Below, in pieces: positions 1 to 64,000 of a stretch of DNA of 64,000 nt. Both the position numbers and the translations under genes were made by a program. The notes beneath the pieces were generated by a model. That model was not told the DNA's origin. It saw only the letters and a program-made list of their open reading frames with translations, and did no database searches. Within the stretch, counting starts at the first letter, position 1. The number at the start of each line of letters is the position of its first letter. The stretch comes from Escherichia coli (GTDB lineage Bacteria; Pseudomonadota; Gammaproteobacteria; Enterobacterales; Enterobacteriaceae), in the NCBI RefSeq assembly GCF_050920415.1, contig NZ_CP169309.1. The stretch is one strand, 5' to 3'.

Positions 1-360
1 AACGAAGCCCAGCTGGCGCACTTCCGTCGTATTCTGGAAGCATGGCGTAATCAACTCAGGGATGAAGTCGATCGCACCGTTACACATATGCAGGATGAAG
101 CAGCCAACTTCCCGGATCCGGTAGACCGTGCAGCCCAGGAAGAAGAGTTCAGCCTCGAACTGCGTAACCGCGATCGCGAGCGTAAGCTGATCAAAAAGAT
201 CGAGAAAACGCTGAAAAAAGTGGAAGACGAAGATTTCGGCTACTGCGAATCTTGCGGCGTTGAAATTGGTATTCGTCGTCTGGAAGCGCGCCCGACAGCC
301 GATCTGTGCATCGACTGCAAAACGCTGGCTGAAATTCGCGAAAAACAGATGGCTGGCTAA
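1..360 (+). CDS. dksA: RNA polymerase-binding transcription factor DksA (5' end outside window)
   Basis: Frame 1 reads from base 1 as [19 protein letters not shown]...; ORF track 88..360 ends ...[38 protein letters not shown] with a C-x2-C-x17-C-x2-C zinc finger; stop TAA at 358-360. Confidence 0.95.
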
Positions 361-387
361 TTACAGCCGTTCCATCACGTTTACCAC

Positions 388-417
388 AGGCGGGAAATGC
401 TCCCGCCTTATTTTTTG
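388..417 (+). terminator. Rho-independent terminator after dksA (GC stem aggcggga/tcccgcct followed by T-run)
   Basis: Inverted repeat aggcgggaaatgctcccgcct followed by tattttttg, directly visible in sequence. Confidence 0.7.
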
Positions 418-426
418 TTCAACGAG

Positions 427-1323
427 ATGACAGACACACACTATATTGGTCGCTTCGCCCCCTCTCCTTCTGGCGAGCTTCATTTTGGCTCTCTGATTGC
501 CGCGCTTGGAAGCTTTCTACAGGCTCGCGCCCGGCAAGGTCGCTGGCTTGTTCGCATTGAAGATATCGATCCGCCTCGTGAAGTTCCCGGTGCCGCAGAG
601 ACCATCCTGCGCCAGCTGGAACATTACGGTCTACACTGGGACGGCGATGTTCTCTGGCAATCGCAACGTCACGACGCCTATCGCGAAGCACTCGCATGGT
701 TACATGAGCAAGGGTTAAGTTATTACTGCACCTGCACGCGCGCACGTATTCAAAGCATTGGCGGTATTTACGACGGTCATTGCCGGGAGTTGCATCATGG
801 GCCAGAAAACGCTGCTGTACGTATTCGCCAGCAGCATCCGGTCACCCAGTTTACTGACCAGCTGCGCGGCATTATTCATGCCGACCAAAAACTGGCGCGG
901 GAAGATTTTATTATTCATCGCCGTGATGGTTTATTTGCCTATAACCTGGCGGTGGTCGTTGACGATCACTACCAGGGCGTGACAGAAATTGTCCGTGGCG
1001 CGGATTTGATCGAACCCACGGTGCGCCAAATCTCGCTGTACCAGCTTTTTGGCTGGCAGGTGCCAGATTACATTCATTTGCCACTGGCACTTAATCCACA
1101 AGGCGCTAAACTTTCCAAGCAGAATCATGCGCCTGCGTTGCCAAAAGGCGATCCTCGGCCGGTGTTAATCGCGGCACTTCAATTTCTGGGCCAGCAGGCA
1201 GAAACACACTGGCAGGATTTCAGCGTCGAGCAAATTCTCCAGTCAGCCGTCACAAACTGGACGCTGACTACCATTCCTGACTCGGCAATTGTAAATTCAA
1301 CATTCTCAAATGCGTCATGCTGA
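427..1323 (+). CDS. gluQ: Glutamyl-Q tRNA(Asp) synthetase
   Basis: ORF 397..1323; class I aaRS HIGH-like motif ([12 protein letters not shown]) and GluRS-like catalytic domain without anticodon-binding domain; start placed at in-frame ATG 427 downstream of the terminator hairpin (ORF-track ATG 397 lies inside the hairpin loop). Confidence 0.85.
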
Positions 1324-1382
1324 GCTATGATTAGCCGCTATTTTTTTGTCCTGAATGATGTTTGACACTACCGAGGTGTACT

Positions 1383-2780
1383 ATTTTTACCCGAGTCGCT
1401 AATTTTTGCCGCAAGGTGCTAAGCCGCGAGGAAAGCGAGGCTGAACAGGCAGTCGCCCGTCCACAGGTGACGGTGATCCCGCGTGAGCAGCATGCTATTT
1501 CCCGCAAAGATATCAGTGAAAATGCCCTGAAGGTAATGTACAGGCTCAATAAAGCGGGATACGAAGCCTGGCTGGTTGGCGGCGGCGTACGCGACCTGTT
1601 ACTTGGCAAAAAGCCGAAAGATTTTGACGTGACCACCAACGCCACGCCTGAGCAGGTGCGCAAACTGTTCCGTAACTGCCGCCTGGTGGGTCGCCGTTTC
1701 CGTCTTGCTCATGTCATGTTTGGCCCGGAGATTATCGAAGTTGCGACCTTCCGTGGACATCACGAAGGTAACGTCAGCGACCGCACGACCTCCCAACGCG
1801 GGCAAAACGGCATGTTGCTGCGCGACAACATTTTCGGCTCCATCGAAGAAGACGCCCAACGCCGCGATTTCACTATCAACAGCCTGTATTACAGCGTGGC
1901 AGATTTTACCGTCCGCGATTACGTTGGTGGCATGAAGGATCTGAAAGACGGCGTTATCCGTCTGATTGGTAACCCAGAAACGCGCTACCGTGAAGATCCG
2001 GTACGTATGCTGCGCGCGGTTCGTTTTGCCGCCAAATTGGGCATGCGCATCAGCCCGGAAACCGCAGAACCGATCCCACGCCTGGCAACCTTGCTAAACG
2101 ATATTCCTCCGGCGCGTTTGTTTGAAGAATCTCTGAAACTGTTGCAAGCGGGCTACGGTTACGAAACCTATAAACTGCTGTGTGAATACCATCTGTTCCA
2201 GCCGCTGTTCCCGACCATTACCCGCTACTTTACGGAAAATGGTGACAGTCCAATGGAGCGGATCATTGAGCAGGTGCTGAAGAATACTGACACGCGTATT
2301 CATAACGATATGCGCGTCAACCCGGCGTTCCTGTTTGCCGCCATGTTCTGGTATCCCCTGCTGGAAACAGCACAGAAAATTGCCCAAGAGAGCGGCCTGA
2401 CTTATCACGACGCTTTCGCGCTGGCAATGAACGATGTGTTAGACGAAGCCTGCCGTTCACTGGCGATCCCGAAACGGCTAACCACTTTAACCCGTGATAT
2501 CTGGCAATTACAGTTGCGCATGTCCCGCCGTCAGGGTAAACGCGCATGGAAATTACTCGAACATCCGAAGTTCCGCGCCGCTTATGACCTGCTGGCACTG
2601 CGTGCTGAAGTAGAACGCAACGCCGAGCTACAACGTCTGGCGAAATGGTGGGGTGAGTTCCAGGTTTCCGCGCCGCCAGACCAAAAAGGGATGCTTAACG
2701 AACTGGATGAAGAACCGTCACCGCGTCGTCGTACTCGTCGCCCGCGCAGACGTGCGCCGCGCCGTGAGGGCACCGCATGA
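1383..2780 (+). CDS. pcnB: Poly(A) polymerase I
   Basis: ORF 1362..2780; nucleotidyltransferase motif [17 protein letters not shown] and basic C-terminus; recognised protein begins at the Ile codon ATT 1383 ([11 protein letters not shown]...), consistent with the known non-AUG start of pcnB. Confidence 0.9.
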
Positions 2781-3253
2781 CAGTGGCGTATATTGCCATC
2801 GGCAGCAATCTGGCCTCTCCGCTGGAGCAGGTCAATGCTGCCCTGAAGGCAATAGATGACATTCCTGAAAGCCGCATTCTTGCCGTTTCTTCGTTTTACC
2901 GCACCCCACCGCTGGGGCCGCAAGATCAACCCGATTACTTAAACGCAGCCGTGGCTCTGGAAACCTCTCTTACAGCAGAAGAGCTCCTCAACCACACACA
3001 GCGTATTGAGCTGCAACAGGGTCGTGTCCGCAAAGCTGAACGCTGGGGACCGCGCACGCTCGATCTTGATATCATGTTGTTTGGTAATCAGGTCATAAAC
3101 ACTGAGCGCCTGACCGTTCCGCACTATGATATGAAGAATCGTGGATTTATGTTGTGGCCGCTGTTTGAGATCGCGCCGGAACTCGTGTTTCCTGATGGTG
3201 AAACGTTGCAAGCAAGACTCACTACTTTCCCTCCCAGCCCACAGCACTGGTAA
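2777..3253 (+). CDS. folK: 2-amino-4-hydroxy-6-hydroxymethyldihydropteridine pyrophosphokinase (HPPK)
   Basis: ORF 2777..3253, 158 aa [12 protein letters not shown]...; start overlaps pcnB stop (ATGA). Confidence 0.93.
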
Positions 3254-3758
3254 ACCACATTCCTGGAAAAACGTATTGGGTAATGCAATGTTGTATAATA
3301 TTATTTTATAGTTTCAATGAATTAATTCTCTCTCCCCCATCATATAAATCACAAAAAAACAGCATTAAAAATATAATTACGGCAAATATATTTTCATTAC
3401 CTATATTAACTTTTCTCTTTATAAGAGGTTTTTAATGATAATTAACCAATTTATTCTGAGTACTATGCCTCACTCCCGGTATTAGCACTGGATAGCACTT
3501 AATTGGATTCTGTCAGGCTGGGACGGGGGCAACAAGTGCATACAACGACCTGTCCTTAACGCGTAATTATTAATTTCTACAGCGTATTATCACATTATTT
3601 AAACCTGCCCAACCTCACCAAATACATTCATAAAATGCATAATTATAATAAATCATAAAAATCCATTCACCGAAGATATTTTTCTTTAAAGAGTGTGGCA
3701 TTTATAATAAGTTTTGGTGAGAAAATTCACCACCATTAATTTTAATAAGGATATTTCT

Positions 3759-4325
3759 ATGTTAAATAAAAGTGCTATTGCTGCGGCATTAGTCATGTTC
3801 ACCAGTTCAGCCTTCGCGCTTGATGGCGGTCAATTAGATTTCTCAGGTTTGGTCAGTGACAATACCTGCGCCCTGCACGTCAACGGTGGCGCGCAGGACG
3901 GTCAAATTACTCTGCAAACCGCTACAACCGCTGAAGTTAATGGCGCAGGTGTCGTAAAGACTGCCGACGTTGGTGCAAAACCGGAAGCCTTTTCTATTGC
4001 GATAGATTGCTCGGGCGATCCAAAAAATAACGCCAGTCTGAGCATGGGTTCTGTGTTCTTCAGTAACAGCCAGGGCACTCTGAACAACGATCTCTCTATC
4101 AGCCAGGCGGCAACCGGGGTCGCTATTGCCATTCACTACCTTACCAATGCCACCACCTACCAACAGGTGAAAGTTAACGACAGCACCGATGTTAAAAACC
4201 TTGTGTTTACCAACGGCAAAGCGGTTTACAACTTTAAAGCGTCGTATGTTAAACAGGCAGCAACAGTTGACGCAACGGCAGGTTATGTCAAAACCAACGC
4301 CGCTTATACAGTGACTTATCAGTAA
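3759..4325 (+). CDS. yadN: Fimbrial major subunit-like protein (chaperone-usher pilin)
   Basis: ORF 3714..4325; ATG 3759 preceded by RBS taagga; N-terminal signal peptide MLNKSAIAAALVMFTSSAFA; pilin-like C-terminal beta-strand (YTVTYQ). Confidence 0.88.
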   Translation: MLNKSAIAAALVMFTSSAFALDGGQLDFSGLVSDNTCALHVNGGAQDGQITLQTATTAEVNGAGVVKTADVGAKPEAFSIAIDCSGDPKNNASLSMGSVFFSNSQGTLNNDLSISQAATGVAIAIHYLTNATTYQQVKVNDSTDVKNLVFTNGKAVYNFKASYVKQAATVDATAGYVKTNAAYTVTYQ

Positions 4326-4381
4326 ATCTCTGCATCACCCGACAGCCCACTGCTGTCGGGTAACTCAATAAGGATAGTGTT

Positions 4382-5125
4382 ATGACCAGGATGTGTCAGT
4401 TTGTTGTTTCCGCTGTTTTCATCGCATCGACAGCCGTTTTCAGCCTCACCGCGCAAGCAGATATCGTGCTTTCCGGTACGCGCATTATTTACAATGCAGA
4501 CCAGAAAGACGTTACTTTGCGCATGGAAAACAAAGGCGCCCGCCCATTATTAGTCCAGACCTGGATTGATACCGGCAGCGAGAATGCCGACCCCAGCACA
4601 TTGAAAGTGCCTTTTACCGTGACGCCACCGGTTTCCCGCGTTGATGGTAAAAAAGGCCAAACGGTTAAAATTGCGTGGAACGCCAGCCAGACCCTTCCAG
4701 CCGATCGCGAAAGCATTTATTGGTTCAATGCGCTGGAAGTTCCCCCCAAGATGAGCGATGCCGATGCCAAAGGAAAAAACATTCTGCAACTGGCTTTCCG
4801 CACCCGTATCAAGCTGTTCTATCGCCCAACCGGTCTGGCGGGTAACCCGGCTGATGCACCAAAACAGTTAACCTGGCGTCTCCAGTCTTCAGCCGGAAAA
4901 GTGGTGCTGCAGGCGACAAACCCTACGCCTTATCACGTCTCATTCAGCAGCATTACCCTTGGCTCAGGCGGTAATAAATATACCGTGGAGACCAGTATGG
5001 TCGCACCCATGAGCAGTGCGGAAATGGTGGTAAAAGGCGCTCCCCGTTCTGTGTCTGGTGCAACAGTTGATTACTCCGCCATTAATGATTTTGGCGGTGG
5101 CATTGACGGCCAAGTCAAACTTTGA
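4382..5125 (+). CDS. yadV: Periplasmic fimbrial chaperone (PapD-like)
   Basis: ORF 247 aa with signal peptide and PapD-family chaperone layout; sits between pilin and usher genes. Confidence 0.88.
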   Translation: MTRMCQFVVSAVFIASTAVFSLTAQADIVLSGTRIIYNADQKDVTLRMENKGARPLLVQTWIDTGSENADPSTLKVPFTVTPPVSRVDGKKGQTVKIAWNASQTLPADRESIYWFNALEVPPKMSDADAKGKNILQLAFRTRIKLFYRPTGLAGNPADAPKQLTWRLQSSAGKVVLQATNPTPYHVSFSSITLGSGGNKYTVETSMVAPMSSAEMVVKGAPRSVSGATVDYSAINDFGGGIDGQVKL

Positions 5126-5157
5126 TGCCCACAAATTATATCGGCTGAGATCGTACA

Positions 5158-7764
5158 ATGAAGCTCCCCTACGATGGCAAAAAAATTCAACGATCGCCGC
5201 TCGCTTGCCTGATTGCGTGCAGCCTGCTGCCCTGTACTCAAAATGTGTGGGGGGCAGACGAGACCGTTGAGTTTGATAACACGTTCCTGATGGGCGCAGG
5301 CGCCAGGGATATTGATGTCAATCGTTACAGCAAAGGTAACGCAACATTACCTGGACGCTATGACGTCAGCGTGTTTATTAATAACCAGGCCAGCGCCAAT
5401 CTGAAAATCGAGTTTATTGAATTAGACCCTAAACACGCTGCTCAACCCTGCATCTCCGCGAACACGTTATTACAGCTGCATATTCGCCAGCCAGAAAAGC
5501 TAACGGATAACGCAATTTTGCAAAAACGCGAAAATGCTGCGCAGGATTGCCTCAACCTAGAGGTTGCTATTCCGCAATCAAGCGTCGCTTACAACAGCAA
5601 TGATCAGCGGCTTGATATCAGCATGCCGCAAATCTGGCTGCAAAGAACCTATGCCAACTATGTCGACGCCTCACTCTGGGATGAAGGCATCAATGCCGCA
5701 ATGCTCTCTTACACCCTTAACGGCTGGCGCAGTGAATCCCCCAATCAAACCACAGAAACCAGCTACGCCGGACTAATGGGCGGTATCAATTTATGGGGAT
5801 GGCATTTTCGCTCACATGGTAACTATTCGTGGGACAAAGAGGACGGCGGCAGTTTTGAATTTCAGGATAAATACCTGCAACGCGATATCGCCGCGCTTCG
5901 CTCTCAACTGGTGATGGGTGAAACCAATACCACAGGAGAAACCTTCGACTCGGTTCCTATTCGCGGGATGCGACTCTATAGCGAAAGCCGCATGTTGCCA
6001 CCCACGCTGGCATCGTATGCTCCCGTTATCCGTGGCGTGGCAAACTCTAACGCGAAAGTCACGATCACCCAAAACGGCTATAAAATTTATGAAACGACCG
6101 TGCCACCAGGGCCATTCGCGATTGACGATCTCACTCCGGCAGGGTTCGGTGCCGACCTCGAAGTGACCATCACCGAATCGGACGGCTCAAAGCGTACGTT
6201 TAGTCAGGCCTATTCATCGGTGATCCAGATGATGCGTCCCGGCGTAGGCAAATGGGATATCAGCGGCGGTGAGGTCAATAAAGAGGAACTTCAGGATAAA
6301 CCGAACCTGCTGCAAGGGACCTACTATTACGGATTGAGCAACACCTTCACCGGCTACACTGGTCTGCAAATGACCGATAACGGCTACTGGGCCGGTTTAC
6401 TGGGGGTGGGGATGAATACATCGCTGGGCGCATTCTCCTTCGATGTTACTCAGTCTCATGCCGAAATCCCTGACGATAAAACTTATAGTGGGCAGAGCTA
6501 CCGTATTTCATGGAATAAATATTTCGCCCCGACCGAAACGTCACTCAACATTGCCGCCTATCGCTACTCCACTGAAAACTATCTGGGGCTAAACGACGCG
6601 TTAACGCTGATTAATTCAGCCAATCATCCTGATGAAGAGGACTACTCGGGTATTGTCAGTTATGCGCGCATGAAAAATCAGTTCAGCGTTAGCATTAACC
6701 AAACGTTAAAAAGTGATGAACGTGACTATGGATCTTTCTATGTGAATGGCACATGGACAGATTACTGGGTAACCAACGAATCACAGAGCAGTTTTTCCTT
6801 TGGCTACAGTAATTCCTTTAACTGGGCGAGCTACAGCGTCAGCCTGCAACGCACATACGATGAAGACAATAAGAAGGATGATTCAGTTTACCTGAGCGTG
6901 ACCATTCCGCTTGATAAACTGCTGGGTCGTGATAGCCGCCAGGGTGGCTTCAAAACGCTGAACACCAGCGTTAACAGCGATATGAAAGGGAGTTCGCAAT
7001 ATAACGCCATTGCCTCGGGCTACAGCCAGGATAATCGCTGGAGTTACAGCGTGAATACCGCCTATAACGCGCAGAAAAACAGTGACAGCCTGAAAAGTAT
7101 CAGCGGTTATACCAGCTATGAATCGCCGTGGGGAACATTTTCAGGCTCAGCCTCCACCAGTAGCGATCACTCACGTCAGTATGGGCTCAGCACCGATGGC
7201 GGTTTTGTACTCCACCGCCACGGTCTGACCTTCAGTAACGACAGTTTTACCGACTCTGACACGTTGGCGCTGATCAACGCCCCCGGTGCAAAGGGCGCGC
7301 GCATTAACTTTGGTAACAGCACCATCGATCGCTTTGGGTACGGCGTGAGCAGTTCACTGTCACCGTATCGGGAAAATACTGTCGTGCTCGATGTTAACGA
7401 TCTGGATAACGACGTGGAGCTCAAAAACACCAGTAGCATCGCCATTCCGCGCCAGGGTTCCGTCATTTTCAGCCATTTTGACACCGACACCGGGCGTTCT
7501 GCCATTCTCAATTTACTGCGCAGCAACAATCAGCCCGTGCCGTTTGCTTCTGATATTACCGACGAAAAAGGGACCTCTATCGGGACCGTCGGACAGGGTA
7601 GTCAGGCATTTGTACGTGGTATTGCCGACAGCGGTGAATTGACGGTCACCTGGTATGAGAAAAATAGTCGCCAGCAGTGCCGTATTCATTATCAGATACC
7701 GTCATCACCCACCATGACCGGTAAAACTATCGTACTCAACGGCGTGCCATGCACCCAGCAATAA
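5158..7764 (+). CDS. htrE: Outer membrane fimbrial usher protein
   Basis: ORF 868 aa, usher-sized, with signal peptide and C-terminal Cys pair typical of FimD/PapC family. Confidence 0.9.
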   Translation: MKLPYDGKKIQRSPLACLIACSLLPCTQNVWGADETVEFDNTFLMGAGARDIDVNRYSKGNATLPGRYDVSVFINNQASANLKIEFIELDPKHAAQPCISANTLLQLHIRQPEKLTDNAILQKRENAAQDCLNLEVAIPQSSVAYNSNDQRLDISMPQIWLQRTYANYVDASLWDEGINAAMLSYTLNGWRSESPNQTTETSYAGLMGGINLWGWHFRSHGNYSWDKEDGGSFEFQDKYLQRDIAALRSQLVMGETNTTGETFDSVPIRGMRLYSESRMLPPTLASYAPVIRGVANSNAKVTITQNGYKIYETTVPPGPFAIDDLTPAGFGADLEVTITESDGSKRTFSQAYSSVIQMMRPGVGKWDISGGEVNKEELQDKPNLLQGTYYYGLSNTFTGYTGLQMTDNGYWAGLLGVGMNTSLGAFSFDVTQSHAEIPDDKTYSGQSYRISWNKYFAPTETSLNIAAYRYSTENYLGLNDALTLINSANHPDEEDYSGIVSYARMKNQFSVSINQTLKSDERDYGSFYVNGTWTDYWVTNESQSSFSFGYSNSFNWASYSVSLQRTYDEDNKKDDSVYLSVTIPLDKLLGRDSRQGGFKTLNTSVNSDMKGSSQYNAIASGYSQDNRWSYSVNTAYNAQKNSDSLKSISGYTSYESPWGTFSGSASTSSDHSRQYGLSTDGGFVLHRHGLTFSNDSFTDSDTLALINAPGAKGARINFGNSTIDRFGYGVSSSLSPYRENTVVLDVNDLDNDVELKNTSSIAIPRQGSVIFSHFDTDTGRSAILNLLRSNNQPVPFASDITDEKGTSIGTVGQGSQAFVRGIADSGELTVTWYEKNSRQQCRIHYQIPSSPTMTGKTIVLNGVPCTQQ

Positions 7765-7780
7765 TGTTCCAGGAGAGGAA

Positions 7781-8353
7781 ATGAGAACTTTTTTACTACC
7801 GCCCCTGCTGCTGCTGACGTCGCTTTGTCTCCGCCCTGCACTGGCAACCGATCTTTCGGTCAACTTTACCGCAACAATCAAAGAGACGACCTGTGCCATG
7901 ACGCTCAATGCATTGAATGGGGCCAATATCAGCGGTGATGCCACAGCGAATAACTATTATCTGGATCTGCCTGACATGGGCGTTTCGGACATTGTGAATA
8001 AATCGTCAATGTCGGAGGCTAATTTTAAAATCCTTCCCAGCAATTGTAATAACTATATTTCCAGCATGTCGATGACGCTTAATGGCGCAGTCAGCGGCTA
8101 TACAGATTCGTTAATCGCTAATGACCAGACCGTTTCGGGGCATACCAACTATGTTGGTCTTGGTATTAAACGTATGAACGCAAATGAAAATCTCCGTTTT
8201 AAACTCAACGGTAGCCAGCGAGTCACCTGGACGAGTGATGAAATAAGTAATGGATTGGATCTCACTGCCATGCTTCGTCAGACCACCACAGCGAATCCGA
8301 TCACCACTGGACAATTCCAGGCCAAAGTGACTTTCGTCTTTACCTACGAATAG
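7781..8353 (+). CDS. yadM: Fimbrial subunit-like protein
   Basis: ORF 190 aa, signal peptide, pilin-like C-terminus (VTFVFTYE). Confidence 0.85.
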   Translation: MRTFLLPPLLLLTSLCLRPALATDLSVNFTATIKETTCAMTLNALNGANISGDATANNYYLDLPDMGVSDIVNKSSMSEANFKILPSNCNNYISSMSMTLNGAVSGYTDSLIANDQTVSGHTNYVGLGIKRMNANENLRFKLNGSQRVTWTSDEISNGLDLTAMLRQTTTANPITTGQFQAKVTFVFTYE

Positions 8354-8364
8354 CAGGTTTGTTT

Positions 8365-8961
8365 ATGAATTATCAAAATATAACCTTTGTATTGCTGCTG
8401 TGCTTTGGATATATCGCCATCGGCCACGCCGCCAGTAGCTCTATGGACGTTACGGTACGCGCTAAGGTCATTGCCAGTACCTGCACGGCGGAATTGCGCA
8501 ATGCGCAGGATCAGCAAGCCACCACCATCGCAATTGGCGATGTCTATCTCAACGAGCTTTCCGCTAAATCGAAATACCAGAACTTCAGTCTGGTGTTTTC
8601 AAACTGCGAAGGGTTAGCAAAGGATCAGGCCAAAGTTGTGCTTTCGGCACAGACGGGCTGCGATGGCGCTTCCAGTTCCGGTGGCGGATATCGTAATGAA
8701 CTGACGACGGCGGACGATGATGCGGCAACCGGTGTCGCAGTTGAAGTGTGGACGACGAATCAGCCAGAAGGTCAGGGCAGCATTCAGCTTAATTGTAAAA
8801 CCAAACCGACCAGCATTGTCGATTTAACCGCGGCAACAGGCTCGAATATTGTCCACTGGCCGCTCAGTGCCCGAATTGTCATTGCATCGGATAATACCAT
8901 CGCGGATGTTCGTGCAGGTCAATTCTCCACCAACGCTATATTTTTTGTAACCTATGAGTAG
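8365..8961 (+). CDS. yadL: Fimbrial subunit-like protein
   Basis: ORF 8359..8961 (alternative start); ATG at 8365 with upstream aggt; signal peptide; C-terminus FFVTYE. Confidence 0.82.
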   Translation: MNYQNITFVLLLCFGYIAIGHAASSSMDVTVRAKVIASTCTAELRNAQDQQATTIAIGDVYLNELSAKSKYQNFSLVFSNCEGLAKDQAKVVLSAQTGCDGASSSGGGYRNELTTADDDAATGVAVEVWTTNQPEGQGSIQLNCKTKPTSIVDLTAATGSNIVHWPLSARIVIASDNTIADVRAGQFSTNAIFFVTYE

Positions 8962-9534
8962 ATGATGATGAAAACATTTATCTACATATTCGCACTGTGG
9001 TTTTCATACAATGCCATTGCCGCCAGCACCAATATTAATATGACCGCCAATATTGTCAGCACCAGCTGTAAAGTCACGTTCGACAATAGTGGGAGTATTG
9101 ATTTAGGAACGGTGGATTACAACTACCTGAACAATAATACTTCCGTCGATCGCGTTTATACCGGTGGTCACTCGTTCTACATTTCTGTCAGCGACTGTGC
9201 GCAGGTTGCAGGAAAGAACCCTGCTCGTCTTACAGTGAGTTTTACGCCCGTCGCTGGTACGCTCGGTGCAACAAACCAACAGGTTTTCGCTAATCAGACG
9301 ACTAATGGCGCTAAAAATGTCGGCATCGTGATCTTATCCACTCAGGATGCGCAAAATATTTTCAATGTACTGGATACCCACGGTCAACCGCAGAGCATTT
9401 ATCCTGTGAGTGCCGATCAGTTAGCTAATGCTACCTATCATTTTCATGCGAGGATGCAGAAGGTCGACCTGACGCAAGCCGCGACAGCCGGCTTAGTACG
9501 AGCCAGTGTGTTTGTGGGTGTTTATTATGAGTAA
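8962..9534 (+). CDS. yadK: Fimbrial subunit-like protein
   Basis: ORF 190 aa; signal peptide; pilin-like C-terminus VFVGVYYE. Confidence 0.85.
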   Translation: MMMKTFIYIFALWFSYNAIAASTNINMTANIVSTSCKVTFDNSGSIDLGTVDYNYLNNNTSVDRVYTGGHSFYISVSDCAQVAGKNPARLTVSFTPVAGTLGATNQQVFANQTTNGAKNVGIVILSTQDAQNIFNVLDTHGQPQSIYPVSADQLANATYHFHARMQKVDLTQAATAGLVRASVFVGVYYE

Positions 9535-10775
9535 TGTTTTTCGTTTTCAAGGATGATGAAATGAACCGTTTACAGCTAACAACGTGGGGCAACATTTTAT
9601 TGCTATTATTGCCCCTATATTCAGGCTGCCTCCAGGCCGCATACACACTTGTTGTCGGAGGTAAAGATACCACTGGTGATCGAGTTCAAAACAATGGTCC
9701 GGCTAGTGATGGTTATTCCACTACCATCTATACTACGGGTAGCAGCCAGGTCGTGATTGGGCGTGCCACAGCACTGCAATACAGCAATGTTAAAATCAAG
9801 CTAGATCTGGATACCGCTGCCATTCCTAATACAGGGGTTATTTACTGCTCCCCTGACGGTACGGGCGGACCGATTTCACTGGAGAACCATTTTATTAAAA
9901 GTCCGTACATCTACGATGGTCACCAACTTTTTAAAACCAATATTCAAGGGCTGTATTTTACCGCACGCATGTATGGTCTTTGGTCGTATGGTGTAGAGTC
10001 ATCAGACAACTTTTATATCGGTGATACAAATCCACAACCACTGGATCTTCGCACATCAACGTGCCCGGGCAGTTCTGGATGGTATCTGACCCTTGGTGGC
10101 TTAGTCTCTCAAATGGACATCGACTTATATAACGACGCAACCTTTGACCCCGATGCCAGCGGCAGCATTGCCCTGCTGAGTGACGCACCCTATCACTACT
10201 CTCTGAAAAATCAGTCCCCTGGCGGAAATCTCAAATCCCGTACAATTTTTCAGACGTTTAATATGGGAAATGTCACGTTAACCTCTCCTACCTGTTTGTC
10301 GGCGGTCCTCACTGGCAGCAGTGTCAGTCAGGGTGACACGGTAGGTTTGGGCGAATACAGTCCAAAAGAAGTTATTGACGGTGCGAATGGTGTGCCTTTT
10401 TCGATCACACTAAAAGGATGTTACCGGGTAACAGACATCGAAGTAAAATTGACGACAGGAGCTCCTGCGCTATCAGCGTCGCTATTGGGCAACTCGCTTA
10501 CAGCAAATGCGGCAAGCGGTGTAGGTGTAGAGATCAAAGGTAAGCCCAACTCACATTATCCAGAAGTGACGCTGATGCCCAACGACGCCTCCTCAATCTA
10601 TAAAGCGTATGGCGATAACCCGGATAACTCAAACGGTATTATTGGCAGTAACTCTTCGGGTTCTCCTGCCGACCAAACGCTGAATTTCACCGCGACTCTT
10701 AAGCAGGATGACAATCAGCAGATCCGGGCCGGAGATTTTAAAGCGACTGGCATCTTCTCAATCACCTACCCCTGA
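9534..10775 (+). CDS. yadC: Fimbrial tip adhesin-like protein (two-domain pilin)
   Basis: ORF 413 aa; start overlaps yadK stop (TAATG); longer than structural pilins, C-terminal pilin-like strand (GIFSITYP). Confidence 0.85.
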   Translation: MFFVFKDDEMNRLQLTTWGNILLLLLPLYSGCLQAAYTLVVGGKDTTGDRVQNNGPASDGYSTTIYTTGSSQVVIGRATALQYSNVKIKLDLDTAAIPNTGVIYCSPDGTGGPISLENHFIKSPYIYDGHQLFKTNIQGLYFTARMYGLWSYGVESSDNFYIGDTNPQPLDLRTSTCPGSSGWYLTLGGLVSQMDIDLYNDATFDPDASGSIALLSDAPYHYSLKNQSPGGNLKSRTIFQTFNMGNVTLTSPTCLSAVLTGSSVSQGDTVGLGEYSPKEVIDGANGVPFSITLKGCYRVTDIEVKLTTGAPALSASLLGNSLTANAASGVGVEIKGKPNSHYPEVTLMPNDASSIYKAYGDNPDNSNGIIGSNSSGSPADQTLNFTATLKQDDNQQIRAGDFKATGIFSITYP

Positions 10776-10784
10776 GCCCCGCTA

Positions 10785-34237: not shown

Positions 34238-36130
34238 TTACATCACCAGACGGCGAATGTCAGACAGCGTGTTGTTAATGATGGTAATGAAACGGGCACC
34301 ATCAGCACCGTCGATCACGCGGTGGTCGAAGGAGAGAGAAATCGGCAGCATCAGACGCGGCACGAACTCTTTACCATTCCACACCGGCTCCATCGCGGAC
34401 TTGGAAACGCCTAGGATAGCCACTTCCGGCGCGTTCACAATCGGCGCGAAGTGGGTAGTACCCAGGCCGCCGATGCTGGAGATGGTGAAGCAACCGCCCT
34501 GCATTTCGCCCGCAGTCAGCTTACCGTCACGCGCTTTCTTAGAAATAGTCATCAGCTCGCGAGACAGCTCGATGATGCCTTTCTTGTTGACGTCTTTGAA
34601 TACCGGAACAACCAGGCCGTTCGGGGTATCCACCGCCACACCGATGTTGATGTATTTCTTCAGGGTCAGACGCTGACCGTCTTCCGACAGAGAACTGTTG
34701 AAGCGAGGCATCTGCTCAAGTGCCGCAGCAACGGCTTTCATGATGAAGACAACTGGGGTTATCTTCACATCCAGCTTACGTTTCGCTGCTTCTTCGTTCT
34801 GCTGTTTACGGAACGCTTCCAGCTCAGTGATATCGGTTTTGTCGAAGTGAGTAACATGCGGGATCATCACCCAGTTACGGCTCAGGTTCGCACCAGAGAT
34901 TTTCTGGATGCGGCCCAGTTCCACTTCTTCGATTTCACCAAACTTGCTGAAGTCCACCTTCGGCCACGGCAGCATGCCAGGGATACCGCCGCCAGTTGCC
35001 GCCGGAGCCGCTTCTGCACGTTTGATCGCTTCTTTCACGTAAGCCTGAACGTCTTCGCGCAGGATACGACCTTTACGGCCAGTGCCCTTCACTTTCGCCA
35101 GGTTAACGCCAAATTCGCGTGCCAGACGGCGGATCAGCGGAGTCGCGTGAACGTAAGCGTCGTTTTCAGCAAACTCAGATTTGCCTTCTGCTTTCGCAGC
35201 CGGTGCTGCTGCCGGAGTTTCAGCTTTTGCTGCCGGAGCCGGCGCTGCCGCTTCCTGTTTCGCAGGAGCTGCCGCAGGTGCTGCGCCTTCAACTTCGAAG
35301 ATCATAATCAGCGAGCCAGTTTTCACTTTGTCGCCAACGTTGACTTTCAGTTCCTTCACGACGCCTGCAAACGGAGCCGGAACTTCCATAGAAGCTTTAT
35401 CGCCTTCTACGGTGATCAGTGACTGTTCAGCGGCAACTTTGTCGCCCACTTTCACCATCACTTCGGTCACTTCAACTTCGTCACCGCCGATATCCGGAAC
35501 GTTAACTTCTTTCACGCCAGCCGCTGGTGCAGGGGCCGCTGCCGGAGCCGCTTCCTGTTTAGCCGCCGGAGCTGCCGCGCCTGCTTCACCCGCGACTTCG
35601 AAGACCATAATCAGCGAGCCGGTAGACACTTTGTCACCCACGGTCACTTTGATCTCTTTCACGGTGCCTGCAAACGGAGCCGGAACTTCCATAGAAGCCT
35701 TGTCGCCTTCTACGGTGATCAGCGACTGTTCAGCTTCAACTTTGTCGCCCACTTTCACCAGGATTTCGGTCACTTCGACTTCATCGCTGCCGATATCCGG
35801 AACATTTACGTCTTTTGCCGCCGCAGCCGCGGGTGCTGCTGCCGGAGCTGCTTCTTTCTTCTCTTCTGCCTGAGCAGGTGCAGCGTCAGCTGCACCGTCG
35901 GCGGAATCGAAAATCATAATCAGTGCGCCGGTCTGGGTTTTATCGCCAACAGAGACTTTGATCTCTTTAACGATACCCGCCTGCGGAGACGGTACTTCCA
36001 TAGAGGCTTTGTCGCCTTCTACGGTGATCAGCGACTGTTCGGCTTCAACTTTGTCGCCCACTTTGACCAGGATCTCGGTGATTTCAACTTCATCAGCCCC
36101 GATGTCCGGTACTTTGATTTCGATAGCCAT
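34238..36130 (-). CDS. aceF: Pyruvate dehydrogenase E2 (dihydrolipoamide acetyltransferase), three lipoyl domains
   Basis: ORF 630 aa; three tandem lipoyl domains ([10 protein letters not shown] x3) separated by Ala/Pro linkers; catalytic DHRVIDG motif. Confidence 0.96.
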
Positions 36131-36144
36131 TATTCTTTTACCTC

Positions 36145-38808
36145 TTACGCCAGACGCGGGTTAACTTTTTCTGCATCGATGTTGAATTTGGCGATTGCGT
36201 CAGCAACCACTTTCTTATCGATTTCGCCACGTTTAGCCAGTTCGCCCAGCGCCGCAACCACGACATAAGAAGCATCAACTTCGAAGTGGTGACGCAGGTT
36301 CTCACGGCTGTCGGAACGACCGAAGCCATCAGTACCCAGTACGCGGTAGTCGTCAGCCGGTACGTAAGTACGGACTTGCTCAGCGAACAGTTTCATATAG
36401 TCGGTAGATGCCACTGCCGGAGCGTCGTTCATCACCTGAGCGATATACGGAACGCGCGGAGTTTCCAGCGGGTGCAGCATGTTCCAGCGCTCACAATCCT
36501 GACCATCACGCGCCAGTTCGGTGAAGGATGTCACGCTATATACGTCAGAACCTACGCCGTAATCTTTCGCCAGGATCTCTGCCGCTTCACGGACGTGACG
36601 CAGGATAGAACCGGAGCCGAGCAGCTGAACTTTACCTTTGCTACCTTCAATGGTTTCGAGTTTGTAGATACCTTTACGGATACCTTCCTCAGCACCTTCC
36701 GGCATTGCCGGCATGTGGTAGTTTTCGTTCAGCGTAGTGATGTAGTAGTAAACGTTCTCTTGTTTCTCACCGTACATACGCTCCAGACCATCATGCATGA
36801 TGACAGCAACTTCGTAAGCGTAAGCCGGGTCGTAAGAAATACAGTTCGGGATAGTCAGCGACTGAATGTGGCTGTGACCATCTTCGTGCTGCAGACCTTC
36901 GCCGTTCAGGGTGGTACGACCGGAAGTACCGCCGATCAGGAAGCCACGTGCCTGCTGGTCGCCAGCAGCCCAGCACAGATCGCCGATACGCTGGAAGCCG
37001 AACATCGAGTAATAGATGTAGAACGGAATCATCGGCAGATTGTTGGTGCTGTAAGAGGTCGCCGCTGCCAGCCAGGAGCAACCTGCGCCCAGCTCGTTGA
37101 TCCCTTCTTGCAGAATCTGACCTTTCTCGTCTTCTTTATAGTAAGCAACCTGCTCGCGGTCCTGCGGGGTGTACTGCTGACCGTTCGGGCTGTAAATACC
37201 AATCTGACGGAACAGACCTTCCATACCGAAAGTACGCGCTTCGTCGGCGATGATCGGCACCAGACGATCTTTGATCGACTTGTTCTTCAGCATCACGTTC
37301 AGGGCACGAACGAAAGCGATAGTGGTAGAGATCTCTTTGCTCTGCTCTTCCAGCAGCGCGCCGAAGTCTTGCAGGCTCGGCAGCTCCAGCTTCTCGGTGA
37401 AGTTCGGCTGGCGGCTTGGCAGATAACCGTGCAATTTCTGACGCTGAGCGTGCAGATAGGTATGCTCTTCAGAACCTTCCGGGAAGGTGATGTACGGCAG
37501 TTTTTCGATATCAGCATCAGACACCGGCACATTGAAACGGTCGCGGATATGACGCACGCCGTCCATGTTCATTTTCTTAACCTGGTGCGCGATGTTTTTA
37601 CCTTCAGCTGCGTCGCCCATGCCGTAACCTTTAATGGTATGAGCAAGGATTACTGTCGCTTTGCCTTTGGTTTCCTGCGCTTTCTTGAATGCAGCGTAGA
37701 TTTTCTTCGGATCGTGACCACCACGGTTCAGCGCCCAGATCTGCTCATCAGTCCAGTCTGCAACCAGAGCTGCGGTTTCCGGATATTTACCGAAGAAGTG
37801 TTCACGAACGTACGCACCATCTTTCGATTTGAAGGTCTGGTAGTCGCCGTCAACGGTTTCGTTCATCAGCTGGATCAGTTTACCGCTGGTATCTTTACGC
37901 AGCAGCTCATCCCAACGGCTACCCCACATCACTTTGATCACGTTCCAGCCTGCACCTTCGAAGATGCCTTCCAGTTCGTTGATGATCTTGCCGTTACCGG
38001 TGACCGGGCCGTCAAGACGCTGCAGGTTACAGTTGATAACGAAGACCAGGTTATCCAGTTTTTCACGGGTAGCGATGGTGATCGCACCTTTGGATTCTGG
38101 TTCGTCCATCTCGCCGTCGCCGAGGAAGGCGTAAACGGTCTGTTTAGAAGTATCTTTCAGGCCACGGTGTTCCAGATATTTCAGGAATTTAGCCTGGTAA
38201 ATAGCACCAATCGGACCCAGACCCATAGATACGGTCGGGAACTGCCAGAATTCCGGCATCAGTTTCGGGTGCGGATAGGAAGAGAGGCCATTGCCGTGAA
38301 CTTCCTGACGGAAGTTATCCAGCTGCTCTTGAGTCAGACGACCTTCCAGGAAAGCACGTGCGTAAACGCCCGGGGAGATGTGGCCCTGGAAGTAAACCAG
38401 GTCGCCGCCATCCTGCTCGTTGCGCGCACGGAAGAAGTGGTTAAAGCACACATCATAAATGGTTGCGGACGACTGGAAGGACGCCATGTGGCCGCCCAGT
38501 TCGAGGTCTTTTTTCGACGCACGCAGAACCGTCATGATGGCGTTCCAGCGGATAGCTGAACGAATACGGCGTTCCAGTTCCAGATTACCCGGATACTCCG
38601 GTTGTTCTTCAACGGGGATGGTGTTGATGTAGTTGCTGATACCGGTGCCTGCGGCTACGTTGACACCGCCTTTGCGGGCTTCAGCAAGCAGTTGGTCGAT
38701 CAGATACTGAGCACGCTCAACACCTTCTTCACGGATGACCGATTCGATCGCCTGGAGCCAGTCGCGAGTTTCGATCGGATCCACGTCATTTGGGAAACGT
38801 TCTGACAT
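36145..38808 (-). CDS. aceE: Pyruvate dehydrogenase E1 component
   Basis: ORF 887 aa [24 protein letters not shown]...; thiamine-diphosphate enzyme. Confidence 0.96.
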
Positions 38809-38968
38809 GGGTTATTCCTTATCTATCTAATAACGTTGAGTTTTCTGGAACCTGTCCCATTGAACTCTCGCAGGAAAGCTCAATAAGACAGGTTCTACGT
38901 TTAGTTGCCGCGCTTTTATATGCGCTTGATTTACAACATCTTCTGGATAATTTTTACCAGAAAAATCA

Positions 38969-39733
38969 CTAATTCTTTCGTTGTTCCAGACGACGCAGAG
39001 AACGCTCACGGCGGCTCTCTTCACGGCTTCTGTCGAGCAAAATTTCTTCGATAAAGGCCAGATGGCGATGCGATGCTTCGCGCGCTTCTTCCGGCTTACC
39101 GGCCATAATCGCTTCGAATATGCGAGTGCGGTGACTACTCACCAGCGGCAGCATCTCGCGACGCGAATAGAGCAATTCGAAGTTCTGACGGACATTCTGA
39201 GCCAACATCGGCTCCATACACCTTAGCAGATGAAGCAGAACTACATTGTGGGCTGCTTCGGTGACGGCAATCTGATACTGGAGGACGGCGTTTGATTCCG
39301 CGTCCAGATCGCCAGACTGCTGCGCCAGCTCTATGGCGTGGTGGAGTTCACGGATGCGTTCCTTGTCTTCATCGGTACTACGCAGCGCGGCGTAATAGGC
39401 GGCGATACCTTCCAGGGCGTGTCGTGTTTCGAGCAAGTCATACTGTGATTCAGGATGGTCGGAGAGCAGCTCCACCAGCGGATCGCTGAAACTTTGCCAG
39501 AGGCTGCTCTGAACAAAAGTGCCGCCACCCTGGCGACGAAGCAACAAGCCCTTTGCTTCGAGACGTTGAATCGCCTCACGCAAGGAGGGACGGGAGACGT
39601 CGAACTGTTTCGCCAGTTCGCGTTCCGGTGGGAGTTTTTCGCCCGGGCGGAGTGTGCCTTCGAGGATCAAAAACTCCAGTTGCTGCTCAATCACATCGGA
39701 GAGTTTTGGTTGGCGGATTTTGCTGTAGGCCAT
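38969..39733 (-). CDS. pdhR: GntR-family pyruvate-responsive transcriptional repressor
   Basis: ORF 38969..39766; recognised start [21 protein letters not shown] (ATG 39733); N-terminal GntR wHTH. Confidence 0.93.
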
Positions 39734-39764
39734 GAGTTCCTGTCTTAAGCCACTTGCCGAAGTC

Positions 39765-39781
39765 AATTGGTCTTACCAATT
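39765..39781. promoter_or_regulatory. PdhR operator (perfect 17-bp palindrome aattggtcttaccaatt)
   Basis: Palindrome directly visible ~30 bp upstream of pdhR start; matches GntR-type PdhR box. Confidence 0.75.
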
Positions 39782-40185
39782 TCATGTCTGTGACGCTAAA
39801 GTAACAAAGTATTCACCTTATGTCCATACAGGTTTTGATTGAAATCATGAAACTGTGCACATTTTAACAACTTGACATATATAACGTTTCAAAGTTGTAA
39901 CTATGCACAAATGTAGACTTTACGTAGGAAAGGGATTTTTTAACGATTATTAAACTATAAAAATCCGAATTGAACCGATTCACTTACCAATTTTGTGATT
40001 TTTAATTCAATTAAAACGAATTTAAATTCATTCTGCATATTGAGAGGGGTTGAGGCTGAGCTTTACAAACGGTTTCTTTTTAAGCAACTCATCTTCAACC
40101 ATGCATAAAGCGGGTGCATTCGCTGTCGCATACCATTATTCTTGATCTGACGGAAGTCTTTTTGTAACAATTCAAACTTCTTTGA

Positions 40186-40203
40186 TGTAAACAAATTAAT
40201 ACA
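40186..40203. promoter_or_regulatory. Candidate TyrR box (tgtaaa-N6-aataca) upstream of aroP
   Basis: Partial match to TGTAAA-N6-TTTACA, ~70-90 bp upstream of aroP ATG. Confidence 0.3.
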
Positions 40204-40273
40204 ACAAACGGAATTGCAAACTTACACACGCATCACTGCGTAGATCAAAAAAACAATCACCGCACGAGGTTTC

Positions 40274-41647
40274 ATGATGGAAGGTCAACAGCACGGCGAG
40301 CAGCTAAAGCGCGGCCTTAAAAACCGCCATATTCAGCTTATCGCGCTGGGTGGCGCGATAGGGACAGGGCTATTCCTGGGTAGCGCCTCCGTAATACAGT
40401 CCGCAGGGCCAGGGATTATCCTGGGATACGCCATTGCTGGTTTTATCGCCTTTCTGATCATGCGTCAGCTGGGTGAAATGGTGGTCGAAGAACCTGTCGC
40501 AGGCTCCTTTAGCCACTTTGCTTATAAATACTGGGGCAGTTTTGCCGGTTTCGCCTCTGGCTGGAACTACTGGGTACTGTACGTTTTAGTTGCCATGGCA
40601 GAGCTGACTGCCGTGGGTAAATACATTCAGTTCTGGTATCCGGAAATCCCAACCTGGGTTTCTGCCGCCGTGTTCTTTGTGGTGATCAACGCCATCAACC
40701 TGACAAACGTAAAAGTGTTTGGTGAGATGGAGTTCTGGTTTGCCATTATCAAAGTTATCGCGGTGGTAGCAATGATCATCTTCGGCGGCTGGCTGCTATT
40801 CAGCGGCAACGGCGGCCCGCAGGCGACCGTTAGCAACCTGTGGGATCAGGGTGGTTTCCTGCCGCACGGCTTCACCGGGCTGGTGATGATGATGGCGATT
40901 ATCATGTTCTCTTTCGGCGGTCTGGAACTGGTGGGGATCACCGCAGCAGAAGCTGATAATCCGGAGCAAAGTATCCCGAAAGCAACTAACCAGGTTATCT
41001 ACCGCATCCTGATTTTCTACATTGGTTCGTTAGCCGTTCTGCTCTCGCTGATGCCATGGACCCGCGTTACTGCTGATACCAGTCCGTTTGTACTGATCTT
41101 CCACGAATTGGGCGATACCTTTGTGGCTAATGCGCTGAACATCGTGGTACTGACTGCTGCGCTCTCCGTGTACAACAGCTGCGTATATTGCAACAGCCGT
41201 ATGCTGTTTGGTCTGGCACAACAGGGCAACGCGCCAAAAGCGCTGGCGTCTGTCGACAAACGCGGTGTACCGGTTAACACTATTCTGGTGTCTGCGCTGG
41301 TTACGGCATTGTGCGTGCTGATTAACTACCTTGCACCGGAATCCGCATTCGGACTGTTAATGGCGCTGGTGGTATCTGCACTGGTCATCAACTGGGCGAT
41401 GATCAGTCTGGCGCATATGAAATTCCGTCGTGCCAAACAAGAACAAGGCGTGGTAACTCGCTTCCCTGCCCTGCTTTATCCGCTGGGTAACTGGATCTGC
41501 CTGCTGTTTATGGCGGCGGTACTGGTGATTATGCTGATGACCCCAGGAATGGCGATTTCGGTATACCTGATCCCGGTATGGCTGATCGTGTTAGGTATCG
41601 GCTATCTGTTTAAAGAGAAAACCGCCAAAGCCGTAAAAGCGCATTAA
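40274..41647 (+). CDS. aroP: Aromatic amino acid:H+ symporter (APC family)
   Basis: ORF 457 aa, 12-TM amino acid permease. Confidence 0.95.
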   Translation: MMEGQQHGEQLKRGLKNRHIQLIALGGAIGTGLFLGSASVIQSAGPGIILGYAIAGFIAFLIMRQLGEMVVEEPVAGSFSHFAYKYWGSFAGFASGWNYWVLYVLVAMAELTAVGKYIQFWYPEIPTWVSAAVFFVVINAINLTNVKVFGEMEFWFAIIKVIAVVAMIIFGGWLLFSGNGGPQATVSNLWDQGGFLPHGFTGLVMMMAIIMFSFGGLELVGITAAEADNPEQSIPKATNQVIYRILIFYIGSLAVLLSLMPWTRVTADTSPFVLIFHELGDTFVANALNIVVLTAALSVYNSCVYCNSRMLFGLAQQGNAPKALASVDKRGVPVNTILVSALVTALCVLINYLAPESAFGLLMALVVSALVINWAMISLAHMKFRRAKQEQGVVTRFPALLYPLGNWICLLFMAAVLVIMLMTPGMAISVYLIPVWLIVLGIGYLFKEKTAKAVKAH

Positions 41648-41656
41648 TCTCTCTAC

Positions 41657-41681
41657 GCCCTCACCCGTGCAGGGTGAGGGC
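41657..41681. terminator. Stem-loop between convergent aroP and ampE (putative terminator)
   Basis: gccctcaccc-gtgca-gggtgagggc 10-bp perfect stem; weak U-tracts. Confidence 0.5.
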
Positions 41682-41689
41682 AATAATCT

Positions 41690-42544
41690 TTACACCAACG
41701 CCCCGTAAATCGTCAGTAGCGCAATTACCACCACGACCACGAACGAGGTTTTCTTCGCCATTGAAACCGCTGCCTTTGGCGTCTCCACCTTATCGACATG
41801 CGGTTCACGCGCCAGAGAGAACTGTGCCAGACGCGTTAATACCTGATATTGCGAAGTATGGAAATCACCCAGCGAAGCAAACCAGGCCGGTAACGCTTTC
41901 TCACCATGACCGATCAAGGCATATACCACACCCGCAAGACGAACCGGCACCCAATCCAGTACATGAAGCACGGCATCAATGCCGGACTGTAAACGATGAT
42001 GCGGCGTCTGGTATCGCGCCAGCCAGTATTGCCATGCACGCAAAAACGCATACCCCATCAGCGTAACGGGTCCCCAGGTTCCCCCCACAATCAGCCAGAA
42101 CAACGGAGCAAGATAAAAACGAAAGTTAATCCACAGCAATGCATTTTGCAGCTCACGCAAATACTCACGTTCATCGCAGCCTGCCGGGACGCCGTGAATC
42201 ATGGTGAGTTCGCCAGCCATCGTGGCACGGGCATGGCTATCATTACGTGAAGCAGCTGTCAGATAAGCATGATAATGAAGACGAACTTTACCTGCGCCAA
42301 TACACAGCAAACCAATCAGCAGCCACACCAGCAGCGTGGGAACGTTGAACAATACTCCCTGCAATGCGCGTAACAGTAAAAAAGTCACGCCCATCGCAAT
42401 AATGGTCATGCCTAATGTGCGCCCGAGAGAAAAATGTTTCACCCGCCGGAAGAACGCCTCAAGACGATGATCAAGCTGCCAGTGCTCGCCCAGCTTAAAC
42501 AGGCGCTCGAAAATTAACACCAATAGGGTTGTAAACAGCGTCAT
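41690..42544 (-). CDS. ampE: Inner membrane protein AmpE (ampicillin-resistance regulatory operon)
   Basis: ORF 41690..42583; recognised start [17 protein letters not shown] (ATG 42544), overlaps ampD stop. Confidence 0.9.
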
Positions 42545-43092
42545 GTTGTCTCCTTGCTGACCAGGGCGCGAAACCGTGCCCAATCAAAGGCGGGGCCGGG
42601 ATCGGTTTTCCGATCCGGCGCAATATCACAATGGCCCGTCATGTTATTAGCGATATCTGGATAGCGATCAATCAGTGCCCGCGTAACCGCCGCAAGCTGT
42701 TGATACTGCGCATCGGTATACGCCAGCGTATCGGTGCCTTCCAGCTCAATCCCAATAGAAAAATCATTGCAGCGTTCGCGCCCCTGATACTGAGAGACTC
42801 CGGCATGCCAGGCACGTTTATCGAAAGGAACATACTGGACTATTTCACCATCGCGGCGAATCAAACAGTGAGCGGAGACGCGCAAATGGGCGATCTCAGC
42901 AAAGAAAGGATGTGCCTGCGGATCAATAGTTCCAGTGAATAATGCGTCGATCCACGGACCGCCAAACTCGCCTGGCGGCAGGCTAATATTGTGCACCACC
43001 AGCAGGGTGGGTGTTTCGTCATCCGGGCGGCAATCGTAATGTGGTGAGGGAACGCGGCGCGCGCCAACCAGCCACCCCTGTTCTAACAACAT
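42541..43092 (-). CDS. ampD: 1,6-anhydro-N-acetylmuramyl-L-alanine amidase
   Basis: ORF 183 aa [26 protein letters not shown]...; amidase_2 family. Confidence 0.93.
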
Positions 43093-43119
43093 GCAGGATC
43101 TCCTTATATGTGGTGCTAA

Positions 43120-44073
<954 letters not shown>

Positions 44074-44275
44074 TTGCTGACAGATTTATCCGCTCCATCG
44101 CGGGCGGATAATCTCCCCTTTCCCAACTTTCTTCGTAACGCCTCGCAAATTTCTTGTCTTTCGCTGCAACGTAATAAAAAACTCCGGAAGCTGCTTTCCC
44201 GTTTCGTTTTTTGCCCCTCGCTTGTGCTGATGGCGTTTGCCAAAGTAGCGCCAACCAAATCAAGGAGCGAAACAA

Positions 44276-44716
44276 ATGGACAAGCAACGCGGTTTTACAC
44301 TTATCGAACTGATGGTGGTTATTGGCATCATTGCCATTTTAAGCGCCATTGGTATTCCCGCTTATCAAAACTACCTGCGCAAAGCCGCACTCACCGACAT
44401 GCTACAAACCTTTGTGCCTTACCGTACCGCCGTAGAGTTGTGCGCGCTGGAACATGGTGGATTAGATACCTGCGACGGTGGCAGCAATGGCATTCCCTCG
44501 CCTACCACCACCCGCTATGTTTCAGCCATGAGTGTGGCAAAGGGCGTGGTGTCGCTGACCGGGCAAGAAAGTCTCAATGGGCTAAGCGTCGTCATGACAC
44601 CGGGTTGGGATAACGCAAACGGCGTCACCGGCTGGACGCGCAACTGCAATATTCAAAGTGACAGCGCATTGCAGCAAGCCTGCGAAGATGTCTTTCGCTT
44701 TGATGACGCCAACTAA
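44276..44716 (+). CDS. ppdD: Type IV prepilin (major pilin-like)
   Basis: ORF 146 aa; class III leader MDKQRG|FTLIELMVVIGIIAILSAIGIP. Confidence 0.93.
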   Translation: MDKQRGFTLIELMVVIGIIAILSAIGIPAYQNYLRKAALTDMLQTFVPYRTAVELCALEHGGLDTCDGGSNGIPSPTTTRYVSAMSVAKGVVSLTGQESLNGLSVVMTPGWDNANGVTGWTRNCNIQSDSALQQACEDVFRFDDAN

Positions 44717-44725
44717 GGAGCGGCA

Positions 44726-46111
44726 ATGAATATTCCACAGCTCACCGCCCTGTGTCTGCGTTATCAGGGAGTCTTGCTGGATGCCAGCGAAGAGGTGGTT
44801 CATGTTGCGGTGGTCGATGCCCCTTCGCATGAGCTACTGGACGCATTGCATTTCGCTACCACCAAACGTATTGAGATCACCTGCTGGACGCGCCAACAAA
44901 TGGAAGGTCACGCCAGTCGCACCCAACAGACATTGCCCGTAGCTATTCATGAGAAGCATCAGCCCAAAGCAGAGTTGCTGACTCGAACGTTACAATCTGC
45001 GCTGGAACAACGCGCGTCTGATATTCATATCGAACCAGCGGACAATGCCTACCGCATCCGCTTGCGTATCGACGGTGTATTGCATCCTTTACCGGATGTT
45101 TTACCGGATGCCGGAGTCGCATTAACCGCCAGATTAAAAGTGCTGGGCAACCTGGATATTGCGGAACATCGCCTGCCGCAGGACGGGCAATTCACTGTCG
45201 AACTGGCAGGAAACGCCGTCTCATTTCGTATTGCGACCTTACCATGCCAGGGTGGTGAAAAGGTGGTATTAAGGTTGTTACAGCAGGTGAGCCAGGCACT
45301 GGATATCAACACGCTGGGGATGCAGCCGTTACAACTGGCGGACTTTGCTCATGCCTTGCAACAACCACAGGGACTGGTGCTGGTAACTGGCCCTACAGGC
45401 AGCGGCAAAACGGTCACGCTTTATAGTGCCCTGCAAACGCTGAATACCGCTGACATTAATATTTGTAGCGTCGAAGATCCGGTTGAGATCCCCATAGCCG
45501 GACTAAACCAGACGCAAATCCATCCGCGTGCCGGTCTTACCTTTCAGGGCGTTTTGCGTGCGTTATTGCGCCAGGACCCTGACGTCATCATGATCGGAGA
45601 GATCCGCGATGGCGAAACAGCAGAGATCGCTATTAAAGCGGCGCAAACCGGTCACCTGGAGTTGTCTACCCTACACACCAATTCCACCACTGAAACGCTG
45701 GTACGTTTACAGCAAATGGGAGTCGCCCGCTGGATGCTCTCATCGGCGCTTACGCTGGTAATAGCCCAGCGTCTGGTACGTAAACTTTGCCCACATTGTC
45801 GCCTGCAGCAAGGGGAGCCCATCCATATTCCAGACAATGTATGGCCGTCGCCGCTGCCCCGCTGGCAAGCACCCGGTTGTGTACATTGCTACCACGGTTT
45901 TTATGGTCGCACGGCCTTATTTGAAGTTCTGCCCATAACACCGGTCATACGTCAGCTTATTTCCGCTAATACCGACGTTGAATCGCTGGAAACGCACGCC
46001 CGACAGGCGGGTATGCGAACGCTTTTTGAAAACGGCTGCCTGGCGGTGGAGCAAGGCTTAACCACCTTTGAAGAGTTAATCCGCGTATTGGGAATGCCGT
46101 ATGGCGAGTAA
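44726..46111 (+). CDS. hofB: Type IV pilus assembly ATPase (PilB/GspE family)
   Basis: ORF 461 aa; Walker A GPTGSGKT; tetracysteine motif CPHC...CVHC. Confidence 0.92.
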   Translation: MNIPQLTALCLRYQGVLLDASEEVVHVAVVDAPSHELLDALHFATTKRIEITCWTRQQMEGHASRTQQTLPVAIHEKHQPKAELLTRTLQSALEQRASDIHIEPADNAYRIRLRIDGVLHPLPDVLPDAGVALTARLKVLGNLDIAEHRLPQDGQFTVELAGNAVSFRIATLPCQGGEKVVLRLLQQVSQALDINTLGMQPLQLADFAHALQQPQGLVLVTGPTGSGKTVTLYSALQTLNTADINICSVEDPVEIPIAGLNQTQIHPRAGLTFQGVLRALLRQDPDVIMIGEIRDGETAEIAIKAAQTGHLELSTLHTNSTTETLVRLQQMGVARWMLSSALTLVIAQRLVRKLCPHCRLQQGEPIHIPDNVWPSPLPRWQAPGCVHCYHGFYGRTALFEVLPITPVIRQLISANTDVESLETHARQAGMRTLFENGCLAVEQGLTTFEELIRVLGMPYGE

Positions 46112-47303
46112 GCAACTCTGGCGCTGGCGTGGCATAACCGGCGACGGCAATGCGCAAGATGGGATGCTATGGGCAGAGAGCCGTGCTTTGCTGCTCATAG
46201 CACTACAGCAACAGATGGTTACCCCACTTAGCCTGAAGCGAATCGCCATCAATTCTGCGCAGTGGCGAGGAGATAAAAGCGCGGAAGTCATTCATCAACT
46301 GGCGACGCTACTCAAAGCCGGGTTAACGCTTTCTGAAGGGCTGGCACTGCTGGCGGAACAGCATCCCAGTAAGCAATGGCAAGCGTTGCTGCAATCGCTG
46401 GCGCACGATCTCGAACAGGGCATTGCTTTTTCCAATGCCTTATTACCCTGGTCAGAGGTATTTCCGCCGCTCTATCAGGCAATGATCCGCACGGGGGAAT
46501 TGACTGGTAAGTTAGATGAATGTTGCTTTGAACTTGCTCGACAGCAAAAAGCCCAACGTCAGTTAGCCGATAAAGTGAAATCAGCGTTGCGTTATCCCAT
46601 CATCATTTTAGCGATGGCAATCATGGTGGTTGTGGCAATGCTGCATTTTGTACTGCCGGAGTTTGCTGCTATCTACAAGACCTTTAACACCCCATTACCG
46701 GCGCTAACGCAGGGGATCATGACGCTGGCAGACTTTAGTGGCGAATGGGGCTGGCTGCTGCTGTTGTTCGGCTTACTGCTGGCAATAGCCAATAAGTTGC
46801 TGGTGCGCCGCCCGACCTGGCTCATCGTGAGGCAAAAATCACTGTTACGCATCCCAATTATGGGTTCACTGATGCGAGGGCAAAAACTCACGCAGATCTT
46901 TACGATTCTGGCGCTGACACAAAGTGCAGGCATTACTTTTTTACAGGGCGTAGAGAGCGTCAGAGCAACAATGCGCTGTCAGTACTGGGAGCAACTTCTG
47001 ACACAAATCCAGCACGATATCAGTAACGGTCATCCTATCTGGCTGGCGCTAAAAAATGCCGGTGAGTTTAGCCCGCTCTGTTTGCAATTAGTGAGAACAG
47101 GAGAGGCATCCGGTTCGCTGGATCTCATGTTAGACAACCTCGCCCGTCATCATCGGGATAACACCATGGCGCTGGCGGATAACCTTGCAGCCTTGCTCGA
47201 ACCGGTGTTGCTGGTCATAACGGGAGGAATTATCGGTACGCTAGTGGTGGCAATGTATTTGCCAATTTTCCATTTAGGCGATGCGATGAGTGGGATGGGA
47301 TAA
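46101..47303 (+). CDS. hofC: Type IV pilus inner membrane platform protein (PilC/GspF family)
   Basis: ORF 400 aa; start overlaps hofB stop. Confidence 0.92.
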   Translation: MASKQLWRWRGITGDGNAQDGMLWAESRALLLIALQQQMVTPLSLKRIAINSAQWRGDKSAEVIHQLATLLKAGLTLSEGLALLAEQHPSKQWQALLQSLAHDLEQGIAFSNALLPWSEVFPPLYQAMIRTGELTGKLDECCFELARQQKAQRQLADKVKSALRYPIIILAMAIMVVVAMLHFVLPEFAAIYKTFNTPLPALTQGIMTLADFSGEWGWLLLLFGLLLAIANKLLVRRPTWLIVRQKSLLRIPIMGSLMRGQKLTQIFTILALTQSAGITFLQGVESVRATMRCQYWEQLLTQIQHDISNGHPIWLALKNAGEFSPLCLQLVRTGEASGSLDLMLDNLARHHRDNTMALADNLAALLEPVLLVITGGIIGTLVVAMYLPIFHLGDAMSGMG

Positions 47304-47304
47304 C

Positions 47305-47328
47305 GCTGGCGTGTTACTCCACGCCAGC
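47305..47328. terminator. Stem-loop between convergent hofC and guaC
   Basis: gctggcgtg-ttactc-cacgccagc perfect 9-bp stem. Confidence 0.5.
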
Positions 47329-47337
47329 ATTGGGAGA

Positions 47338-48381
47338 TTACAGATTGTTGAAGATGCGGTTTTCTTGTTCCTGTACACGGATAAATGTGGTGCGCTTGGT
47401 CAGCTCTTTCAGGCGTGAAGCCCCAACGTATGTACAAGCTGAACGCAGGCCGCCCAAAATATCACGCGCGGTATTTTCAACCGGGCCTCGCAGCGGCAGC
47501 TTAACGGTTTTACCTTCTGCTGCGCGATATTCCGCAACGCCGCCAACGTGACGTTTCATCGCAGACTCGGAGCTCATGCCGTAGAACAGCATAAATTTCT
47601 CGCCGTTCTCCTCAACGATGCGACCACCGCTCTCTTCGTGGCCCGCCAGCATGCCGCCAAGCATGACGAAATCGGCACCGCCGCCAAAGGCTTTCGCGAC
47701 ATCGCCCGGCGTGGTGCAGCCACCGTCGCTGACGATCATTCCGCCCAGACCATGCGCAGCATCGGCACATTCGATCACCGCAGAAAGTTGCGGATAACCG
47801 ACGCCTGTTTTGACGCGAGTTGTACAAACAGAACCTGGGCCAATGCCAACTTTAACGATATCAGCACCGGAGAGGATAAGCTCCTCACACATTTCACCTG
47901 TCACGACGTTGCCAGCACAAATGGTTTTGGTCGGCCACGCTTCACGCGCTTTCGCAACGAACTGCACGAAGTGTTCGGAATAACCATTCGCCACGTCAAT
48001 ACAAACGAAGTTTAATGCCGGGTTCAGGTCGAGAATCTGTTTAGTTTTTTCGAAGTCCGCATCAGACGTACCGGTAGAAACCATCACATGTTTCAGCACA
48101 TCAGCGGAAGAATTGTTGATAAACGCTTGCCACTCTTCGACAGAATAGTGTTTATGCACAGCAGTCAGAATATCAAAAGAAGCCAGCGCAGAGGCCATAG
48201 AAAATGTGCCTACGGTGTCCATATTTGCGGCGATAATCGGCACGCCGGACCAGCTCTGACCTGAATGTTTGAAGGTGAATTGACGTTCCAGTTCAACATC
48301 GGAACGGCTTTTAAGAGTGGAGCGTTTAGGGCGGATGAGAACGTCTTTAAAACCTAACTTCAGATCTTCTTCAATACGCAT
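47338..48381 (-). CDS. guaC: GMP reductase
   Basis: ORF 347 aa [22 protein letters not shown]...; IMPDH/GMPR family. Confidence 0.96.
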
Positions 48382-48605
48382 GTGCGGATTCCTGGGGTTA
48401 ATGGCTATAAGGGTAAGAGCGCAACTCCAGTGACGCTATCATACGCACTAATCAATGCGGCGCAAGACTGCGAAATTGTCTTTTTTTACGCTACAATCCC
48501 ATAAATTTACCTGGTAAATAGTGAGCGAACGTTTCATCAATTTCGCTTTCGTGCGCTCATTTTTAACGTTTTGATAATCATGATGAATTCCCGGGAATAT
48601 AAATT

Positions 48606-49226
48606 ATGAGGTATATAGTTGCCTTAACGGGAGGCATTGGCAGTGGCAAGAGTACCGTTGCCAATGCGTTTGCTGATCTCGGAATTAACGTCATTGATGC
48701 CGATATTATTGCGCATCAGGTGGTTGAACCAGGTGCACCTGCGCTACATGCAATTGCTGATCACTTTGGCGCTAACATGATTGCTGCTGATGGAACATTG
48801 CAGCGCCGGGCCTTGCGCGAGCGGATTTTCGCCAACCCGGAAGAGAAAAACTGGCTTAACGCCCTGCTGCATCCGCTGATTCAGCAAGAGACGCAACACC
48901 AGATCCAGCAAGCATCTTCCCCCTATGTACTTTGGGTTGTGCCATTGCTGGTAGAAAACTCATTGTATAAAAAAGCGAATCGAGTGCTGGTGGTGGATGT
49001 CAGCCCAGAAACGCAACTTAAACGCACCATGCAGCGCGATGATGTCACTCGCGAGCATGTTGAACAAATTCTTGCTGCTCAGGCAACGCGCGAAGCCCGC
49101 CTTGCCGTGGCAGATGACGTCATTGATAATAACGGCGCACCGGATGCTATCGCATCGGATGTTGCCCGCCTGCACGCACACTATTTGCAGCTTGCGTCGC
49201 AGTTTGTCTCACAGGAAAAACCGTAA
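48606..49226 (+). CDS. coaE: Dephospho-CoA kinase
   Basis: ORF 206 aa; P-loop GGIGSGKST. Confidence 0.95.
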
Positions 49227-49969
49227 TGCAGACCCAGGTCCTTTTTGAACATCCACTAAATGAAAAAATGCGTACATGGCTGCGCATTGAGTTTTTGATT
49301 CAGCAACTCACCGTTAATCTACCCATCGTTGACCACGCTGGCGCGCTGCATTTCTTCCGTAATGTCAGTGAATTACTGGATGTTTTCGAGCGCGGCGAAG
49401 TCCGTACTGAGCTGTTGAAAGAACTTGACCGGCAGCAACGTAAACTCCAGACCTGGATTGGCGTGCCTGGCGTGGACCAGAGCCGTATTGAAGCATTAAT
49501 TCAGCAGTTAAAAGCGGCGGGGAGCGTATTAATTTCCGCGCCGCGTATCGGGCAATTTCTGCGTGAAGATCGTTTGATTGCTCTGGTGCGTCAGCGACTG
49601 AGCATCCCAGGCGGCTGTTGTAGCTTTGATTTACCTACATTGCACATTTGGCTGCATCTACCCCAGGCGCAGCGCGACAGCCAGGTAGAAACCTGGATTG
49701 CCAGCCTGAACCCGCTCAACCAGGCACTTACCATGGTGCTGGATTTAATTCGCCAGTCGGCCCCCTTCCGTAAACAAACCAGCCTGAATGGTTTTTATCA
49801 GGATAACGGTGGCGATGCCGACTTGCTGCGCCTGAATCTGTCGCTCGATTCACAGCTTTATCCGCAAATTTCCGGTCATAAGAGCCGTTTTGCCATTCGT
49901 TTTATGCCGCTGGACAGTGAAAACGGACAGGTACCGGAACGTCTGGATTTCGAACTGGCCTGTTGCTAA
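49226..49969 (+). CDS. zapD: Cell division protein ZapD (FtsZ-associated)
   Basis: ORF 247 aa [24 protein letters not shown]...; start overlaps coaE stop (TAATG). Confidence 0.93.
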
Positions 49970-49978
49970 GGAGTAAAA

Positions 49979-50176
49979 ATGTCAGAAACTATTACGGTGA
50001 ATTGCCCAACCTGCGGGAAAACGGTGGTGTGGGGTGAAATCAGCCCGTTTCGGCCATTTTGTTCCAAACGTTGTCAGCTGATCGACCTCGGAGAATGGGC
50101 TGCTGAAGAAAAACGAATCCCCAGCAGTGGCGATCTTTCCGAAAGCGATGACTGGAGCGAAGAGCCAAAGCAGTGA
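49979..50176 (+). CDS. yacG: DNA gyrase inhibitor YacG (zinc finger)
   Basis: ORF 65 aa; C-x2-C...C-x3-C motif (CPTCGK...CSKRCQ). Confidence 0.93.
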
Positions 50177-50186
50177 CATTTTATCT

Positions 50187-50368
50187 GATGCGACGCTGGC
50201 CTGATAAGACGCGGGCAGCGTCGCATCAGGCATCGTGTGCAAATGTCGGATGCGGCGGGAACGCCTTATCCGACCTGCAAGATCTTTTATATCAACGTGT
50301 TAAAAAATTGTAGGCCTGATAAGACGCGCCAGCGTCGCATCGGGCATCCAGTGTAAATGTTGGATGCC
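50187..50368. repeat. BIME: cluster of 3-4 REP palindromic units
   Basis: Repeated gcctgataagacgcg...cgtcgcatcaggc and gtcggatgcggcg...gccttatccgac units in alternating orientation. Confidence 0.8.
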
Positions 50369-50377
50369 TTAACCGAT

Positions 50378-50767
50378 CTACAGACACTTAAGCTTCGCAA
50401 TTACCGGTTCATTGGCTGGCGGAAAATCATCGGCATTCAGACCAACCAGCGACATCCACTCACCGGGTTGCCCTTCTTTACCCCACGGCTCCCCTTCCCA
50501 GCTTTCGACCAGCCAGAACCACAGAGTTATATGCCTGTCCGGGAATTCATATTCCAGTTTTTCAAATAGCGAAAAATGTTGTGGGGTAATCCCGACTTCT
50601 TCCTGAAGTTCACGCACCACCGCCTGTTCCGGCGTTTCGCCCATTTCAATTTTACCGCCAGGAAACTCCAGTTTATTCGCCATGTGCGCATCTGCGGCGC
50701 GACGGGTTATAAAGATTTCATTGTTCTCGTTGCGAATAATACCTACCGCAATTTGCAGCTTTTTCAT
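50378..50767 (-). CDS. mutT: 8-oxo-dGTP diphosphatase (Nudix hydrolase)
   Basis: ORF 129 aa; Nudix box GGKIEMGETPEQAVVRELQEEVG. Confidence 0.95.
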   Translation of the reverse strand: MKKLQIAVGIIRNENNEIFITRRAADAHMANKLEFPGGKIEMGETPEQAVVRELQEEVGITPQHFSLFEKLEYEFPDRHITLWFWLVESWEGEPWGKEGQPGEWMSLVGLNADDFPPANEPVIAKLKCL

Positions 50768-50781
50768 TGTCTTAAACCTAT

Positions 50782-50809
50782 AAAAAAGGCGCAGAATCCT
50801 GCGCCTTTT
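50782..50809. terminator. Bidirectional rho-independent terminator between secA and mutT
   Basis: aaaaaa-ggcgcag-aatc-ctgcgcc-tttt. Confidence 0.8.
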
Positions 50810-50826
50810 ACTTCAACTGTTAGCTT

Positions 50827-53532
50827 TTATTGCAGGCGACCGTGGCACTGCTTGTATTTTTTACCAGAACCGCACGGGCAAGGATCATTACGTCCAACTT
50901 TGCGTTCACCAGTTTGTGCCGCCAGTGCAGCTGCGGCTGCAGAGTCGTCATCCTGATGGCTAAGCTGCTGCATTTGCGCTAAACGCTCGGCTTCCATACG
51001 ACGCTGTTGTTCCAGCTCCTCAACCTCTTCAGGCATACGTACCTGAACTTTGCTCAGCGTGCTGATAACTTCATATTTCAACGACTCCAGCATCGCTGCA
51101 AACATGGAGAACGATTCACGTTTGTATTCCTGCTTCGGATCTTTCTGTGCATAGCCACGCAGGTGGATACCTTGACGCAGATAATCCATCGCCGCCAGGT
51201 GCTCTTTCCACAGGGAGTCAAGCGTTTGCAGCATGACGCCTTTCTCGAAGTGACGCATCATCTCAGCGCCAACCACTTCTTCTTTACGCTGATACACTTC
51301 GATGGACTGCGCCAGAATACGCTCACGCAGCGTCTCTTCATGCAGTTCTGGCTCTTTGTCCAGCCACTCGGCAATCGGCAAATCGAGGTCGAAATCGTTC
51401 TTCAGACGTTCCTGCAGCCCCGGAATATCCCACATTTCTTCCAGCGACTGCGGCGGAATGTAGGCATCGATGGTCGCTTTGAACACATCTTCACGAATGC
51501 TGTTGATGGTATCGCTCACATCGCTGACATCCAGCAGTTCATTACGCTGGGAGTAAATGGCGCGACGCTGATCGTTAGCCACGTCATCATATTCCAGCAG
51601 TTGCTTACGAATATCGAAGTTACGGCTTTCAACTTTACGCTGAGCGTTGGCAATCGCTTTGGTCACCCACGGGTGCTCGATGGCTTCGCCTGGTTTCATA
51701 CCCAGTTTACGCATCATGCCGGAAACACGGTCAGAAGCAAAAATACGCATCAGCGCATCTTCCATCGACAGGTAGAAACGGGAAGAACCGGCATCCCCCT
51801 GGCGCCCAGAACGACCGCGTAGCTGGTTATCGATACGACGAGATTCGTGACGTTCTGTACCGATGATATGCAGACCACCTGCAGCCAGTACCGCATCGTG
51901 ACGCACCTGCCAGTCGGCTTTGATTTTTTCAATTTGCTCTGCGGTCGGATTTTCCAGCGCGGCAACTTCTGCCTGCCAGCTACCACCGAGCACAATATCT
52001 GTACCACGACCCGCCATGTTAGTCGCGATAGTCACCGCCGCGGGATAACCCGCTTGTGCAACAATCGCTGCTTCGTTAGCGTGGAATTTGGCGTTCAGAA
52101 CGTTGTGTTTGATACCGGCTTTGGTCAGCTCGTTTGACACCAATTCCGATTTTTCGATGGAGATAGTACCCACCAGCACCGGCTGGCCTTTCGCAGTACG
52201 TTCTTTGATATCTTCAATGATCGCCTGAATTTTTTCCGCTTCAGTCATGTAGACCAGGTCCGGCAGATCTTTACGAATCATTGGACGGTTGGTCGGAACA
52301 ACGACGGTATCCAGCTTATAGATGGAGCTGAATTCGAAAGCTTCGGTATCAGCAGTACCGGTCATCCCCGCCAGTTTTTCATACAGACGGAAGTAGTTCT
52401 GGAAGGTGATCGACGCCAGCGTCTGGTTTTCGTTCTGGATCTGTACACCTTCTTTCGCTTCCACTGCCTGATGCAGGCCATCGGACCAACGACGTCCCTG
52501 CATGGTACGACCGGTGTGTTCGTCAACGATGATAACTTCACCATCTTTAACGATGTAGTCGACGTCTCGGGTAAACAGCGCATGAGCGCGCAGCGCCGCC
52601 GTTACGTGGTGCATCAGCATGATGTTGGCCGGAGAGTACAGAGACTCCCCTTCATCCATGATGCCTTCTTTCACCAGCAGTTCTTCAATCAGCACCAGAC
52701 CACGTTCGGTCAGGTTCACCTGGCGAGATTTTTCGTCCACCGAGAAGTGGCCTTCGCCCTGGAAGGTTTCGGAGTCTTCTTTTTCCTGACGGATCAGGTG
52801 CGGAATAATTTTATTCACGCGTTTATACATTTCCGAGCTGTCTTCTGCCGGGCCGGAAATGATCAGCGGTGTACGCGCTTCATCGATCAGGATGGAGTCC
52901 ACTTCGTCCACCAGCGCATAGTGCAGTTTACGCTGTACACGTTCTTCAGGGCTGAACGCCATGTTATCGCGCAGGTAGTCAAAGCCGTATTCGTTGTTCG
53001 TACCGTAAGTGATGTCAGCTGCGTAAGCTTCACGCTTCGCCGGTGCTGGCATGCCCGGCAGGTTGATACCGACAGTCAGGCCAAGGAATTCAAACAGCGG
53101 ACGGTTGTTTTCGGCGTCACGTTGCGCCAGGTAGTCGTTGACGGTAACAACGTGTACGCCCTTACCGGTTAATGCGTTCAGGTAAGCAGGCAGCGTTGCG
53201 GTCAGGGTTTTACCTTCACCGGTACGCATTTCCGCGATGCAGCGTTCGTTAAGAACCATACCGCCGAGTAACTGAACGTCGAAGTGACGCATACCAAAGA
53301 CGCGCTTACTTGCCTCACGCACCACAGCGAAAGCTTCTGGGATCAGATTTTCCAGCACTTCGCCTTTTTCCAGACGTGCACGAAACTCTGCGGTTTTCCC
53401 TTTCAGTTCTTCGTCGGAGAGTTTTTCCATCTCCGGTTCCATGGCATTGATGATGTTGACGACTTTGCGCATCCGGCGCAGGGTGCGATCGTTACGACTA
53501 CCGAAAACTTTAGTTAATAATTTGATTAGCAT
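50827..53532 (-). CDS. secA: Protein translocase ATPase SecA
   Basis: ORF 901 aa [23 protein letters not shown]...; C-terminal zinc-binding [14 protein letters not shown]. Confidence 0.97.
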
Positions 53533-53593
53533 AATAAAATCTCAAACGCCCCGCGTTGCGGAGTCAATAAAATGAAGTAAAGGTTTATTGTTG

Positions 53594-54274
<681 letters not shown>

Positions 54275-54336
54275 TCACCTGGCCGGAGAGAGTGCCAGAT
54301 TTGCCAGTCGAATTTTATACGACAGTATAAATGTCG

Positions 54337-55275
<939 letters not shown>

Positions 55276-55354
55276 CTATCCAACCGAAGTGTACTATACA
55301 TTCGGCGGGCCAGTTTAGCACAAAGAGCCTCGAAACCCAAATTCCAGTCAATTC

Positions 55355-56506
55355 TTAATCAGCTTGCTTACGCAGGAATGCTGGGATATCCAGATAATCC
55401 GGCTCTTTCGCAGTTTGCGGTGCGTTGTCATTCACGACTTTAGCAACCGGTTTCTGCTCCTGAGTCAGCGGTGCCATCCCGTGCTGCTGGTAGCGATCCA
55501 TCACTGGCTGCTGAACCTGCTTATTGGTCACCAGGGTGATTTCAGGACGTTTGTCCATACCGATACCTGTCGCAACAACGGTTACGCGCAGCTCGTCATT
55601 CATATCCGGGTCAAGAGAAGTACCGATAACCACAGTTGCGTTGTCGGATGCAAATGCACGGATGGTGTTACCTACCGTTTCGAACTCATCCAGACGCAGG
55701 TCGAAGCCCGCCGTGATGTTAACCAGCACGCCGCGCGCGCCAGACAGATCGATATCTTCCAGCAGCGGAGAGGAGATAGCCATTTCAGCAGCTTCTTCCG
55801 CACGGTCTTCGCCGCTCGCCACACCAGAACCCATCATTGCGTAGCCCATTTCAGACATTACGGTACGTACGTCTGCAAAGTCCACGTTCATCAGGCCTGG
55901 ACGAGTAATCAGTTCAGCGATACCTTGCACAGCACCTTTCAGTACATCGTTCGCTGCGCCAAATGCATCCAGCAGGGAGATACCGCGGCCCAAGACTTTC
56001 AGCAGTTTGTCGTTAGGGATAGTGATCAGAGAGTCCACATGCTTGGACAGTTCAGTGATCCCCTGCTCAGCGAATGCCATACGCTTCTTGCCTTCAAAGT
56101 TGAAAGGCTTAGTCACGACAGCAACGGTCAGGATCCCCAAATCTTTTGCCACTTCAGCGACAACTGGTGCTGCACCTGTACCGGTACCACCACCCATACC
56201 CGCAGCAATAAAGACCATGTCTGCACCTTCCAGCGCCGCACGCAGTGCATCGCGATCCTCATCAGCCGCATTACGGCCAACTTCTGGATTTGCGCCAGCT
56301 CCCAGTCCTTTGGTGATACCGCTACCGATTTGAATCGTCTGTCCAACCGCTGTTTTACGCAGCGCTTGTGCATCGGTATTTACCGCGAAGAATTCAACAC
56401 CTTCAATGCGCTCGCGCACCATGTGTTCAACAGCATTACCGCCGCCGCCGCCGACGCCGATGACTTTAATCACCGCGTCATTGGTAAGTTCCATTGGTTC
56501 AAACAT
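55355..56506 (-). CDS. ftsZ: Cell division GTPase FtsZ
   Basis: ORF 383 aa; tubulin signature GGGTGTG. Confidence 0.98.
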
Positions 56507-56566
56507 AGTTTCTCTCCGATTTGTGCCTGTCGCCTGAGGCCGTAATCATCGTCGGCCTCATAAAAA

Positions 56567-57829
56567 TTAAAACTCTTTTCGCAGCCAACTATTGAGTCGC
56601 TTGATCCACGAGCCAACTGATGCTGTAACACGTTTTTCTACTTCAGCTTCACCGTTAAGATGTGACTCTTTCCCATAGTGAAGCAATCCCACCGCCGTCG
56701 AATAATACGGCTCCTGAGCATAATCCGTTAAACCGGTAATGTTCAGCGGCGCGCCGATACGCACTTGCGTATGAAACACGCGCTGAGCACAGGCTGCAAG
56801 ACCTTCGATCTGCGCTGCGCCACCAGTTAAAACAATGCCTGCCGCCAGGTGATGTTTAACCCCTTGTTGGCGAAGCTTTTCCTGCAACTGCAATATCTCT
56901 TCGTTGACCAGGTTGAGCAGCTCGGTATAGCGCGGCTCGATCACCTCTGCCAGGGTCTGACGTTGCAGACTCCGCGGTGGACGACCGCCTACGCTCGGCA
57001 CTTCCACGCTCTCATCTTTTCCAACGATGGAACCCAGCGCACAACCGTGGCGAACTTTAATCGCTTCGGCGTCGCTTGGCGGCGTGCCAAAGGCGTAAGC
57101 GATATCACTGGTCACGACATTGCCAGCATAAGGAATTACCTTAGTGTGGCGCAATGCCCCACCGGTATAAACGGCGATATCCATTGTACCACCACCGATA
57201 TCGACGACGCAGACACCCAGTTCACGTTCATCTTCCGTCAATACCGAATAACTTGATGCCAGTCCGGCAAATATCAGTTGGTCAACTTTCAGCCCACAAC
57301 GTTCAACCGCTTTGACGATGTTTTTCGCCATATCGTTGTGACATGTGATCAGATGCACTTTTGCCTGCATCCGCACGCCCGAAAGTCCTACCGGATTCTT
57401 GATCCCTTCCTGATAGTCAATCGCATACTCTTGCGGGATCACATGCAGCACACGATGCTCATCGCGCACACGCACTGATTTCGCGGTATGGACGACGTTT
57501 TCCACATCTTCTTGCGTCACTTCTTCTTCAGAAATAGGCACCATACCAATTTCATTCTGGCAGCTGATGTGCTTACCAGAAAGCGCCAGATATACCGAAG
57601 AGATCTGACAATCTGCCATCAATTCTGCCTGGTCAATGGCGCGTTGTACGCACTTGACCACGGATTCGAGGTCGTTTACCCCGCCTTTATCCATACCACG
57701 CGACGGGCAGCTGCCCACGCCAATGATATTGACCATACCGTCGGGCAGAACTTCCCCTACTAAAGCGGCAACCTTCGCGGTACCAATCTCCAGTCCTACT
57801 ACCAGTTTTCTGTCCGTCGCCTTGATCAT
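56567..57829 (-). CDS. ftsA: Cell division protein FtsA (actin-like ATPase)
   Basis: ORF 420 aa [26 protein letters not shown]... Confidence 0.97.
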
Positions 57830-58656
57830 TGTTGTTCTGCCTGTGCCTGATTTTGTTGCTGAGTAGATTCCTCTGGCGGCAAAGGCGCCCAGCCTACTGC
57901 CGCTCCAGAGTCATAACGCAAATCAACGTAGCTAATCCGTTTGCCATCGGTTTGCGCCTGCTGCTGTAAAACCGGATAAAGTTCTACAAAGCGAGCCAAA
58001 CGTTTCATCGTATCGCCCCGGCCAAGATTGAGCTTAATATCGTTATTCAGCGTCAACTGCCAGGAACGCCGCGCGGTCATCGCCGCTTCCTTCAGAGTAA
58101 ATCTGTCCTTTGCCAGCATCTGCCCCATTTCGCGATAGCCCTGCAACACTTCATTGGCGCTGCCTTCCGGGCCATACAGCATTGGAAGCACCTGCTTGCT
58201 GGTGCGATCTGGCGGCACGCTGAAAGTGTTTCCTTCCGCGTCTACCATATGTTGATCATTCCACCGCGCAATCGGCACATATTCAACCAGATGAATCTTC
58301 AATTCATCAGGCCACTGCTTTCTGACGCTCACCTGCTTAATCCACGGCAGGCGTTGTTCTATTTGCGTCTGGATGATGTTGACATCCTGGGTCATAAAGG
58401 TACCTGGCTCACCCAATGCCAGGATCGACTGTCGGATATCGTCATTACGCGTGTAATGGCGTTCACCGGTCAACACCAGCTTTGAGAGCGGCAGGCGTTG
58501 CGCATCTTCCATCCAGCCCAACACGACCCAGCCGCTCACCAACACTGTCGTTAAAACGGTCAGCAGGAAAAGGATCCCCGCCAGACGCGTTCCATTATTG
58601 CGGCGAGAAGAAACCTCTTCTTCGCTGTTTCGCGTGTTCAGAGCAGCCTGCGACAT
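57826..58656 (-). CDS. ftsQ: Cell division protein FtsQ
   Basis: ORF 276 aa; single TM then POTRA-like periplasmic domain; overlaps ftsA start. Confidence 0.95.
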
Positions 58657-58657
58657 A

Positions 58658-61046
<2,389 letters not shown>

Positions 61047-61099
61047 TCTTTACGCCATTAACTTCTTACATTCATACGATGCAAAAGGCATCGCTACAA

Positions 61100-62167
61100 T
61101 TACGCCCGGGCAGCCCGGCTCACTTCATTTGCCACTCGCTCGGTGGCATCCGGAATGGATGCAGCACGGGCGCGTTCTGCCATGGTTAATAAGGTTTCTC
61201 GCGACCACCCGGCCAGGGTGTTGGCGACAGCATCCACAGTAAGCTGTGGCTGCTCGATAATTTTGGCTGCGCCCGCTTTTTCCAGCGGTAGCGCATTCCA
61301 GTATTGCTGGCGGTCTTTATGTTGAAACGGCACAAACAATGCCGGTAGCCCCGCTGCGGCAATTTCACTCACCGTTAACGCACCGGAGCGGCAAACAACG
61401 ACATCTGCCCACGCATACGCCGCCGCCATATCATCAATAAATTCCGTCACTTTATGCTGCGGTTGCCCCGCTTCCGCATACGCCTGTTCAACGGATTGTT
61501 GCGAACCTTTGCCGCTCTGATGCCAGATAGTGACTGAATCACCCAGTTTCGCAGCAACCTGCGGCATTGTCTGGTTAAGAATGCGTGCGCCCTGGGACCC
61601 CCCCACTACCAACACACGAACCGGACCTTCACGACCAGCCAAACGTTGCTGCGGCAGTGGCAACGCCAGCACATCGGTACGCACCGGGTTACCCACCACT
61701 TCCGCATTAGGGAAAGCGCCTGGAAACGCCTGCATCACTTTGGTGGCAATCTTCGCCAGCCATTTATTGGTTAAGCCCGCAATACCGTTTTGTTCATGAA
61801 GTACAACCGGAATGCCTAACGACCACGCTGCCAGTCCACCTGGACCTGATACGTAGCCGCCCATACCGAGCACCACATCAGGTTTGAACGCTTTCATAAT
61901 CGCCCGTGCCTGACGCCAGGCGTTAAAAATACGCAGAGGTGCAGCTAACAGTGCTTTTATACCTTTACCACGCAGACCAGAGATACGAATGAAATCAATT
62001 TCGATGCCATGTTTTGGCACTAAGTCCGCTTCCATACGGTCGGCAGTCCCCAGCCAGCGAACTTGCCAACCCTGAGCCATTAGATGGTGCGCAACCGCCA
62101 GTCCCGGGAACACATGTCCACCGGTTCCGCCGGCCATCACCATTAATCGCTTTCCTTGACCACTCAT
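61100..62167 (-). CDS. murG: UDP-GlcNAc:undecaprenyl-PP-MurNAc-pentapeptide GlcNAc transferase
   Basis: ORF 355 aa [29 protein letters not shown]... Confidence 0.96.
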
Positions 62168-63408
62168 CGTGAACCTCGTACAAACGCCTGCGCTTTCTCC
62201 AGACGCGTTTCATAATCAATACGCAACAGCATCATGATGGCTGTCGACATAATCAGTAAGCTCGAACCACCGTAACTGATCAGCGGCAATGTCAGACCTT
62301 TGGTCGGTAACATCCCCGCTGCCGCGCCTACGTTAACCAGCGCCTGGAAACTAAACCAGATGCCAATGGAACAGGCGAGAAAACCGGAAAAACGATGGTG
62401 AATTTCTAATGCTTTACGGCCAATCGACATCGCACGAAAAGCGACGAAGAATACCATTAAAAGTGCCAGCACCACACCGACATACCCCAGTTCTTCGCCG
62501 ATAATGGCGAAAATAAAGTCAGTGTGTGCTTCCGGCAGATACTCCAGTTTTTGAACCGAGTTACCTAAACCTTGCCCCCACAGTTCGCCGCGACCAAACG
62601 CCATCAGCGATTGCGTTAACTGATAGCCGCTGCCAAAGGGATCTTCCCACGGATTCCAGAATGCGGTAACACGGCGGATACGGTACGGTTCGGCGAGGAT
62701 CAGTAACACAACCGCTGAAATCCCCATGCCGATAATGGCAATGAACTGCCACAATTTCGCCCCCGCCAGGAACAACATCGCCAGCGTGGTCACAAACAGC
62801 ACCACCACCGTACCAAGGTCTGGCTGTGCCAGCAGTAACACTGCCAACACCAAAATCACGCCCATCGGTTTCAAGAAGCCGCGCAGGTTATTACGCACTT
62901 CGTCGCCTTTACGCACCAGATAGTTGGCGATATAGCAAAACAGCGACAGTTTTGTCAGCTCCGCAGGCTGGATACGCAGCAAGCCGAGATCGATCCAACG
63001 CGATGCCCCTTTAACAGAGCTACCCACTACCAGAACGATCATCAACAGGATGATTGAACCGAGTAGCATCGTAGCGCTGTAACGTTGCCAGAACTCCATC
63101 GGCAGACGCAGCGTAATGATCGCCAGAATGAACGCCAGGATCAGGTAGACGCCATCACGCTTAGCGAAGAAAAAGGGATCGTTAGTCAAGCGTTGTCCGA
63201 TAGGCATTGATGCGGACGTCACCATGATAAAGCCGATCGCCGCGAGGCCGAAGGTCAGCCACAGTAAGGTGCGATCGTACATGATCAGGCTGTCGGTATC
63301 TTTTTCCCGCGAGCCCATCACCCAGCCCTTTAGCGCCGTGGAGATCCAGACCAGAATACTGAATCCTGGCAGGCGCGGCATTTTCAGGCGAGGGAGAGAT
63401 AAACGCAT
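62164..63408 (-). CDS. ftsW: Peptidoglycan glycosyltransferase / lipid II flippase FtsW (SEDS family)
   Basis: ORF 62164..63411; recognised start [16 protein letters not shown]; multi-pass membrane protein. Confidence 0.95.
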
Positions 63409-64000
63409 CAACCTAACTCCTTCGCCAGACGGGCAAACTCATTGCCTCGTTGTTCAAAGTTCTTGAATTGATCAAGGCTGGCACAGGCCGGGGAGAGCAG
63501 AACCATATCTCCTGGTTGAACACGCGGAGCCAGCAAGCGCATCGCCTGTTCCATGGTTTCGGTTTGTTCTGCCACTTCCGGGCGCAGTGCCGCCAGCTGT
63601 GCGCCGTCACGACCGAAACAATACAAACGTACGTTATCGCCATTCAGGTAACGTGCCAGCGGACTAAAGTCCGCCGATTTACCATCGCCGCCCAGCAACA
63701 AATGCAGCGTGCCATCTACGTGCAGGCCATTGAGCGCCGCTTCCGTACTGCCGACATTGGTCGCTTTCGAGTCGTTAATCCAGCGCACACCGTTATGTTC
63801 CAGCACCACTTCAAAGCGATGCGGCAAACCAGTGAACGTAGTTAACGCTTTCAGGCTACTGGCGCGTGGCAAACCAGCTGCGTCTGCCAGCGCCAGTGCC
63901 GCCAGCGCATTGGTGTAGTTATGCTGACCGGAAAGTTTCATCTCTTTCACGTTCAACACTTTCTCGCCTTTCACCCGCAGCCAGGTTTCACCCTGCTGAT
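63408..64000 (-). CDS. murD: UDP-N-acetylmuramoylalanine--D-glutamate ligase (3' part; 5' end outside window)
   Basis: C-terminal ...[23 protein letters not shown] with stop overlapping ftsW start; ORF continues past window edge. Confidence 0.93.

Follow-up and report, generated by a model that had tools for sequence, protein, structure and literature searches.

The dksA–gluQ-rs locus of Shigella flexneri 2457T was studied directly by Caballero et al. (2012, BMC Microbiol 12:226, PMC3542578) and provides the closest described counterpart of the element analysed here. RT-PCR detected a dksA–gluQ-rs co-transcript, and a lacZ fusion carrying dksA coding and intergenic sequence without the dksA promoters gave only baseline activity, indicating that gluQ-rs lacks a separate promoter. 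Removal of the intergenic region raised reporter activity ~10-fold, and mutations that disrupt a predicted stem raised it >2-fold. The predicted hairpin has a free energy of –14.7 kcal/mol and carries the first AUG of the gene ‘on the bulge’; a second AUG was noted to lack an obvious Shine-Dalgarno sequence. As analogous leaky terminators within operons, sited directly ahead of a weakly translated gene, the authors named the one before dnaG in rpsU-dnaG-rpoD and read-through from recA to recX (PMC3542578). These systems involve other genes and other sequences, and the likeness comes from the paper’s discussion and general knowledge.

In Escherichia coli K-12, the Term-seq data of Adams et al. 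(2021, eLife 10:e62438, PMC7815308) show a dominant 3′ end at 160097(–), with ~3.1 million reads in LB at OD 0.4 and ~255,000 on a second condition tab; the file holds three gluQ entries, which fits one per condition. The Rho score of this end, 1.16 (‘No’), and its intrinsic-terminator score, 7.47 (values >3 predict intrinsic termination), class it as Rho-independent and intrinsic, and DirectRNA-seq coverage drops from 250 reads upstream to 62 downstream in 800-nt windows, a ~4-fold fall (PMC7815308). In the portion of Conway et al. 2014 (PMC4161252) that deals with ligT-sfsA-dksA-yadB-pcnB-folK, an internal terminator creates a dksA-specific transcription unit. A leaky terminator between dksA and gluQ is thus already known from the Shigella experiments and K-12 3′-end mapping; our literature search found no follow-up study of the gluQ-rs terminator.

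The stretch of E. coli DNA analysed here (hereafter the window) is 64,000 nt long, and positions 1–1500 are its dksA (3′ part)–gluQ–pcnB region. All features of the junction lie on the plus strand. The 3′ part of dksA (1..360), cut by the window edge, ends with the stop codon TAA at 358–360, as given by the RefSeq annotation of an identical record and the ORF listing. It is followed by a 27-nt spacer (361..387), delimited from the sequence and from the upstream regions of 80 loci, and then by a terminator hairpin and its U-tract. The coding sequence of gluQ (gluQRS), at 427..1323, encodes 298 aa according to PGAP, alignment to the crystallised protein and the conserved ATG 427. NZ_CP169399.1 is 100% identical to the window over 1–1500, and this region has matches in 5,424 of the 5,426 complete E. 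coli genomes.

The window and S. flexneri 2457T share the same locus and the same element. The window encodes MTDTH... where Shigella and K-12 encode MTDTQ..., and has C where K-12 has A at 424, but these are strain-level differences only. The 61-nt sequence printed by Adams et al. around the K-12 end is identical to window 362–422 (PMC7815308), and K-12 160097 aligns with window 412, the fourth base past the stem, with 100 of 101 surrounding bases identical. Adams et al. classed this end as ‘internal’ to gluQ because the K-12 annotation uses a 308-aa start; with the 298-aa start, it becomes the 3′ end of dksA in the gluQ 5′ leader. The published experiments cover the reporter effect, the lack of a separate promoter, the co-transcript, the protein N-terminus, the position of the 3′ end and its Rho independence; they were performed in S. 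flexneri and K-12 and are applied to the window strain by near-identity. To these, we add observations on structure, on conservation, on what becomes of the loop ATG in relatives and on the absence of a Shine-Dalgarno sequence.

Over the 1.5-kb dksA–gluQ–pcnB stretch, most E. coli genomes (4,261 records) share only 90–95% identity with the window, whereas the 69-nt intergenic piece at 361–429 has at least 95% identity in all 5,423 E. coli records. Judged from these identities, the divergence of the window’s lineage would therefore sit in coding parts, mainly gluQ and pcnB, with the terminator region appearing nearly fixed.

Several other features of the window were recorded. The annotated start of pcnB is ATT at 1383–1385, with a GAGG Shine-Dalgarno sequence upstream, and we take it to be the non-canonical AUU initiation codon known for poly(A) polymerase I. 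A comparison with NZ_CP169399.1, 99.97–99.99% identical elsewhere, shows a ~1,277-bp insertion in the window at 21925–23200, between gcd and cueO. The inserted segment codes for an IS110-family transposase (Pfam DEDD_Tnp_IS110, E = 3.6e-25) with a broken frame, its N-terminal part forming a 215-aa ORF at 22361–23008(–) and its C-terminal part lying in another frame at 22030–22260(–). In size and protein start, it presumably resembles IS621. Gathering-level Rfam matches occur for tp2 at 38811–38924(+), naRNA4 (CssrE) at 50198–50275(–), STnc40 at 50782–50851(–) and PssrA at 56498–56587(–), all unrelated to the terminator. The only sigma-70-like promoter match in 1–3000, TTCTCA-17-TATGAT at 1303–1331, overlaps the end of gluQ and predicts a start near 1338, which, via the K-12 coordinate offset, matches the secondary pcnB-folK promoter S-159171 listed in the operon data of Conway et al. 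(PMC4161252).

The terminator hairpin and its conservation

The initial annotation had placed a strong hairpin and T-run 28 bp after the dksA stop, and the first hairpin base (388) is indeed the 28th base past the TAA. The hairpin (388..408), identified from sequence, folding and conservation, comprises AGGCGGGA at 388–395, the loop AATGC at 396–400 and TCCCGCCT at 401–408, giving a stem of 8 bp, six of them G-C, closed by a 5-nt loop. Directly 3′ of the stem lies the T-rich tract TATTTTTTGT (409..418), with T at eight of ten positions; this terminator U-tract contains position 412, the equivalent of the K-12 Term-seq end. A scan with a terminator pattern picks out the 388–418 site (8 pairs, 6 G-C), but the pattern is not enriched, with 3 sites found in the 3 kb scanned vs 3.5 expected from shuffled sequence. 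The scan being no better than chance, the pattern alone carries no weight.

Folding is more discriminating. The segment 355–440 has a z-score of –4.16, and none of 200 shuffled sequences folds as well. For the hairpin alone, we compute –14.5 to –15.1 kcal/mol, matching the published S. flexneri value, and its pair probabilities are 0.85–1.0 in all contexts tried, with transcripts beginning at 88, 200, 300 or 340. In the minimum-free-energy fold, 369–382 also pairs with 419–435, which would mask AUG 427; we set this long-range pairing aside because the flanks involved lack conservation beyond Escherichia.

Taking one genome per species, our scan yielded 80 Enterobacteriaceae gluQ loci. In nearly all 80, dksA lies directly upstream of gluQ. 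In 79 of the 80 loci, gluQ is closely preceded by a hairpin of the form GGCGGG(A/G)(G)-loop-(C)(T/C)CCCGCC; the remaining locus is cut off by the end of its contig. Divergence is free in the spacer ahead of the hairpin, in the loop and in the tail. When 67 distinct orthologous sequences are aligned, the six core G-C pairs (GGCGGG/CCCGCC) are invariant in all 67, and the next inner pair (13–20) is never broken, occurring as A-U in 61 sequences, G-C in four and G-U in two. The outer stem pairs vary among A-U, U-A, C-G and G-U. Overall, 86% of stem cells pair, as compared with 50–60% in slid controls, and RNAalifold independently recovers the same stem. Conservation of the stem is thus very strong. 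True covariation support is modest in this alignment, because the invariant core contributes none; it comes only from the outer and innermost pairs, with compensatory swaps at the ends of the stem.

Escherichia and Kluyvera have a strong U-tract; that of Enterobacter-type loci is poor, with the tail GTTACCGTTGAT and a gluQ start codon only 10–12 nt past the stem. Given this U-poor tail, termination strength probably differs between genera.

Palindromic or repeat-like insertions were also observed upstream of gluQ in some Citrobacter, Kosakonia, Entomohabitans and Buttiauxella genomes, and the hairpin is retained in all of them. The loci with extra insertions (L014, L016, L017, L034, L035, L041, L068, L071 and L079) carry them upstream of locus position 1501. 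In most cases, the inserted sequence separates the dksA stop from the conserved hairpin; in L071, it instead follows the hairpin and precedes gluQ, which is 87 nt downstream.

In its stem, its U-tract, its mapped 3′ end and its conservation, the 388–408 hairpin with its U-tract has the properties of a Rho-independent terminator. The 27-nt spacer, poorly conserved between genera among the 80 loci, would suffice to keep a ribosome terminating on dksA off the stem.

Regulation, promoters and RNA processing

The explanation that best survives alongside passive termination is a regulated attenuator, in which a protein, a small RNA or DksA/ppGpp acting via RNA polymerase would tune read-through with growth phase or stress. 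We consider it unlikely. In S. flexneri, an intergenic RT-PCR product rose ~20-fold in stationary phase vs 1.3-fold for the dksA and gluQ-rs amplicons, and Caballero et al. left a riboswitch-like circuit or a terminator-binding protein possible (PMC3542578). A purely passive terminator does not account for the published 20-fold rise, although the RT-PCR was semi-quantitative and read from gel bands. The invariant GGCGGG/CCCGCC core, set among diverging flanks and loops, is also compatible with a sequence-specific constraint, but an ordinary terminator would likewise be expected to show strong purifying selection on a short G-C stem.

Other observations argue against an attenuator. Opening the 3′ arm of the hairpin costs 8–13 kcal/mol in all contexts tried, and hence there is no competing antiterminator fold. 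The spacer upstream of the hairpin is unconserved between genera, and we find neither a competing structure nor a ligand domain of the kind that defines a riboswitch or attenuator. No Rfam family matches the dksA–gluQ terminator region, either at gathering thresholds or at E-values up to 10, and the riboswitch search of Caballero et al. was negative (PMC3542578). A factor that reads the stem sequence is nonetheless conceivable, because the core is invariant and a growth-phase change of the intergenic transcript has been reported. Such a factor could set the level of read-through and couple GluQ-RS synthesis to the stringent or osmotic-stress state, a prospect to which we assign the same low probability as to the attenuator.

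Less probable still is a promoter of gluQ’s own in dksA or the spacer, such as the sigma-24 site that RegulonDB predicts, which would make read-through irrelevant. That site is listed for E. coli gluQ-rs in the discussion of Caballero et al. as a prediction only (PMC3542578), and our consensus scan covered promoters of the sigma-70 type. The scan returned no sigma-70-like site in 1–1302, however, and the S. flexneri fusion without the dksA promoters stayed at baseline β-galactosidase (PMC3542578). Moreover, the operon description in Conway et al., as far as it concerns these genes, gives internal dksA and secondary pcnB-folK promoters and mentions none for yadB (PMC4161252).

The 3′ end at 412 could alternatively reflect a processing or stability element at which a 3′ exonuclease stalls on longer transcripts, rather than termination. 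Only 4 nt separate the mapped end from the stem, as is typical of trimmed ends; this is shorter than in the usual nascent product of intrinsic termination, and some 3′ trimming must be assumed. Trimming after termination, however, accounts equally well for the short tail. By contrast with what is observed, an element that stabilizes the upstream RNA would not raise a downstream transcriptional reporter when the hairpin is removed or weakened (PMC3542578). The U-tract, the intrinsic score of 7.47 and the ~4-fold fall in coverage across the site also fit termination (PMC7815308), leaving stalling a very improbable source of this end, slightly more so than a separate promoter.

The initial annotation proposed that gluQ is expressed by terminator read-through, and this proposal is now well supported by the published reporters, the co-transcript, the K-12 3′ end and the fall in coverage. 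A lack of transcript 3′ ends near ~417 would have spoken against it, and the mapped K-12 end, at the equivalent of 412, leaves the proposal standing; fusions with and without the hairpin were suggested, and those made in S. flexneri differ ~10-fold for the deletion and >2-fold for the stem mutants.

The start codon of gluQ

An in-frame upstream ATG (397..399), noted in the initial annotation, does lie inside the hairpin loop (396–400) and opens the long ORF 397..1323, of 308 aa. It is the mechanical ORF start and the annotated K-12 start, but does not function as the start. The in-frame ATG 427 lies 30 nt further downstream, and the earlier suggestion that translation begins there is upheld by N-terminal sequencing, 298-aa crystal chains, PGAP and the fate of the loop ATG in relatives. 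GluQ-RS of S. flexneri begins TDTQYIGRFAP, after the second Met, giving 298 aa (PMC3542578). Crystallised YadB/GluQ-RS (1nzj/4a91) matches with E = 4e-200, chain residues 1–298 aligning to residues 11–308 of the long ORF, and identifies the downstream gene as GluQ-RS/YadB, with a class I HIGH-region motif near the N-terminus. PGAP starts the 298-aa form at 427 in every RefSeq record examined, and the K-12 reference, NC_000913.3, still annotates gluQ with 927 nt and 308 aa. Our literature search found no start-site profiling (retapamulin) of gluQ.

The position equivalent to 427 is ATG in all 75 loci where it is directly readable. The loop ATG is confined to some Escherichia, namely the window, K-12, E. 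albertii and two other Escherichia species. In E. whittamii, the loop is AATAC, and ATA replaces the loop ATG. A 1-nt deletion in the T-run of Escherichia sp. MOD1-EC7003 shifts the loop ATG into another frame, where it would encode MLPPYF*. These two genomes serve as natural ‘mutants’ that independently confirm the start codon. A 1-nt intergenic deletion in the E. coli strain SCU-111, considered as a further frame test, lies upstream of the hairpin and is uninformative on frame.

A start at ATG 397 is the least credible alternative and is already largely refuted: this codon is in frame, follows the Shine-Dalgarno-like AGGCGGGA (duplex –6.3 kcal/mol) and has the NC_000913.3 annotation in its favour, but the sequenced N-terminus follows the second Met (PMC3542578), codon and Shine-Dalgarno-like sequence are both buried in a –14.5 kcal/mol hairpin, the crystallised protein and all non-Escherichia orthologues lack the 10-residue extension, PGAP uses 427, and E. 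whittamii has ATA at this codon while MOD1-EC7003 has the ATG out of frame, with a stop after six codons. A minor 308-aa form is formally possible, because N-terminal sequencing used a T7-driven overexpression construct and only the predominant band (PMC3542578).

The functional start at 427 has no Shine-Dalgarno sequence. In the 20 nt before ATG 427, the best anti-Shine-Dalgarno duplex is –1.8 kcal/mol, the weakest among 43 neighbouring annotated genes (median –6.0). The Shine-Dalgarno sequence is likewise absent across the family, none of 75 orthologous gluQ starts reaching –6 kcal/mol and the median being +0.4. The leader before ATG 427 is 70% A/U, and the U-tract could possibly act as a ribosome-loading (S1) site for this Shine-Dalgarno-less start.

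Two features of the reading frames at the junction were also recorded. A single frame is common to dksA, the spacer and gluQ, with no stop codon in 361–426, and ATGA at 427–430 combines the gluQ ATG with a TGA from another frame. Both are probably chance. A DksA–GluQ fusion produced by stop-codon read-through was considered and set aside, as 22 codons would stay open by chance about one time in three and nothing else supports it. Translational coupling, or an upstream ORF ending at TGA 428–430, was rejected because that frame has no ATG, GTG or TTG in 361–427; its only ORF starts at 260, within dksA, in a frame other than that of dksA.

Leaky termination and the supply of GluQ-RS

The evidence fits a model in which a leaky terminator separates dksA from gluQ, and we hold this model, with termination, a gluQ mRNA made only by read-through, a hairpin-masked ATG 397 and a start at 427, with high confidence. 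The Rho-independent terminator formed by 388–408 and its U-tract ends most transcripts from the dksA promoters just past dksA. The minority of polymerases that read through, ~10–25% as estimated from published numbers, provide the only gluQ mRNA and continue toward pcnB-folK. On this mRNA, the hairpin would re-form and bury ATG 397 together with its Shine-Dalgarno-like AGGCGGGA, a masking role to which structure, conservation and the N-terminal sequence all point. Ribosomes would then start inefficiently at 427 on an A/U-rich, Shine-Dalgarno-less leader, yielding a scarce 298-aa glutamyl-Q tRNA(Asp) synthetase. Weak translation of this kind may itself help to keep GluQ-RS scarce.

With respect to annotation, the longest-ORF rule mis-calls the gluQ start, and the K-12 reference needs correction. 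Given that the terminator was already described, the result has little significance beyond such annotation hygiene. More broadly, our comparison carries what had been published for a few species over to about 80 species of Enterobacteriaceae, and the element explains how abundant DksA and scarce GluQ-RS can be produced from one set of promoters.

What the first reader, a model, noticed from the sequence alone, without database searches (positions are those of the whole stretch)
1362..1391. pcnB initiates at a non-AUG (AUU) codon
The recognised PcnB N-terminus [13 protein letters not shown] aligns to the ATT codon at 1383; the nearest in-frame start upstream is TTG 1362 and there is no in-frame ATG. 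A poor start codon is a known way to keep poly(A) polymerase I levels low.
Basis: partly seen in the sequence, partly recalled or inferred. Interest (0 to 1): 0.4.

Follow-up and report, generated by a model that had tools for sequence, protein, structure and literature searches.

The report
Known AUU start codon of pcnB
The poly(A) polymerase gene pcnB in this window does begin at the rare start codon ATT, but this was shown experimentally for E. coli in 2002 and is already in reference annotations, so the finding is correct and ordinary.

Summary
ATT 1383-1385 is in frame with TTG 1362. An in-frame TGA lies at 1356-1358, and there is no in-frame ATG between it and the ATT. The ATT sits 4 nt after a strong Shine-Dalgarno, GAGGTG (1373-1378). 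The interpretation also holds, but it is textbook knowledge (Binns & Masters 2002). RefSeq starts pcnB at exactly this codon, both in the 100%-identical genome and in K-12. K-12 is base-for-base identical to the window from -101 to +200 around the ATT.

New comparative support:
- All 80 Enterobacteriaceae species examined keep GAGGTG-N4-ATT.
- 43 of the 80 have no canonical in-frame start upstream at all.
- The -21 TTG occurs in only 26 of 80 and has no SD.
- The leader length varies out of frame.
- Aeromonas, Tolumonas and Oceanisphaera keep the ATT. Photobacterium-like relatives have ATC at the aligned codon.

Side observation: positions -11 to +27 are almost invariant even at synonymous sites, including a fixed rare CGA codon 4. 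folK and gluQ in the same genomes do not show this. A predicted long-range pairing that would mask the SD and AUU has no covariation support.

Verdict: already known, low interest.

The parts
1303..1331 (+). Sigma-70 promoter-like site, TTCTCA-17 nt-TATGAT. It is possibly the published major promoter pB; that assignment is inferred, not confirmed.
   Evidence: the only promoter-like match in 1100-1600 (9 of 12). The TATGAT-TAGCCGC motif is present in 72 of 80 species, 36-153 nt upstream of the ATT. The text of PMC2939334 gives no pB coordinates.
1356..1358 (+). In-frame TGA that closes the pcnB reading frame upstream.
   Evidence: The position of the upstream in-frame stop varies from -15 to -177 among the 80 species.
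1362..1364 (+). TTG, the rival start 7 codons upstream. It is also the first 3 bases of a perfect TTGACA hexamer (1362-1367).
   Evidence: One search lists the ORF from here. The anti-SD duplex is only -1.5 kcal/mol. A TTG at -21 is present in only 26 of 80 species.
1373..1378 (+). Shine-Dalgarno GAGGTG, 4 nt before the ATT.
   Evidence: Invariant in 80 of 80 species. It gives -9.8 kcal/mol with the 16S 3' end. It is also present in Aeromonas, Tolumonas, Oceanisphaera, Photobacterium and a reduced-genome relative.
1383..1385 (+). ATT (AUU) initiation codon of pcnB.
   Evidence: RefSeq CDS start. ATT in 80 of 80 species. The literature is covered.
1383..2780 (+). pcnB coding sequence for poly(A) polymerase I: 465 codons plus the TGA stop.
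   Evidence: NCBIfam NF008634 PcnB equivalog scores 997.7 bits against a cut-off of 702, aligning residues 1-464 to profile positions 1-468 of 469. The protein differs from K-12 PcnB at 2 residues. It matches PDB 3AQK/3AQL/3AQM poly(A) polymerase.
1372..1409 (+). Block from -11 to +27 that is nearly invariant at the nucleotide level, synonymous sites included. It contains the fixed rare Arg codon CGA at 1392-1394.
   Evidence: Synonymous heterozygosity of codons 2-9 is 0.015 against a gene mean of 0.38 (0 of 200,000 permutations as low). CGA is present in 80 of 80 species. The controls folK and gluQ show ordinary diversity at their 5' ends.
1516..1528 (+). GUGAAAAUGCCCU (codons 45-49), the candidate long-range partner of the SD and AUU (1374-1390). 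Weakly supported.
   Evidence: The pairing is in the MFE of 1338-1560. Its median pair probability is 0.52 over 80 species. 96.8% of cells are paired but there are no compensatory changes. It decays without compensation in outgroups.
2777..2780 (+). ATGA overlap of the pcnB stop (TGA 2778-2780) with the folK start (ATG 2777-2779).

Best explanation
pcnB (poly(A) polymerase I) is translated from AUU 1383-1385. The 30S subunit is positioned by the strong, invariant Shine-Dalgarno GAGGUG 4 nt upstream. fMet-tRNA then pairs imperfectly with AUU, a codon that initiation factor IF3 discriminates against, so few initiation events succeed. This keeps the enzyme scarce, at the reported 30-50 molecules per cell. 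That matters because excess PAP I polyadenylates mature tRNAs and kills the cell.

Shown here: the anatomy, the annotation, the conservation and the absence of any alternative start in most relatives.
Taken from the literature: initiation at AUU and its limiting effect in K-12, whose sequence is identical here.
Inferred: IF3 dependence for pcnB specifically.
For: Anatomy.
Annotation: the RefSeq CDS starts at this ATT in the identical genome and in K-12.
K-12 match: K-12 is identical to the window from -101 to +200.
SD strength: -9.8 kcal/mol for the ATT, against -1.5 for TTG 1362, -0.1 for GTG 1416 and -3.7 for ATG 1536.
Conservation: 80 of 80 Enterobacteriaceae species have GAGGTG-N4-ATT. 43 of 80 have no ATG, GTG or TTG in frame between the upstream stop and the ATT, so the conserved [12 protein letters not shown] peptide cannot be reached from a canonical codon.
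Coding upstream of GTG 1416: codons 10, 11, 13 and 15 vary only synonymously.
Leader: its length between the conserved TATGAT motif and the ATT varies by non-multiples of 3.
Family model: the PcnB equivalog profile begins at residue 1 of the ATT-initiated protein.
Outgroups: Aeromonas, Tolumonas, Oceanisphaera and a reduced-genome relative keep the same arrangement, and two of them are annotated with ATT.
Literature: AUU start and translational limitation in PMC2939334, PMC3561954 and PMC9764084. Only infC and pcnB are confirmed AUU starts in E. coli, and AUU gives 1-2% of AUG, in 10.1101/063800. AUU is 6-8 fold below AUG in PMC3592434. Toxicity of excess PAP I is in PMC3561954.
Against: No direct experimental read-out exists for this organism. 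The primary paper (Binns & Masters 2002) is not held in the library, so its N-terminal and mutational data are known here only through citing papers and my own recollection. A recent N-terminomics supplement does not list pcnB. One paper calls the start UUG in its introduction and AUU in its discussion (PMC3561954). Papers describe a 'poor ribosome binding site', whereas the SD computed here is strong. Western blots show two PAP I bands, which the authors suggest could be a second, shorter isoform (PMC2939334).
Confidence: 0.95

Rival explanations
1. Translation starts at TTG 1362 and gives a 472-residue protein. The ATT is then simply an internal isoleucine codon.
For: TTG 1362 is the first canonical start after the in-frame stop, and mechanical ORF calling begins there. 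The introduction of PMC3561954 names UUG as the initiation codon. Gene callers extend PcnB upstream in other taxa.
Against: There is no SD (-1.5 kcal/mol). A TTG at -21 is found in only 26 of 80 species, and 43 of 80 have no canonical upstream start at all. The upstream region carries indels that are not multiples of 3. The 7 extra residues fall outside the PcnB equivalog profile, which starts at the ATT residue. RefSeq and K-12 curation use the ATT.
Confidence: 0.03
2. The main product starts further downstream. Candidates are GTG 1416 (codon 12) and ATG 1536 (codon 52, the start originally proposed by Liu & Parkinson and served by the internal sigma-S promoter pS1). On this view the conserved upstream block is 5' UTR.
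For: GTG at codon 12 is invariant in 80 of 80 species. PMC2939334 reports that pS1, located downstream of the ATT, is active in vitro and under special conditions in vivo. It suggests a shorter AUG-initiated isoform could explain a second western-blot band. ATG 1536 has a modest AAGG SD (-3.7 kcal/mol).
Against: GTG 1416 has no SD (-0.1). Codons 10 and 11 upstream of it show purely synonymous variation, which marks them as coding. ATG at codon 52 exists in only 23 of 80 species. A protein starting there would lack the strongly conserved [15 protein letters not shown] segment. pS1 is silent in wild-type cells (PMC2939334). The equivalog profile covers residues 1-464. At most this describes a minor conditional isoform.
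Confidence: 0.02
3. An additional layer, not exclusive of the AUU start: the invariant block -11..+27 is a discrete cis-regulatory RNA element. One possibility is that the SD and AUU (1374-1390) are masked by long-range pairing with GUGAAAAUGCCCU (1516-1528). Another is that the block is a binding site for a trans-acting factor.
For: Near-zero synonymous variation in codons 2-9 (0.015 vs 0.38; 0 of 200,000 permutations as low). A second low-variation patch at codons 41-47. The effect is absent from folK and gluQ in the same genomes. A non-preferred CGA codon is fixed in 80 of 80 species and is never replaced by other rare Arg codons. The helix appears in the MFE, has a median pair probability of 0.52 across 80 species, and 96.8% of cells are paired against 37-60% for slid controls.
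Against: There are no compensatory changes. The slid-control excess is expected because the structure was derived from these sequences. The 3' arm encodes the conserved peptide SENAL, so it is constrained anyway. 11-13 of 73 distinct sequences break individual pairs. Pairing drops to 11, 10, 9, 7 and 3 of 13 in outgroups without compensation. About 11 of 80 species predict the helix at probability near 0. The local start region folds less well than shuffles (z = +1.47), which fits simple selection for an open initiation region around a weak start codon.
Confidence: 0.15

Closest known systems
E. coli K-12 pcnB (b0143), AUU-initiated poly(A) polymerase I (Binns & Masters 2002, Mol Microbiol 44:1287)
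   Same: Same gene and same dksA-gluQ-pcnB-folK context. The DNA is identical from -101 to +200 around the ATT, and the protein differs at 2 of 465 residues. The annotated ATT start is the same.
   Different: The surrounding DNA is only about 93% identical to K-12, so the window comes from a divergent Escherichia lineage. Nothing differs at the start site itself.
infC (IF3), the other confirmed AUU-initiated E. coli gene
   Same: A non-canonical AUU start limits translation, and IF3 discriminates against such codons.
   Different: infC is autoregulated by its own product and uses AUU or AUC in all bacteria (PMC5499595). For pcnB no feedback loop is known, and its non-AUG start is limited to part of the Gammaproteobacteria. 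More distant relatives appear to use TTG or ATG.
Other regulated non-canonical starts: E. faecalis ebpA (ATT), S. aureus cvfC1 (AUU) and infC (AUA), Streptomyces sigR (GTC)
   Same: A weak start codon is used to attenuate expression. In S. aureus such codons are accompanied by extended or strong SD motifs (PMC13009471), as with the strong GAGGUG here.
   Different: They are unrelated genes in unrelated organisms. The resemblance is one of mechanism only.

Membership tests
PcnB / poly(A) polymerase I (NCBIfam NF008634 equivalog) | Whole-protein score above the curated cut-off, with a full-length match | tested here: met
   997.7 bits against a cut-off of 702. Residues 1-464 align to profile positions 1-468 of 469. 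TIGR01942 also scores 525.5 against 305.65.
PcnB / poly(A) polymerase I (NCBIfam NF008634 equivalog) | Conserved genomic context (dksA-gluQ-pcnB-folK) | tested here: met
   The same order is seen in distant relatives.
PcnB / poly(A) polymerase I (NCBIfam NF008634 equivalog) | Poly(A)-adding rather than CCA-adding activity | not testable with these tools
   Only inferred: CCA-enzyme models score far below their cut-offs, and the protein is near-identical to the crystallised E. coli PAP I.
AUU-initiated, translationally limited genes (infC / pcnB type) | ATT/AUU at the head of the conserved protein, with no usable canonical start upstream | tested here: met
   ATT in 80 of 80 species. 43 of 80 have no in-frame ATG, GTG or TTG upstream. 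TTG 1362 is unconserved and lacks an SD.
AUU-initiated, translationally limited genes (infC / pcnB type) | Shine-Dalgarno at functional spacing from the non-canonical codon | tested here: met
   GAGGTG lies 4 nt before the ATT, is invariant, and gives -9.8 kcal/mol.
AUU-initiated, translationally limited genes (infC / pcnB type) | Experimentally mapped N-terminus or initiation at the AUU | not testable with these tools
   Rests on Binns & Masters 2002 for the identical K-12 sequence, as cited. The paper itself is not held. pcnB is absent from one N-terminomics supplement.
AUU-initiated, translationally limited genes (infC / pcnB type) | Expression rises when AUU is changed to AUG; IF3-dependent discrimination | not testable with these tools
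   Literature only. The limiting effect is stated in PMC3561954 and PMC9764084. Generic AUU efficiency is 1-2% or 6-8 fold below AUG. IF3 dependence for pcnB specifically is inferred.

The most novel reading that the evidence does not exclude
The roughly 40-nt block around the AUU (window 1372-1409) is frozen even at synonymous sites in 80 species and contains a fixed rare CGA codon. On the most novel reading it is a dedicated cis-regulatory element that adds a second, possibly condition-responsive, layer of translational control on top of the weak start codon. It could be the 5' arm of a long-range helix with codons 45-49 that masks the SD and AUU, or the binding site of an unknown sRNA or protein.
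Probability: 0.15. Interest if true: 0.4.

Novelty: already known. Interest (0 to 1): 0.1.

Why it matters
It matters mainly for annotation hygiene. Start-codon callers that allow only ATG, GTG and TTG mis-start this gene: the mechanical ORF begins at TTG 1362, and public PcnB entries from Aeromonas, Tolumonas and Photobacterium carry spurious 'RCTIF'-type extensions that are really the translated Shine-Dalgarno. Biologically, the AUU start is one of the ways cells hold a toxic RNA-tailing enzyme at a few dozen copies. The comparative data here show the SD-N4-ATT arrangement is fixed across Enterobacteriaceae and reaches Aeromonadales. This supports and extends, but does not change, what was published in 2002.

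Tried and rejected
- TTG 1362 as the start: rejected for lack of an SD, lack of conservation and out-of-frame leader indels.
- GTG 1416 or ATG 1536 as the main start: rejected because there is coding-type variation upstream of codon 12, no SD at GTG 1416, and ATG 52 occurs in only 23 of 80 species.
- The +1-frame small ORF ATGATG 1355 to TAA 1400-1402, overlapping the start: its ATGATG is confined to Escherichia, so it was not pursued.
- Long-range SD/AUU masking helix: tested by MFE, per-species pair probabilities, formal pair counting and outgroups. No covariation was found, so it is kept only as a low-probability idea.
- Local structure around the start: the region folds less well than shuffles (z = +1.47), so there is no local repressing hairpin.
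- Short direct repeats ATTTTTACC/ATTTTTGCC and CTATTTTT: too short to mean anything.
- Primary paper: reading it failed because it is not held.
- N-terminomics supplement: searched for pcnB with no hits.
- Promoter coordinates (pB, pS1): could not be recovered from the text of PMC2939334, so the promoter assignments in window coordinates remain inferred.
- Rfam: no hit near the locus.

Full report
**What is there**

Window 1-3253 carries the 3' end of dksA, gluQ (to 1323), pcnB and folK on the + strand. In the pcnB frame the codons read:

TGA(1356-58) TGT TTG(1362-64) ACA CTA CCG AGG TGT ACT ATT(1383-85) TTT ACC CGA GTC GCT AAT TTT TGC CGC AAG GTG CTA

This translates to ..[14 protein letters not shown].
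- ATT lies at 1383.
- The only canonical in-frame start upstream is TTG 1362.
- There is no in-frame ATG between the stop and the ATT.

The ORF ends at TGA 2778-2780, which overlaps the folK ATG (ATGA, 2777-2780).

**Is the ATT the start?**

Annotation:
- The only 100%-identical record in the E. coli genome collection (NZ_CP169399.1) has its RefSeq pcnB CDS starting at locus 1684, which is window 1383.
- K-12 MG1655 b0143 is likewise annotated from ATT.
- K-12 shows no difference from the window between -101 and +200 of that codon, and the proteins differ at 2 of 465 residues.
- The NCBIfam PcnB equivalog (NF008634) scores 997.7 bits against a cut-off of 702. It aligns from residue 1 of the ATT-initiated protein to profile position 1.

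Ribosome binding. Duplex energies with the 16S 3' end:

| Candidate start | Energy (kcal/mol) |
|---|---|
| ATT 1383 (via GAGGUG, 4 nt upstream) | -9.8 |
| TTG 1362 | -1.5 |
| GTG 1416 | -0.1 |
| ATG 1536 | -3.7 |

A score of -9.0 or better is reached by about 2.6% of random window positions.

**Comparative evidence**

A scan of one genome per species returned 80 Enterobacteriaceae loci, from Escherichia to Pluralibacter, with 86-100% protein identity.
- All 80 have ATT at the aligned codon and an invariant GAGGTG with the same 4-nt spacer length.
- In 43 of 80 there is no ATG, GTG or TTG in frame between the upstream stop and the ATT. The invariant peptide [12 protein letters not shown] cannot be reached from a canonical start in those species.
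- The -21 TTG occurs in 26 of 80.
- Upstream of the SD the sequences diverge with indels. A conserved TATGAT-TAGCCGC motif is present in 72 of 80, and in the window it is part of a TTCTCA-17-TATGAT promoter-like site at 1303-1331. It lies 36 to 153 nt from the ATT, at spacings that are not multiples of three. That region is therefore leader, not coding.
- Codons 10, 11, 13 and 15 vary only synonymously. The frame is thus coding upstream of the invariant GTG at codon 12, which rules that codon out as the main start.
- ATG at codon 52, the start originally proposed by Liu & Parkinson, exists in only 23 of 80 species.

**Beyond Enterobacteriaceae**
- Aeromonas hydrophila, Tolumonas auensis, Oceanisphaera avium and a reduced-genome relative keep GAGGTG-N4-ATT. 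Two of them are annotated from ATT.
- Photobacterium ganghwense and an unnamed relative have ATC at the aligned codon behind GAGGT(G/T).
- A Colwellia-like contig seems to use TTG and another relative ATG.
- Several public N-termini (M..RCTIF.., MRCIIF..) are upstream extensions whose 'RCT' is simply the translated SD plus spacer.

**Mechanism**

From the literature:
- pcnB starts at AUU, and this limits PAP I synthesis (PMC2939334; PMC3561954; PMC9764084).
- infC and pcnB are the only confirmed AUU starts in E. coli (10.1101/063800; PMC5499595; PMC4245954).
- AUU initiates at 1-2% of AUG, or 6-8 fold below AUG (PMC3592434).
- PAP I is present at about 30-50 molecules per cell, and its overproduction polyadenylates tRNAs and kills the cell.
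- IF3 discriminates against AUU. That this applies to pcnB specifically is my inference.

The primary paper is not held, so its experimental details are second-hand here.

**Two discrepancies worth recording**
- PMC3561954 names UUG in its introduction and AUU in its discussion.
- The often-repeated 'poor ribosome-binding site' does not fit the strong, invariant SD in front of the AUU. It may date from the time UUG was assumed to be the start.

**Side observation: a frozen block around the start**

Positions -11 to +27 (1372-1409) are almost frozen.
- Synonymous heterozygosity of codons 2-9 is 0.015, against a mean of 0.38 for the 276 invariant degenerate amino-acid columns of the gene. None of 200,000 random draws was as low.
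- The non-preferred Arg codon CGA at codon 4 is fixed in 80 of 80 species.
- The 5' ends of folK and gluQ in the same genomes show ordinary synonymous diversity of 0.2-0.5, so this is not a generic 5'-end effect.
- A second low-diversity patch covers codons 41-47.

A long-range helix is predicted that would mask the start.
- Folding 1338-1560 pairs the SD and AUU (1374-1390) with GUGAAAAUGCCCU at 1516-1528.
- The helix has a median probability of 0.52 over the 80 species.
- 96.8% of cells are paired, against 37-60% for slid controls.

The evidence against that helix is stronger.
- There is not one compensatory change.
- Individual pairs are broken in 6-12 of the 73 distinct sequences.
- The 3' arm encodes the conserved SENAL motif, so it is constrained regardless.
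- Pairing decays uncompensated in outgroups, to 11, 10, 9, 7 and 3 of 13 pairs.
- Locally the start region folds less well than shuffles (z = +1.47).

I therefore treat the helix as unproven. The simplest reading is strong selection to preserve an open, precisely tuned initiation region around a weak start codon.

**Comparison and verdict**

This is the same gene and the same start-site sequence as the published E. coli case, and it meets every sequence-level criterion that can be tested here. Interest is low.

Noticed in passing
window 1372-1409 (and codon 4, 1392-1394): Positions -11 to +27 around the ATT are nearly invariant at synonymous sites in 80 species (0.015 vs 0.38 gene mean). The rare Arg codon CGA is fixed in 80 of 80 and recurs in Photobacterium and a reduced-genome relative. 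folK and gluQ 5' ends in the same genomes are ordinary. The cause is unknown.
   Followed up: partly
window 1503-1528 with 1374-1390: There is a second patch of low synonymous variation at codons 41-47. A predicted long-range helix would sequester the SD and AUU: it is in the MFE, has median probability 0.52 and 96.8% of cells paired. It has no covariation and decays uncompensated in outgroups.
   Followed up: yes
window 1373-1378: The SD in front of the AUU is strong (-9.8 kcal/mol, top ~2.6% of window positions) and invariant. Several papers nevertheless repeat that pcnB has a 'poor ribosome binding site', and one of them names UUG as the start in its introduction.
   Followed up: partly
L083, L086, L087 (Aeromonas, Photobacterium, Tolumonas pcnB loci); proteins P0152, P0158, P0184, P0200: Public PcnB entries in these genera start at upstream TTG, GTG or ATG codons and read M..RCTIF / MRCIIF. 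The 'RCT' is the translated GAGGTG SD plus spacer, so these N-termini look over-extended. The DNA keeps GAGGTG-N4-ATT (ATC in Photobacterium).
   Followed up: partly
window 1281-1589, within 1-3209: The window is only 93.05% identical to K-12 over 3209 nt, with 10-15 differences per 100 nt in gluQ and distal pcnB. It nevertheless has a 308-nt difference-free run spanning the pcnB promoter, start and first 69 codons. Codons 16-30 are variable among genera, so this looks more like a recombination tract than constraint. The pcnB CDS is 92-93% identical to K-12, E. albertii and E. whittamii alike, so the source is a divergent Escherichia lineage.
   Followed up: partly
window 1355-1402: A +1-frame 15-codon ORF (ATGATG...[18 protein letters not shown]) overlaps the SD and the ATT. 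It has no SD (-0.5 kcal/mol), and its ATGATG is present only in Escherichia.
   Followed up: partly
window 1362-1367: The rival TTG start is the first three bases of a perfect -35-type hexamer TTGACA. It may belong to one of the published internal or alternative pcnB promoters (pS1), but no coordinates could be recovered from the text.
   Followed up: no
window 388-429: An intrinsic-terminator-like hairpin (AGGCGGGAAATGCTCCCGCCT plus a T-run) sits between dksA and gluQ and contains the ATG 397 of the long gluQ ORF. RefSeq PGAP starts gluQRS at window 427 (298 aa), whereas the K-12 annotation uses the equivalent of 397 (308 aa).
   Followed up: no
window 2777-2780: The pcnB stop and folK start overlap as ATGA, which suggests translational coupling of folK to the poorly translated pcnB.
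   Followed up: no
window 38811-38924 (+), 50198-50275 (-), 50782-50851 (-), 56498-56587 (-): Rfam gathering-level hits are tp2, naRNA4 (CssrE), STnc40 and PssrA. PssrA is described as a plasmid-encoded Shigella sRNA but is found here in a chromosomal-looking context.
   Followed up: no

Follow-up and report, generated by a model that had tools for sequence, protein, structure and literature searches.

The CFA/I fimbrial operon's cfaB gene reportedly carries an intercistronic stabilizing stem-loop, described by Jordi et al. in 1993. Decay-terminator stem-loops of fimbrial operons (CFA/I cfaB, papA and CS6 cssB-cssC) immediately follow the structural-subunit gene on its 3' side, the assembly genes lying farther 3', and their expected outcome is a subunit in excess of the assembly machinery. 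Differential segmental decay has been established for pap and CFA/I (cited in PMC5927463), an excess of subunit is attributed to stem-loops found 3' of fimbrial subunit genes (PMC3373541), and hardly any CS6 protein is made when the cssB-cssC stem-loop is mutated or deleted (PMC8923064). Related structures include the intra-operon rho-independent attenuators, with a GC-rich sense-strand hairpin just past a stop codon (PMC3373541), as well as REP/BIME elements and the puf intercistronic hairpin, where the stem-loop blocks 3'-exonucleases and lengthens the life of the upstream cistron relative to the downstream ones (Newbury et al., 1987; Chen et al., 1988, both cited in PMC5927463). Between folK and panB, the K-12/ExPEC Yad operon yadN-ecpD(yadV)-htrE-yadMLKC has been studied in some detail; H-NS silences Yad promoters, and genes within the yad loci are induced unequally, with neither half-lives nor a hairpin being mentioned in that work (PMC13245861). 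The literature that we searched contained no mention of a yadN-ecpD hairpin.

Here we characterized a hairpin between the pilin and chaperone genes of a seven-gene chaperone-usher fimbrial operon located between folK and panB, in a stretch of 64,000 nucleotides of Escherichia coli DNA (hereafter, the window). The operon's chromosomal position, gene number and gene order (pilin, chaperone, usher, three subunits and adhesin) are those of the K-12 Yad operon, with which it also shares the chaperone and usher equivalog models. The folK-to-pilin regulatory region (3254..3758, + strand) is AT-rich, with a GC content of 0.315 over 3300-3699 vs ~0.5 in the flanks, and constitutes the predicted promoter region of the operon, displaying promoter-like hexamers at 3348-3377 and 3365-3392. 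As a side observation, the AT-richness of this ~500-nt spacer fits the H-NS silencing known for other yad alleles (PMC13245861). The major fimbrial subunit (pilin) gene, positional counterpart of yadN, spans 3759..4325 (+ strand; 188 aa), is a PGAP CDS in a 100%-identical genome, and matches the Pfam Fimbrial family (PF00419, E = 2e-12); StaA is its best NCBIfam match, at a score below the cutoff. The periplasmic fimbrial chaperone gene (4382..5125, + strand; 247 aa, with PapD_N and PapD_C domains) passes the NCBIfam equivalog PRK09926 with 368.8 bits vs a cutoff of 285, and the outer-membrane usher gene (5158..7764, + strand; 868 aa, with Usher, PapC_N and PapC_C domains) passes PRK09828 with 1362.5 bits vs a cutoff of 830; by their accession names, we take these models to be the EcpD and HtrE types. 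PGAP places the chaperone start at ATG 4391, and an in-frame ATG at 4382, which sits 7 nt past the Shine-Dalgarno sequence AAGGA, is the more likely start. The operon continues with three minor fimbrial subunit genes (7781-8353, 8365-8961 and 8962-9534, + strand; PGAP CDSs, two of the three matching Pfam Fimbrial), and with a gene for a YadC-like, two-domain tip adhesin (9561..10775, + strand; PGAP CDS, its longest ORF opening at 9534) that falls below the cutoff of the NCBIfam fimbrial-like adhesin family PRK09723.

The initial annotation had named the pilin gene yadN, which agrees with its position between folK and panB and disagrees with its sequence, the protein being 53% identical to K-12 YadN and left unnamed by PGAP, as are all genes of the operon. 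Protein identities to K-12 and ST131 amount to 53-54% for the pilin and 54% for the chaperone (the K-12 counterparts being YadN and YadV), which is below the 80% that PMC13245861 uses as its identity threshold for the usher; the operon counts as a Yad operon by position, gene order and chaperone and usher models, and not by sequence identity. As judged from these comparisons, yadN is a positional label only. This allele is rare, since megablast recovered the segment in 14 of 5426 complete E. coli genomes, and strain MFDS1022581 is 100% identical to the window segment.

The folK-panB site itself harbors at least six mutually divergent allelic operons in E. coli (window 3254-10890, L004-L006 and L016-L019), with identities down to 41% for the pilin and 54% for the chaperone. 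Between close variants, divergence is highest in the middle of the pilin gene (3800-4100), as expected for an antigenically diversifying subunit. In E. coli LCP30S3_I5 (L019, 309-2333), the chaperone gene is split by the IS4-like element ISVsa5, and this fimbrial allele is inactivated. Outside E. coli, a pilin-chaperone-usher segment of Pseudocitrobacter vendiensis (NZ_CALSBS010000004.1, 855-3741) is 99.3% identical to window positions 3736-6622, its hairpin being identical and its chaperone protein 100% identical. The homology begins just 23 nt before the pilin ATG, and upstream of it lies an extra pilin paralog with 71% DNA identity; this arrangement suggests a recent horizontal transfer or a cassette-like exchange.

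The hairpin is located at 4337..4361 (+ strand), with a 5' arm at 4337-4346 (ACCCGACAGC), a loop at 4347-4351 (CCACU) and a 3' arm at 4352-4361 (GCUGUCGGGU). The repeat cccgacagc-ccact-gctgtcggg, previously reported at 4338-4360 as a perfect 9-bp stem, lies exactly there and is perfect as described, and its length has to be corrected, since a closing A-U pair makes a stem of 10 bp (4337-4346/4352-4361), with a 5-nt loop and 7 G-C pairs. Eleven nucleotides separate the pilin stop codon (TAA, 4323-4325) from the stem, which ends 20 nt before the chaperone ATG at 4382, in agreement with the ~20 bp annotated. The folding energy calculation proposed along with that annotation gave -18.8 kcal/mol, with z = -6.7 for the 31-nt piece and none of 200 shuffles folding as well, while for the whole 56-nt spacer one of 500 shuffles folded equally well. 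Perfect hairpins of at least 10 bp are expected by chance at 0.43 per 64 kb, that is, ~4e-4 per 56-nt spacer, as calculated from dinucleotide shuffles with loops of 3-8 nt allowed; a chance origin of the hairpin is excluded.

When the operon was surveyed with 32-nt folds, only two strong local folds were found: the pilin-3' hairpin, which is the most stable across the 7.6-kb operon, and a hairpin after the last gene, which is the second most stable (-18.2 kcal/mol, at 10784-10805). The latter (10784..10809, + strand; ACCGGCAGG-UCCC-CCUGCCGGU followed by UUUUG) lies 8 nt past the adhesin stop and is a probable weak terminator before panB. The remaining intra-operon junctions measure 5-32 nt and are unstructured. 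Downstream of the pilin-3' hairpin, the linker at 4362..4381 (+ strand) is single-stranded and A/U-rich, and contains the Shine-Dalgarno sequence AAGGA (4370-4374) of the chaperone gene; it is unpaired in the MFE and centroid folds, Shine-Dalgarno sequence and start codon included, and 6 of 7 E. coli versions have its stretch TCAATAAGGATAGTGTTATG without change. We infer that this linker is a candidate endonuclease entry site, and inspection by eye revealed no clear match to the RNase E consensus (RN|WUU) within it. An RNase III site was rejected for the hairpin, as a stem of 10-11 bp is too short for this enzyme.

The hairpin is a single-copy element: with up to 3 mismatches allowed, the window contains it once, and in the E. 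coli genomes most of the query is matched at the orthologous site alone, the other matches being 19 nt long with E = 6. With one copy per genome at one locus, an identity as REP/BIME or mobile repeat was rejected. An Rfam covariance-model scan of 3200-11200 returned nothing relevant at E <=10.

Folding of the window sequence does not by itself assign the hairpin to a strand: its minus strand folds better (-25.0 vs -18.8 kcal/mol on the + strand), so that the assignment depends on the variants. The 14 E. coli genomes carry four hairpin haplotypes; at stem position 5, the window has G-C, the commonest type (10 of the 14 genomes) has G·U and RMDEC465 has A-U, and changes in the loop extend the stem to 11 bp. 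A scan of genome contigs with the chaperone protein yielded two loci only, both from Pseudocitrobacter, so the covariation rests on the E. coli genomes and three metagenome contigs (L013-L015). These contigs were fetched via an exact 22-nt anchor placed in the adjacent linker, and the conservation of the linker in them is thus partly by construction. The metagenome scan provided two diverged homologues, L014 and L015, displaying 89% and 83% identity over the locus, respectively, with the hairpins ACCUGGCUGCC-CUUCA-GGUAGCCAGGU and ACCUGGCUGCC-AGUAA-GGCGGUCAGGU.

Across the six distinct homologous versions obtained from these genomes and from contigs L014 and L015, which are phylogenetically related sequences, the helix is kept, with 95.5% of 66 cells paired. 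Two-sided changes were found at 4 of 11 pairs (C-G to U-A, G-C to A-U via G·U, A-U to G-C, and A-U to U-A), and one further pair varies via G·U only. None of 500 shuffles reached either the covariation score or the paired percentage, and slid-register controls gave 20-47% pairing. In the MAFFT alignment, the 3' arms of L014 and L015 were shifted by one column; for the pair count, only the arms were used and every loop was exchanged for GAAA, which affects the loop columns alone. Every wobble cell reads G·U or U·G on the + strand, and the opposite strand would have A·C mismatches there; the L015 version folds at -21.0 kcal/mol on the + strand vs -12.6 kcal/mol on the - strand. Furthermore, the loops vary freely (CCACU, CCACGU, CACG, CAAG, CUUCA and AGUAA), so that the conserved trait is the shape and not a recognition sequence. 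The structure is under selection as sense-strand RNA; from the comparison of the variants, the selected object is an RNA helix on the sense transcript of the operon, rather than a DNA or protein recognition sequence. As expected for stabilizing hairpins, structure is maintained over sequence, within the small sample of six sequences.

The position of the structure is constant across unrelated alleles. Every other folK-panB allele examined, including those of K-12, ST131, O157, 214-4, AF39, YZ22PE106 and P. faecalis (whose operon occupies the orthologous folK locus), carries its own, sequence-unrelated hairpin in the pilin-to-chaperone spacer, with energies of -11 to -24 kcal/mol and spacer MFE z-scores of -2.0 to -4.2. 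These hairpins differ in the 8 nt that follow the stem, where U is found six times in ST131, five times in the K-12-like, 214-4 and YZ22PE106 alleles, three times in O157 and P. faecalis, and twice in the window type, AF39 and LCP30S3. At least four independent types are devoid of a U-tract, namely those of the window, P. faecalis, the upstream pilin of P. vendiensis and AF39, which argues that the shared function needs no intrinsic termination. The hairpin of the extra P. vendiensis pilin paralog is a GC structure of 13 bp without U-tract, located 12 nt past the stop and 153 nt from the next gene. The chaperone start lies 19-21 nt past the stem in versions of the window type and of P. faecalis, and 26-78 nt past it in the other alleles.

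In comparison with the described systems, the window hairpin shares with those of CFA/I, pap and CS6 its location between the structural-subunit gene and the assembly genes, and the expected outcome, and it is unrelated to them in sequence; the fimbrial clade also differs, that of the window being of the Yad/Sta type. The CS6 hairpin is likewise variable among strains and mutations there change expression (PMC8923064), and its stem has only 6-7 bp vs 10 bp here. The 3' structure of papA (Båga et al., 1988) is described as a terminator, unlike our reading of the window hairpin. As in the intra-operon attenuators of PMC3373541, a GC-rich sense-strand hairpin follows a stop codon, but the window allele has no U-tract, and the full form is found at this junction in ST131, K-12 and 214-4. 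The mechanism that we propose is the one put forward for REP/BIME and puf, a block to 3'-exonucleases; unlike REP, the window hairpin is not dispersed, and it does not resemble the REP consensus sequences at 21851 and 50244. The K-12 Yad operon also has a hairpin between its pilin and chaperone genes, which is AU-rich with a U-tract, whereas that of the window is GC-rich without a U-tract and unrelated in sequence. Transcription of the K-12 htrE operon is said to start upstream of ecpD (Raina et al., in 1993), which would imply an internal promoter in the 97-nt spacer of that allele. In the window, a search for an internal sigma-70 promoter of the chaperone gene gave no + strand match in or near the spacer, the only nearby match being a 9/12 site on the minus strand (4399-4371), within chance expectation.

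The location of a stable sense-strand stem-loop directly 3' of the more-needed cistron is what is found in stabilizing hairpins, and a role in mRNA half-life is predicted here. The absence of a U-tract in this hairpin and in at least three other independently derived pilin-3' hairpins leads us to prefer an exonuclease barrier as its main mode of action. In our judgement, the chances are about even that the hairpin serves mainly as a 3'-exonuclease barrier (that is, a decay terminator), contributing at most weak termination, and that it brings about an excess of pilin mRNA. Transcription of the operon would start in the AT-rich region that precedes the pilin gene, and the hairpin would form 11 nt beyond the pilin stop, just past the terminating ribosome; with no U-tract after the hairpin, most polymerases would probably continue into the chaperone and usher genes. 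By analogy with the known systems, the polycistronic RNA would then be cut in the A/U-rich linker or farther downstream, and 3'-to-5' exonucleases (PNPase, RNase II) would shorten it until they stall at the hairpin base, so that a long-lived pilin-only mRNA persists and the chaperone-usher portion is degraded. Pausing or stopping at the hairpin may also affect a small share of transcripts. By the same analogy, pilin mRNA would exceed the mRNA of the assembly proteins, as would suit a fimbria, which needs its major subunit in ~thousand-fold excess.

The view of the initial annotation, that intra-operon hairpins of fimbrial clusters keep the major-subunit transcript in excess through mRNA stability or partial termination, matches the published rationale (PMC3373541; PMC8923064; and, for pap and CFA/I, PMC5927463). 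It is essentially textbook, and the comparative evidence gathered here speaks in its favor.

Second to the exonuclease barrier, we considered a partial (leaky) intrinsic terminator or attenuator, at which some polymerases would stop and produce a short pilin-only transcript and others would read through. This is possible, and we hold it as a tentative option rather than a probable one. Both the position and the architecture of the hairpin are terminator-like, U-runs are present in sister alleles (6/8 in ST131; 5/8 in K-12, 214-4 and YZ22PE106) and the homologous variant L014 has GGUUUUC, and such fimbrial stem-loops are termed 'rho-independent' in PMC3373541. In the window, however, the 8-nt tail 3' of the stem (AACUCAAU) has 2 U/8, confirming the lack of a U-tract that had been pointed out before, and the hairpin was not called by a consensus terminator scan, which needs >=5 T in 8. 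E. coli RNA polymerase terminates poorly without a U-tract, and the recurrence of at least four independent hairpin types without U-tracts at pilin 3' ends also stands against termination. For the window allele, an identity as canonical intrinsic terminator was rejected, as the GC stem-loop is present and the U-tract is not; the hairpin is probably a weak intrinsic terminator at best. Since the sister alleles of ST131, K-12 and 214-4 carry U-tracts, the shared or ancestral role could be partial termination, and the window allele a weakened terminator. Partial termination and the exonuclease barrier are not mutually exclusive, the former being more plausible in the alleles that bear U-tracts.

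It is unlikely, in our opinion, that the hairpin acts mainly on the downstream gene, insulating or tuning the chaperone translation-initiation region 9 nt away, be it by blocking inhibitory long-range pairing, by uncoupling the chaperone from pilin translation, or by shielding a processed chaperone-usher mRNA at its 5' end. The nearly constant 19-21 nt between stem and start in the window type and in P. faecalis would fit this idea, as would the loss of the CS6 stem-loop, which lowered protein and raised transcript (PMC8923064), and the protection of papA mRNA by a 5' stem-loop (Bricker and Belasco, 1999, cited in PMC5927463). However, the 26-78 nt that lie before the start in other alleles, and the 153 nt in P. 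vendiensis, indicate that proximity to the chaperone start is not a shared trait. In the MFE fold of two variants, the post-stop sequence also forms a weak helix with the Shine-Dalgarno GGAUA, but this helix is missing from the window version, in which neither the Shine-Dalgarno sequence nor the start codon is paired in the MFE and centroid folds; as an alternative structure sequestering the Shine-Dalgarno sequence, it was rejected.

A more speculative proposal concerns the GC hairpins without U-tract located 8-12 nt past pilin stops, which might be a distinct class gated by the terminating ribosome and not degenerate terminators. The stop spacing of 8-12 nt in three types (the window, P. faecalis and the extra pilin of P. 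vendiensis) suggests such gating, to which we nevertheless assign a very low probability. If true, the efficiency of pilin translation would set how much chaperone-usher RNA is made or survives, amounting to a translation-coupled, termination-independent stoichiometry switch, and its repeated independent origin at a hypervariable locus would reflect strong convergent selection.

Least credible of all is a DNA-level palindrome (a site for a dimeric protein, a cruciform or a recombination signal) or a structure with no function: the locus has many divergent alleles with signs of horizontal exchange, and a dimeric site is formally conceivable for any perfect palindrome, but the arms co-vary rather than being conserved, the G·U intermediates break DNA symmetry and the commonest variant (10/14 genomes) is G·T in DNA terms, identity does not break at the hairpin and divergence peaks in mid-pilin (3800-4100), the element is single-copy and neither REP nor a mobile repeat, and absence of function is countered by the chance expectation of ~4e-4 and the recurrence of a hairpin in all alleles. 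A recombination breakpoint at the hairpin was likewise rejected, the identity profiles being without a step there.

Taken together, the pilin-3' hairpin is most likely an ordinary, long-known device that keeps subunit mRNA above the mRNA of the assembly machinery. If the exonuclease barrier holds, the hairpin would explain how the major subunit exceeds the chaperone and usher from one promoter in a rare Yad/Sta-type operon, and it would offer a handle for engineering or knocking down expression of this fimbria. The current understanding of fimbrial operon regulation is unchanged by these results, this being a textbook design known from pap, CFA/I and CS6. Of wider interest is that a hairpin at one junction has been retained or invented anew, with or without U-tracts, by at least six alleles that cannot be aligned with one another, a natural experiment at a single locus pointing to selection of the structure itself, and not of termination signals or sequence.

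Elsewhere in the window, REP-like palindromes (GCCGGAUGCGGCG...CGCCUUAUCCGGC) at 21851-21882 and 50244-50275, and also within 50192-50345, are among the most stable local folds, and are apparently clustered near 50.2-50.3 kb. Other perfect hairpins of 10-12 bp are located at 27143-27170, 41657-41681, 32430-32460 and 50784-50809, those at 32430 and 50784 having the A-run and T-run flanks that are typical of bidirectional intrinsic terminators.

What the first reader, a model, noticed from the sequence alone, without database searches (positions are those of the whole stretch)
35280..36130. Three ~300-bp tandem direct repeats encoding the aceF lipoyl domains
DNA segments such as ttctacggtgatcagcgactgttcggcttcaactttgtcgcccactttgaccagg recur with high identity at ~36015, ~35705 and ~35405, each encoding a lipoyl domain followed by an Ala/Pro linker. 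Such long near-identical repeats are recombination substrates and can collapse in short-read assemblies.
Basis: seen in the sequence. Interest (0 to 1): 0.25.

Follow-up and report, generated by a model that had tools for sequence, protein, structure and literature searches.

The report
aceF lipoyl-domain tandem repeats
This is the textbook threefold repeat at the start of the E. coli aceF gene, encoding the three swinging lipoyl domains of pyruvate dehydrogenase; it is ordinary, although its copies are less alike than claimed and they do occasionally recombine to give two- or four-domain versions.

Summary
Three head-to-tail units (periods 303 and 309 nt) lie on the minus strand at 35207-36121, inside aceF (34238-36130). 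The operon is pdhR-aceE-aceF-lpdA. Each unit encodes a ~76-residue lipoyl domain (lipoyl-lysines K41, K144, K245) plus an Ala/Pro linker. The protein differs from K-12 AceF by two residues and matches PDB 7b9k over its full length.

"Near-identical" is overstated. Whole units are 71-79% identical in DNA and domain cores 75-85%. Synonymous divergence is 0.46-0.92, and the longest exact shared runs are only 20-33 nt.

The recombination idea is nevertheless borne out:
- At least 8 of 5,423 complete E. coli genomes carry in-frame two-domain alleles, and one clone of four genomes carries an out-of-register 192-nt deletion.
- No complete genome carries four domains, but four-domain alleles occur in draft E. 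coli contigs and on chromosome-sized Salmonella contigs.
- Junctions map to the conserved core around the lipoyl-lysine or to short linker repeats.
- The same variant proteins occur on DNA backgrounds about 1% apart, so the events recur.

Collapse in short-read assemblies was not shown and looks unlikely unless k is 33 or less.

Verdict: already known, low interest.

The parts
34238..36130 (-). aceF coding sequence (630 aa), the E2p dihydrolipoyllysine-residue acetyltransferase of the pyruvate dehydrogenase complex
   Evidence: ORF list and translation. NCBIfam PRK11854 scores 1099 bits. PDB 7b9k_A matches residues 1-630. The DNA is 100% identical to aceF of E. coli MFDS1022581.
35894..36121 (-). 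Lipoyl domain 1 (aa 4-79); lipoyl-lysine K41 codon at 36008-36010
   Evidence: Pfam Biotin_lipoyl, 3 stretches. DKA motif at residue 41.
35813..35893 (-). Linker 1 (aa 80-106), Ala/Pro/Glu/Lys-rich
   Evidence: Translation. A +3 Ala polymorphism was seen here in strain 2014EL-1346-6.
35585..35812 (-). Lipoyl domain 2 (aa 107-182); lipoyl-lysine K144 codon at 35699-35701
35510..35584 (-). Linker 2 (aa 183-207), Ala/Pro-rich
35282..35509 (-). Lipoyl domain 3 (aa 208-283, the innermost); lipoyl-lysine K245 codon at 35396-35398
   Evidence: PDB 1qjo and 2k7v (E. coli lipoyl domain) match aa 206-284 and 206-293.
35153..35281 (-).
   Evidence: Translation. A -4 aa polymorphism was seen in strain LF3-1.
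35045..35152 (-). Peripheral-subunit (E3/E1) binding domain, aa 327-362
   Evidence: Pfam E3_binding, E = 1.8e-16. PDB 4qoy_E (aa 327-372) and 8oqj (aa 315-380).
34244..34936 (-). Catalytic acetyltransferase domain (aa 399-629), with the DHRxxDG motif at aa 602
   Evidence: Pfam 2-oxoacid_dh, E = 2.4e-80. PDB 4n72. Motif found.
35666..35731 (-). Core of domain 2 (aa 134-155, [22 protein letters not shown]). It holds the longest exact runs shared with domain 1 (32 nt) and domain 3 (33 nt). The homologous cores are at 35990-36040 (domain 1) and 35363-35428 (domain 3). This is the crossover hot-spot.
   Evidence: Runs measured. Breakpoints of the two-domain alleles of C2, C4, Rb-50, VTB97379v and 01_3327 map here, as do the hybrid domains of four-domain proteins P0001 and P0002.
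36145..38808 (-). aceE (E1p), the upstream gene of the operon
   Evidence: NCBIfam TIGR00759 scores 1645 bits. Annotation of the identical locus.
32489..33913 (-). lpdA (E3), downstream gene. The annotated CDS is 1425 nt; the longest ORF runs on to 33946.
   Evidence: NCBIfam TIGR01350 scores 501 bits. Annotation.
38969..39733 (-). pdhR, GntR-family repressor of the operon (annotated CDS of 765 nt)
   Evidence: NCBIfam PRK09464 scores 495 bits. Annotation.
34206..34229 (-). GC-rich hairpin followed by a T run, immediately after the aceF stop codon (terminator-like)
   Evidence: Read from the alignment (GCCGGCC-CAAC-GGCCGGC-TTTTTT). Not tested further.

Best explanation
The feature is the 5' half of aceF, the E2p core subunit of the E. 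coli pyruvate dehydrogenase complex. A tandem triplication of a unit of about 303 nt encodes three lipoyl domains of about 76 residues, each followed by a flexible Ala/Pro-rich linker of 25-43 residues.

Established biochemistry of this family gives the mechanism. Each domain carries lipoic acid on the lysine of a DKA turn (K41, K144, K245). The domain swings between E1p (reductive acetylation), the E2p catalytic core (acetyl transfer to CoA) and E3 (re-oxidation). The three domains act redundantly.

At the DNA level the copies have diverged. Purifying selection on the protein, and probably codon bias, leave only a conserved core around the lipoyl-lysine codon with 20-33 nt exact runs. My inference is that these short tracts, plus 13-17 nt repeats in the linkers, occasionally serve as crossover or slippage points. 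That would give in-frame two-domain (deletion) and four-domain (duplication) alleles that recur at low frequency in natural E. coli and Salmonella.
For: Shown here:
- Three in-register units, periods 303 and 309.
- Three Biotin_lipoyl matches, plus E3_binding and 2-oxoacid_dh.
- Equivalog-level matches for aceF, aceE, lpdA and pdhR.
- Full-length match to the E. coli E2p cryo-EM chain 7b9k and to lipoyl-domain NMR structures 1qjo and 2k7v.
- DKA lysines at 41, 144 and 245, and DHRxxDG at 602.
- dN 0.10-0.18 against dS 0.46-0.92 between units, which indicates purifying selection.
- The same 924-nt repeat region is found in 5,423 of 5,426 complete E. coli genomes.

Copy-number variants:
- Two-domain alleles occur in complete genomes C2, C4, Rb-50, VTB97379v, DSM 103263, FDAARGOS_1283, 01_3327 and 03_3013. 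For the seven whose loci were fetched (all but 03_3013, which was not fetched), aceF is 1584-1593 nt; all have no internal stop and keep two DKA motifs.
- Their junctions fall in the core or in linker repeats.
- Reciprocal four-domain proteins P0001 and P0002 carry dom2N/dom1C and dom3N/dom2C hybrids.
- The exact 527-aa and 529-aa alleles are seen on 454 and 182 contigs.
- They sit on DNA backgrounds differing by 40-57 nt per 4584 nt, and come from different assemblers.

Literature:
- One domain suffices in vitro (Guest et al. 1985, as quoted in PMC5013485).
Against: Nothing argues against the identification. The points below concern the recombination part.
- The variants are rare: at least 8 two-domain and 4 aberrant genomes among 5,423 complete genomes, and no four-domain genome there.
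- The duplicated 303 nt in every four-domain contig examined are 303/303 identical. That fits very recent events, but it also fits an assembler passing twice through a de Bruijn loop at the shared 33-mer.
- C2 and C4 come from one study, so a pipeline artefact cannot be excluded for them.
- No reads were available to verify any variant.
- Lipoylation and enzyme activity were not tested here. They are taken from the literature on the same protein, which differs by 2 residues.
Confidence: 0.97

Rival explanations
1. The two- and four-domain alleles are not biological. They would be assembly artefacts: the shared 32-33-nt core makes a loop in a de Bruijn graph, and passing through it 0 or 2 times gives exactly the hybrids seen. 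On this view the repeat never changes copy number in nature.
For: - The hybrid junctions coincide with the longest exact runs.
- The duplicated segments in four-domain contigs are always 303/303 identical.
- Four-domain alleles are absent from 5,426 complete genomes but present in drafts.
- Several ENA proteins (P0011, P0016, P0018, P0024, P0026, P0031) are clear cross-species chimeras, showing that this region does mis-assemble in metagenomes.
- C2 and C4 come from the same study.
Against: - Two-domain alleles occur in genomes deposited as complete from unrelated projects: FDAARGOS_1283, Rb-50, VTB97379v, DSM 103263, 01_3327 and 03_3013.
- Two junctions lie in 13-17-nt linker repeats, too short to loop at usual k.
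- The 527-aa allele appears in contigs named k119 (MEGAHIT-style), in SPAdes-style scaffolds and in NCBI isolate assemblies. Its aceF is 0-1 nt different from that of complete genome 01_3327 in three unrelated records, as expected for a lineage that inherits it.
- Four clonal genomes (439, 446, 447, 463) match with the same 192-nt-shorter span; the out-of-register deletion itself was read only in strain 463.
- Exact runs of at most 33 nt are shorter than the final k-mers and read lengths of modern assemblers (my inference).
Confidence: 0.2
2. The DNA similarity between units is actively maintained by ongoing gene conversion between the copies (concerted evolution), rather than by protein-level selection on anciently diverged copies.
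For: - Units 2 and 3 are closer to each other (84.6% DNA, dS 0.46) than either is to unit 1.
- Among 150 distant AceF relatives, 85 of 218 domains in multi-domain proteins have their nearest neighbour within the same protein.
- Several E. coli polymorphisms in domain 2 match the base of a paralogous domain.
Against: - dS of 0.46-0.92 means the copies are far from homogenised.
- Domains 1 and 2 of a related three-domain protein (P0143) pair with E. coli domains 1 and 2 rather than with each other, which indicates orthology.
- Salmonella and Citrobacter domain 1 keeps the E. coli domain-1 signature SPQAG...KTxTG.
- Paralogue-matching at third-codon positions is expected often by chance, and only four alleles were compared. 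The test is inconclusive.
Confidence: 0.2
3. The three copies in this window are themselves an assembly error, and the true copy number in the source strain differs.
For: None specific.
Against: - The 1893-nt gene is identical to a complete genome (MFDS1022581), and every full-length row listed in a sample spread across the ranking of 5,424 matching complete genomes spans 1893 nt.
- All 5,423 genomes with the repeat region cover at least 80% of it.
- The three units differ at 15-25% of positions in their domain cores, so they are easy to tell apart.
Confidence: 0.01

Closest known systems
E. coli K-12 AceF (UniProt P06959; PDB 7b9k full length; 1qjo innermost lipoyl domain), the E2p of the pyruvate dehydrogenase complex
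   Same: Length is 630 aa in both. The architecture is the same: three lipoyl domains, a binding domain and a catalytic domain. The lipoyl-lysines are K41, K144 and K245, and the operon is pdhR-aceE-aceF-lpdA. Only two residues differ (T163N, T305A), and 45 of 1893 nt.
   Different: Nothing structural. The allele belongs to an uncommon lineage: only 9 of 5,424 complete genomes are at least 99% identical. In this allele the longest exact run between units 2 and 3 is 33 nt, against 23 nt in K-12.
Engineered E. coli AceF with 1, 2 or up to 9 lipoyl domains. Sources: Guest et al. 1985 J Mol Biol 185:743, quoted in PMC5013485; Dave, Guest & Attwood 1995 Microbiology 141:1839, listed in PMC11754459; Machado et al. 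1992, from my own knowledge.
   Same: The natural 527-530-aa alleles found here are in-frame hybrids with two lipoyl domains. The 731-733-aa alleles have four.
   Different: These variants arose spontaneously in wild isolates, with junctions in the natural shared core or in linker repeats. They were not made by restriction-site deletion in vitro.
Natural loss of AceF lipoyl domains in the reduced genomes of Serratia symbiotica (PMC5013485)
   Same: One or two Biotin_lipoyl domains are lost from an otherwise conserved AceF.
   Different: That case is part of endosymbiont genome erosion across species. Here it is a low-frequency polymorphism within free-living E. coli.
Two-lipoyl-domain E2p chains, the commonest state among AceF relatives
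   Same: Same domain order and the same catalytic core.
   Different: Among the 150 best representatives at 50% clustering, domain counts are 1 (46 proteins), 2 (95), 3 (8) and 4 (1). The three-domain state of E. coli is therefore a minority.

Membership tests
AceF / E2p, dihydrolipoyllysine-residue acetyltransferase of the pyruvate dehydrogenase complex (NCBIfam PRK11854, TIGR01348) | Whole-protein score above the curated equivalog cut-off | tested here: met
   PRK11854 scores 1099.1 bits (cut-off 722). TIGR01348 scores 1038.8 bits (cut-off 552.1).
AceF / E2p | N-terminal lipoyl domain(s) with the lipoyl-lysine in a DKA turn | tested here: met
   Three Biotin_lipoyl stretches. DKA at residues 41, 144 and 245. 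1qjo and 2k7v match aa 206-284 and 206-293.
AceF / E2p | Peripheral-subunit binding domain between the lipoyl domains and the core | tested here: met
   Pfam E3_binding at aa 327-362, E = 1.8e-16.
AceF / E2p | C-terminal 2-oxoacid dehydrogenase acyltransferase domain with the catalytic DHRxxDG motif | tested here: met
   PF00198 at aa 399-629, E = 2.4e-80. DHRVIDG at residue 602.
AceF / E2p | Operon context with homodimeric E1p (aceE) and E3 (lpdA), under PdhR | tested here: met
   TIGR00759 scores 1645 bits, TIGR01350 501 bits and PRK09464 495 bits for the neighbouring ORFs. Annotation of the identical locus.
AceF / E2p | Lipoylation of the three lysines and acetyltransferase activity | not testable with these tools
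   Inferred from near-identity (2 residues differ) to the experimentally characterised K-12 protein.
Tandem direct repeat that is a homologous-recombination substrate | At least two head-to-tail copies with a constant period | tested here: met
   Three copies, spacings 303 and 309. TRF score 883.
   Units are 71-79% identical and cores 75-85%. Exact runs are 20-33 nt and dS is 0.46-0.92.
Tandem direct repeat that is a homologous-recombination substrate | Copy-number variants with in-register junctions inside the shared sequence | tested here: met
   Two-domain alleles in at least 8 complete genomes and four-domain alleles in drafts. Junctions lie in the core or in linker repeats. Read-level confirmation was not possible.

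The most novel reading that the evidence does not exclude
Lipoyl-domain number in AceF may be a recurrent natural polymorphism (3 to 2, and 3 to 4) within E. coli and Salmonella, not a fixed species character.
- The same two-domain and four-domain proteins arise independently on backgrounds about 1% apart.
- Junctions are focused on the 20-33-nt core around the lipoyl-lysine codon.
- At least one two-domain allele (527 aa, seen on 454 contigs) appears to be inherited within lineages.
- NCBI's annotation pipeline labels that in-frame allele a pseudogene.

If real, this offers a natural experiment on why E. coli keeps three domains when one is enough for catalysis.
Probability: 0.65. Interest if true: 0.3.

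Novelty: already known. Interest (0 to 1): 0.12.

Why it matters
The repeat itself is textbook. [quoted passage not shown]

Two practical points do follow from the checks:
- The copies are diverged enough (exact runs of 33 nt or less) that modern isolate assemblies should resolve them. A three-domain call here can be trusted.
- Rare two- and four-domain alleles exist in public genomes, and some are annotated as pseudogenes. Length variants of aceF should therefore not be dismissed, or trusted, without looking at reads.

The low-frequency polymorphism could be used to ask what selective value the second and third domains have in nature.

Tried and rejected
- **Listing the odd records.** 43 records were below 95% identity in the 924-nt repeat-region search, but the tool cannot list the bottom of a ranking. 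I used synthetic collapsed and duplicated alleles as queries instead. About 31 of the 43 remain unexamined and may be divergent lineages or further variants.
- **Single-gap breakpoint mapping with L003/L004 as references.** Their own linker indels made the result misleading. I repeated it with 1893-nt references. Breakpoint intervals are still approximate, because the true parental allele of each variant is unknown.
- **Gene conversion between units.** Four alleles were compared. Paralogue-matching polymorphisms exist but are expected by chance at third positions. Left as inconclusive.
- **Domain nearest-neighbour analysis on 50%-clustered representatives.** It suggests lineage-specific duplication or homogenisation, but the sampling is too sparse to date the E. 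coli triplication.
- **Literature searches for natural aceF lipoyl-domain copy-number variation.** They found only the Serratia symbiotica case. The Klebsiella aceF papers concern loss-of-function mutants, not domain number.
- **Single-domain alleles in complete E. coli genomes.** Probably absent: such an allele should cover only about half of the 924-nt repeat region (my estimate), and every genome covers at least 80% of it. No dedicated single-domain query was run.
- **Structure prediction.** Not run, because solved structures of essentially the same protein exist.

Full report
**1. The observation**

The interval holds a real tandem repeat.
- The repeat finder reports one family of three 300-nt copies at 35232-35531, 35535-35834 and 35844-36143, with spacings of 303 and 309 nt.
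- Tandem Repeats Finder reports period 303, 2.7 copies, 80% matches and score 883.
None is expected in shuffled sequence.

**2. What it encodes**

The repeat lies on the minus strand inside the ORF 34238-36130 (630 aa).
- Pfam finds three Biotin_lipoyl stretches, an E3_binding domain (aa 327-362) and a 2-oxoacid_dh catalytic domain (aa 399-629).
- NCBIfam places the protein in the AceF equivalog PRK11854, with 1099 bits against a cut-off of 722.
- The neighbouring ORFs fall in aceE, lpdA and pdhR.
- The protein matches the cryo-EM chain 7b9k of E. coli E2p from end to end. The innermost-domain NMR structures 1qjo and 2k7v match aa 206-284 and 206-293.
- It differs from K-12 AceF at two residues (T163N, T305A) and at 45 of 1893 nt.
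- The DNA is 100% identical to aceF of E. coli MFDS1022581, where the locus is annotated pdhR-aceE-aceF-lpdA.

In window coordinates:

| Part | Residues | Window coordinates |
|---|---|---|
| Unit 1 | aa 4-106 | 35813-36121 |
| Unit 2 | aa 107-207 | 35510-35812 |
| Unit 3 | aa 208-308 | 35207-35509 |

The lipoyl-lysines are K41, K144 and K245, and the catalytic DHRVIDG motif is at residue 602.

**3. How similar the copies really are**

They are less similar than stated.

| Measure | Units 1 and 2 | Units 1 and 3 | Units 2 and 3 |
|---|---|---|---|
| Whole-unit DNA identity | 75% | 71% | 79% |
| 76-codon core, DNA identity | 77.6% | 75.4% | 84.6% |
| Longest exact run (window allele) | 32 nt | 20 nt | 33 nt |
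| Longest exact run (K-12) | 32 nt | 26 nt | 23 nt |
| Nei-Gojobori dS | 0.80 | 0.92 | 0.46 |
| Nei-Gojobori dN | 0.15 | 0.18 | 0.10 |

Core amino-acid identities are about the same as the DNA values. The copies are old and under purifying selection. High DNA identity is confined to a core around the lipoyl-lysine ([17 protein letters not shown]...). "Long near-identical repeats" is an overstatement.

**4. Mechanism**

This part rests on established knowledge of the family, supported by papers read here. [quoted passage not shown] Those of E. coli are 73% identical and act redundantly while shuttling the lipoyl group between E1p, the E2p core and E3 (PMC8421416). One domain is enough for activity in engineered constructs (Guest et al. 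1985, as quoted in PMC5013485). Lowering the lipoyl-domain content lowers growth rate and yield, according to the title of Dave et al. 1995, which is listed in PMC11754459. None of this was tested here. It is inferred from near-identity to the studied protein.

**5. Are the repeats recombination substrates?**

*Protein search.* A search for AceF relatives unexpectedly ranked E. coli, Salmonella and Citrobacter proteins of about 723-738 aa above the normal 630-aa form. Reading them shows four lipoyl domains.
- P0002 (731 aa; this length is shared by 15 listed sequences) has the order dom1, dom2, a dom3N/dom2C hybrid, dom3.
- P0001 (733 aa) has the order dom1, a dom2N/dom1C hybrid, dom2, dom3.

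These are the products expected of unequal crossover within the shared core.

*Complete genomes.* I then queried 5,426 complete E. coli genomes with synthetic duplicated and collapsed alleles.
- No four-domain allele was found.
- Two-domain alleles were found in eight genomes: C2, C4, Rb-50 and VTB97379v (529 aa, dom2N/dom3C hybrid), DSM 103263 (528 aa), FDAARGOS_1283 (530 aa), and 01_3327 and 03_3013 (the locus fetched from 01_3327 encodes 527 aa with a dom1N/dom2C hybrid; 03_3013 gave the same match but was not fetched).
- All fetched alleles are in frame, with two DKA motifs and an intact catalytic domain.
- Breakpoints map to the core (aa 137-156 aligned with 238-257, or aa 42-48 with 145-151). 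In two cases they map to 13-17-nt repeats in the linkers.
- Strain 463 carries an out-of-register 192-nt deletion between the two VGDKV motifs of adjacent domains. Strains 439, 446 and 447, whose records have consecutive accessions and near-identical lengths, match with the same shortened span, so all four probably carry it.

*Wider collection.* Exact-sequence look-ups show how often each allele is seen:

| Allele | Contigs |
|---|---|
| 527 aa (two-domain) | 454 |
| 529 aa, C2 type (two-domain) | 182 |
| 530 aa (two-domain) | 22 |
| 731 aa (four-domain) | 4 |
| 733 aa (four-domain) | 2 |

The 529-aa allele sits in a cluster of 305 sequences; those listed are 528-530 aa.

*Backgrounds.* Contigs carrying the 527-aa allele fall into at least three DNA backgrounds that differ by 40-57 nt per 4584 nt, and they come from differently named assemblers. 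The five contigs carrying the 731-aa allele differ by 13-31 nt per 2196 nt. At least one has the short aceF-lpdA spacer (no ERIC element) and two the long one. The same events have therefore recurred on different backgrounds.

**6. Caveats**

- In the four 4-domain contigs tested, the duplicated 303 nt are 303/303 identical. Four-domain alleles are also missing from complete genomes.
- A de Bruijn loop at the shared 32-33-mer would generate the same two products, so some draft-genome variants may be artefacts.
- Several ENA proteins are plainly cross-species chimeras. This shows that the region mis-assembles in metagenomes, though by mis-joining rather than collapse.
- Against a purely artefactual origin: two-domain alleles occur in complete genomes from unrelated projects. 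Some junctions lie in very short linker repeats. Three unrelated records have aceF within 0-1 nt of the complete genome 01_3327. The 192-nt-shorter span is reproduced in four genomes of what appears to be one clone.
- I could not examine reads.

**7. Wider context**

Among the 150 best AceF representatives at 50% clustering, the number of lipoyl domains is 1 in 46 proteins, 2 in 95, 3 in 8 and 4 in 1. Three domains is therefore a minority state. In multi-domain proteins, 85 of 218 domains have their nearest neighbour within the same protein. That fits repeated lineage-specific duplication or homogenisation. However, E. coli domains 1 and 2 pair with domains 1 and 2 of a related three-domain protein, which suggests orthology within the order. 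A small test for gene conversion among E. coli alleles was inconclusive.

**8. Verdict**

- The identification as aceF lipoyl-domain repeats is correct and long known.
- The similarity is overstated.
- The recombination idea is supported by rare natural two- and four-domain alleles.
- The assembly-collapse worry is unproven, and for modern isolate assemblies it is unlikely.
- The finding is ordinary. The only mildly new element is the recurrent copy-number polymorphism in public genomes. I found no description of it in three literature searches.

Noticed in passing
window 33947-34090 (minus strand), aceF-lpdA spacer: An insertion of about 144 nt sits in the aceF-lpdA spacer. It contains CCCCAGGAGCTTACAT and AAGTAAGTGACTGGGGTGAG, which match the ERIC1R and ERIC2 primer sequences (from my own knowledge), so it is an ERIC/IRU element. 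It is present in the window, K-12, C2, VTB97379v and 01_3327 (spacer of 324 nt). It is absent in Rb-50, FDAARGOS_1283, 463, C4 and DSM 103263 (207 nt).
   Followed up: partly
window 38811-38924 (+): Rfam match to the sRNA family tp2 (102.8 bits, gathering score 50). It lies in the pdhR-aceE spacer, on the strand opposite to the operon.
   Followed up: no
window 56498-56587 (-), 50782-50851 (-), 50198-50275 (-): Rfam gathering-level matches to PssrA (105.5 bits), STnc40 (81.8 bits) and naRNA4/CssrE (73.5 bits), elsewhere in the window.
   Followed up: no
L002:3001-4701 (E. coli strain 463; strains 439, 446 and 447 match with the same span): A 64-codon in-frame deletion in aceF joins the C-terminal-half VGDKV motif of lipoyl domain 2 to the N-terminal-half VGDKV motif of domain 3. 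The event is out of register and exploits the internal two-fold symmetry of the domain. The resulting 566-aa protein has an aberrant '1.4-domain'. The exact protein is seen on 6 contigs.
   Followed up: partly
L009:1501-3084 (E. coli 01_3327, NZ_CP074961.1): The RefSeq annotation marks this aceF as a pseudogene ('partial in the middle of a contig; missing N-terminus'). In fact it is an intact in-frame 527-aa two-lipoyl-domain allele that starts at the normal ATG. That exact protein occurs on 454 contigs.
   Followed up: yes
Proteins P0011, P0016, P0018, P0024, P0026, P0031 (ENA metagenome assemblies): These AceF proteins of 697-735 aa have an extra lipoyl or binding domain whose sequence signature comes from a different Enterobacteriaceae species than the rest of the protein. 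They are probably chimeric joins through the conserved repeat core in mixed-species assemblies.
   Followed up: partly
Proteins P0033, P0035, P0025 (Salmonella enterica; P0033 and P0035 on chromosome-sized contigs of 4.47 and 4.68 Mb): These are four-lipoyl-domain AceF proteins in Salmonella. P0035 (serovar Pullorum) has the order dom1, 2N/3C hybrid, 3N/2C hybrid, dom3, which needs more than one exchange event.
   Followed up: no
Proteins P0034 (680 aa) and P0037 (668 aa), E. coli: Other internal in-frame duplications occur in aceF: 50 residues spanning the peripheral-subunit binding domain in P0034, and 38 residues inside lipoyl domain 2 in P0037.
   Followed up: no
window 34238-36130 and flanks: The window's aceF is 100% identical to E. 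coli MFDS1022581 but only about 97.6% identical to K-12. Only 9 of 5,424 complete genomes are at least 99% identical. Differences are spread along aceF (45 of 1893 nt) and aceE (28 of 1486 nt), so the source is simply an uncommon E. coli lineage.
   Followed up: partly
window 34451-35422 (+) and 35181-35873 (+): Long ORFs of 323 and 230 aa lie antisense to aceF, across the Ala/Pro-linker and repeat region. They are most likely artefacts of the GC-rich, stop-poor complement of GCN/CCG codons. They were not searched against any database.
   Followed up: no

Follow-up and report, generated by a model that had tools for sequence, protein, structure and literature searches.

In this work we have examined a 17-bp element in a 64,000-nt stretch of Escherichia coli DNA (hereafter the window), and we conclude, with a probability of about 97%, that it is the autoregulatory operator of the pdhR-aceE-aceF-lpd operon, the binding of PdhR being carried over from the K-12 site by sequence identity. 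The operator is already known: it is the Ppdh operator of K-12, present here in another E. coli strain. Its significance here is one of correct annotation only, and it shows that such an operator is recognisable from sequence alone. In the cell it is the switch through which the pyruvate level governs how strongly the pyruvate dehydrogenase complex is expressed, and both the PdhR regulon and the pyruvate biosensors built on PdhR have it as their reference site. The identity of the element, its position, its regulator and targets and its evolutionary footprint were computed in this study; the binding of PdhR, the antagonism by pyruvate and the finding that the box suffices when moved to a foreign promoter are taken from the literature.

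The 17-mer AATTGGTCTTACCAATT occupies positions 39765-39781 exactly on the plus strand of the window, and its minus-strand reading, which is that of the pdhR strand, is AATTGGTaagACCAATT, or AATTGGT-aag-ACCAATT. Comparison of the 17-mer with its own reverse complement showed that the arms at 39765-39771 and 39775-39781 are complementary at 7 of 7 positions, and that the CTT between them, with C at position 8 and T at position 10, does not pair with itself and forms an unpaired spacer of 3 bp. No symmetry was gained by outward extension beyond 39765-39781. The architecture of the operator is 7+3+7, with the arms AATTGGT and ACCAATT. The initial annotation had spoken of a perfect 17-bp palindrome; the 17-mer is present where it was placed, but the pairing is confined to the 7-bp arms. 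As a generic 7-3-7 inverted repeat the operator is unremarkable, since the 64-kb window contains 7 such repeats compared with 3.8 ± 1.9 in shuffled sequence. The match to the specific pattern AATTGGTNNNACCAATT, however, is far beyond chance: this exact pattern occurs once in the window, whereas 0.00 occurrences were expected from 100 dinucleotide-preserving shuffles (0 of 100 contained it), and the analytical expectation is about 2.4e-4 per window. The same AT-rich spacer holds another perfect 7-3-7 inverted repeat, TTTTAATTCAATTAAAA, about 220 bp away at 40000-40016; it is of low complexity and plausibly arose by chance.

The element matches the PdhR box consensus AATTGGTnnnACCAATT, for which we used the version of PMC7660256, at all 14 of the 14 specified positions, with the GGTnnnACC core intact. 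It also has the form of an operator of the GntR family, FadR subfamily: TTGGT-AAG-ACCAA is a palindrome rich in A/T which contains the TKGT/ACMA boxes and has its GT and AC separated by 3 nt. Palindromes with these boxes and this 3-nt spacing are typical of FadR-subfamily sites, those of PdhR included (PMC4494728). The paradigm of the GntR/FadR group is FadR itself (FadR-DNA complexes PDB 1H9T and 1HW2), whose operator shares the TKGT/ACMA palindrome and the 3-nt GT-AC gap with the PdhR box; like PdhR, FadR is a winged-helix dimer which sits on a palindrome and is released by a small acidic ligand (PMC4494728). The two differ in the outer bases of the arms (AATT in the PdhR box), which give PdhR its specificity, and in the effector, which is acyl-CoA for FadR and pyruvate for PdhR. 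The FadR model matched the PdhR encoded in the window weakly, with 37 bits.

The comparison with K-12 is the evidence which allows published binding data to be transferred to the window. A 590-bp stretch over the aroP-pdhR spacer is about 99% identical to K-12 MG1655; the alignment contains six substitutions (at five sites, one being a dinucleotide), and all of them fall outside the operator and the core promoter, which are identical. The reportedly primary footprinting paper for the PdhR operator is that of Quail and Guest from 1995. The window operator maps to K-12 positions 122044-122060, with its centre at 122052, and the K-12 Ppdh operator (Quail & Guest 1995; RegulonDB; Anzai et al. 2020, Table 1) agrees with it in all 17 bp, in the distances to the pdhR ATG and to the transcription start, and in the promoter which flanks it. 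In the data of Anzai et al. 2020 (PMC7660256), who give the consensus AATTGGTnnnACCAATT, the sequence AATTGGTaagACCAATT at K-12 122052 alone matches the PdhR box at 14/14 positions, and its peak is the highest of the 35 obtained by gSELEX. The boxes of cyoA (AATTGGTataACCAATg), ndh (ttTTGGTatgACCAATg), lldP (AATTGGccctACCAATT), grcA and glcD have the GGTnnnACC core and the 7+3+7 layout in common with it but match at 11-13 of 14 positions, and in the PMC7660256 table the pdhR box alone reaches 14/14 and has the highest binding intensity. The pdhR promoter fragment was also used as the positive control for PdhR in EMSA and ChIP by Gohler et al. 2011 (PMC3265435) and likewise in EMSA by another group (PMC11508082). 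The initial annotation had identified the element as a PdhR operator with a GntR-type PdhR box. The 14/14 consensus match, the identity with K-12, the PdhR gene downstream and the published gSELEX, EMSA and ChIP results all bear this out, and PdhR binding, whose absence from this fragment it regarded as fatal to the idea, has been published for the identical K-12 sequence by these same three methods.

The features of the locus are collected in Table 1. The PdhR encoded in the window scored 495.7 bits against NF007001 (cut-off 330), and the cognate regulator is thus encoded in the same genome. The start of lpd (MSTEIKTQ) was picked from the translation and from the 1425-nt lpdA annotation in CFT073.

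Table 1. Coordinates in the window of the operator, its promoter and the neighbouring genes
Feature	Position	Strand	Basis
PdhR operator (PdhR box)	39765..39781	-	Consensus match, K-12 identity, published gSELEX, arms invariant in 80 species
pdhR transcription start (A)	39791..39791	-	5'RACE in PMC2759082, transferred to the window, whose sequence is identical here; no variation among 66 distinct orthologous upstream regions
Predicted pdhRp -10 hexamer TACTTT	39798..39803	-	At -12..-7 relative to the published start; unchanged in all 66 distinct enterobacterial sequences
Predicted pdhRp -35 hexamer TGGACA	39821..39826	-	17-nt spacing to the -10, distance to the published start; 99% conserved
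pdhR, 254-aa GntR/FadR-subfamily pyruvate-sensing repressor, first gene of the operon	38969..39733	-	Full-length match to the NCBIfam equivalog NF007001 (E = 2.8e-149); annotated as such by RefSeq in matching genomes
aceE, pyruvate dehydrogenase E1	36145..38808	-	TIGR00759 equivalog, 1645 bits
aceF, dihydrolipoyllysine acetyltransferase E2	34238..36130	-	NF008814 equivalog, 1099 bits
lpd, dihydrolipoyl dehydrogenase E3, 474 aa	32489..33913	-	TIGR01350 equivalog, 501 bits
aroP, divergent	40274-41647	+	aroP ATG at 40274

Olvera et al. 2009 determined the transcription start of pdhR by 5'RACE as the A which ends GTATGGACATAAGGTGAATACTTTGTTACTTTAGCGTCA, at -58 from the ATG, in agreement with an earlier published start (PMC2759082). 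Counted from this start, the operator spans +11..+27 and lies inside the transcribed leader. Between it and the pdhR ATG (A at 39733, minus strand) there are 31 nt, so that the operator is situated 32-48 nt upstream of the ATG, and the distance of about 30 bp from the pdhR start codon given in the initial annotation was correct. The same annotation had put the element at the pdhR-aceEF promoter, and pdhR-aceE-aceF-lpd are indeed found downstream of it on the minus strand, but the site follows the transcription start and is not upstream of the promoter. The box is at pdhRp in a place where repression is possible. When 39650-40350 was scanned with the sigma-70 consensus, no promoter was detected. 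The scan missed pdhRp because the -10 hexamer is weak (3 of 6 consensus bases) and falls below its threshold, and the empty result is no evidence against a promoter. In a biosensor study, a synthetic promoter came under PdhR- and pyruvate-dependent control when it carried the box ATTGGTAAGACCAAT at 11 bp from its +1 (bioRxiv 10.1101/2025.07.14.664704), a placement with which the geometry of the window operator agrees.

How strongly has this site been maintained in evolution? The region 39500-40400 is 100% identical to that of strain MFDS1022581 and has matches in 5423 of the 5426 complete E. coli genomes. A 43-bp stretch with the box at its centre is single-copy in 5418 of these 5426 genomes and at least 99% identical in 5383. 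Species-representative genomes were scanned with the PdhR protein, which gave 80 loci from about 30 enterobacterial genera and Serratia. The box is located 47-65 nt upstream of pdhR in this set, and not one arm mismatch was found in any of the 80 species, though the operator spacer takes five forms (AAG, ATG, CAT, CAG and ATT). We then aligned the 140 nt upstream of pdhR (66 distinct sequences) with MAFFT. All 14 arm columns are 100% conserved, compared with 92-94% for the spacer columns; conservation at 39782-39793, between the box and the -10 region, is 56-95% except for three invariant columns, and that of the bases adjoining the box on its other side is 80-100%. The A of the start site at 39791 is invariant in this alignment. 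The footprint is that of a dimer site, in which the arms are constrained and the spacer and most flank columns are free, and such a pattern speaks for a sequence-specific dimer constraint and not for the constraint of an RNA stem. Invariant arms with a variable spacer and flanks fit recognition by a protein dimer. Fourteen invariant arm bases in 80 species around a free spacer make a clean illustration of this principle and are not a new finding.

The alignment contains further conserved elements. Positions 39794-39819, the -35 to -10 interval of pdhRp with its spacer, are invariant in the 66 distinct enterobacterial sequences, and a conserved FNR/CRP-like sequence, TTGATTGAAATCAT, is present at 39835-39848, centred near -50.5, which agrees with the FNR-type site TTGATnnnnATCAA at 9 of 10 positions. 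Crp and Fnr are among the regulators listed in the literature for the pdhR promoter. The invariant interval together with the conserved TTGATTGAAATCAT suggests further regulator sites. Two Serratia species (loci L080 and L081) have, besides the canonical box at -50, a second, degenerate one, AAATGGTATTACCAACG, whose core TGGTATTACCA is intact, about 190 nt upstream of pdhR (approximately 1311-1327 of the locus).

We propose the following mechanism for the operator. A dimer of PdhR, a GntR-family protein of the FadR subfamily, would place one winged-helix domain on each of the 7-bp arms, which are 3 bp apart and include the GGTnnnACC core. Because the operator covers +11..+27, bound PdhR would overlap the footprint of RNA polymerase at its downstream edge and stand in the path of the enzyme. 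Productive initiation at pdhRp, or escape from it, would then be blocked, with less PdhR and less pyruvate dehydrogenase complex as the outcome; as to which step is affected (polymerase binding, isomerisation or escape), we infer it from the geometry. When pyruvate rises, it would bind the C-terminal domain of PdhR and lower the affinity of the protein for DNA, and pdhR-aceEF-lpd would be derepressed. That pyruvate lowers the affinity of PdhR for DNA and derepresses pdhR-aceEF-lpd has been reported (PMC3265435; PMC2759082), and the entries PDB 5KVR and 5TPM represent two domains of PdhR, the N- and the C-terminal one. A caveat is that 1 mM pyruvate did not reduce the pdhR peak in gSELEX (9889 with pyruvate versus 9234 without), unlike most other peaks (PMC7660256, Table 1). 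An in vitro effect of pyruvate at the pdhR operator is not evident in that assay, and it may be that this insensitivity reflects saturation at the strongest site.

Could the sequence serve something other than PdhR autoregulation? One objection is that an inverted repeat without function has arisen by chance in an AT-rich spacer. Repeats of the 7-3-7 type are common (7 in the window versus about 3.8 expected), and there is another at 40000-40016. However, this 14-base pattern is expected only about 2e-4 times per window and is invariant in 80 species whose flanks vary; the chance reading, which we consider practically negligible, is refuted by the statistics, by the conservation and by the published binding. 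As the operator is transcribed (+11..+27), it might instead act mainly as RNA, a 7-bp hairpin in the pdhR leader which controls stability or translation. Both arms do pair in the minimum-free-energy fold of the 61-nt leader, but this fold, at -10.7 kcal/mol, is not outstanding (z = -0.82), since 40 of 200 shuffled sequences fold equally well, and an Rfam search of the leader gave no match at E <= 1. The hairpin is also 31 nt from the ATG and clear of the AGGA ribosome-binding site (39738-39741). The arms carry no substitution, compensatory or other, in the 66 distinct orthologous sequences, whereas the loop and flanks vary, which points to base-specific recognition of a fixed sequence and not to the maintenance of pairing. 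The 61-nt leader thus shows neither stability beyond its composition, nor covariation, nor membership of an RNA family, and we regard a mainly RNA-based role as very unlikely.

Two other possibilities accept the element as an operator and differ from PdhR autoregulation in the regulator or in the target. The box could be used, also or instead, by a paralogous FadR-subfamily regulator with a nearly identical operator, for example LldR or GlcC. The lldP site AATTGGccctACCAATT agrees with the PdhR box at 13 of 14 positions and is bound by PdhR (PMC7660256), and the window PdhR scored 216 bits against the LldR model, so that cross-recognition is plausible in principle. In the gSELEX study of LldR, on the other hand, the sole mention of PdhR is as co-regulator of lld and glc, and the pdhR promoter is not reported as a target of LldR (PMC10272880). 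Across the 80 species the box is invariably tied to pdhR itself, and we consider the use of the box by a paralogue to be unlikely. Might the box also regulate the divergent aroP, as a shared operator in the aroP-pdhR spacer? It is located within a divergent spacer of 540 bp (start codon to start codon), and the site belongs to type A in the classification of Anzai et al. (PMC7660256). Yet 493 nt separate it from the aroP ATG (40274), it is downstream of the pdhR start site, and aroP was unchanged by knockout or overexpression of pdhR, with log changes of about 0 (Gohler et al., supplement). Moreover, in about 1060 E. coli genomes an island of more than 5 kb parts the box from aroP. A role in aroP control seems to us highly improbable, and autoregulation of pdhR-aceE-aceF-lpd by PdhR is the reading which we retain.

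We also looked at other box-like sequences in the window. At two or fewer mismatches the sole other match is AATTCGTACTACCAACT at 58676-58692 (12/14), where 0.33 are expected by chance. The sequence is part of the final ddlB codons, precedes the ftsQ ATG (58656) by 20-36 nt and has a broken GGT core. We rejected it as a PdhR box on the grounds of the broken core and its position in ddlB coding sequence; it is also absent from the gSELEX list (PMC7660256) and differs from the site which Gohler et al. predicted for dcw, which is at K-12 89542-89565, outside the window (PMC3265435). It is probably a chance match. A further sequence, CTTACCAATTT at 39983-39993 (pdhR strand AAATTGGTAAG), repeats 11 nt of the operator, its half-site and spacer, exactly and in direct orientation 211 bp further upstream of pdhR. 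No second arm was recognisable beside it. Besides Escherichia, just two Kluyvera species have the copy at this offset, and it is absent in Salmonella, Citrobacter, Klebsiella and others, as well as in CFT073, whose spacer is interrupted by an island. We did not adopt it as part of the operator, as it is unconserved outside Escherichia and Kluyvera and missing from CFT073. In Escherichia and some Kluyvera it might be an auxiliary half-site which assists the recruitment or looping of PdhR, a role we think quite unlikely; if true, it would be a lineage-specific refinement of pdhR autoregulation.

The aroP-pdhR spacer itself differs among strains. In about 1060 of 5423 E. coli genomes (about a fifth), CFT073 and NRG 857C among them, it is split at approximately 39875-39923. 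The insert in CFT073 is about 5.5 kb long (L082:6875-12484) and contains an IS3 transposase, three bacteriocin-immunity genes, an HNH gene and a 593-aa gene annotated 'tssD'; it is consistent with the PAIusp island of PMC7142922. In the spacers split by the island, the operator and the core promoter remain with pdhR. On the aroP side, TGTAACAATTCAAACTTCTTTGATGTAAACA is found upstream of aroP at approximately 40164-40195 and resembles tandem TyrR boxes (TGTAAAN6TTTACA), which may have a part in aroP regulation.

Follow-up and report, generated by a model that had tools for sequence, protein, structure and literature searches.

Positions 44276-47303 of the Escherichia coli DNA analysed here, a stretch of 64,000 nucleotides to which we refer as the window, very probably represent the ppdD-hofB-hofC (hcpABC) operon of the chromosomal type IVa pilus and DNA-uptake machine. 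An earlier note on this DNA had described a co-linear pilin gene, assembly ATPase gene and platform gene, the latter two with overlapping stop and start. The listing of open reading frames returned identical boundaries for all three genes, all of them intact and on the plus strand, and an overlap of 11 nt between hofB and hofC can be read in the sequence, as can a gap of 9 nt between ppdD and hofB (Table 1). The operon, its scattered partners, its Sxy/CRP-S regulation, the pilus structure and the roles in DNA uptake and in adhesion of EHEC are already known. Gene identity, intactness, operon layout, partner presence and selective constraint were computed here, whereas statements on regulation, assembly and DNA uptake come from published work on the K-12 and EHEC alleles.

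The window corresponds to the E. coli nadC-guaC region, and the locus is present within this same context in 5,424 of 5,426 complete E. coli genomes. The window also carries an unrelated chaperone-usher fimbrial operon, and its yacC is a PulS/OutS-family pilotin-like gene. An Rfam scan of the ppdD-hofB-hofC locus gave no match. The hairpin that follows hofC has a folding energy of -18.1 kcal/mol (z-score -3.2 relative to shuffled sequences) and is accompanied by a U-tract on neither strand; it is possibly a terminator shared by the two convergent genes or an mRNA-stabilising stem.

Table 1. Features of the ppdD-hofB-hofC locus, in positions of the window
Feature	Position	Strand	Basis
Segment equivalent to the K-12 ppdD gel-shift fragment (CRP-bound)	44062..44192	+	Primers ppdDF/ppdDR of PMC1635313 mapped via window/K-12 alignment
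Candidate CRP-S site TTCTTCGTAACGCCTCGCAAAT, C at position 6, G at position 17	44129..44150	+	Pattern search
Shine-Dalgarno AAGGAG of ppdD, 8 nt 5' of ATG	44262..44267	+	Read from sequence
ppdD (hcpA), type IVa major prepilin, 146 aa	44276..44716	+	ORF listing, Pfam/NCBIfam models, motifs
Shine-Dalgarno AAGGAG of hofB, overlapping the ppdD stop codon	44715..44720	+	Read from sequence
hofB (hcpB; PGAP name 'GspE'), PilB/GspE-type hexameric assembly ATPase, 461 aa	44726..46111	+	T2SSE, NF007755, motifs
hofC (hcpC), PilC/GspF-type inner-membrane platform, 400 aa	46101..47303	+	Two T2SSF stretches, NF007861
GC-rich hairpin with a perfect 9-bp stem, between the stop codons of the convergent genes hofC and guaC	47305..47328		Sequence and fold energy

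Identity of the pilin, motor and platform proteins

Judged by its sequence, PpdD is a type IVa major pilin of the PpdD/HcpA orthologue group (NF007862), for which processing and polymerisation are known from the K-12 and EHEC alleles. The proposal of a class III prepilin is borne out by the leader MDKQRG, directly followed by FTLIELMVV, and by matches to family models: PpdD scores 39.9 bits against Pfam N_methyl (cutoff 21.2), 35.9 bits against TIGR02532 (cutoff 16.3) and, over residues 1-145, 269.3 bits against the NF007862 equivalog (cutoff 138), with the Pfam Pilin model, at 21.6 bits, slightly below its cutoff of 22. The motif check places the cleavage site between G and F at the end of the 6-aa leader and E5 within the hydrophobic N-terminal helix; cysteines occupy mature positions 50, 60, 118 and 130. 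The mature protein is identical at 139 of 140 residues to chain A of PDB 6gv9, the subunit of the EHEC type IV pilus solved by cryo-EM.

The claim that hofB encodes a PilB-like ATPase agrees with scores of 482 bits against T2SSE (PF00437) and 811.9 bits against the NF007755 equivalog (cutoff 617), and with a full set of intact motifs: Walker A (GPTGSGKT at 222), the Asp box (EDPVE at 250), Walker B (VIMIGEIRD at 287), the His box (TGH at 308) and a tetracysteine zinc motif (CPHC at 355 and CVHC at 385). Its nearest relatives of solved structure are PilB (5zfr, 5tsg and 3jc8) and GspE (4kss and 1p9r). HofB stays below the cutoffs of both strict models, with 480.5 bits against PilB TIGR02538 (cutoff 675.65), where the alignment starts only at profile position 168, and 450.5 bits against GspE TIGR02533 (cutoff 630.25). 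Such scores suggest that HofB belongs to a shorter subfamily of its own, probably PilB-like in its working.

HofC, for which a PilC-like platform had been proposed, matches T2SSF (PF00482) in two stretches (189.6 bits) and exceeds the cutoff of the NF007861 equivalog (654 bits against 401). It is below cutoff for the PilC equivalogs and for the GspF equivalog (263 bits against 424), and it aligns with the PilC chain of 3jc8 with an E-value of 4.6e-45. The earlier note had named domain searches as a possible source of refutation; these searches support the pilin, PilB and PilC assignments alike. The identities of pilin, ATPase and platform can be regarded as settled because they rest on solved structures together with curated family models.

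Scattered partners and control of the operon

In the proposed mechanism, the prepilin form of PpdD would have its 6-residue leader cut off after Gly-6 by a peptidase encoded elsewhere, which may be the GspO-locus enzyme beside bfr and/or PppA. Sitting on HofC as its platform in the inner membrane, a hexamer of HofB would polymerise mature PpdD into a filament, presumably primed by the minor pilins PpdA, PpdB, YgdB and PpdC. This filament is expected to traverse the HofMNOP alignment complex and then the HofQ secretin, both encoded at distant loci.

The annotation of the closest genome, NZ_CP169399.1, which is more than 99.97% identical over the aligned window, agrees with the earlier note: across the 64 kb it lists neither a secretin nor a prepilin peptidase nor any minor pilin of the type IV class. 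The note had expected the partners elsewhere, and hofMNOPQ, ppdAB-ygdB-ppdC and prepilin peptidase genes were all found at distant loci. The hofMNOPQ genes, coding for the secretin and a PilMNOP-like alignment complex, are present in 5,425 of the 5,426 genomes and lie unflagged at 405201-408487 of the closest one. The minor pilin genes ppdA-ppdB-ygdB-ppdC, present in as many genomes (5,425 of 5,426), adjoin recC in the closest genome (978734-980470) and are likewise unflagged. Also at a distance from the window, this genome has yggR, annotated as a PilT/PilU-family ATPase and a candidate retraction ATPase for PpdD pili. For comparison, one preprint gives ppdD plus 12 assembly genes as the set used to build PpdD pili (bioRxiv 10.1101/856302).

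Two prepilin peptidase genes were found in the closest genome: pppA (269 aa), beside which a full T2SS-beta cluster is encoded, and a gene adjoining bfr for a standalone 155-aa Peptidase_A24 protein. The peptidase of the bfr-rpsJ locus thus comes in two forms, the 225-aa GspO and the standalone 155-aa enzyme, which are 41% identical. We considered the shorter form as a truncated gspO and rejected this; since it shares only 41% identity with K-12 GspO and its Peptidase_A24 domain is complete, it is a form in its own right rather than what a deletion has left of gspO. Among the 5,426 genomes, 3,159 carry the K-12-type gspO, 2,255 the 155-aa form and 3,640 pppA. The first two counts add up to 5,414, a sum suggesting that almost all genomes have either the one or the other form of the bfr-rpsJ peptidase.

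As to control, transcription would start at a weak promoter 5' of ppdD, where cAMP-CRP and Sxy (TfoX) are both required and act through a non-canonical CRP-S site, a dependence that would account for the silence of the operon in ordinary laboratory culture. When expressed, the machine probably takes up DNA and allows it to be used as a nutrient, and in some pathotypes it probably also mediates adhesion (haemorrhagic coli pilus). A sigma-70 consensus promoter scan over 43900-47500 found none, which fits an activator-dependent promoter. The candidate CRP-S 22-mer is identical in a K-12-like strain, while nearby intergenic bases vary, and it lies inside the segment equivalent to the published gel-shift fragment. 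Because the pattern is not enriched over chance (33 matches in the window against 44 expected), we infer, rather than read off, that this 22-mer is the probable CRP-S site in this strain.

The suggestion of a cryptic competence or type IV pilus module is in line with the published dependence on Sxy and CRP-S, laboratory silence and hofQ-dependent DNA uptake (PMC1635313, PMC3330819). Transcription of ppdD is induced 90-fold, dependent on both Sxy and CRP (PMC1635313); induction of Sxy leads to PpdD processing, and DNA uptake needs hofQ (PMC3330819). In culture, PpdD was made by none of 72 ECOR strains, and K-12 likewise leaves the operon unexpressed in the laboratory; chromosomal transformation has never been seen to occur naturally in E. 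coli, and for sxy no natural inducing condition is known (PMC3330819). EHEC O157:H7 forms the haemorrhagic coli pilus (HCP), and K-12 displays surface PpdD upon expressing EHEC ppdD-hofBC (PMC2920817, PMC2649431). PpdD has also been assembled in the heterologous hosts Pseudomonas aeruginosa and Klebsiella oxytoca (PMC2649431).

Selection, alleles and rival readings

Purifying selection acts on all three genes but is relaxed, with constraint about four times weaker than that of the flanking genes. In ten diverse genomes, piN/piS is about 0.10-0.115 for ppdD, hofB and hofC (0.101 for ppdD) versus 0.026 for the flanks, and the synonymous diversity of hofB and hofC is about 1.5-2.3 times that of the flanks. 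Against K-12, dN/dS of the three genes is 0.11-0.13. Among ten annotated genomes inspected, a sample not randomly drawn, two have a premature stop in hofB or hofC, in addition to one in-frame deletion, and ppdD is intact in all ten; hofC has a premature stop (W240*) in the closest genome, NZ_CP169399.1, and hofB an internal stop in NZ_CP019012.1. Given relaxed constraint and natural premature stops, at least some lineages can do without the system.

In comparison with a K-12-like strain, PpdD shows no amino acid difference, whereas HofB differs at 13 of 461 and HofC at 18 of 400 residues. At the nucleotide level, one of 441 positions of ppdD differs from that strain, compared with a dS of 0.07-0.18 for its neighbours. 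This is a matter of a shared allele: abnormal synonymous conservation of ppdD was rejected, its piS of 0.035 in the ten diverse genomes being near that of nadC (0.044) and guaC (0.049). The hofC allele of the window is rare: 5 genomes match it at 99% identity or more, and 4,448 at 90-95%; the same allele is carried, for example, by NZ_CP043414.1. It is an outlier, and hofC is more divergent than the flanks (93.6-95.1% versus 98-98.6% identity in typical genomes). We infer that the allele is functional in this strain. Import specific to the locus, which is at least 99% identical in 81 genomes, was partly rejected, for flanking housekeeping segments are also rare (10 and 80 genomes). Flanks that are rare at this threshold as well indicate that the strain belongs to a rare lineage; what this leaves is hofC, with its greater divergence and its outlying allele.

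Such data invite the view that the operon is a non-functional relic in E. coli, transcriptionally dead and drifting towards pseudogenes. It would explain the laboratory silence of K-12 and the 72 ECOR strains (PMC3330819), a piN/piS about fourfold that of flanking housekeeping genes, the raised synonymous diversity of hofB and hofC, as expected of weakly expressed genes, and the premature stops and in-frame deletion among the ten inspected genomes. Yet a piN/piS of 0.10-0.115 is far under neutrality, all motifs are intact in the window, and the locus and partner operons are kept in more than 99.9% of the 5,426 genomes. Moreover, published experiments have shown that transcription can be induced, that the pilin is processed, that pili form and that DNA uptake depends on hofQ, and we consider a relic very unlikely. 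Even less credible, with a very small probability, is a set of type II secretion parts building a pseudopilus for protein export and not a pilus. GspE, GspF and GspG are indeed homologous ATPase, platform and pilin-like proteins, HofB and HofC being homologues of the first two, and PGAP calls HofB 'type II secretion system protein GspE'. However, HofB and HofC fall below the GspE and GspF equivalog cutoffs, as does PpdD below that of GspG (29 against 89), while all three pass their own models; the genome also has complete gsp clusters, separate from this operon and equipped with E, F and G genes. Furthermore, the partners HofQ (secretin) and HofMNOP are of the PilMNOPQ type, and PpdD forms true pili (6gv9).

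The intact ppdD alongside broken hofB or hofC raises a different issue, namely that in such genomes PpdD is assembled by another type IV filament machine, for example the T2SS-beta beside pppA. The two genomes of ten with hofB or hofC stops, the full T2SS-beta of the genome with hofC W240* and the assembly of PpdD in P. aeruginosa and K. oxytoca (PMC2649431) could be taken that way. On the other hand, ppdD is at most one third as long as hofB or hofC and is a smaller mutational target, its piN/piS of 0.101 is not lower than those of the other two genes, and ten non-randomly sampled genomes are few; we find this reading extremely improbable. The more general proposition, that hofB and hofC are recurrently lost in natural lineages while ppdD is kept, the pilin having a use that needs neither HofB nor HofC (for example assembly by T2SS-beta), seems very unlikely too. 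If it were true, no processing enzyme of the system other than the dimorphic bfr-rpsJ peptidase would be retained universally. The operon of a type IVa pilus and DNA-uptake machine remains our preferred interpretation.

Comparison with known systems

As a discovery the locus carries little weight, the system having been published in its main aspects, but it illustrates that a split type IV pilus system can be correctly recognised from raw sequence. The population data are a modest addition: the pilus genes belong to the core genome, purifying selection on them is relaxed but real, and the genes for motor and platform are inactivated from time to time. The rare hofC allele and the bfr-rpsJ peptidase gene in one of two forms represent a further small addition.

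Type II secretion loci, as discussed above, offer homologous components and the label that PGAP gives to HofB, and differ in that the Gsp equivalog cutoffs are missed here and that gsp clusters are found separately in the same genomes. In the type IVa core of Pseudomonas and Myxococcus, PilA-PilB-PilC[-PilD], the major pilin, extension ATPase and platform are likewise encoded side by side, and the catalytic motifs are all conserved. In contrast, the E. coli cluster is without pilD, the peptidase being borrowed from type II secretion-linked loci, and HofB is without approximately the first 100 N-terminal residues of PilB. The pilABCD genes of Haemophilus influenzae and Vibrio cholerae are orthologous and under the same control by CRP-S, Sxy (TfoX) and cAMP-CRP (PMC1635313), and DNA uptake in these competent bacteria proceeds via the ComE/HofQ secretin, as in E. 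coli (PMC3330819). Compared with them, the E. coli operon again lacks pilD, and it has neither natural chromosomal transformation nor a known inducing signal. The closest counterparts are E. coli K-12 ppdD-hofB-hofC (b0108-b0106) and hcpABC of EHEC O157:H7, which have the same nadC-ppdD-hofB-hofC-guaC order, the same gene lengths, the 9-nt gap and the 11-nt overlap, and from which the window differs by allele only.

The ppdD-hofB-hofC genes and their products

The earlier note described a type IV pilin gene followed by PilB-like ATPase and PilC-like platform genes; this observation is confirmed, and its interpretation as a split type IV pilus module is supported. An ORF listing of 40000-52000 reproduced exactly the claimed boundaries of three co-linear ORFs (see table), and reading the sequence bore out the overlapping hofB/hofC stop and start, the hofC ATG lying 11 nt within hofB. 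The ppdD stop codon (TAA, 44714-44716) overlaps the AAGGAG Shine-Dalgarno sequence of hofB, placed 5 nt upstream of the hofB ATG, and a second AAGGAG lies 8 nt upstream of the ppdD ATG. Such an arrangement suggests that the three genes share one transcript and are translationally coupled.

Profile searches upheld all three assignments, with NCBIfam scores above the cutoffs. PpdD matched Pfam N_methyl and scored 21.6 bits against Pfam Pilin, slightly below the model cutoff of 22, but reached 269 bits (cutoff 138) against the equivalog NF007862, 'prepilin peptidase-dependent pilin'. It carries E5 and four cysteines (mature positions 50, 60, 118 and 130), and the mature protein is identical at 139 of 140 positions to the subunit of the EHEC pilus solved by cryo-EM (6gv9); an NMR structure (6gms) is available too. 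HofB matched T2SSE (482 bits), with a weak N-terminal MshEN match, and NF007755 (812 bits, cutoff 617); it has kept the Walker A, Asp box, Walker B and His box motifs and two CxxC pairs, and its nearest solved relatives are the PilB and GspE hexamers. HofC gave two T2SSF matches and 654 bits (cutoff 401) against NF007861 (HofC), its nearest solved relative being PilC of the Myxococcus machine model 3jc8. Since none of the strict NCBIfam equivalogs PilB, GspE, GspF, GspG and PilC reached its cutoff with the three proteins, these are PilA/PilB/PilC-like in working but form separate enterobacterial subfamilies. That PGAP calls HofB 'GspE' is a quirk of naming.

Coordinates of the features discussed (L numbers denote stretches of the genome named)
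Feature	Sequence	Position	Strand	Remarks
Chaperone-usher fimbrial operon	window	~3759-10775	+	seven genes; folK-panB interval, position of K-12 yad genes; coordinates adjusted by IS621 offset
IS110-family, IS621-like insertion	window	~21925-23200	-	1.28 kb; between gcd (ends 21813) and cueO (23293-24843)
yacC	window	25009-25356	+	PulS/OutS-family pilotin-like lipoprotein (PF09691, 37.6 bits)
ppdD promoter fragment	window	44062-44192		aligned by published primers (PMC1635313)
Candidate CRP-S site	window	44129-44150		TTCTTCGTAACGCCTCGCAAAT
ppdD	window	44276-44716	+	146 aa; N-terminus MDKQRG/FTLIELMVV
hofB	window	44726-46111	+	461 aa
hofC	window	46101-47303	+	400 aa
hofC compared with K-12	window	46112-47303		differences concentrated at 46480-46580 and 46780-46880
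Perfect 9-bp hairpin	window	47305-47328		occupies gap between convergent hofC and guaC; -18.1 kcal/mol, z-score -3.2
hofMNOPQ	NZ_CP169399.1	405-408 kb		
Peptidase_A24 protein	NZ_CP169399.1	453375-453842 (L008:33375-33842)	-	155 aa; bfr-rpsJ interval
ppdA-C operon	NZ_CP169399.1	979-980 kb		adjoins recC
hofC, W240 to stop	NZ_CP169399.1	L002:11851-13053		
hofB, internal stop	NZ_CP019012.1 (Ecol_AZ161)	L019:1728-3113		
hofB, in-frame 12-nt deletion	NZ_CP020106.1 (13E0780)	L020:1727-3100		
guaC	NZ_CP192739.1 (K-12-like laboratory strain)	L003:23339-24382		pseudogene flag, internal stop; no bearing on window

Partner genes elsewhere in the genome

Annotation of the 64 kb lists neither a secretin nor a prepilin peptidase nor a type IV minor pilin, as the earlier note had said; of the genes in the window, only yacC is related to secretin biogenesis. 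The fimbrial operon of the folK-panB interval encodes a pilus of another class and is unconnected with ppdD-hofB-hofC. All the partners proposed to lie elsewhere (hofQ, ppdA-C and a prepilin peptidase) were found at other loci of the closest genome, NZ_CP169399.1, where pppA is part of a complete T2SS-beta/SslE cluster and a PilT-like yggR is also present. With K-12 loci as queries, hofMNOPQ and ppdA-ppdB-ygdB-ppdC were each detected in 5,425 of 5,426 complete E. coli genomes, pppA in 3,640 and K-12-type gspO in only 3,159.

In K-12 and the other gspO-positive genomes the bfr-rpsJ interval holds a T2SS-alpha gsp cluster ending in a 225-aa GspO; in NZ_CP169399.1 it holds instead a standalone protein with a complete Peptidase_A24 domain, which is just 41% identical to K-12 GspO and is without its first ~70 residues. 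This shorter protein occurs in 2,255 genomes, O157:H7 and O104:H4 among them. The locus is dimorphic, and the two counts sum to 5,414 of 5,426; these totals suggest that nearly every genome has one peptidase form or the other. If so, the pilus gene set would be complete species-wide, though split over at least four loci.

Conservation, alleles and natural disruptions

The window is the nadC-guaC region of the E. coli chromosome, with the gene order thpR, yad fimbrial operon, panBCD, gcd, cueO, yacC, speED, acnB, lpd-aceFE-pdhR, aroP, ampED, nadC, ppdD, hofB, hofC, guaC, coaE, zapD, yacG, mutT, secA and dcw cluster. Megablast found the locus in 5,424 of the 5,426 genomes, precisely the number in which the flanking segments were matched as well, and base composition showed no shift across it. 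NZ_CP169399.1 is more than 99.97% identical to the aligned window. Within the locus one base differs, turning hofC W240 into a stop, while hofC of the window itself is intact; outside the aligned sequence the only difference is the IS621-like insertion, which NZ_CP169399.1 lacks. The transposase of this insertion matches the 'IS110 family RNA-guided transposase' model over its first 214 aa, and because the reading frame then carries on through two more frames, the copy looks frameshifted and degenerate. The insertion edges match repeats at a median of ~19 places per E. coli genome.

The window ppdD has matches of at least 99% identity in 3,536 genomes. At the same threshold hofC matched only 5 genomes (90-95% in 4,448), whereas K-12 hofC falls below 95% in only 7. 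The housekeeping flanks also have few matches of at least 99% (10 and 80 genomes), yet share about 98-98.6% identity with typical genomes. The window strain is therefore a member of a rare lineage, and hofC is additionally a fast-evolving gene; the window hofC allele is rare and divergent, which may stem from import or fast drift.

Against the K-12-like strain, dN/dS was 0.127 for hofB and 0.110 for hofC, with most neighbours at 0.00-0.02. Across ten diverse genomes, piN/piS was 0.101 (ppdD), 0.115 (hofB) and 0.112 (hofC), the nadC and guaC values both being 0.026. At synonymous sites hofB (0.074) and hofC (0.098) were roughly 1.5-2.3 times as diverse as the flanks, which fits weakly expressed genes, given E. 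coli codon usage; the ten-genome analysis ruled out unusual synonymous conservation of ppdD. Premature stops occur in two of ten annotated genomes inspected, affecting hofC in one and hofB in the other, and the hofB deletion occurs in one; ppdD is intact in all ten. The genes are therefore kept by selection yet dispensable in some lineages.

Regulation and relation to known systems

A promoter scan detected no sigma-70 consensus promoter across the locus. In K-12, Sxy raises ppdD 90-fold, induction requires CRP and cAMP, CRP binds the promoter fragment weakly, and the promoter has one predicted CRP-S site and zero canonical CRP sites (PMC1635313). Inside the corresponding fragment of the window, a pattern search found a 22-mer with the C6/G17 signature of CRP-S sites, unchanged in K-12 amid variable intergenic positions. 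This is probably the CRP-S site, though the pattern by itself showed no enrichment over chance.

Sxy induction leads to processed PpdD and hofQ-dependent DNA uptake; E. coli shows no natural transformation, and PpdD was found in culture in 0 of 72 ECOR strains (PMC3330819). EHEC O157:H7 on Minca medium produces PpdD (HcpA) pili, which play a part in adhesion, twitching and cytokine induction (PMC2920817). K-12 expressing EHEC ppdD-hofBC displays PpdD at the surface, and hofQ helps UPEC to persist in the kidney (PMC2649431). The locus is the well-characterised, already known ppdD-hofB-hofC operon, and PpdD pili have been built from ppdD cloned with 12 assembly genes, namely hofB, hofC, hofMNOPQ, ppdA, ppdB, ygdB, ppdC as well as gspO (bioRxiv 10.1101/856302).

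Follow-up and report, generated by a model that had tools for sequence, protein, structure and literature searches.

REP sequences between the convergent genes yacG and mutT of Escherichia coli and the single exact IS621 target that they carry

Introduction

REP sequences, the BIMEs that they form and the targeting of REPs by the insertion sequence IS621 are all previously known, and Choi et al. reportedly located IS621 target sites in REPs in 2003. Ton-Hoang et al. (PMC3333891) distinguish BIME-1, in which a long L linker, frequently with a site for IHF, accompanies Y and Z1, from BIME-2, in which Y and Z2 recur in tandem copies with short linkers, and describe atypical BIMEs as chimeric forms that combine BIME-1 with BIME-2. 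A 77-nt unit of Y, linker and Z2 is also known as naRNA4, and many REPs are transcribed (PMC4550694). Protection of mRNA against 3' exonucleases belongs to classical REP biology (PMC1525189), BIME-2 as a class is bound and cleaved by DNA gyrase in vivo, with an excess of cleavage sites that lie chiefly within the Y REPs (PMC6379681), and according to a rule quoted in PMC12306157, REPs that lie less than 16 nt after a stop codon lower the translation of the upstream gene. For IS621, Durrant et al. 2024 (PMC11208160) gave the natural target as ATCAGGCCTAC with a CT core and found 144 of 173 experimental insertions in REPs.

Here we describe the REP cluster between yacG and mutT in a window of 64,000 nucleotides of E. 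coli DNA (contig NZ_CP169309.1). The spacer is almost certainly an ordinary E. coli BIME, BIME-2 or atypical in kind, with two Z2-Y pairs of which the second is partly decayed. Nearly all E. coli genomes contain the yacG-mutT BIME, which carries little weight as a discovery. The locus is a polymorphic hotspot, with one-unit and two-unit alleles, IS621 in 3.3% of complete genomes and an allele of the window's own found in 1 of 5,426.

Results

The spacer and its neighbouring genes

The window is part of the E. coli chromosome, in reversed orientation relative to K-12. The genes around the spacer are as follows.

48606-49226, plus strand: coaE (list of open reading frames)
49226-49969, plus strand: zapD (list of open reading frames)
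49979-50176, plus strand: yacG, DNA gyrase inhibitor, 65 aa, WP_000005042.1 (open reading frame; RefSeq annotation of a 100% identical sequence)
50378-50767, minus strand: mutT, 8-oxo-dGTP diphosphatase, 129 aa (list of open reading frames; RefSeq annotation)
50827-53532, minus strand: secA (list of open reading frames)

The yacG stop codon is TGA at 50174-50176, and the two convergent genes enclose a spacer of 201 bp (50177-50377), nearly all of which is REP sequence. The operons of K-12 are coaE-zapD-yacG and secM-secA-mutT, and the transcription units here would be the same. The segment 49979-50780 is 100% identical to strain MFDS1022581 (NZ_CP169399.1), where RefSeq names the flanking genes yacG and mutT, and just 93-95% identical to nearly all other complete E. 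coli genomes. The coding parts of yacG and mutT are conserved between strains, and the divergence sits in the spacer. No repeat feature is annotated in the yacG-mutT spacer of the K-12 RefSeq record, our literature search returned no paper on yacG together with IS621 or a BIME, and neither gene is named in the supplements to Durrant et al. 2024 (PMC11208160) or in those to the RepRanger paper. Beyond mutT, the Rfam model of STnc40, a Salmonella sRNA family, matches 50782-50851 on the minus strand with 81.8 bits against a gathering score of 45, and the match spans the end of secA and the hairpin of the secA-mutT spacer.

Arrangement of the REP units

We read the units directly and scored them against the three consensuses for REPs that Durrant et al. 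(PMC11208160) quote, which resolved the following elements.

50185-50200, plus strand: half-Z2 remnant CTGATGCGACGCTGGC, 16/16 to positions 3-18 (the left half) of the Z2 consensus
50198-50231, minus strand: Z2-a REP, 33/36 to the Z2 consensus, with the tail GCTG, not GTAG
50232-50244, no strand: head-to-head linker ATCGTGTGCAAAT, a direct repeat with the linker of the second unit
50245-50278, plus strand: Y-a REP with the tail CTGC, 29/34 to the Y consensus, an inverted repeat
50279-50309, no strand: tail-to-tail linker of 31 nt with 19% G+C and a match to the IHF consensus, TATCAACGTGTTA, at 50290-50302
50310-50345, minus strand: Z2-b REP with GTAG intact, 35/36 to the Z2 consensus
50346-50358, no strand: head-to-head linker ATCCAGTGTAAAT, a direct repeat with the first head-to-head linker
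50359-50381, plus strand: Y'-b, a decayed Y REP that lacks 11 internal nt present in K-12 and has kept no hairpin

The first-pass annotation had seen at least three REP palindromes in alternating orientation filling the 200-bp spacer, and consensus scoring bears this out with three intact REPs and two remnants; the consensus search that it had named as a check gave matches of 33/36, 29/34 and 35/36. The cluster does lie at 50187-50368, where it had been placed, although its true extent is slightly wider, at about 50185-50381. The units follow one another as Z2-Y-Z2-Y' in alternating inverted orientation, with head-to-head linkers of 12-13 nt, and the half-Z2 remnant is exactly complementary to the far arm of Z2-a, with which it forms an inverted repeat and an 18-bp hairpin. 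The GTAG/CTAC tetranucleotide is exact in Z2-b (50310-50313) and Y'-b (50378-50381), changed at one position in Y-a (CTGC) and lost in Z2-a (GCTG). Each of the three intact REPs (Z2-a, Y-a and Z2-b) folds at -17 to -22 kcal/mol. The REPs are extragenic, with just the last 4 nt of Y'-b overlapping mutT. The mutT stop codon (TAG, minus strand) coincides with the CTA (50378-50380) of the Y'-b tail CTAC. Strain CB6837 has GTAC as the tail of its last Y, and the annotation of its mutT (L004 700-1098) gives 132 aa, not 129.

An alternative is that the palindromes arose by chance or that the region codes for the open reading frames 49982..50242 (minus strand) and 50357..50569 (plus strand), both of which do exist in the mechanical list. 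The REP matches are far above chance: the degenerate REP pattern is expected 0.00 times in shuffled windows and the 14-mer GTAGGCCTGATAAG, present in the BIME as a single exact copy at 50310-50323, 0.01 times, and BLAST with the REP consensuses gave E-values down to 1e-13. RNA from the spacer folds with z = -6.9 (plus strand) and z = -6.6 (minus strand) against shuffled sequences. Both reading frames run antisense to the conserved yacG and mutT and are unannotated in RefSeq, and strains differ by indels of 11 to about 115 nt inside these frames. Chance or coding is refuted by the REP-match, annotation and indel tests and can practically be dismissed, so that the earlier view of the two frames as spurious is upheld. 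For annotation, the useful points are that these two frames over the BIME are spurious and that the mutT stop lies inside a REP tail. With an 802-nt query that includes the BIME, the median number of places hit in an E. coli genome is 7, and in the 64-kb window one other locus besides the yacG-mutT spacer bears REPs, namely the gcd-cueO spacer.

Class of the BIME

Classification as BIME-1 (RIP) was considered and rejected. Both Z units of the yacG-mutT BIME are Z2, with the longer Z2 centre GACGCTGGCGCGTC, and BIME-1 requires Z1. A related reading is that this is an element of the RIP or BIME-1 type whose main role is the bending of DNA by IHF on the central linker. The 31-nt linker with 19% G+C holds TATCAACGTGTTA, which fits the IHF consensus WATCAANNNNTTR, and its length and position resemble those of the BIME-1 L linker; moreover, the IHF-like core (TATCAA....TTA) is kept in the alleles of K-12 (TATCAATGAGTTA) and CB6837 while the rest of the linker diverges. 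Against these points, the Z units are Z2, the linker has no match to the L sequence of gcd-cueO or frmA-yaiL, and the IHF consensus is not enriched in the window, with 4 matches against 2.2 expected. We therefore regard a main role in IHF bending as unlikely.

The Rfam model of naRNA4 (RF02564) is passed at 50198-50275 on the minus strand with 73.5 bits against a gathering score of 59.5, and the second Z2-Y unit scores 39 bits, under the threshold. Since the family consists of the Y-linker-Z2 unit and many REPs are transcribed (PMC4550694), the locus might encode a free-standing, HU-binding sRNA of the naRNA4 (CssrE) kind with a part in condensing the nucleoid. The model is in effect that of a BIME-2 unit, however, and any good Y-Z2 pair would pass it; the second unit does not. 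Promoter-like sites number 1 against 1.2 expected, any RNA from the BIME would be the 3' tail of yacG or mutT transcripts, and the nucleoid phenotype belongs to REP325, not to the yacG-mutT locus. A free-standing sRNA is thus very unlikely, and assignment to an ordinary BIME of the BIME-2 or atypical kind is retained.

Hairpins at the 3' ends of yacG and mutT

A scan for intrinsic terminators found none in 50177-50377, which leaves the REP hairpins as the only 3' structures of the two transcripts. In the window allele, an 18-bp hairpin starts 8 nt past the yacG stop codon and the segment folds at -34.9 kcal/mol, whereas in K-12, where the segment folds at -26.7 kcal/mol, the canonical REP stem starts 23 nt past the stop. 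On the other side, an 8-bp hairpin starts 9 nt past the mutT stop and is not significant when taken alone (z = -1.6). REPs are not known to act as more than weak or Rho-assisted terminators. One could read the hairpins as a bidirectional terminator of the intrinsic (Rho-independent) type that serves the convergent transcripts of yacG and mutT, given that G+C-rich stems lie directly past both stop codons and that the spacer has no other terminator. Yet no U-tract follows any stem on either strand, and the empty terminator scan agrees with this; the reading was rejected for want of a T-tract terminator within the spacer, and we hold it to be quite unlikely.

By analogy with described REPs, we infer that protection of mRNA 3' ends is the best-supported role of this BIME: REP hairpins at the 3' ends of both transcripts would block 3'-to-5' exonucleases and so stabilise the upstream mRNA. 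The BIME DNA, with its Y/Z2 pairs, is probably also a preferred site of gyrase, in view of the excess of cleavage sites in the BIME-2 class, and the A+T-rich linker, as a predicted site, may bind IHF. The window allele might in addition lower the output of YacG, as its hairpin begins 8 nt after the stop codon, inside the range of less than 16 nt. The mutT-side hairpin, at 9 nt, falls in this range as well.

The IS621 copy in the gcd-cueO spacer

The first-pass annotation had noted an element of the IS110 family at 21923, which is correct; it is IS621 (98% identity to annotated IS621 copies) and occupies the second REP locus of the window.

21851-21885 and 23201-23227: BIME-1 of gcd-cueO, Y-L-Z1, with Z1 split by IS621
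21925-23202, minus strand: IS621 copy in the Z1 REP of the gcd-cueO BIME-1 (classic Y-L-Z1)

The element is inserted at GTAG^GCCTGATAAG, so that the flanks read cacGTAG, then the element, then AG-GCCTGATAAG (also read AG-GCCTGATAAGCGTAGCG), and the empty gcd-cueO site of K-12 reads GTAGGCCTGATAAGCGTAGCG. Compared with an intact copy, the element has two deletions of 1 nt that break its recombinase gene up into open reading frames of 215 aa and 76 aa, which makes it a pseudogene. IS621 is present at 10 places in the nearest complete genome. On the L linker of gcd-cueO, adjoining the IS621 junction, the Rfam model ES036/CssrF gives a sub-threshold match at 21887-21929 on the plus strand (26.8 bits against 37.6).

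The IS621 target in the yacG-mutT BIME

The 11-nt target ATCAGGCCTAC occurs exactly at 50310-50320 on the minus strand, on the GTAG side of Z2-b, and this is its sole exact copy in the window; within the BIME, no further target was found within 1 mismatch. The earlier statement that these REPs carry the motif targeted by the element accordingly holds for Z2-b and fails for the other REPs. Z2-a reads GCTG-GCCTGAT, in which the core dinucleotide is lost, and is no IS621 target because GCTG replaces GTAG; the Y units differ from the target at 3-4 of its 11 positions. Z2-b (50310-50320) would be a docking site for the bridge-RNA recombinase of IS621, with the bridge RNA pairing with ATCAGGCCTAC and recombination taking place at the CT core. 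Those who apply IS621 bridge recombination in this strain could expect 50310-50320 to be a wild-type off-target or landing site.

A comparison with other genomes had been named as a check on IS insertions at this BIME, and such insertions do exist. In strain War, IS621 lies between yacG and mutT, and of the 5,426 complete E. coli genomes, 181 (3.3%) contain a match that spans a 251-nt query over the War IS621 junction, among them O26:H11 11368, many O103, O113 and environmental strains. The occupied yacG-proximal Z2 in these 181 genomes keeps cacGTAG-GCCTGATAAG, as does the yacG-proximal Z2 of K-12. All listed IS621 junctions at the yacG-mutT BIME are 100% identical, and for this reason the 181 insertions may share one ancestral event. 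The proposal that the REPs of this BIME are potential further integration sites is thus right in that IS621 occupies the BIME elsewhere, but the insertions lie in the yacG-proximal Z2, which is a non-target in this strain. For the window's own site, we used a synthetic junction in which window positions 50200-50313 were joined to the IS621 end (21925-22039), and this query found IS621 at 50313/50314 in 0 of the 5,426 genomes; its best matches, 83-85% identical, were IS621 copies beside other BIMEs, for example frmA-yaiL. About 105 genomes have neither a contiguous yacG-mutT match nor the IS621 left junction (286 genomes without at least 80% coverage, minus the 181), and other insertions or rearrangements at the BIME are possible in these.

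Variation of the spacer between strains

The number of units in a BIME varies between strains (PMC3333891), as is seen at yacG-mutT. Alleles with one Z2-Y unit, for example those of C41, O157:H7 and War, give a match of ~700 bp, and two-unit alleles one of about 802-816 bp. The exact BIME allele of the window was found, at 99% identity or more, in 1 of the 5,426 complete E. coli genomes.

At 50185-50199 the window reads CTGATGCGACGCTGG and K-12 CTGATGCCGCACGTAGG, and the new bases complement the far arm (50216-50229) exactly. By this signature, the change resembles a template switch at a quasi-palindrome. With it, Z2-a loses its GTAG and the 18-bp hairpin arises; the CB6837-type allele has the same change. 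GTAG is needed by IS621 as well as by the REP-associated transposase, RAYT (PMC3333891).

The second Z2 of CB6837 (L004 630-644) reads GTAGATACTGATAAG where the window has GTAGGCCTGATAAG, and this 'GTAGATACTG' allele is present in 267 E. coli genomes. The sequence GTAGATACTGATAAG equals the left junction of IS621, GTAG, plus the first 6 nt of the element (ATACTG), fused to ATAAG, and it is the product expected if an IS621 copy were deleted through CTG microhomology, with one CTG at the IS end and the other in the adjoining GCCTGAT. We raise as a tentative possibility, less likely than not and based on this junction, that IS621 may once have been inserted at the site that is intact in the window and that its imprecise loss left a 3-bp, target-destroying footprint in the allele of the 267 genomes. 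If this is true, the loss of GTAG from Z2-a would be a second erasure of an IS621/RAYT recognition site in the lineage. An un-scarred allele on the CB6837 background was not found; the top match was the scarred allele, at 97.1%. An exact scan for GTAGATACTGATAAGMSKMG (scar plus REP) in 100,044 species-representative genomes, a set that holds one E. coli, returned one chance match in Vibrio. The template-switch-like change that removes GTAG and the possible IS621 scar are new but minor observations.

Comparison with known systems

In the nomenclature of Bachellier and Gilson, the yacG-mutT spacer is most similar to BIME-2 or an atypical BIME. It shares with these the alternating inverted Y and Z2 units in tandem, the short head-to-head linkers, the position between convergent genes and a number of units that varies between strains. 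It departs from BIME-2 in its tail-to-tail linker, which at 31 nt is long, A+T-rich and provided with an IHF-like core, recalling the L linker of BIME-1, and also in that one Y is decayed over the mutT stop and GTAG is gone from Z2-a.

With BIME-1 (RIP; Y-L-Z1, for example gcd-cueO), the locus has in common that Y and Z stand tail-to-tail across a linker of ~31-35 nt with an IHF-like core. In contrast to BIME-1, its Z is Z2, not Z1, and its linker is unlike the conserved L motif at gcd-cueO or frmA-yaiL. The likeness to naRNA4 and REP325 (RF02564; PMC4550694) lies in the same 77-nt Y-linker-Z2 unit, which scores above the family threshold at 50198-50275. REP325 comprises six tandem units between yjdM and yjdN, for which an HU-dependent nucleoid phenotype has been shown, whereas yacG-mutT has two units.

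Relative to occupied IS621 targets, the Z2-b site is empty, the IS621 copy of the window is defective and the natural insertions at the locus use the other Z2. In its sequence, Z2-b is nonetheless like the known REP targets of IS621: ATCAGGCCTAC with its CT core is the same site as that of the occupied Z1 REP at gcd-cueO (21921-21924/23201-23214).
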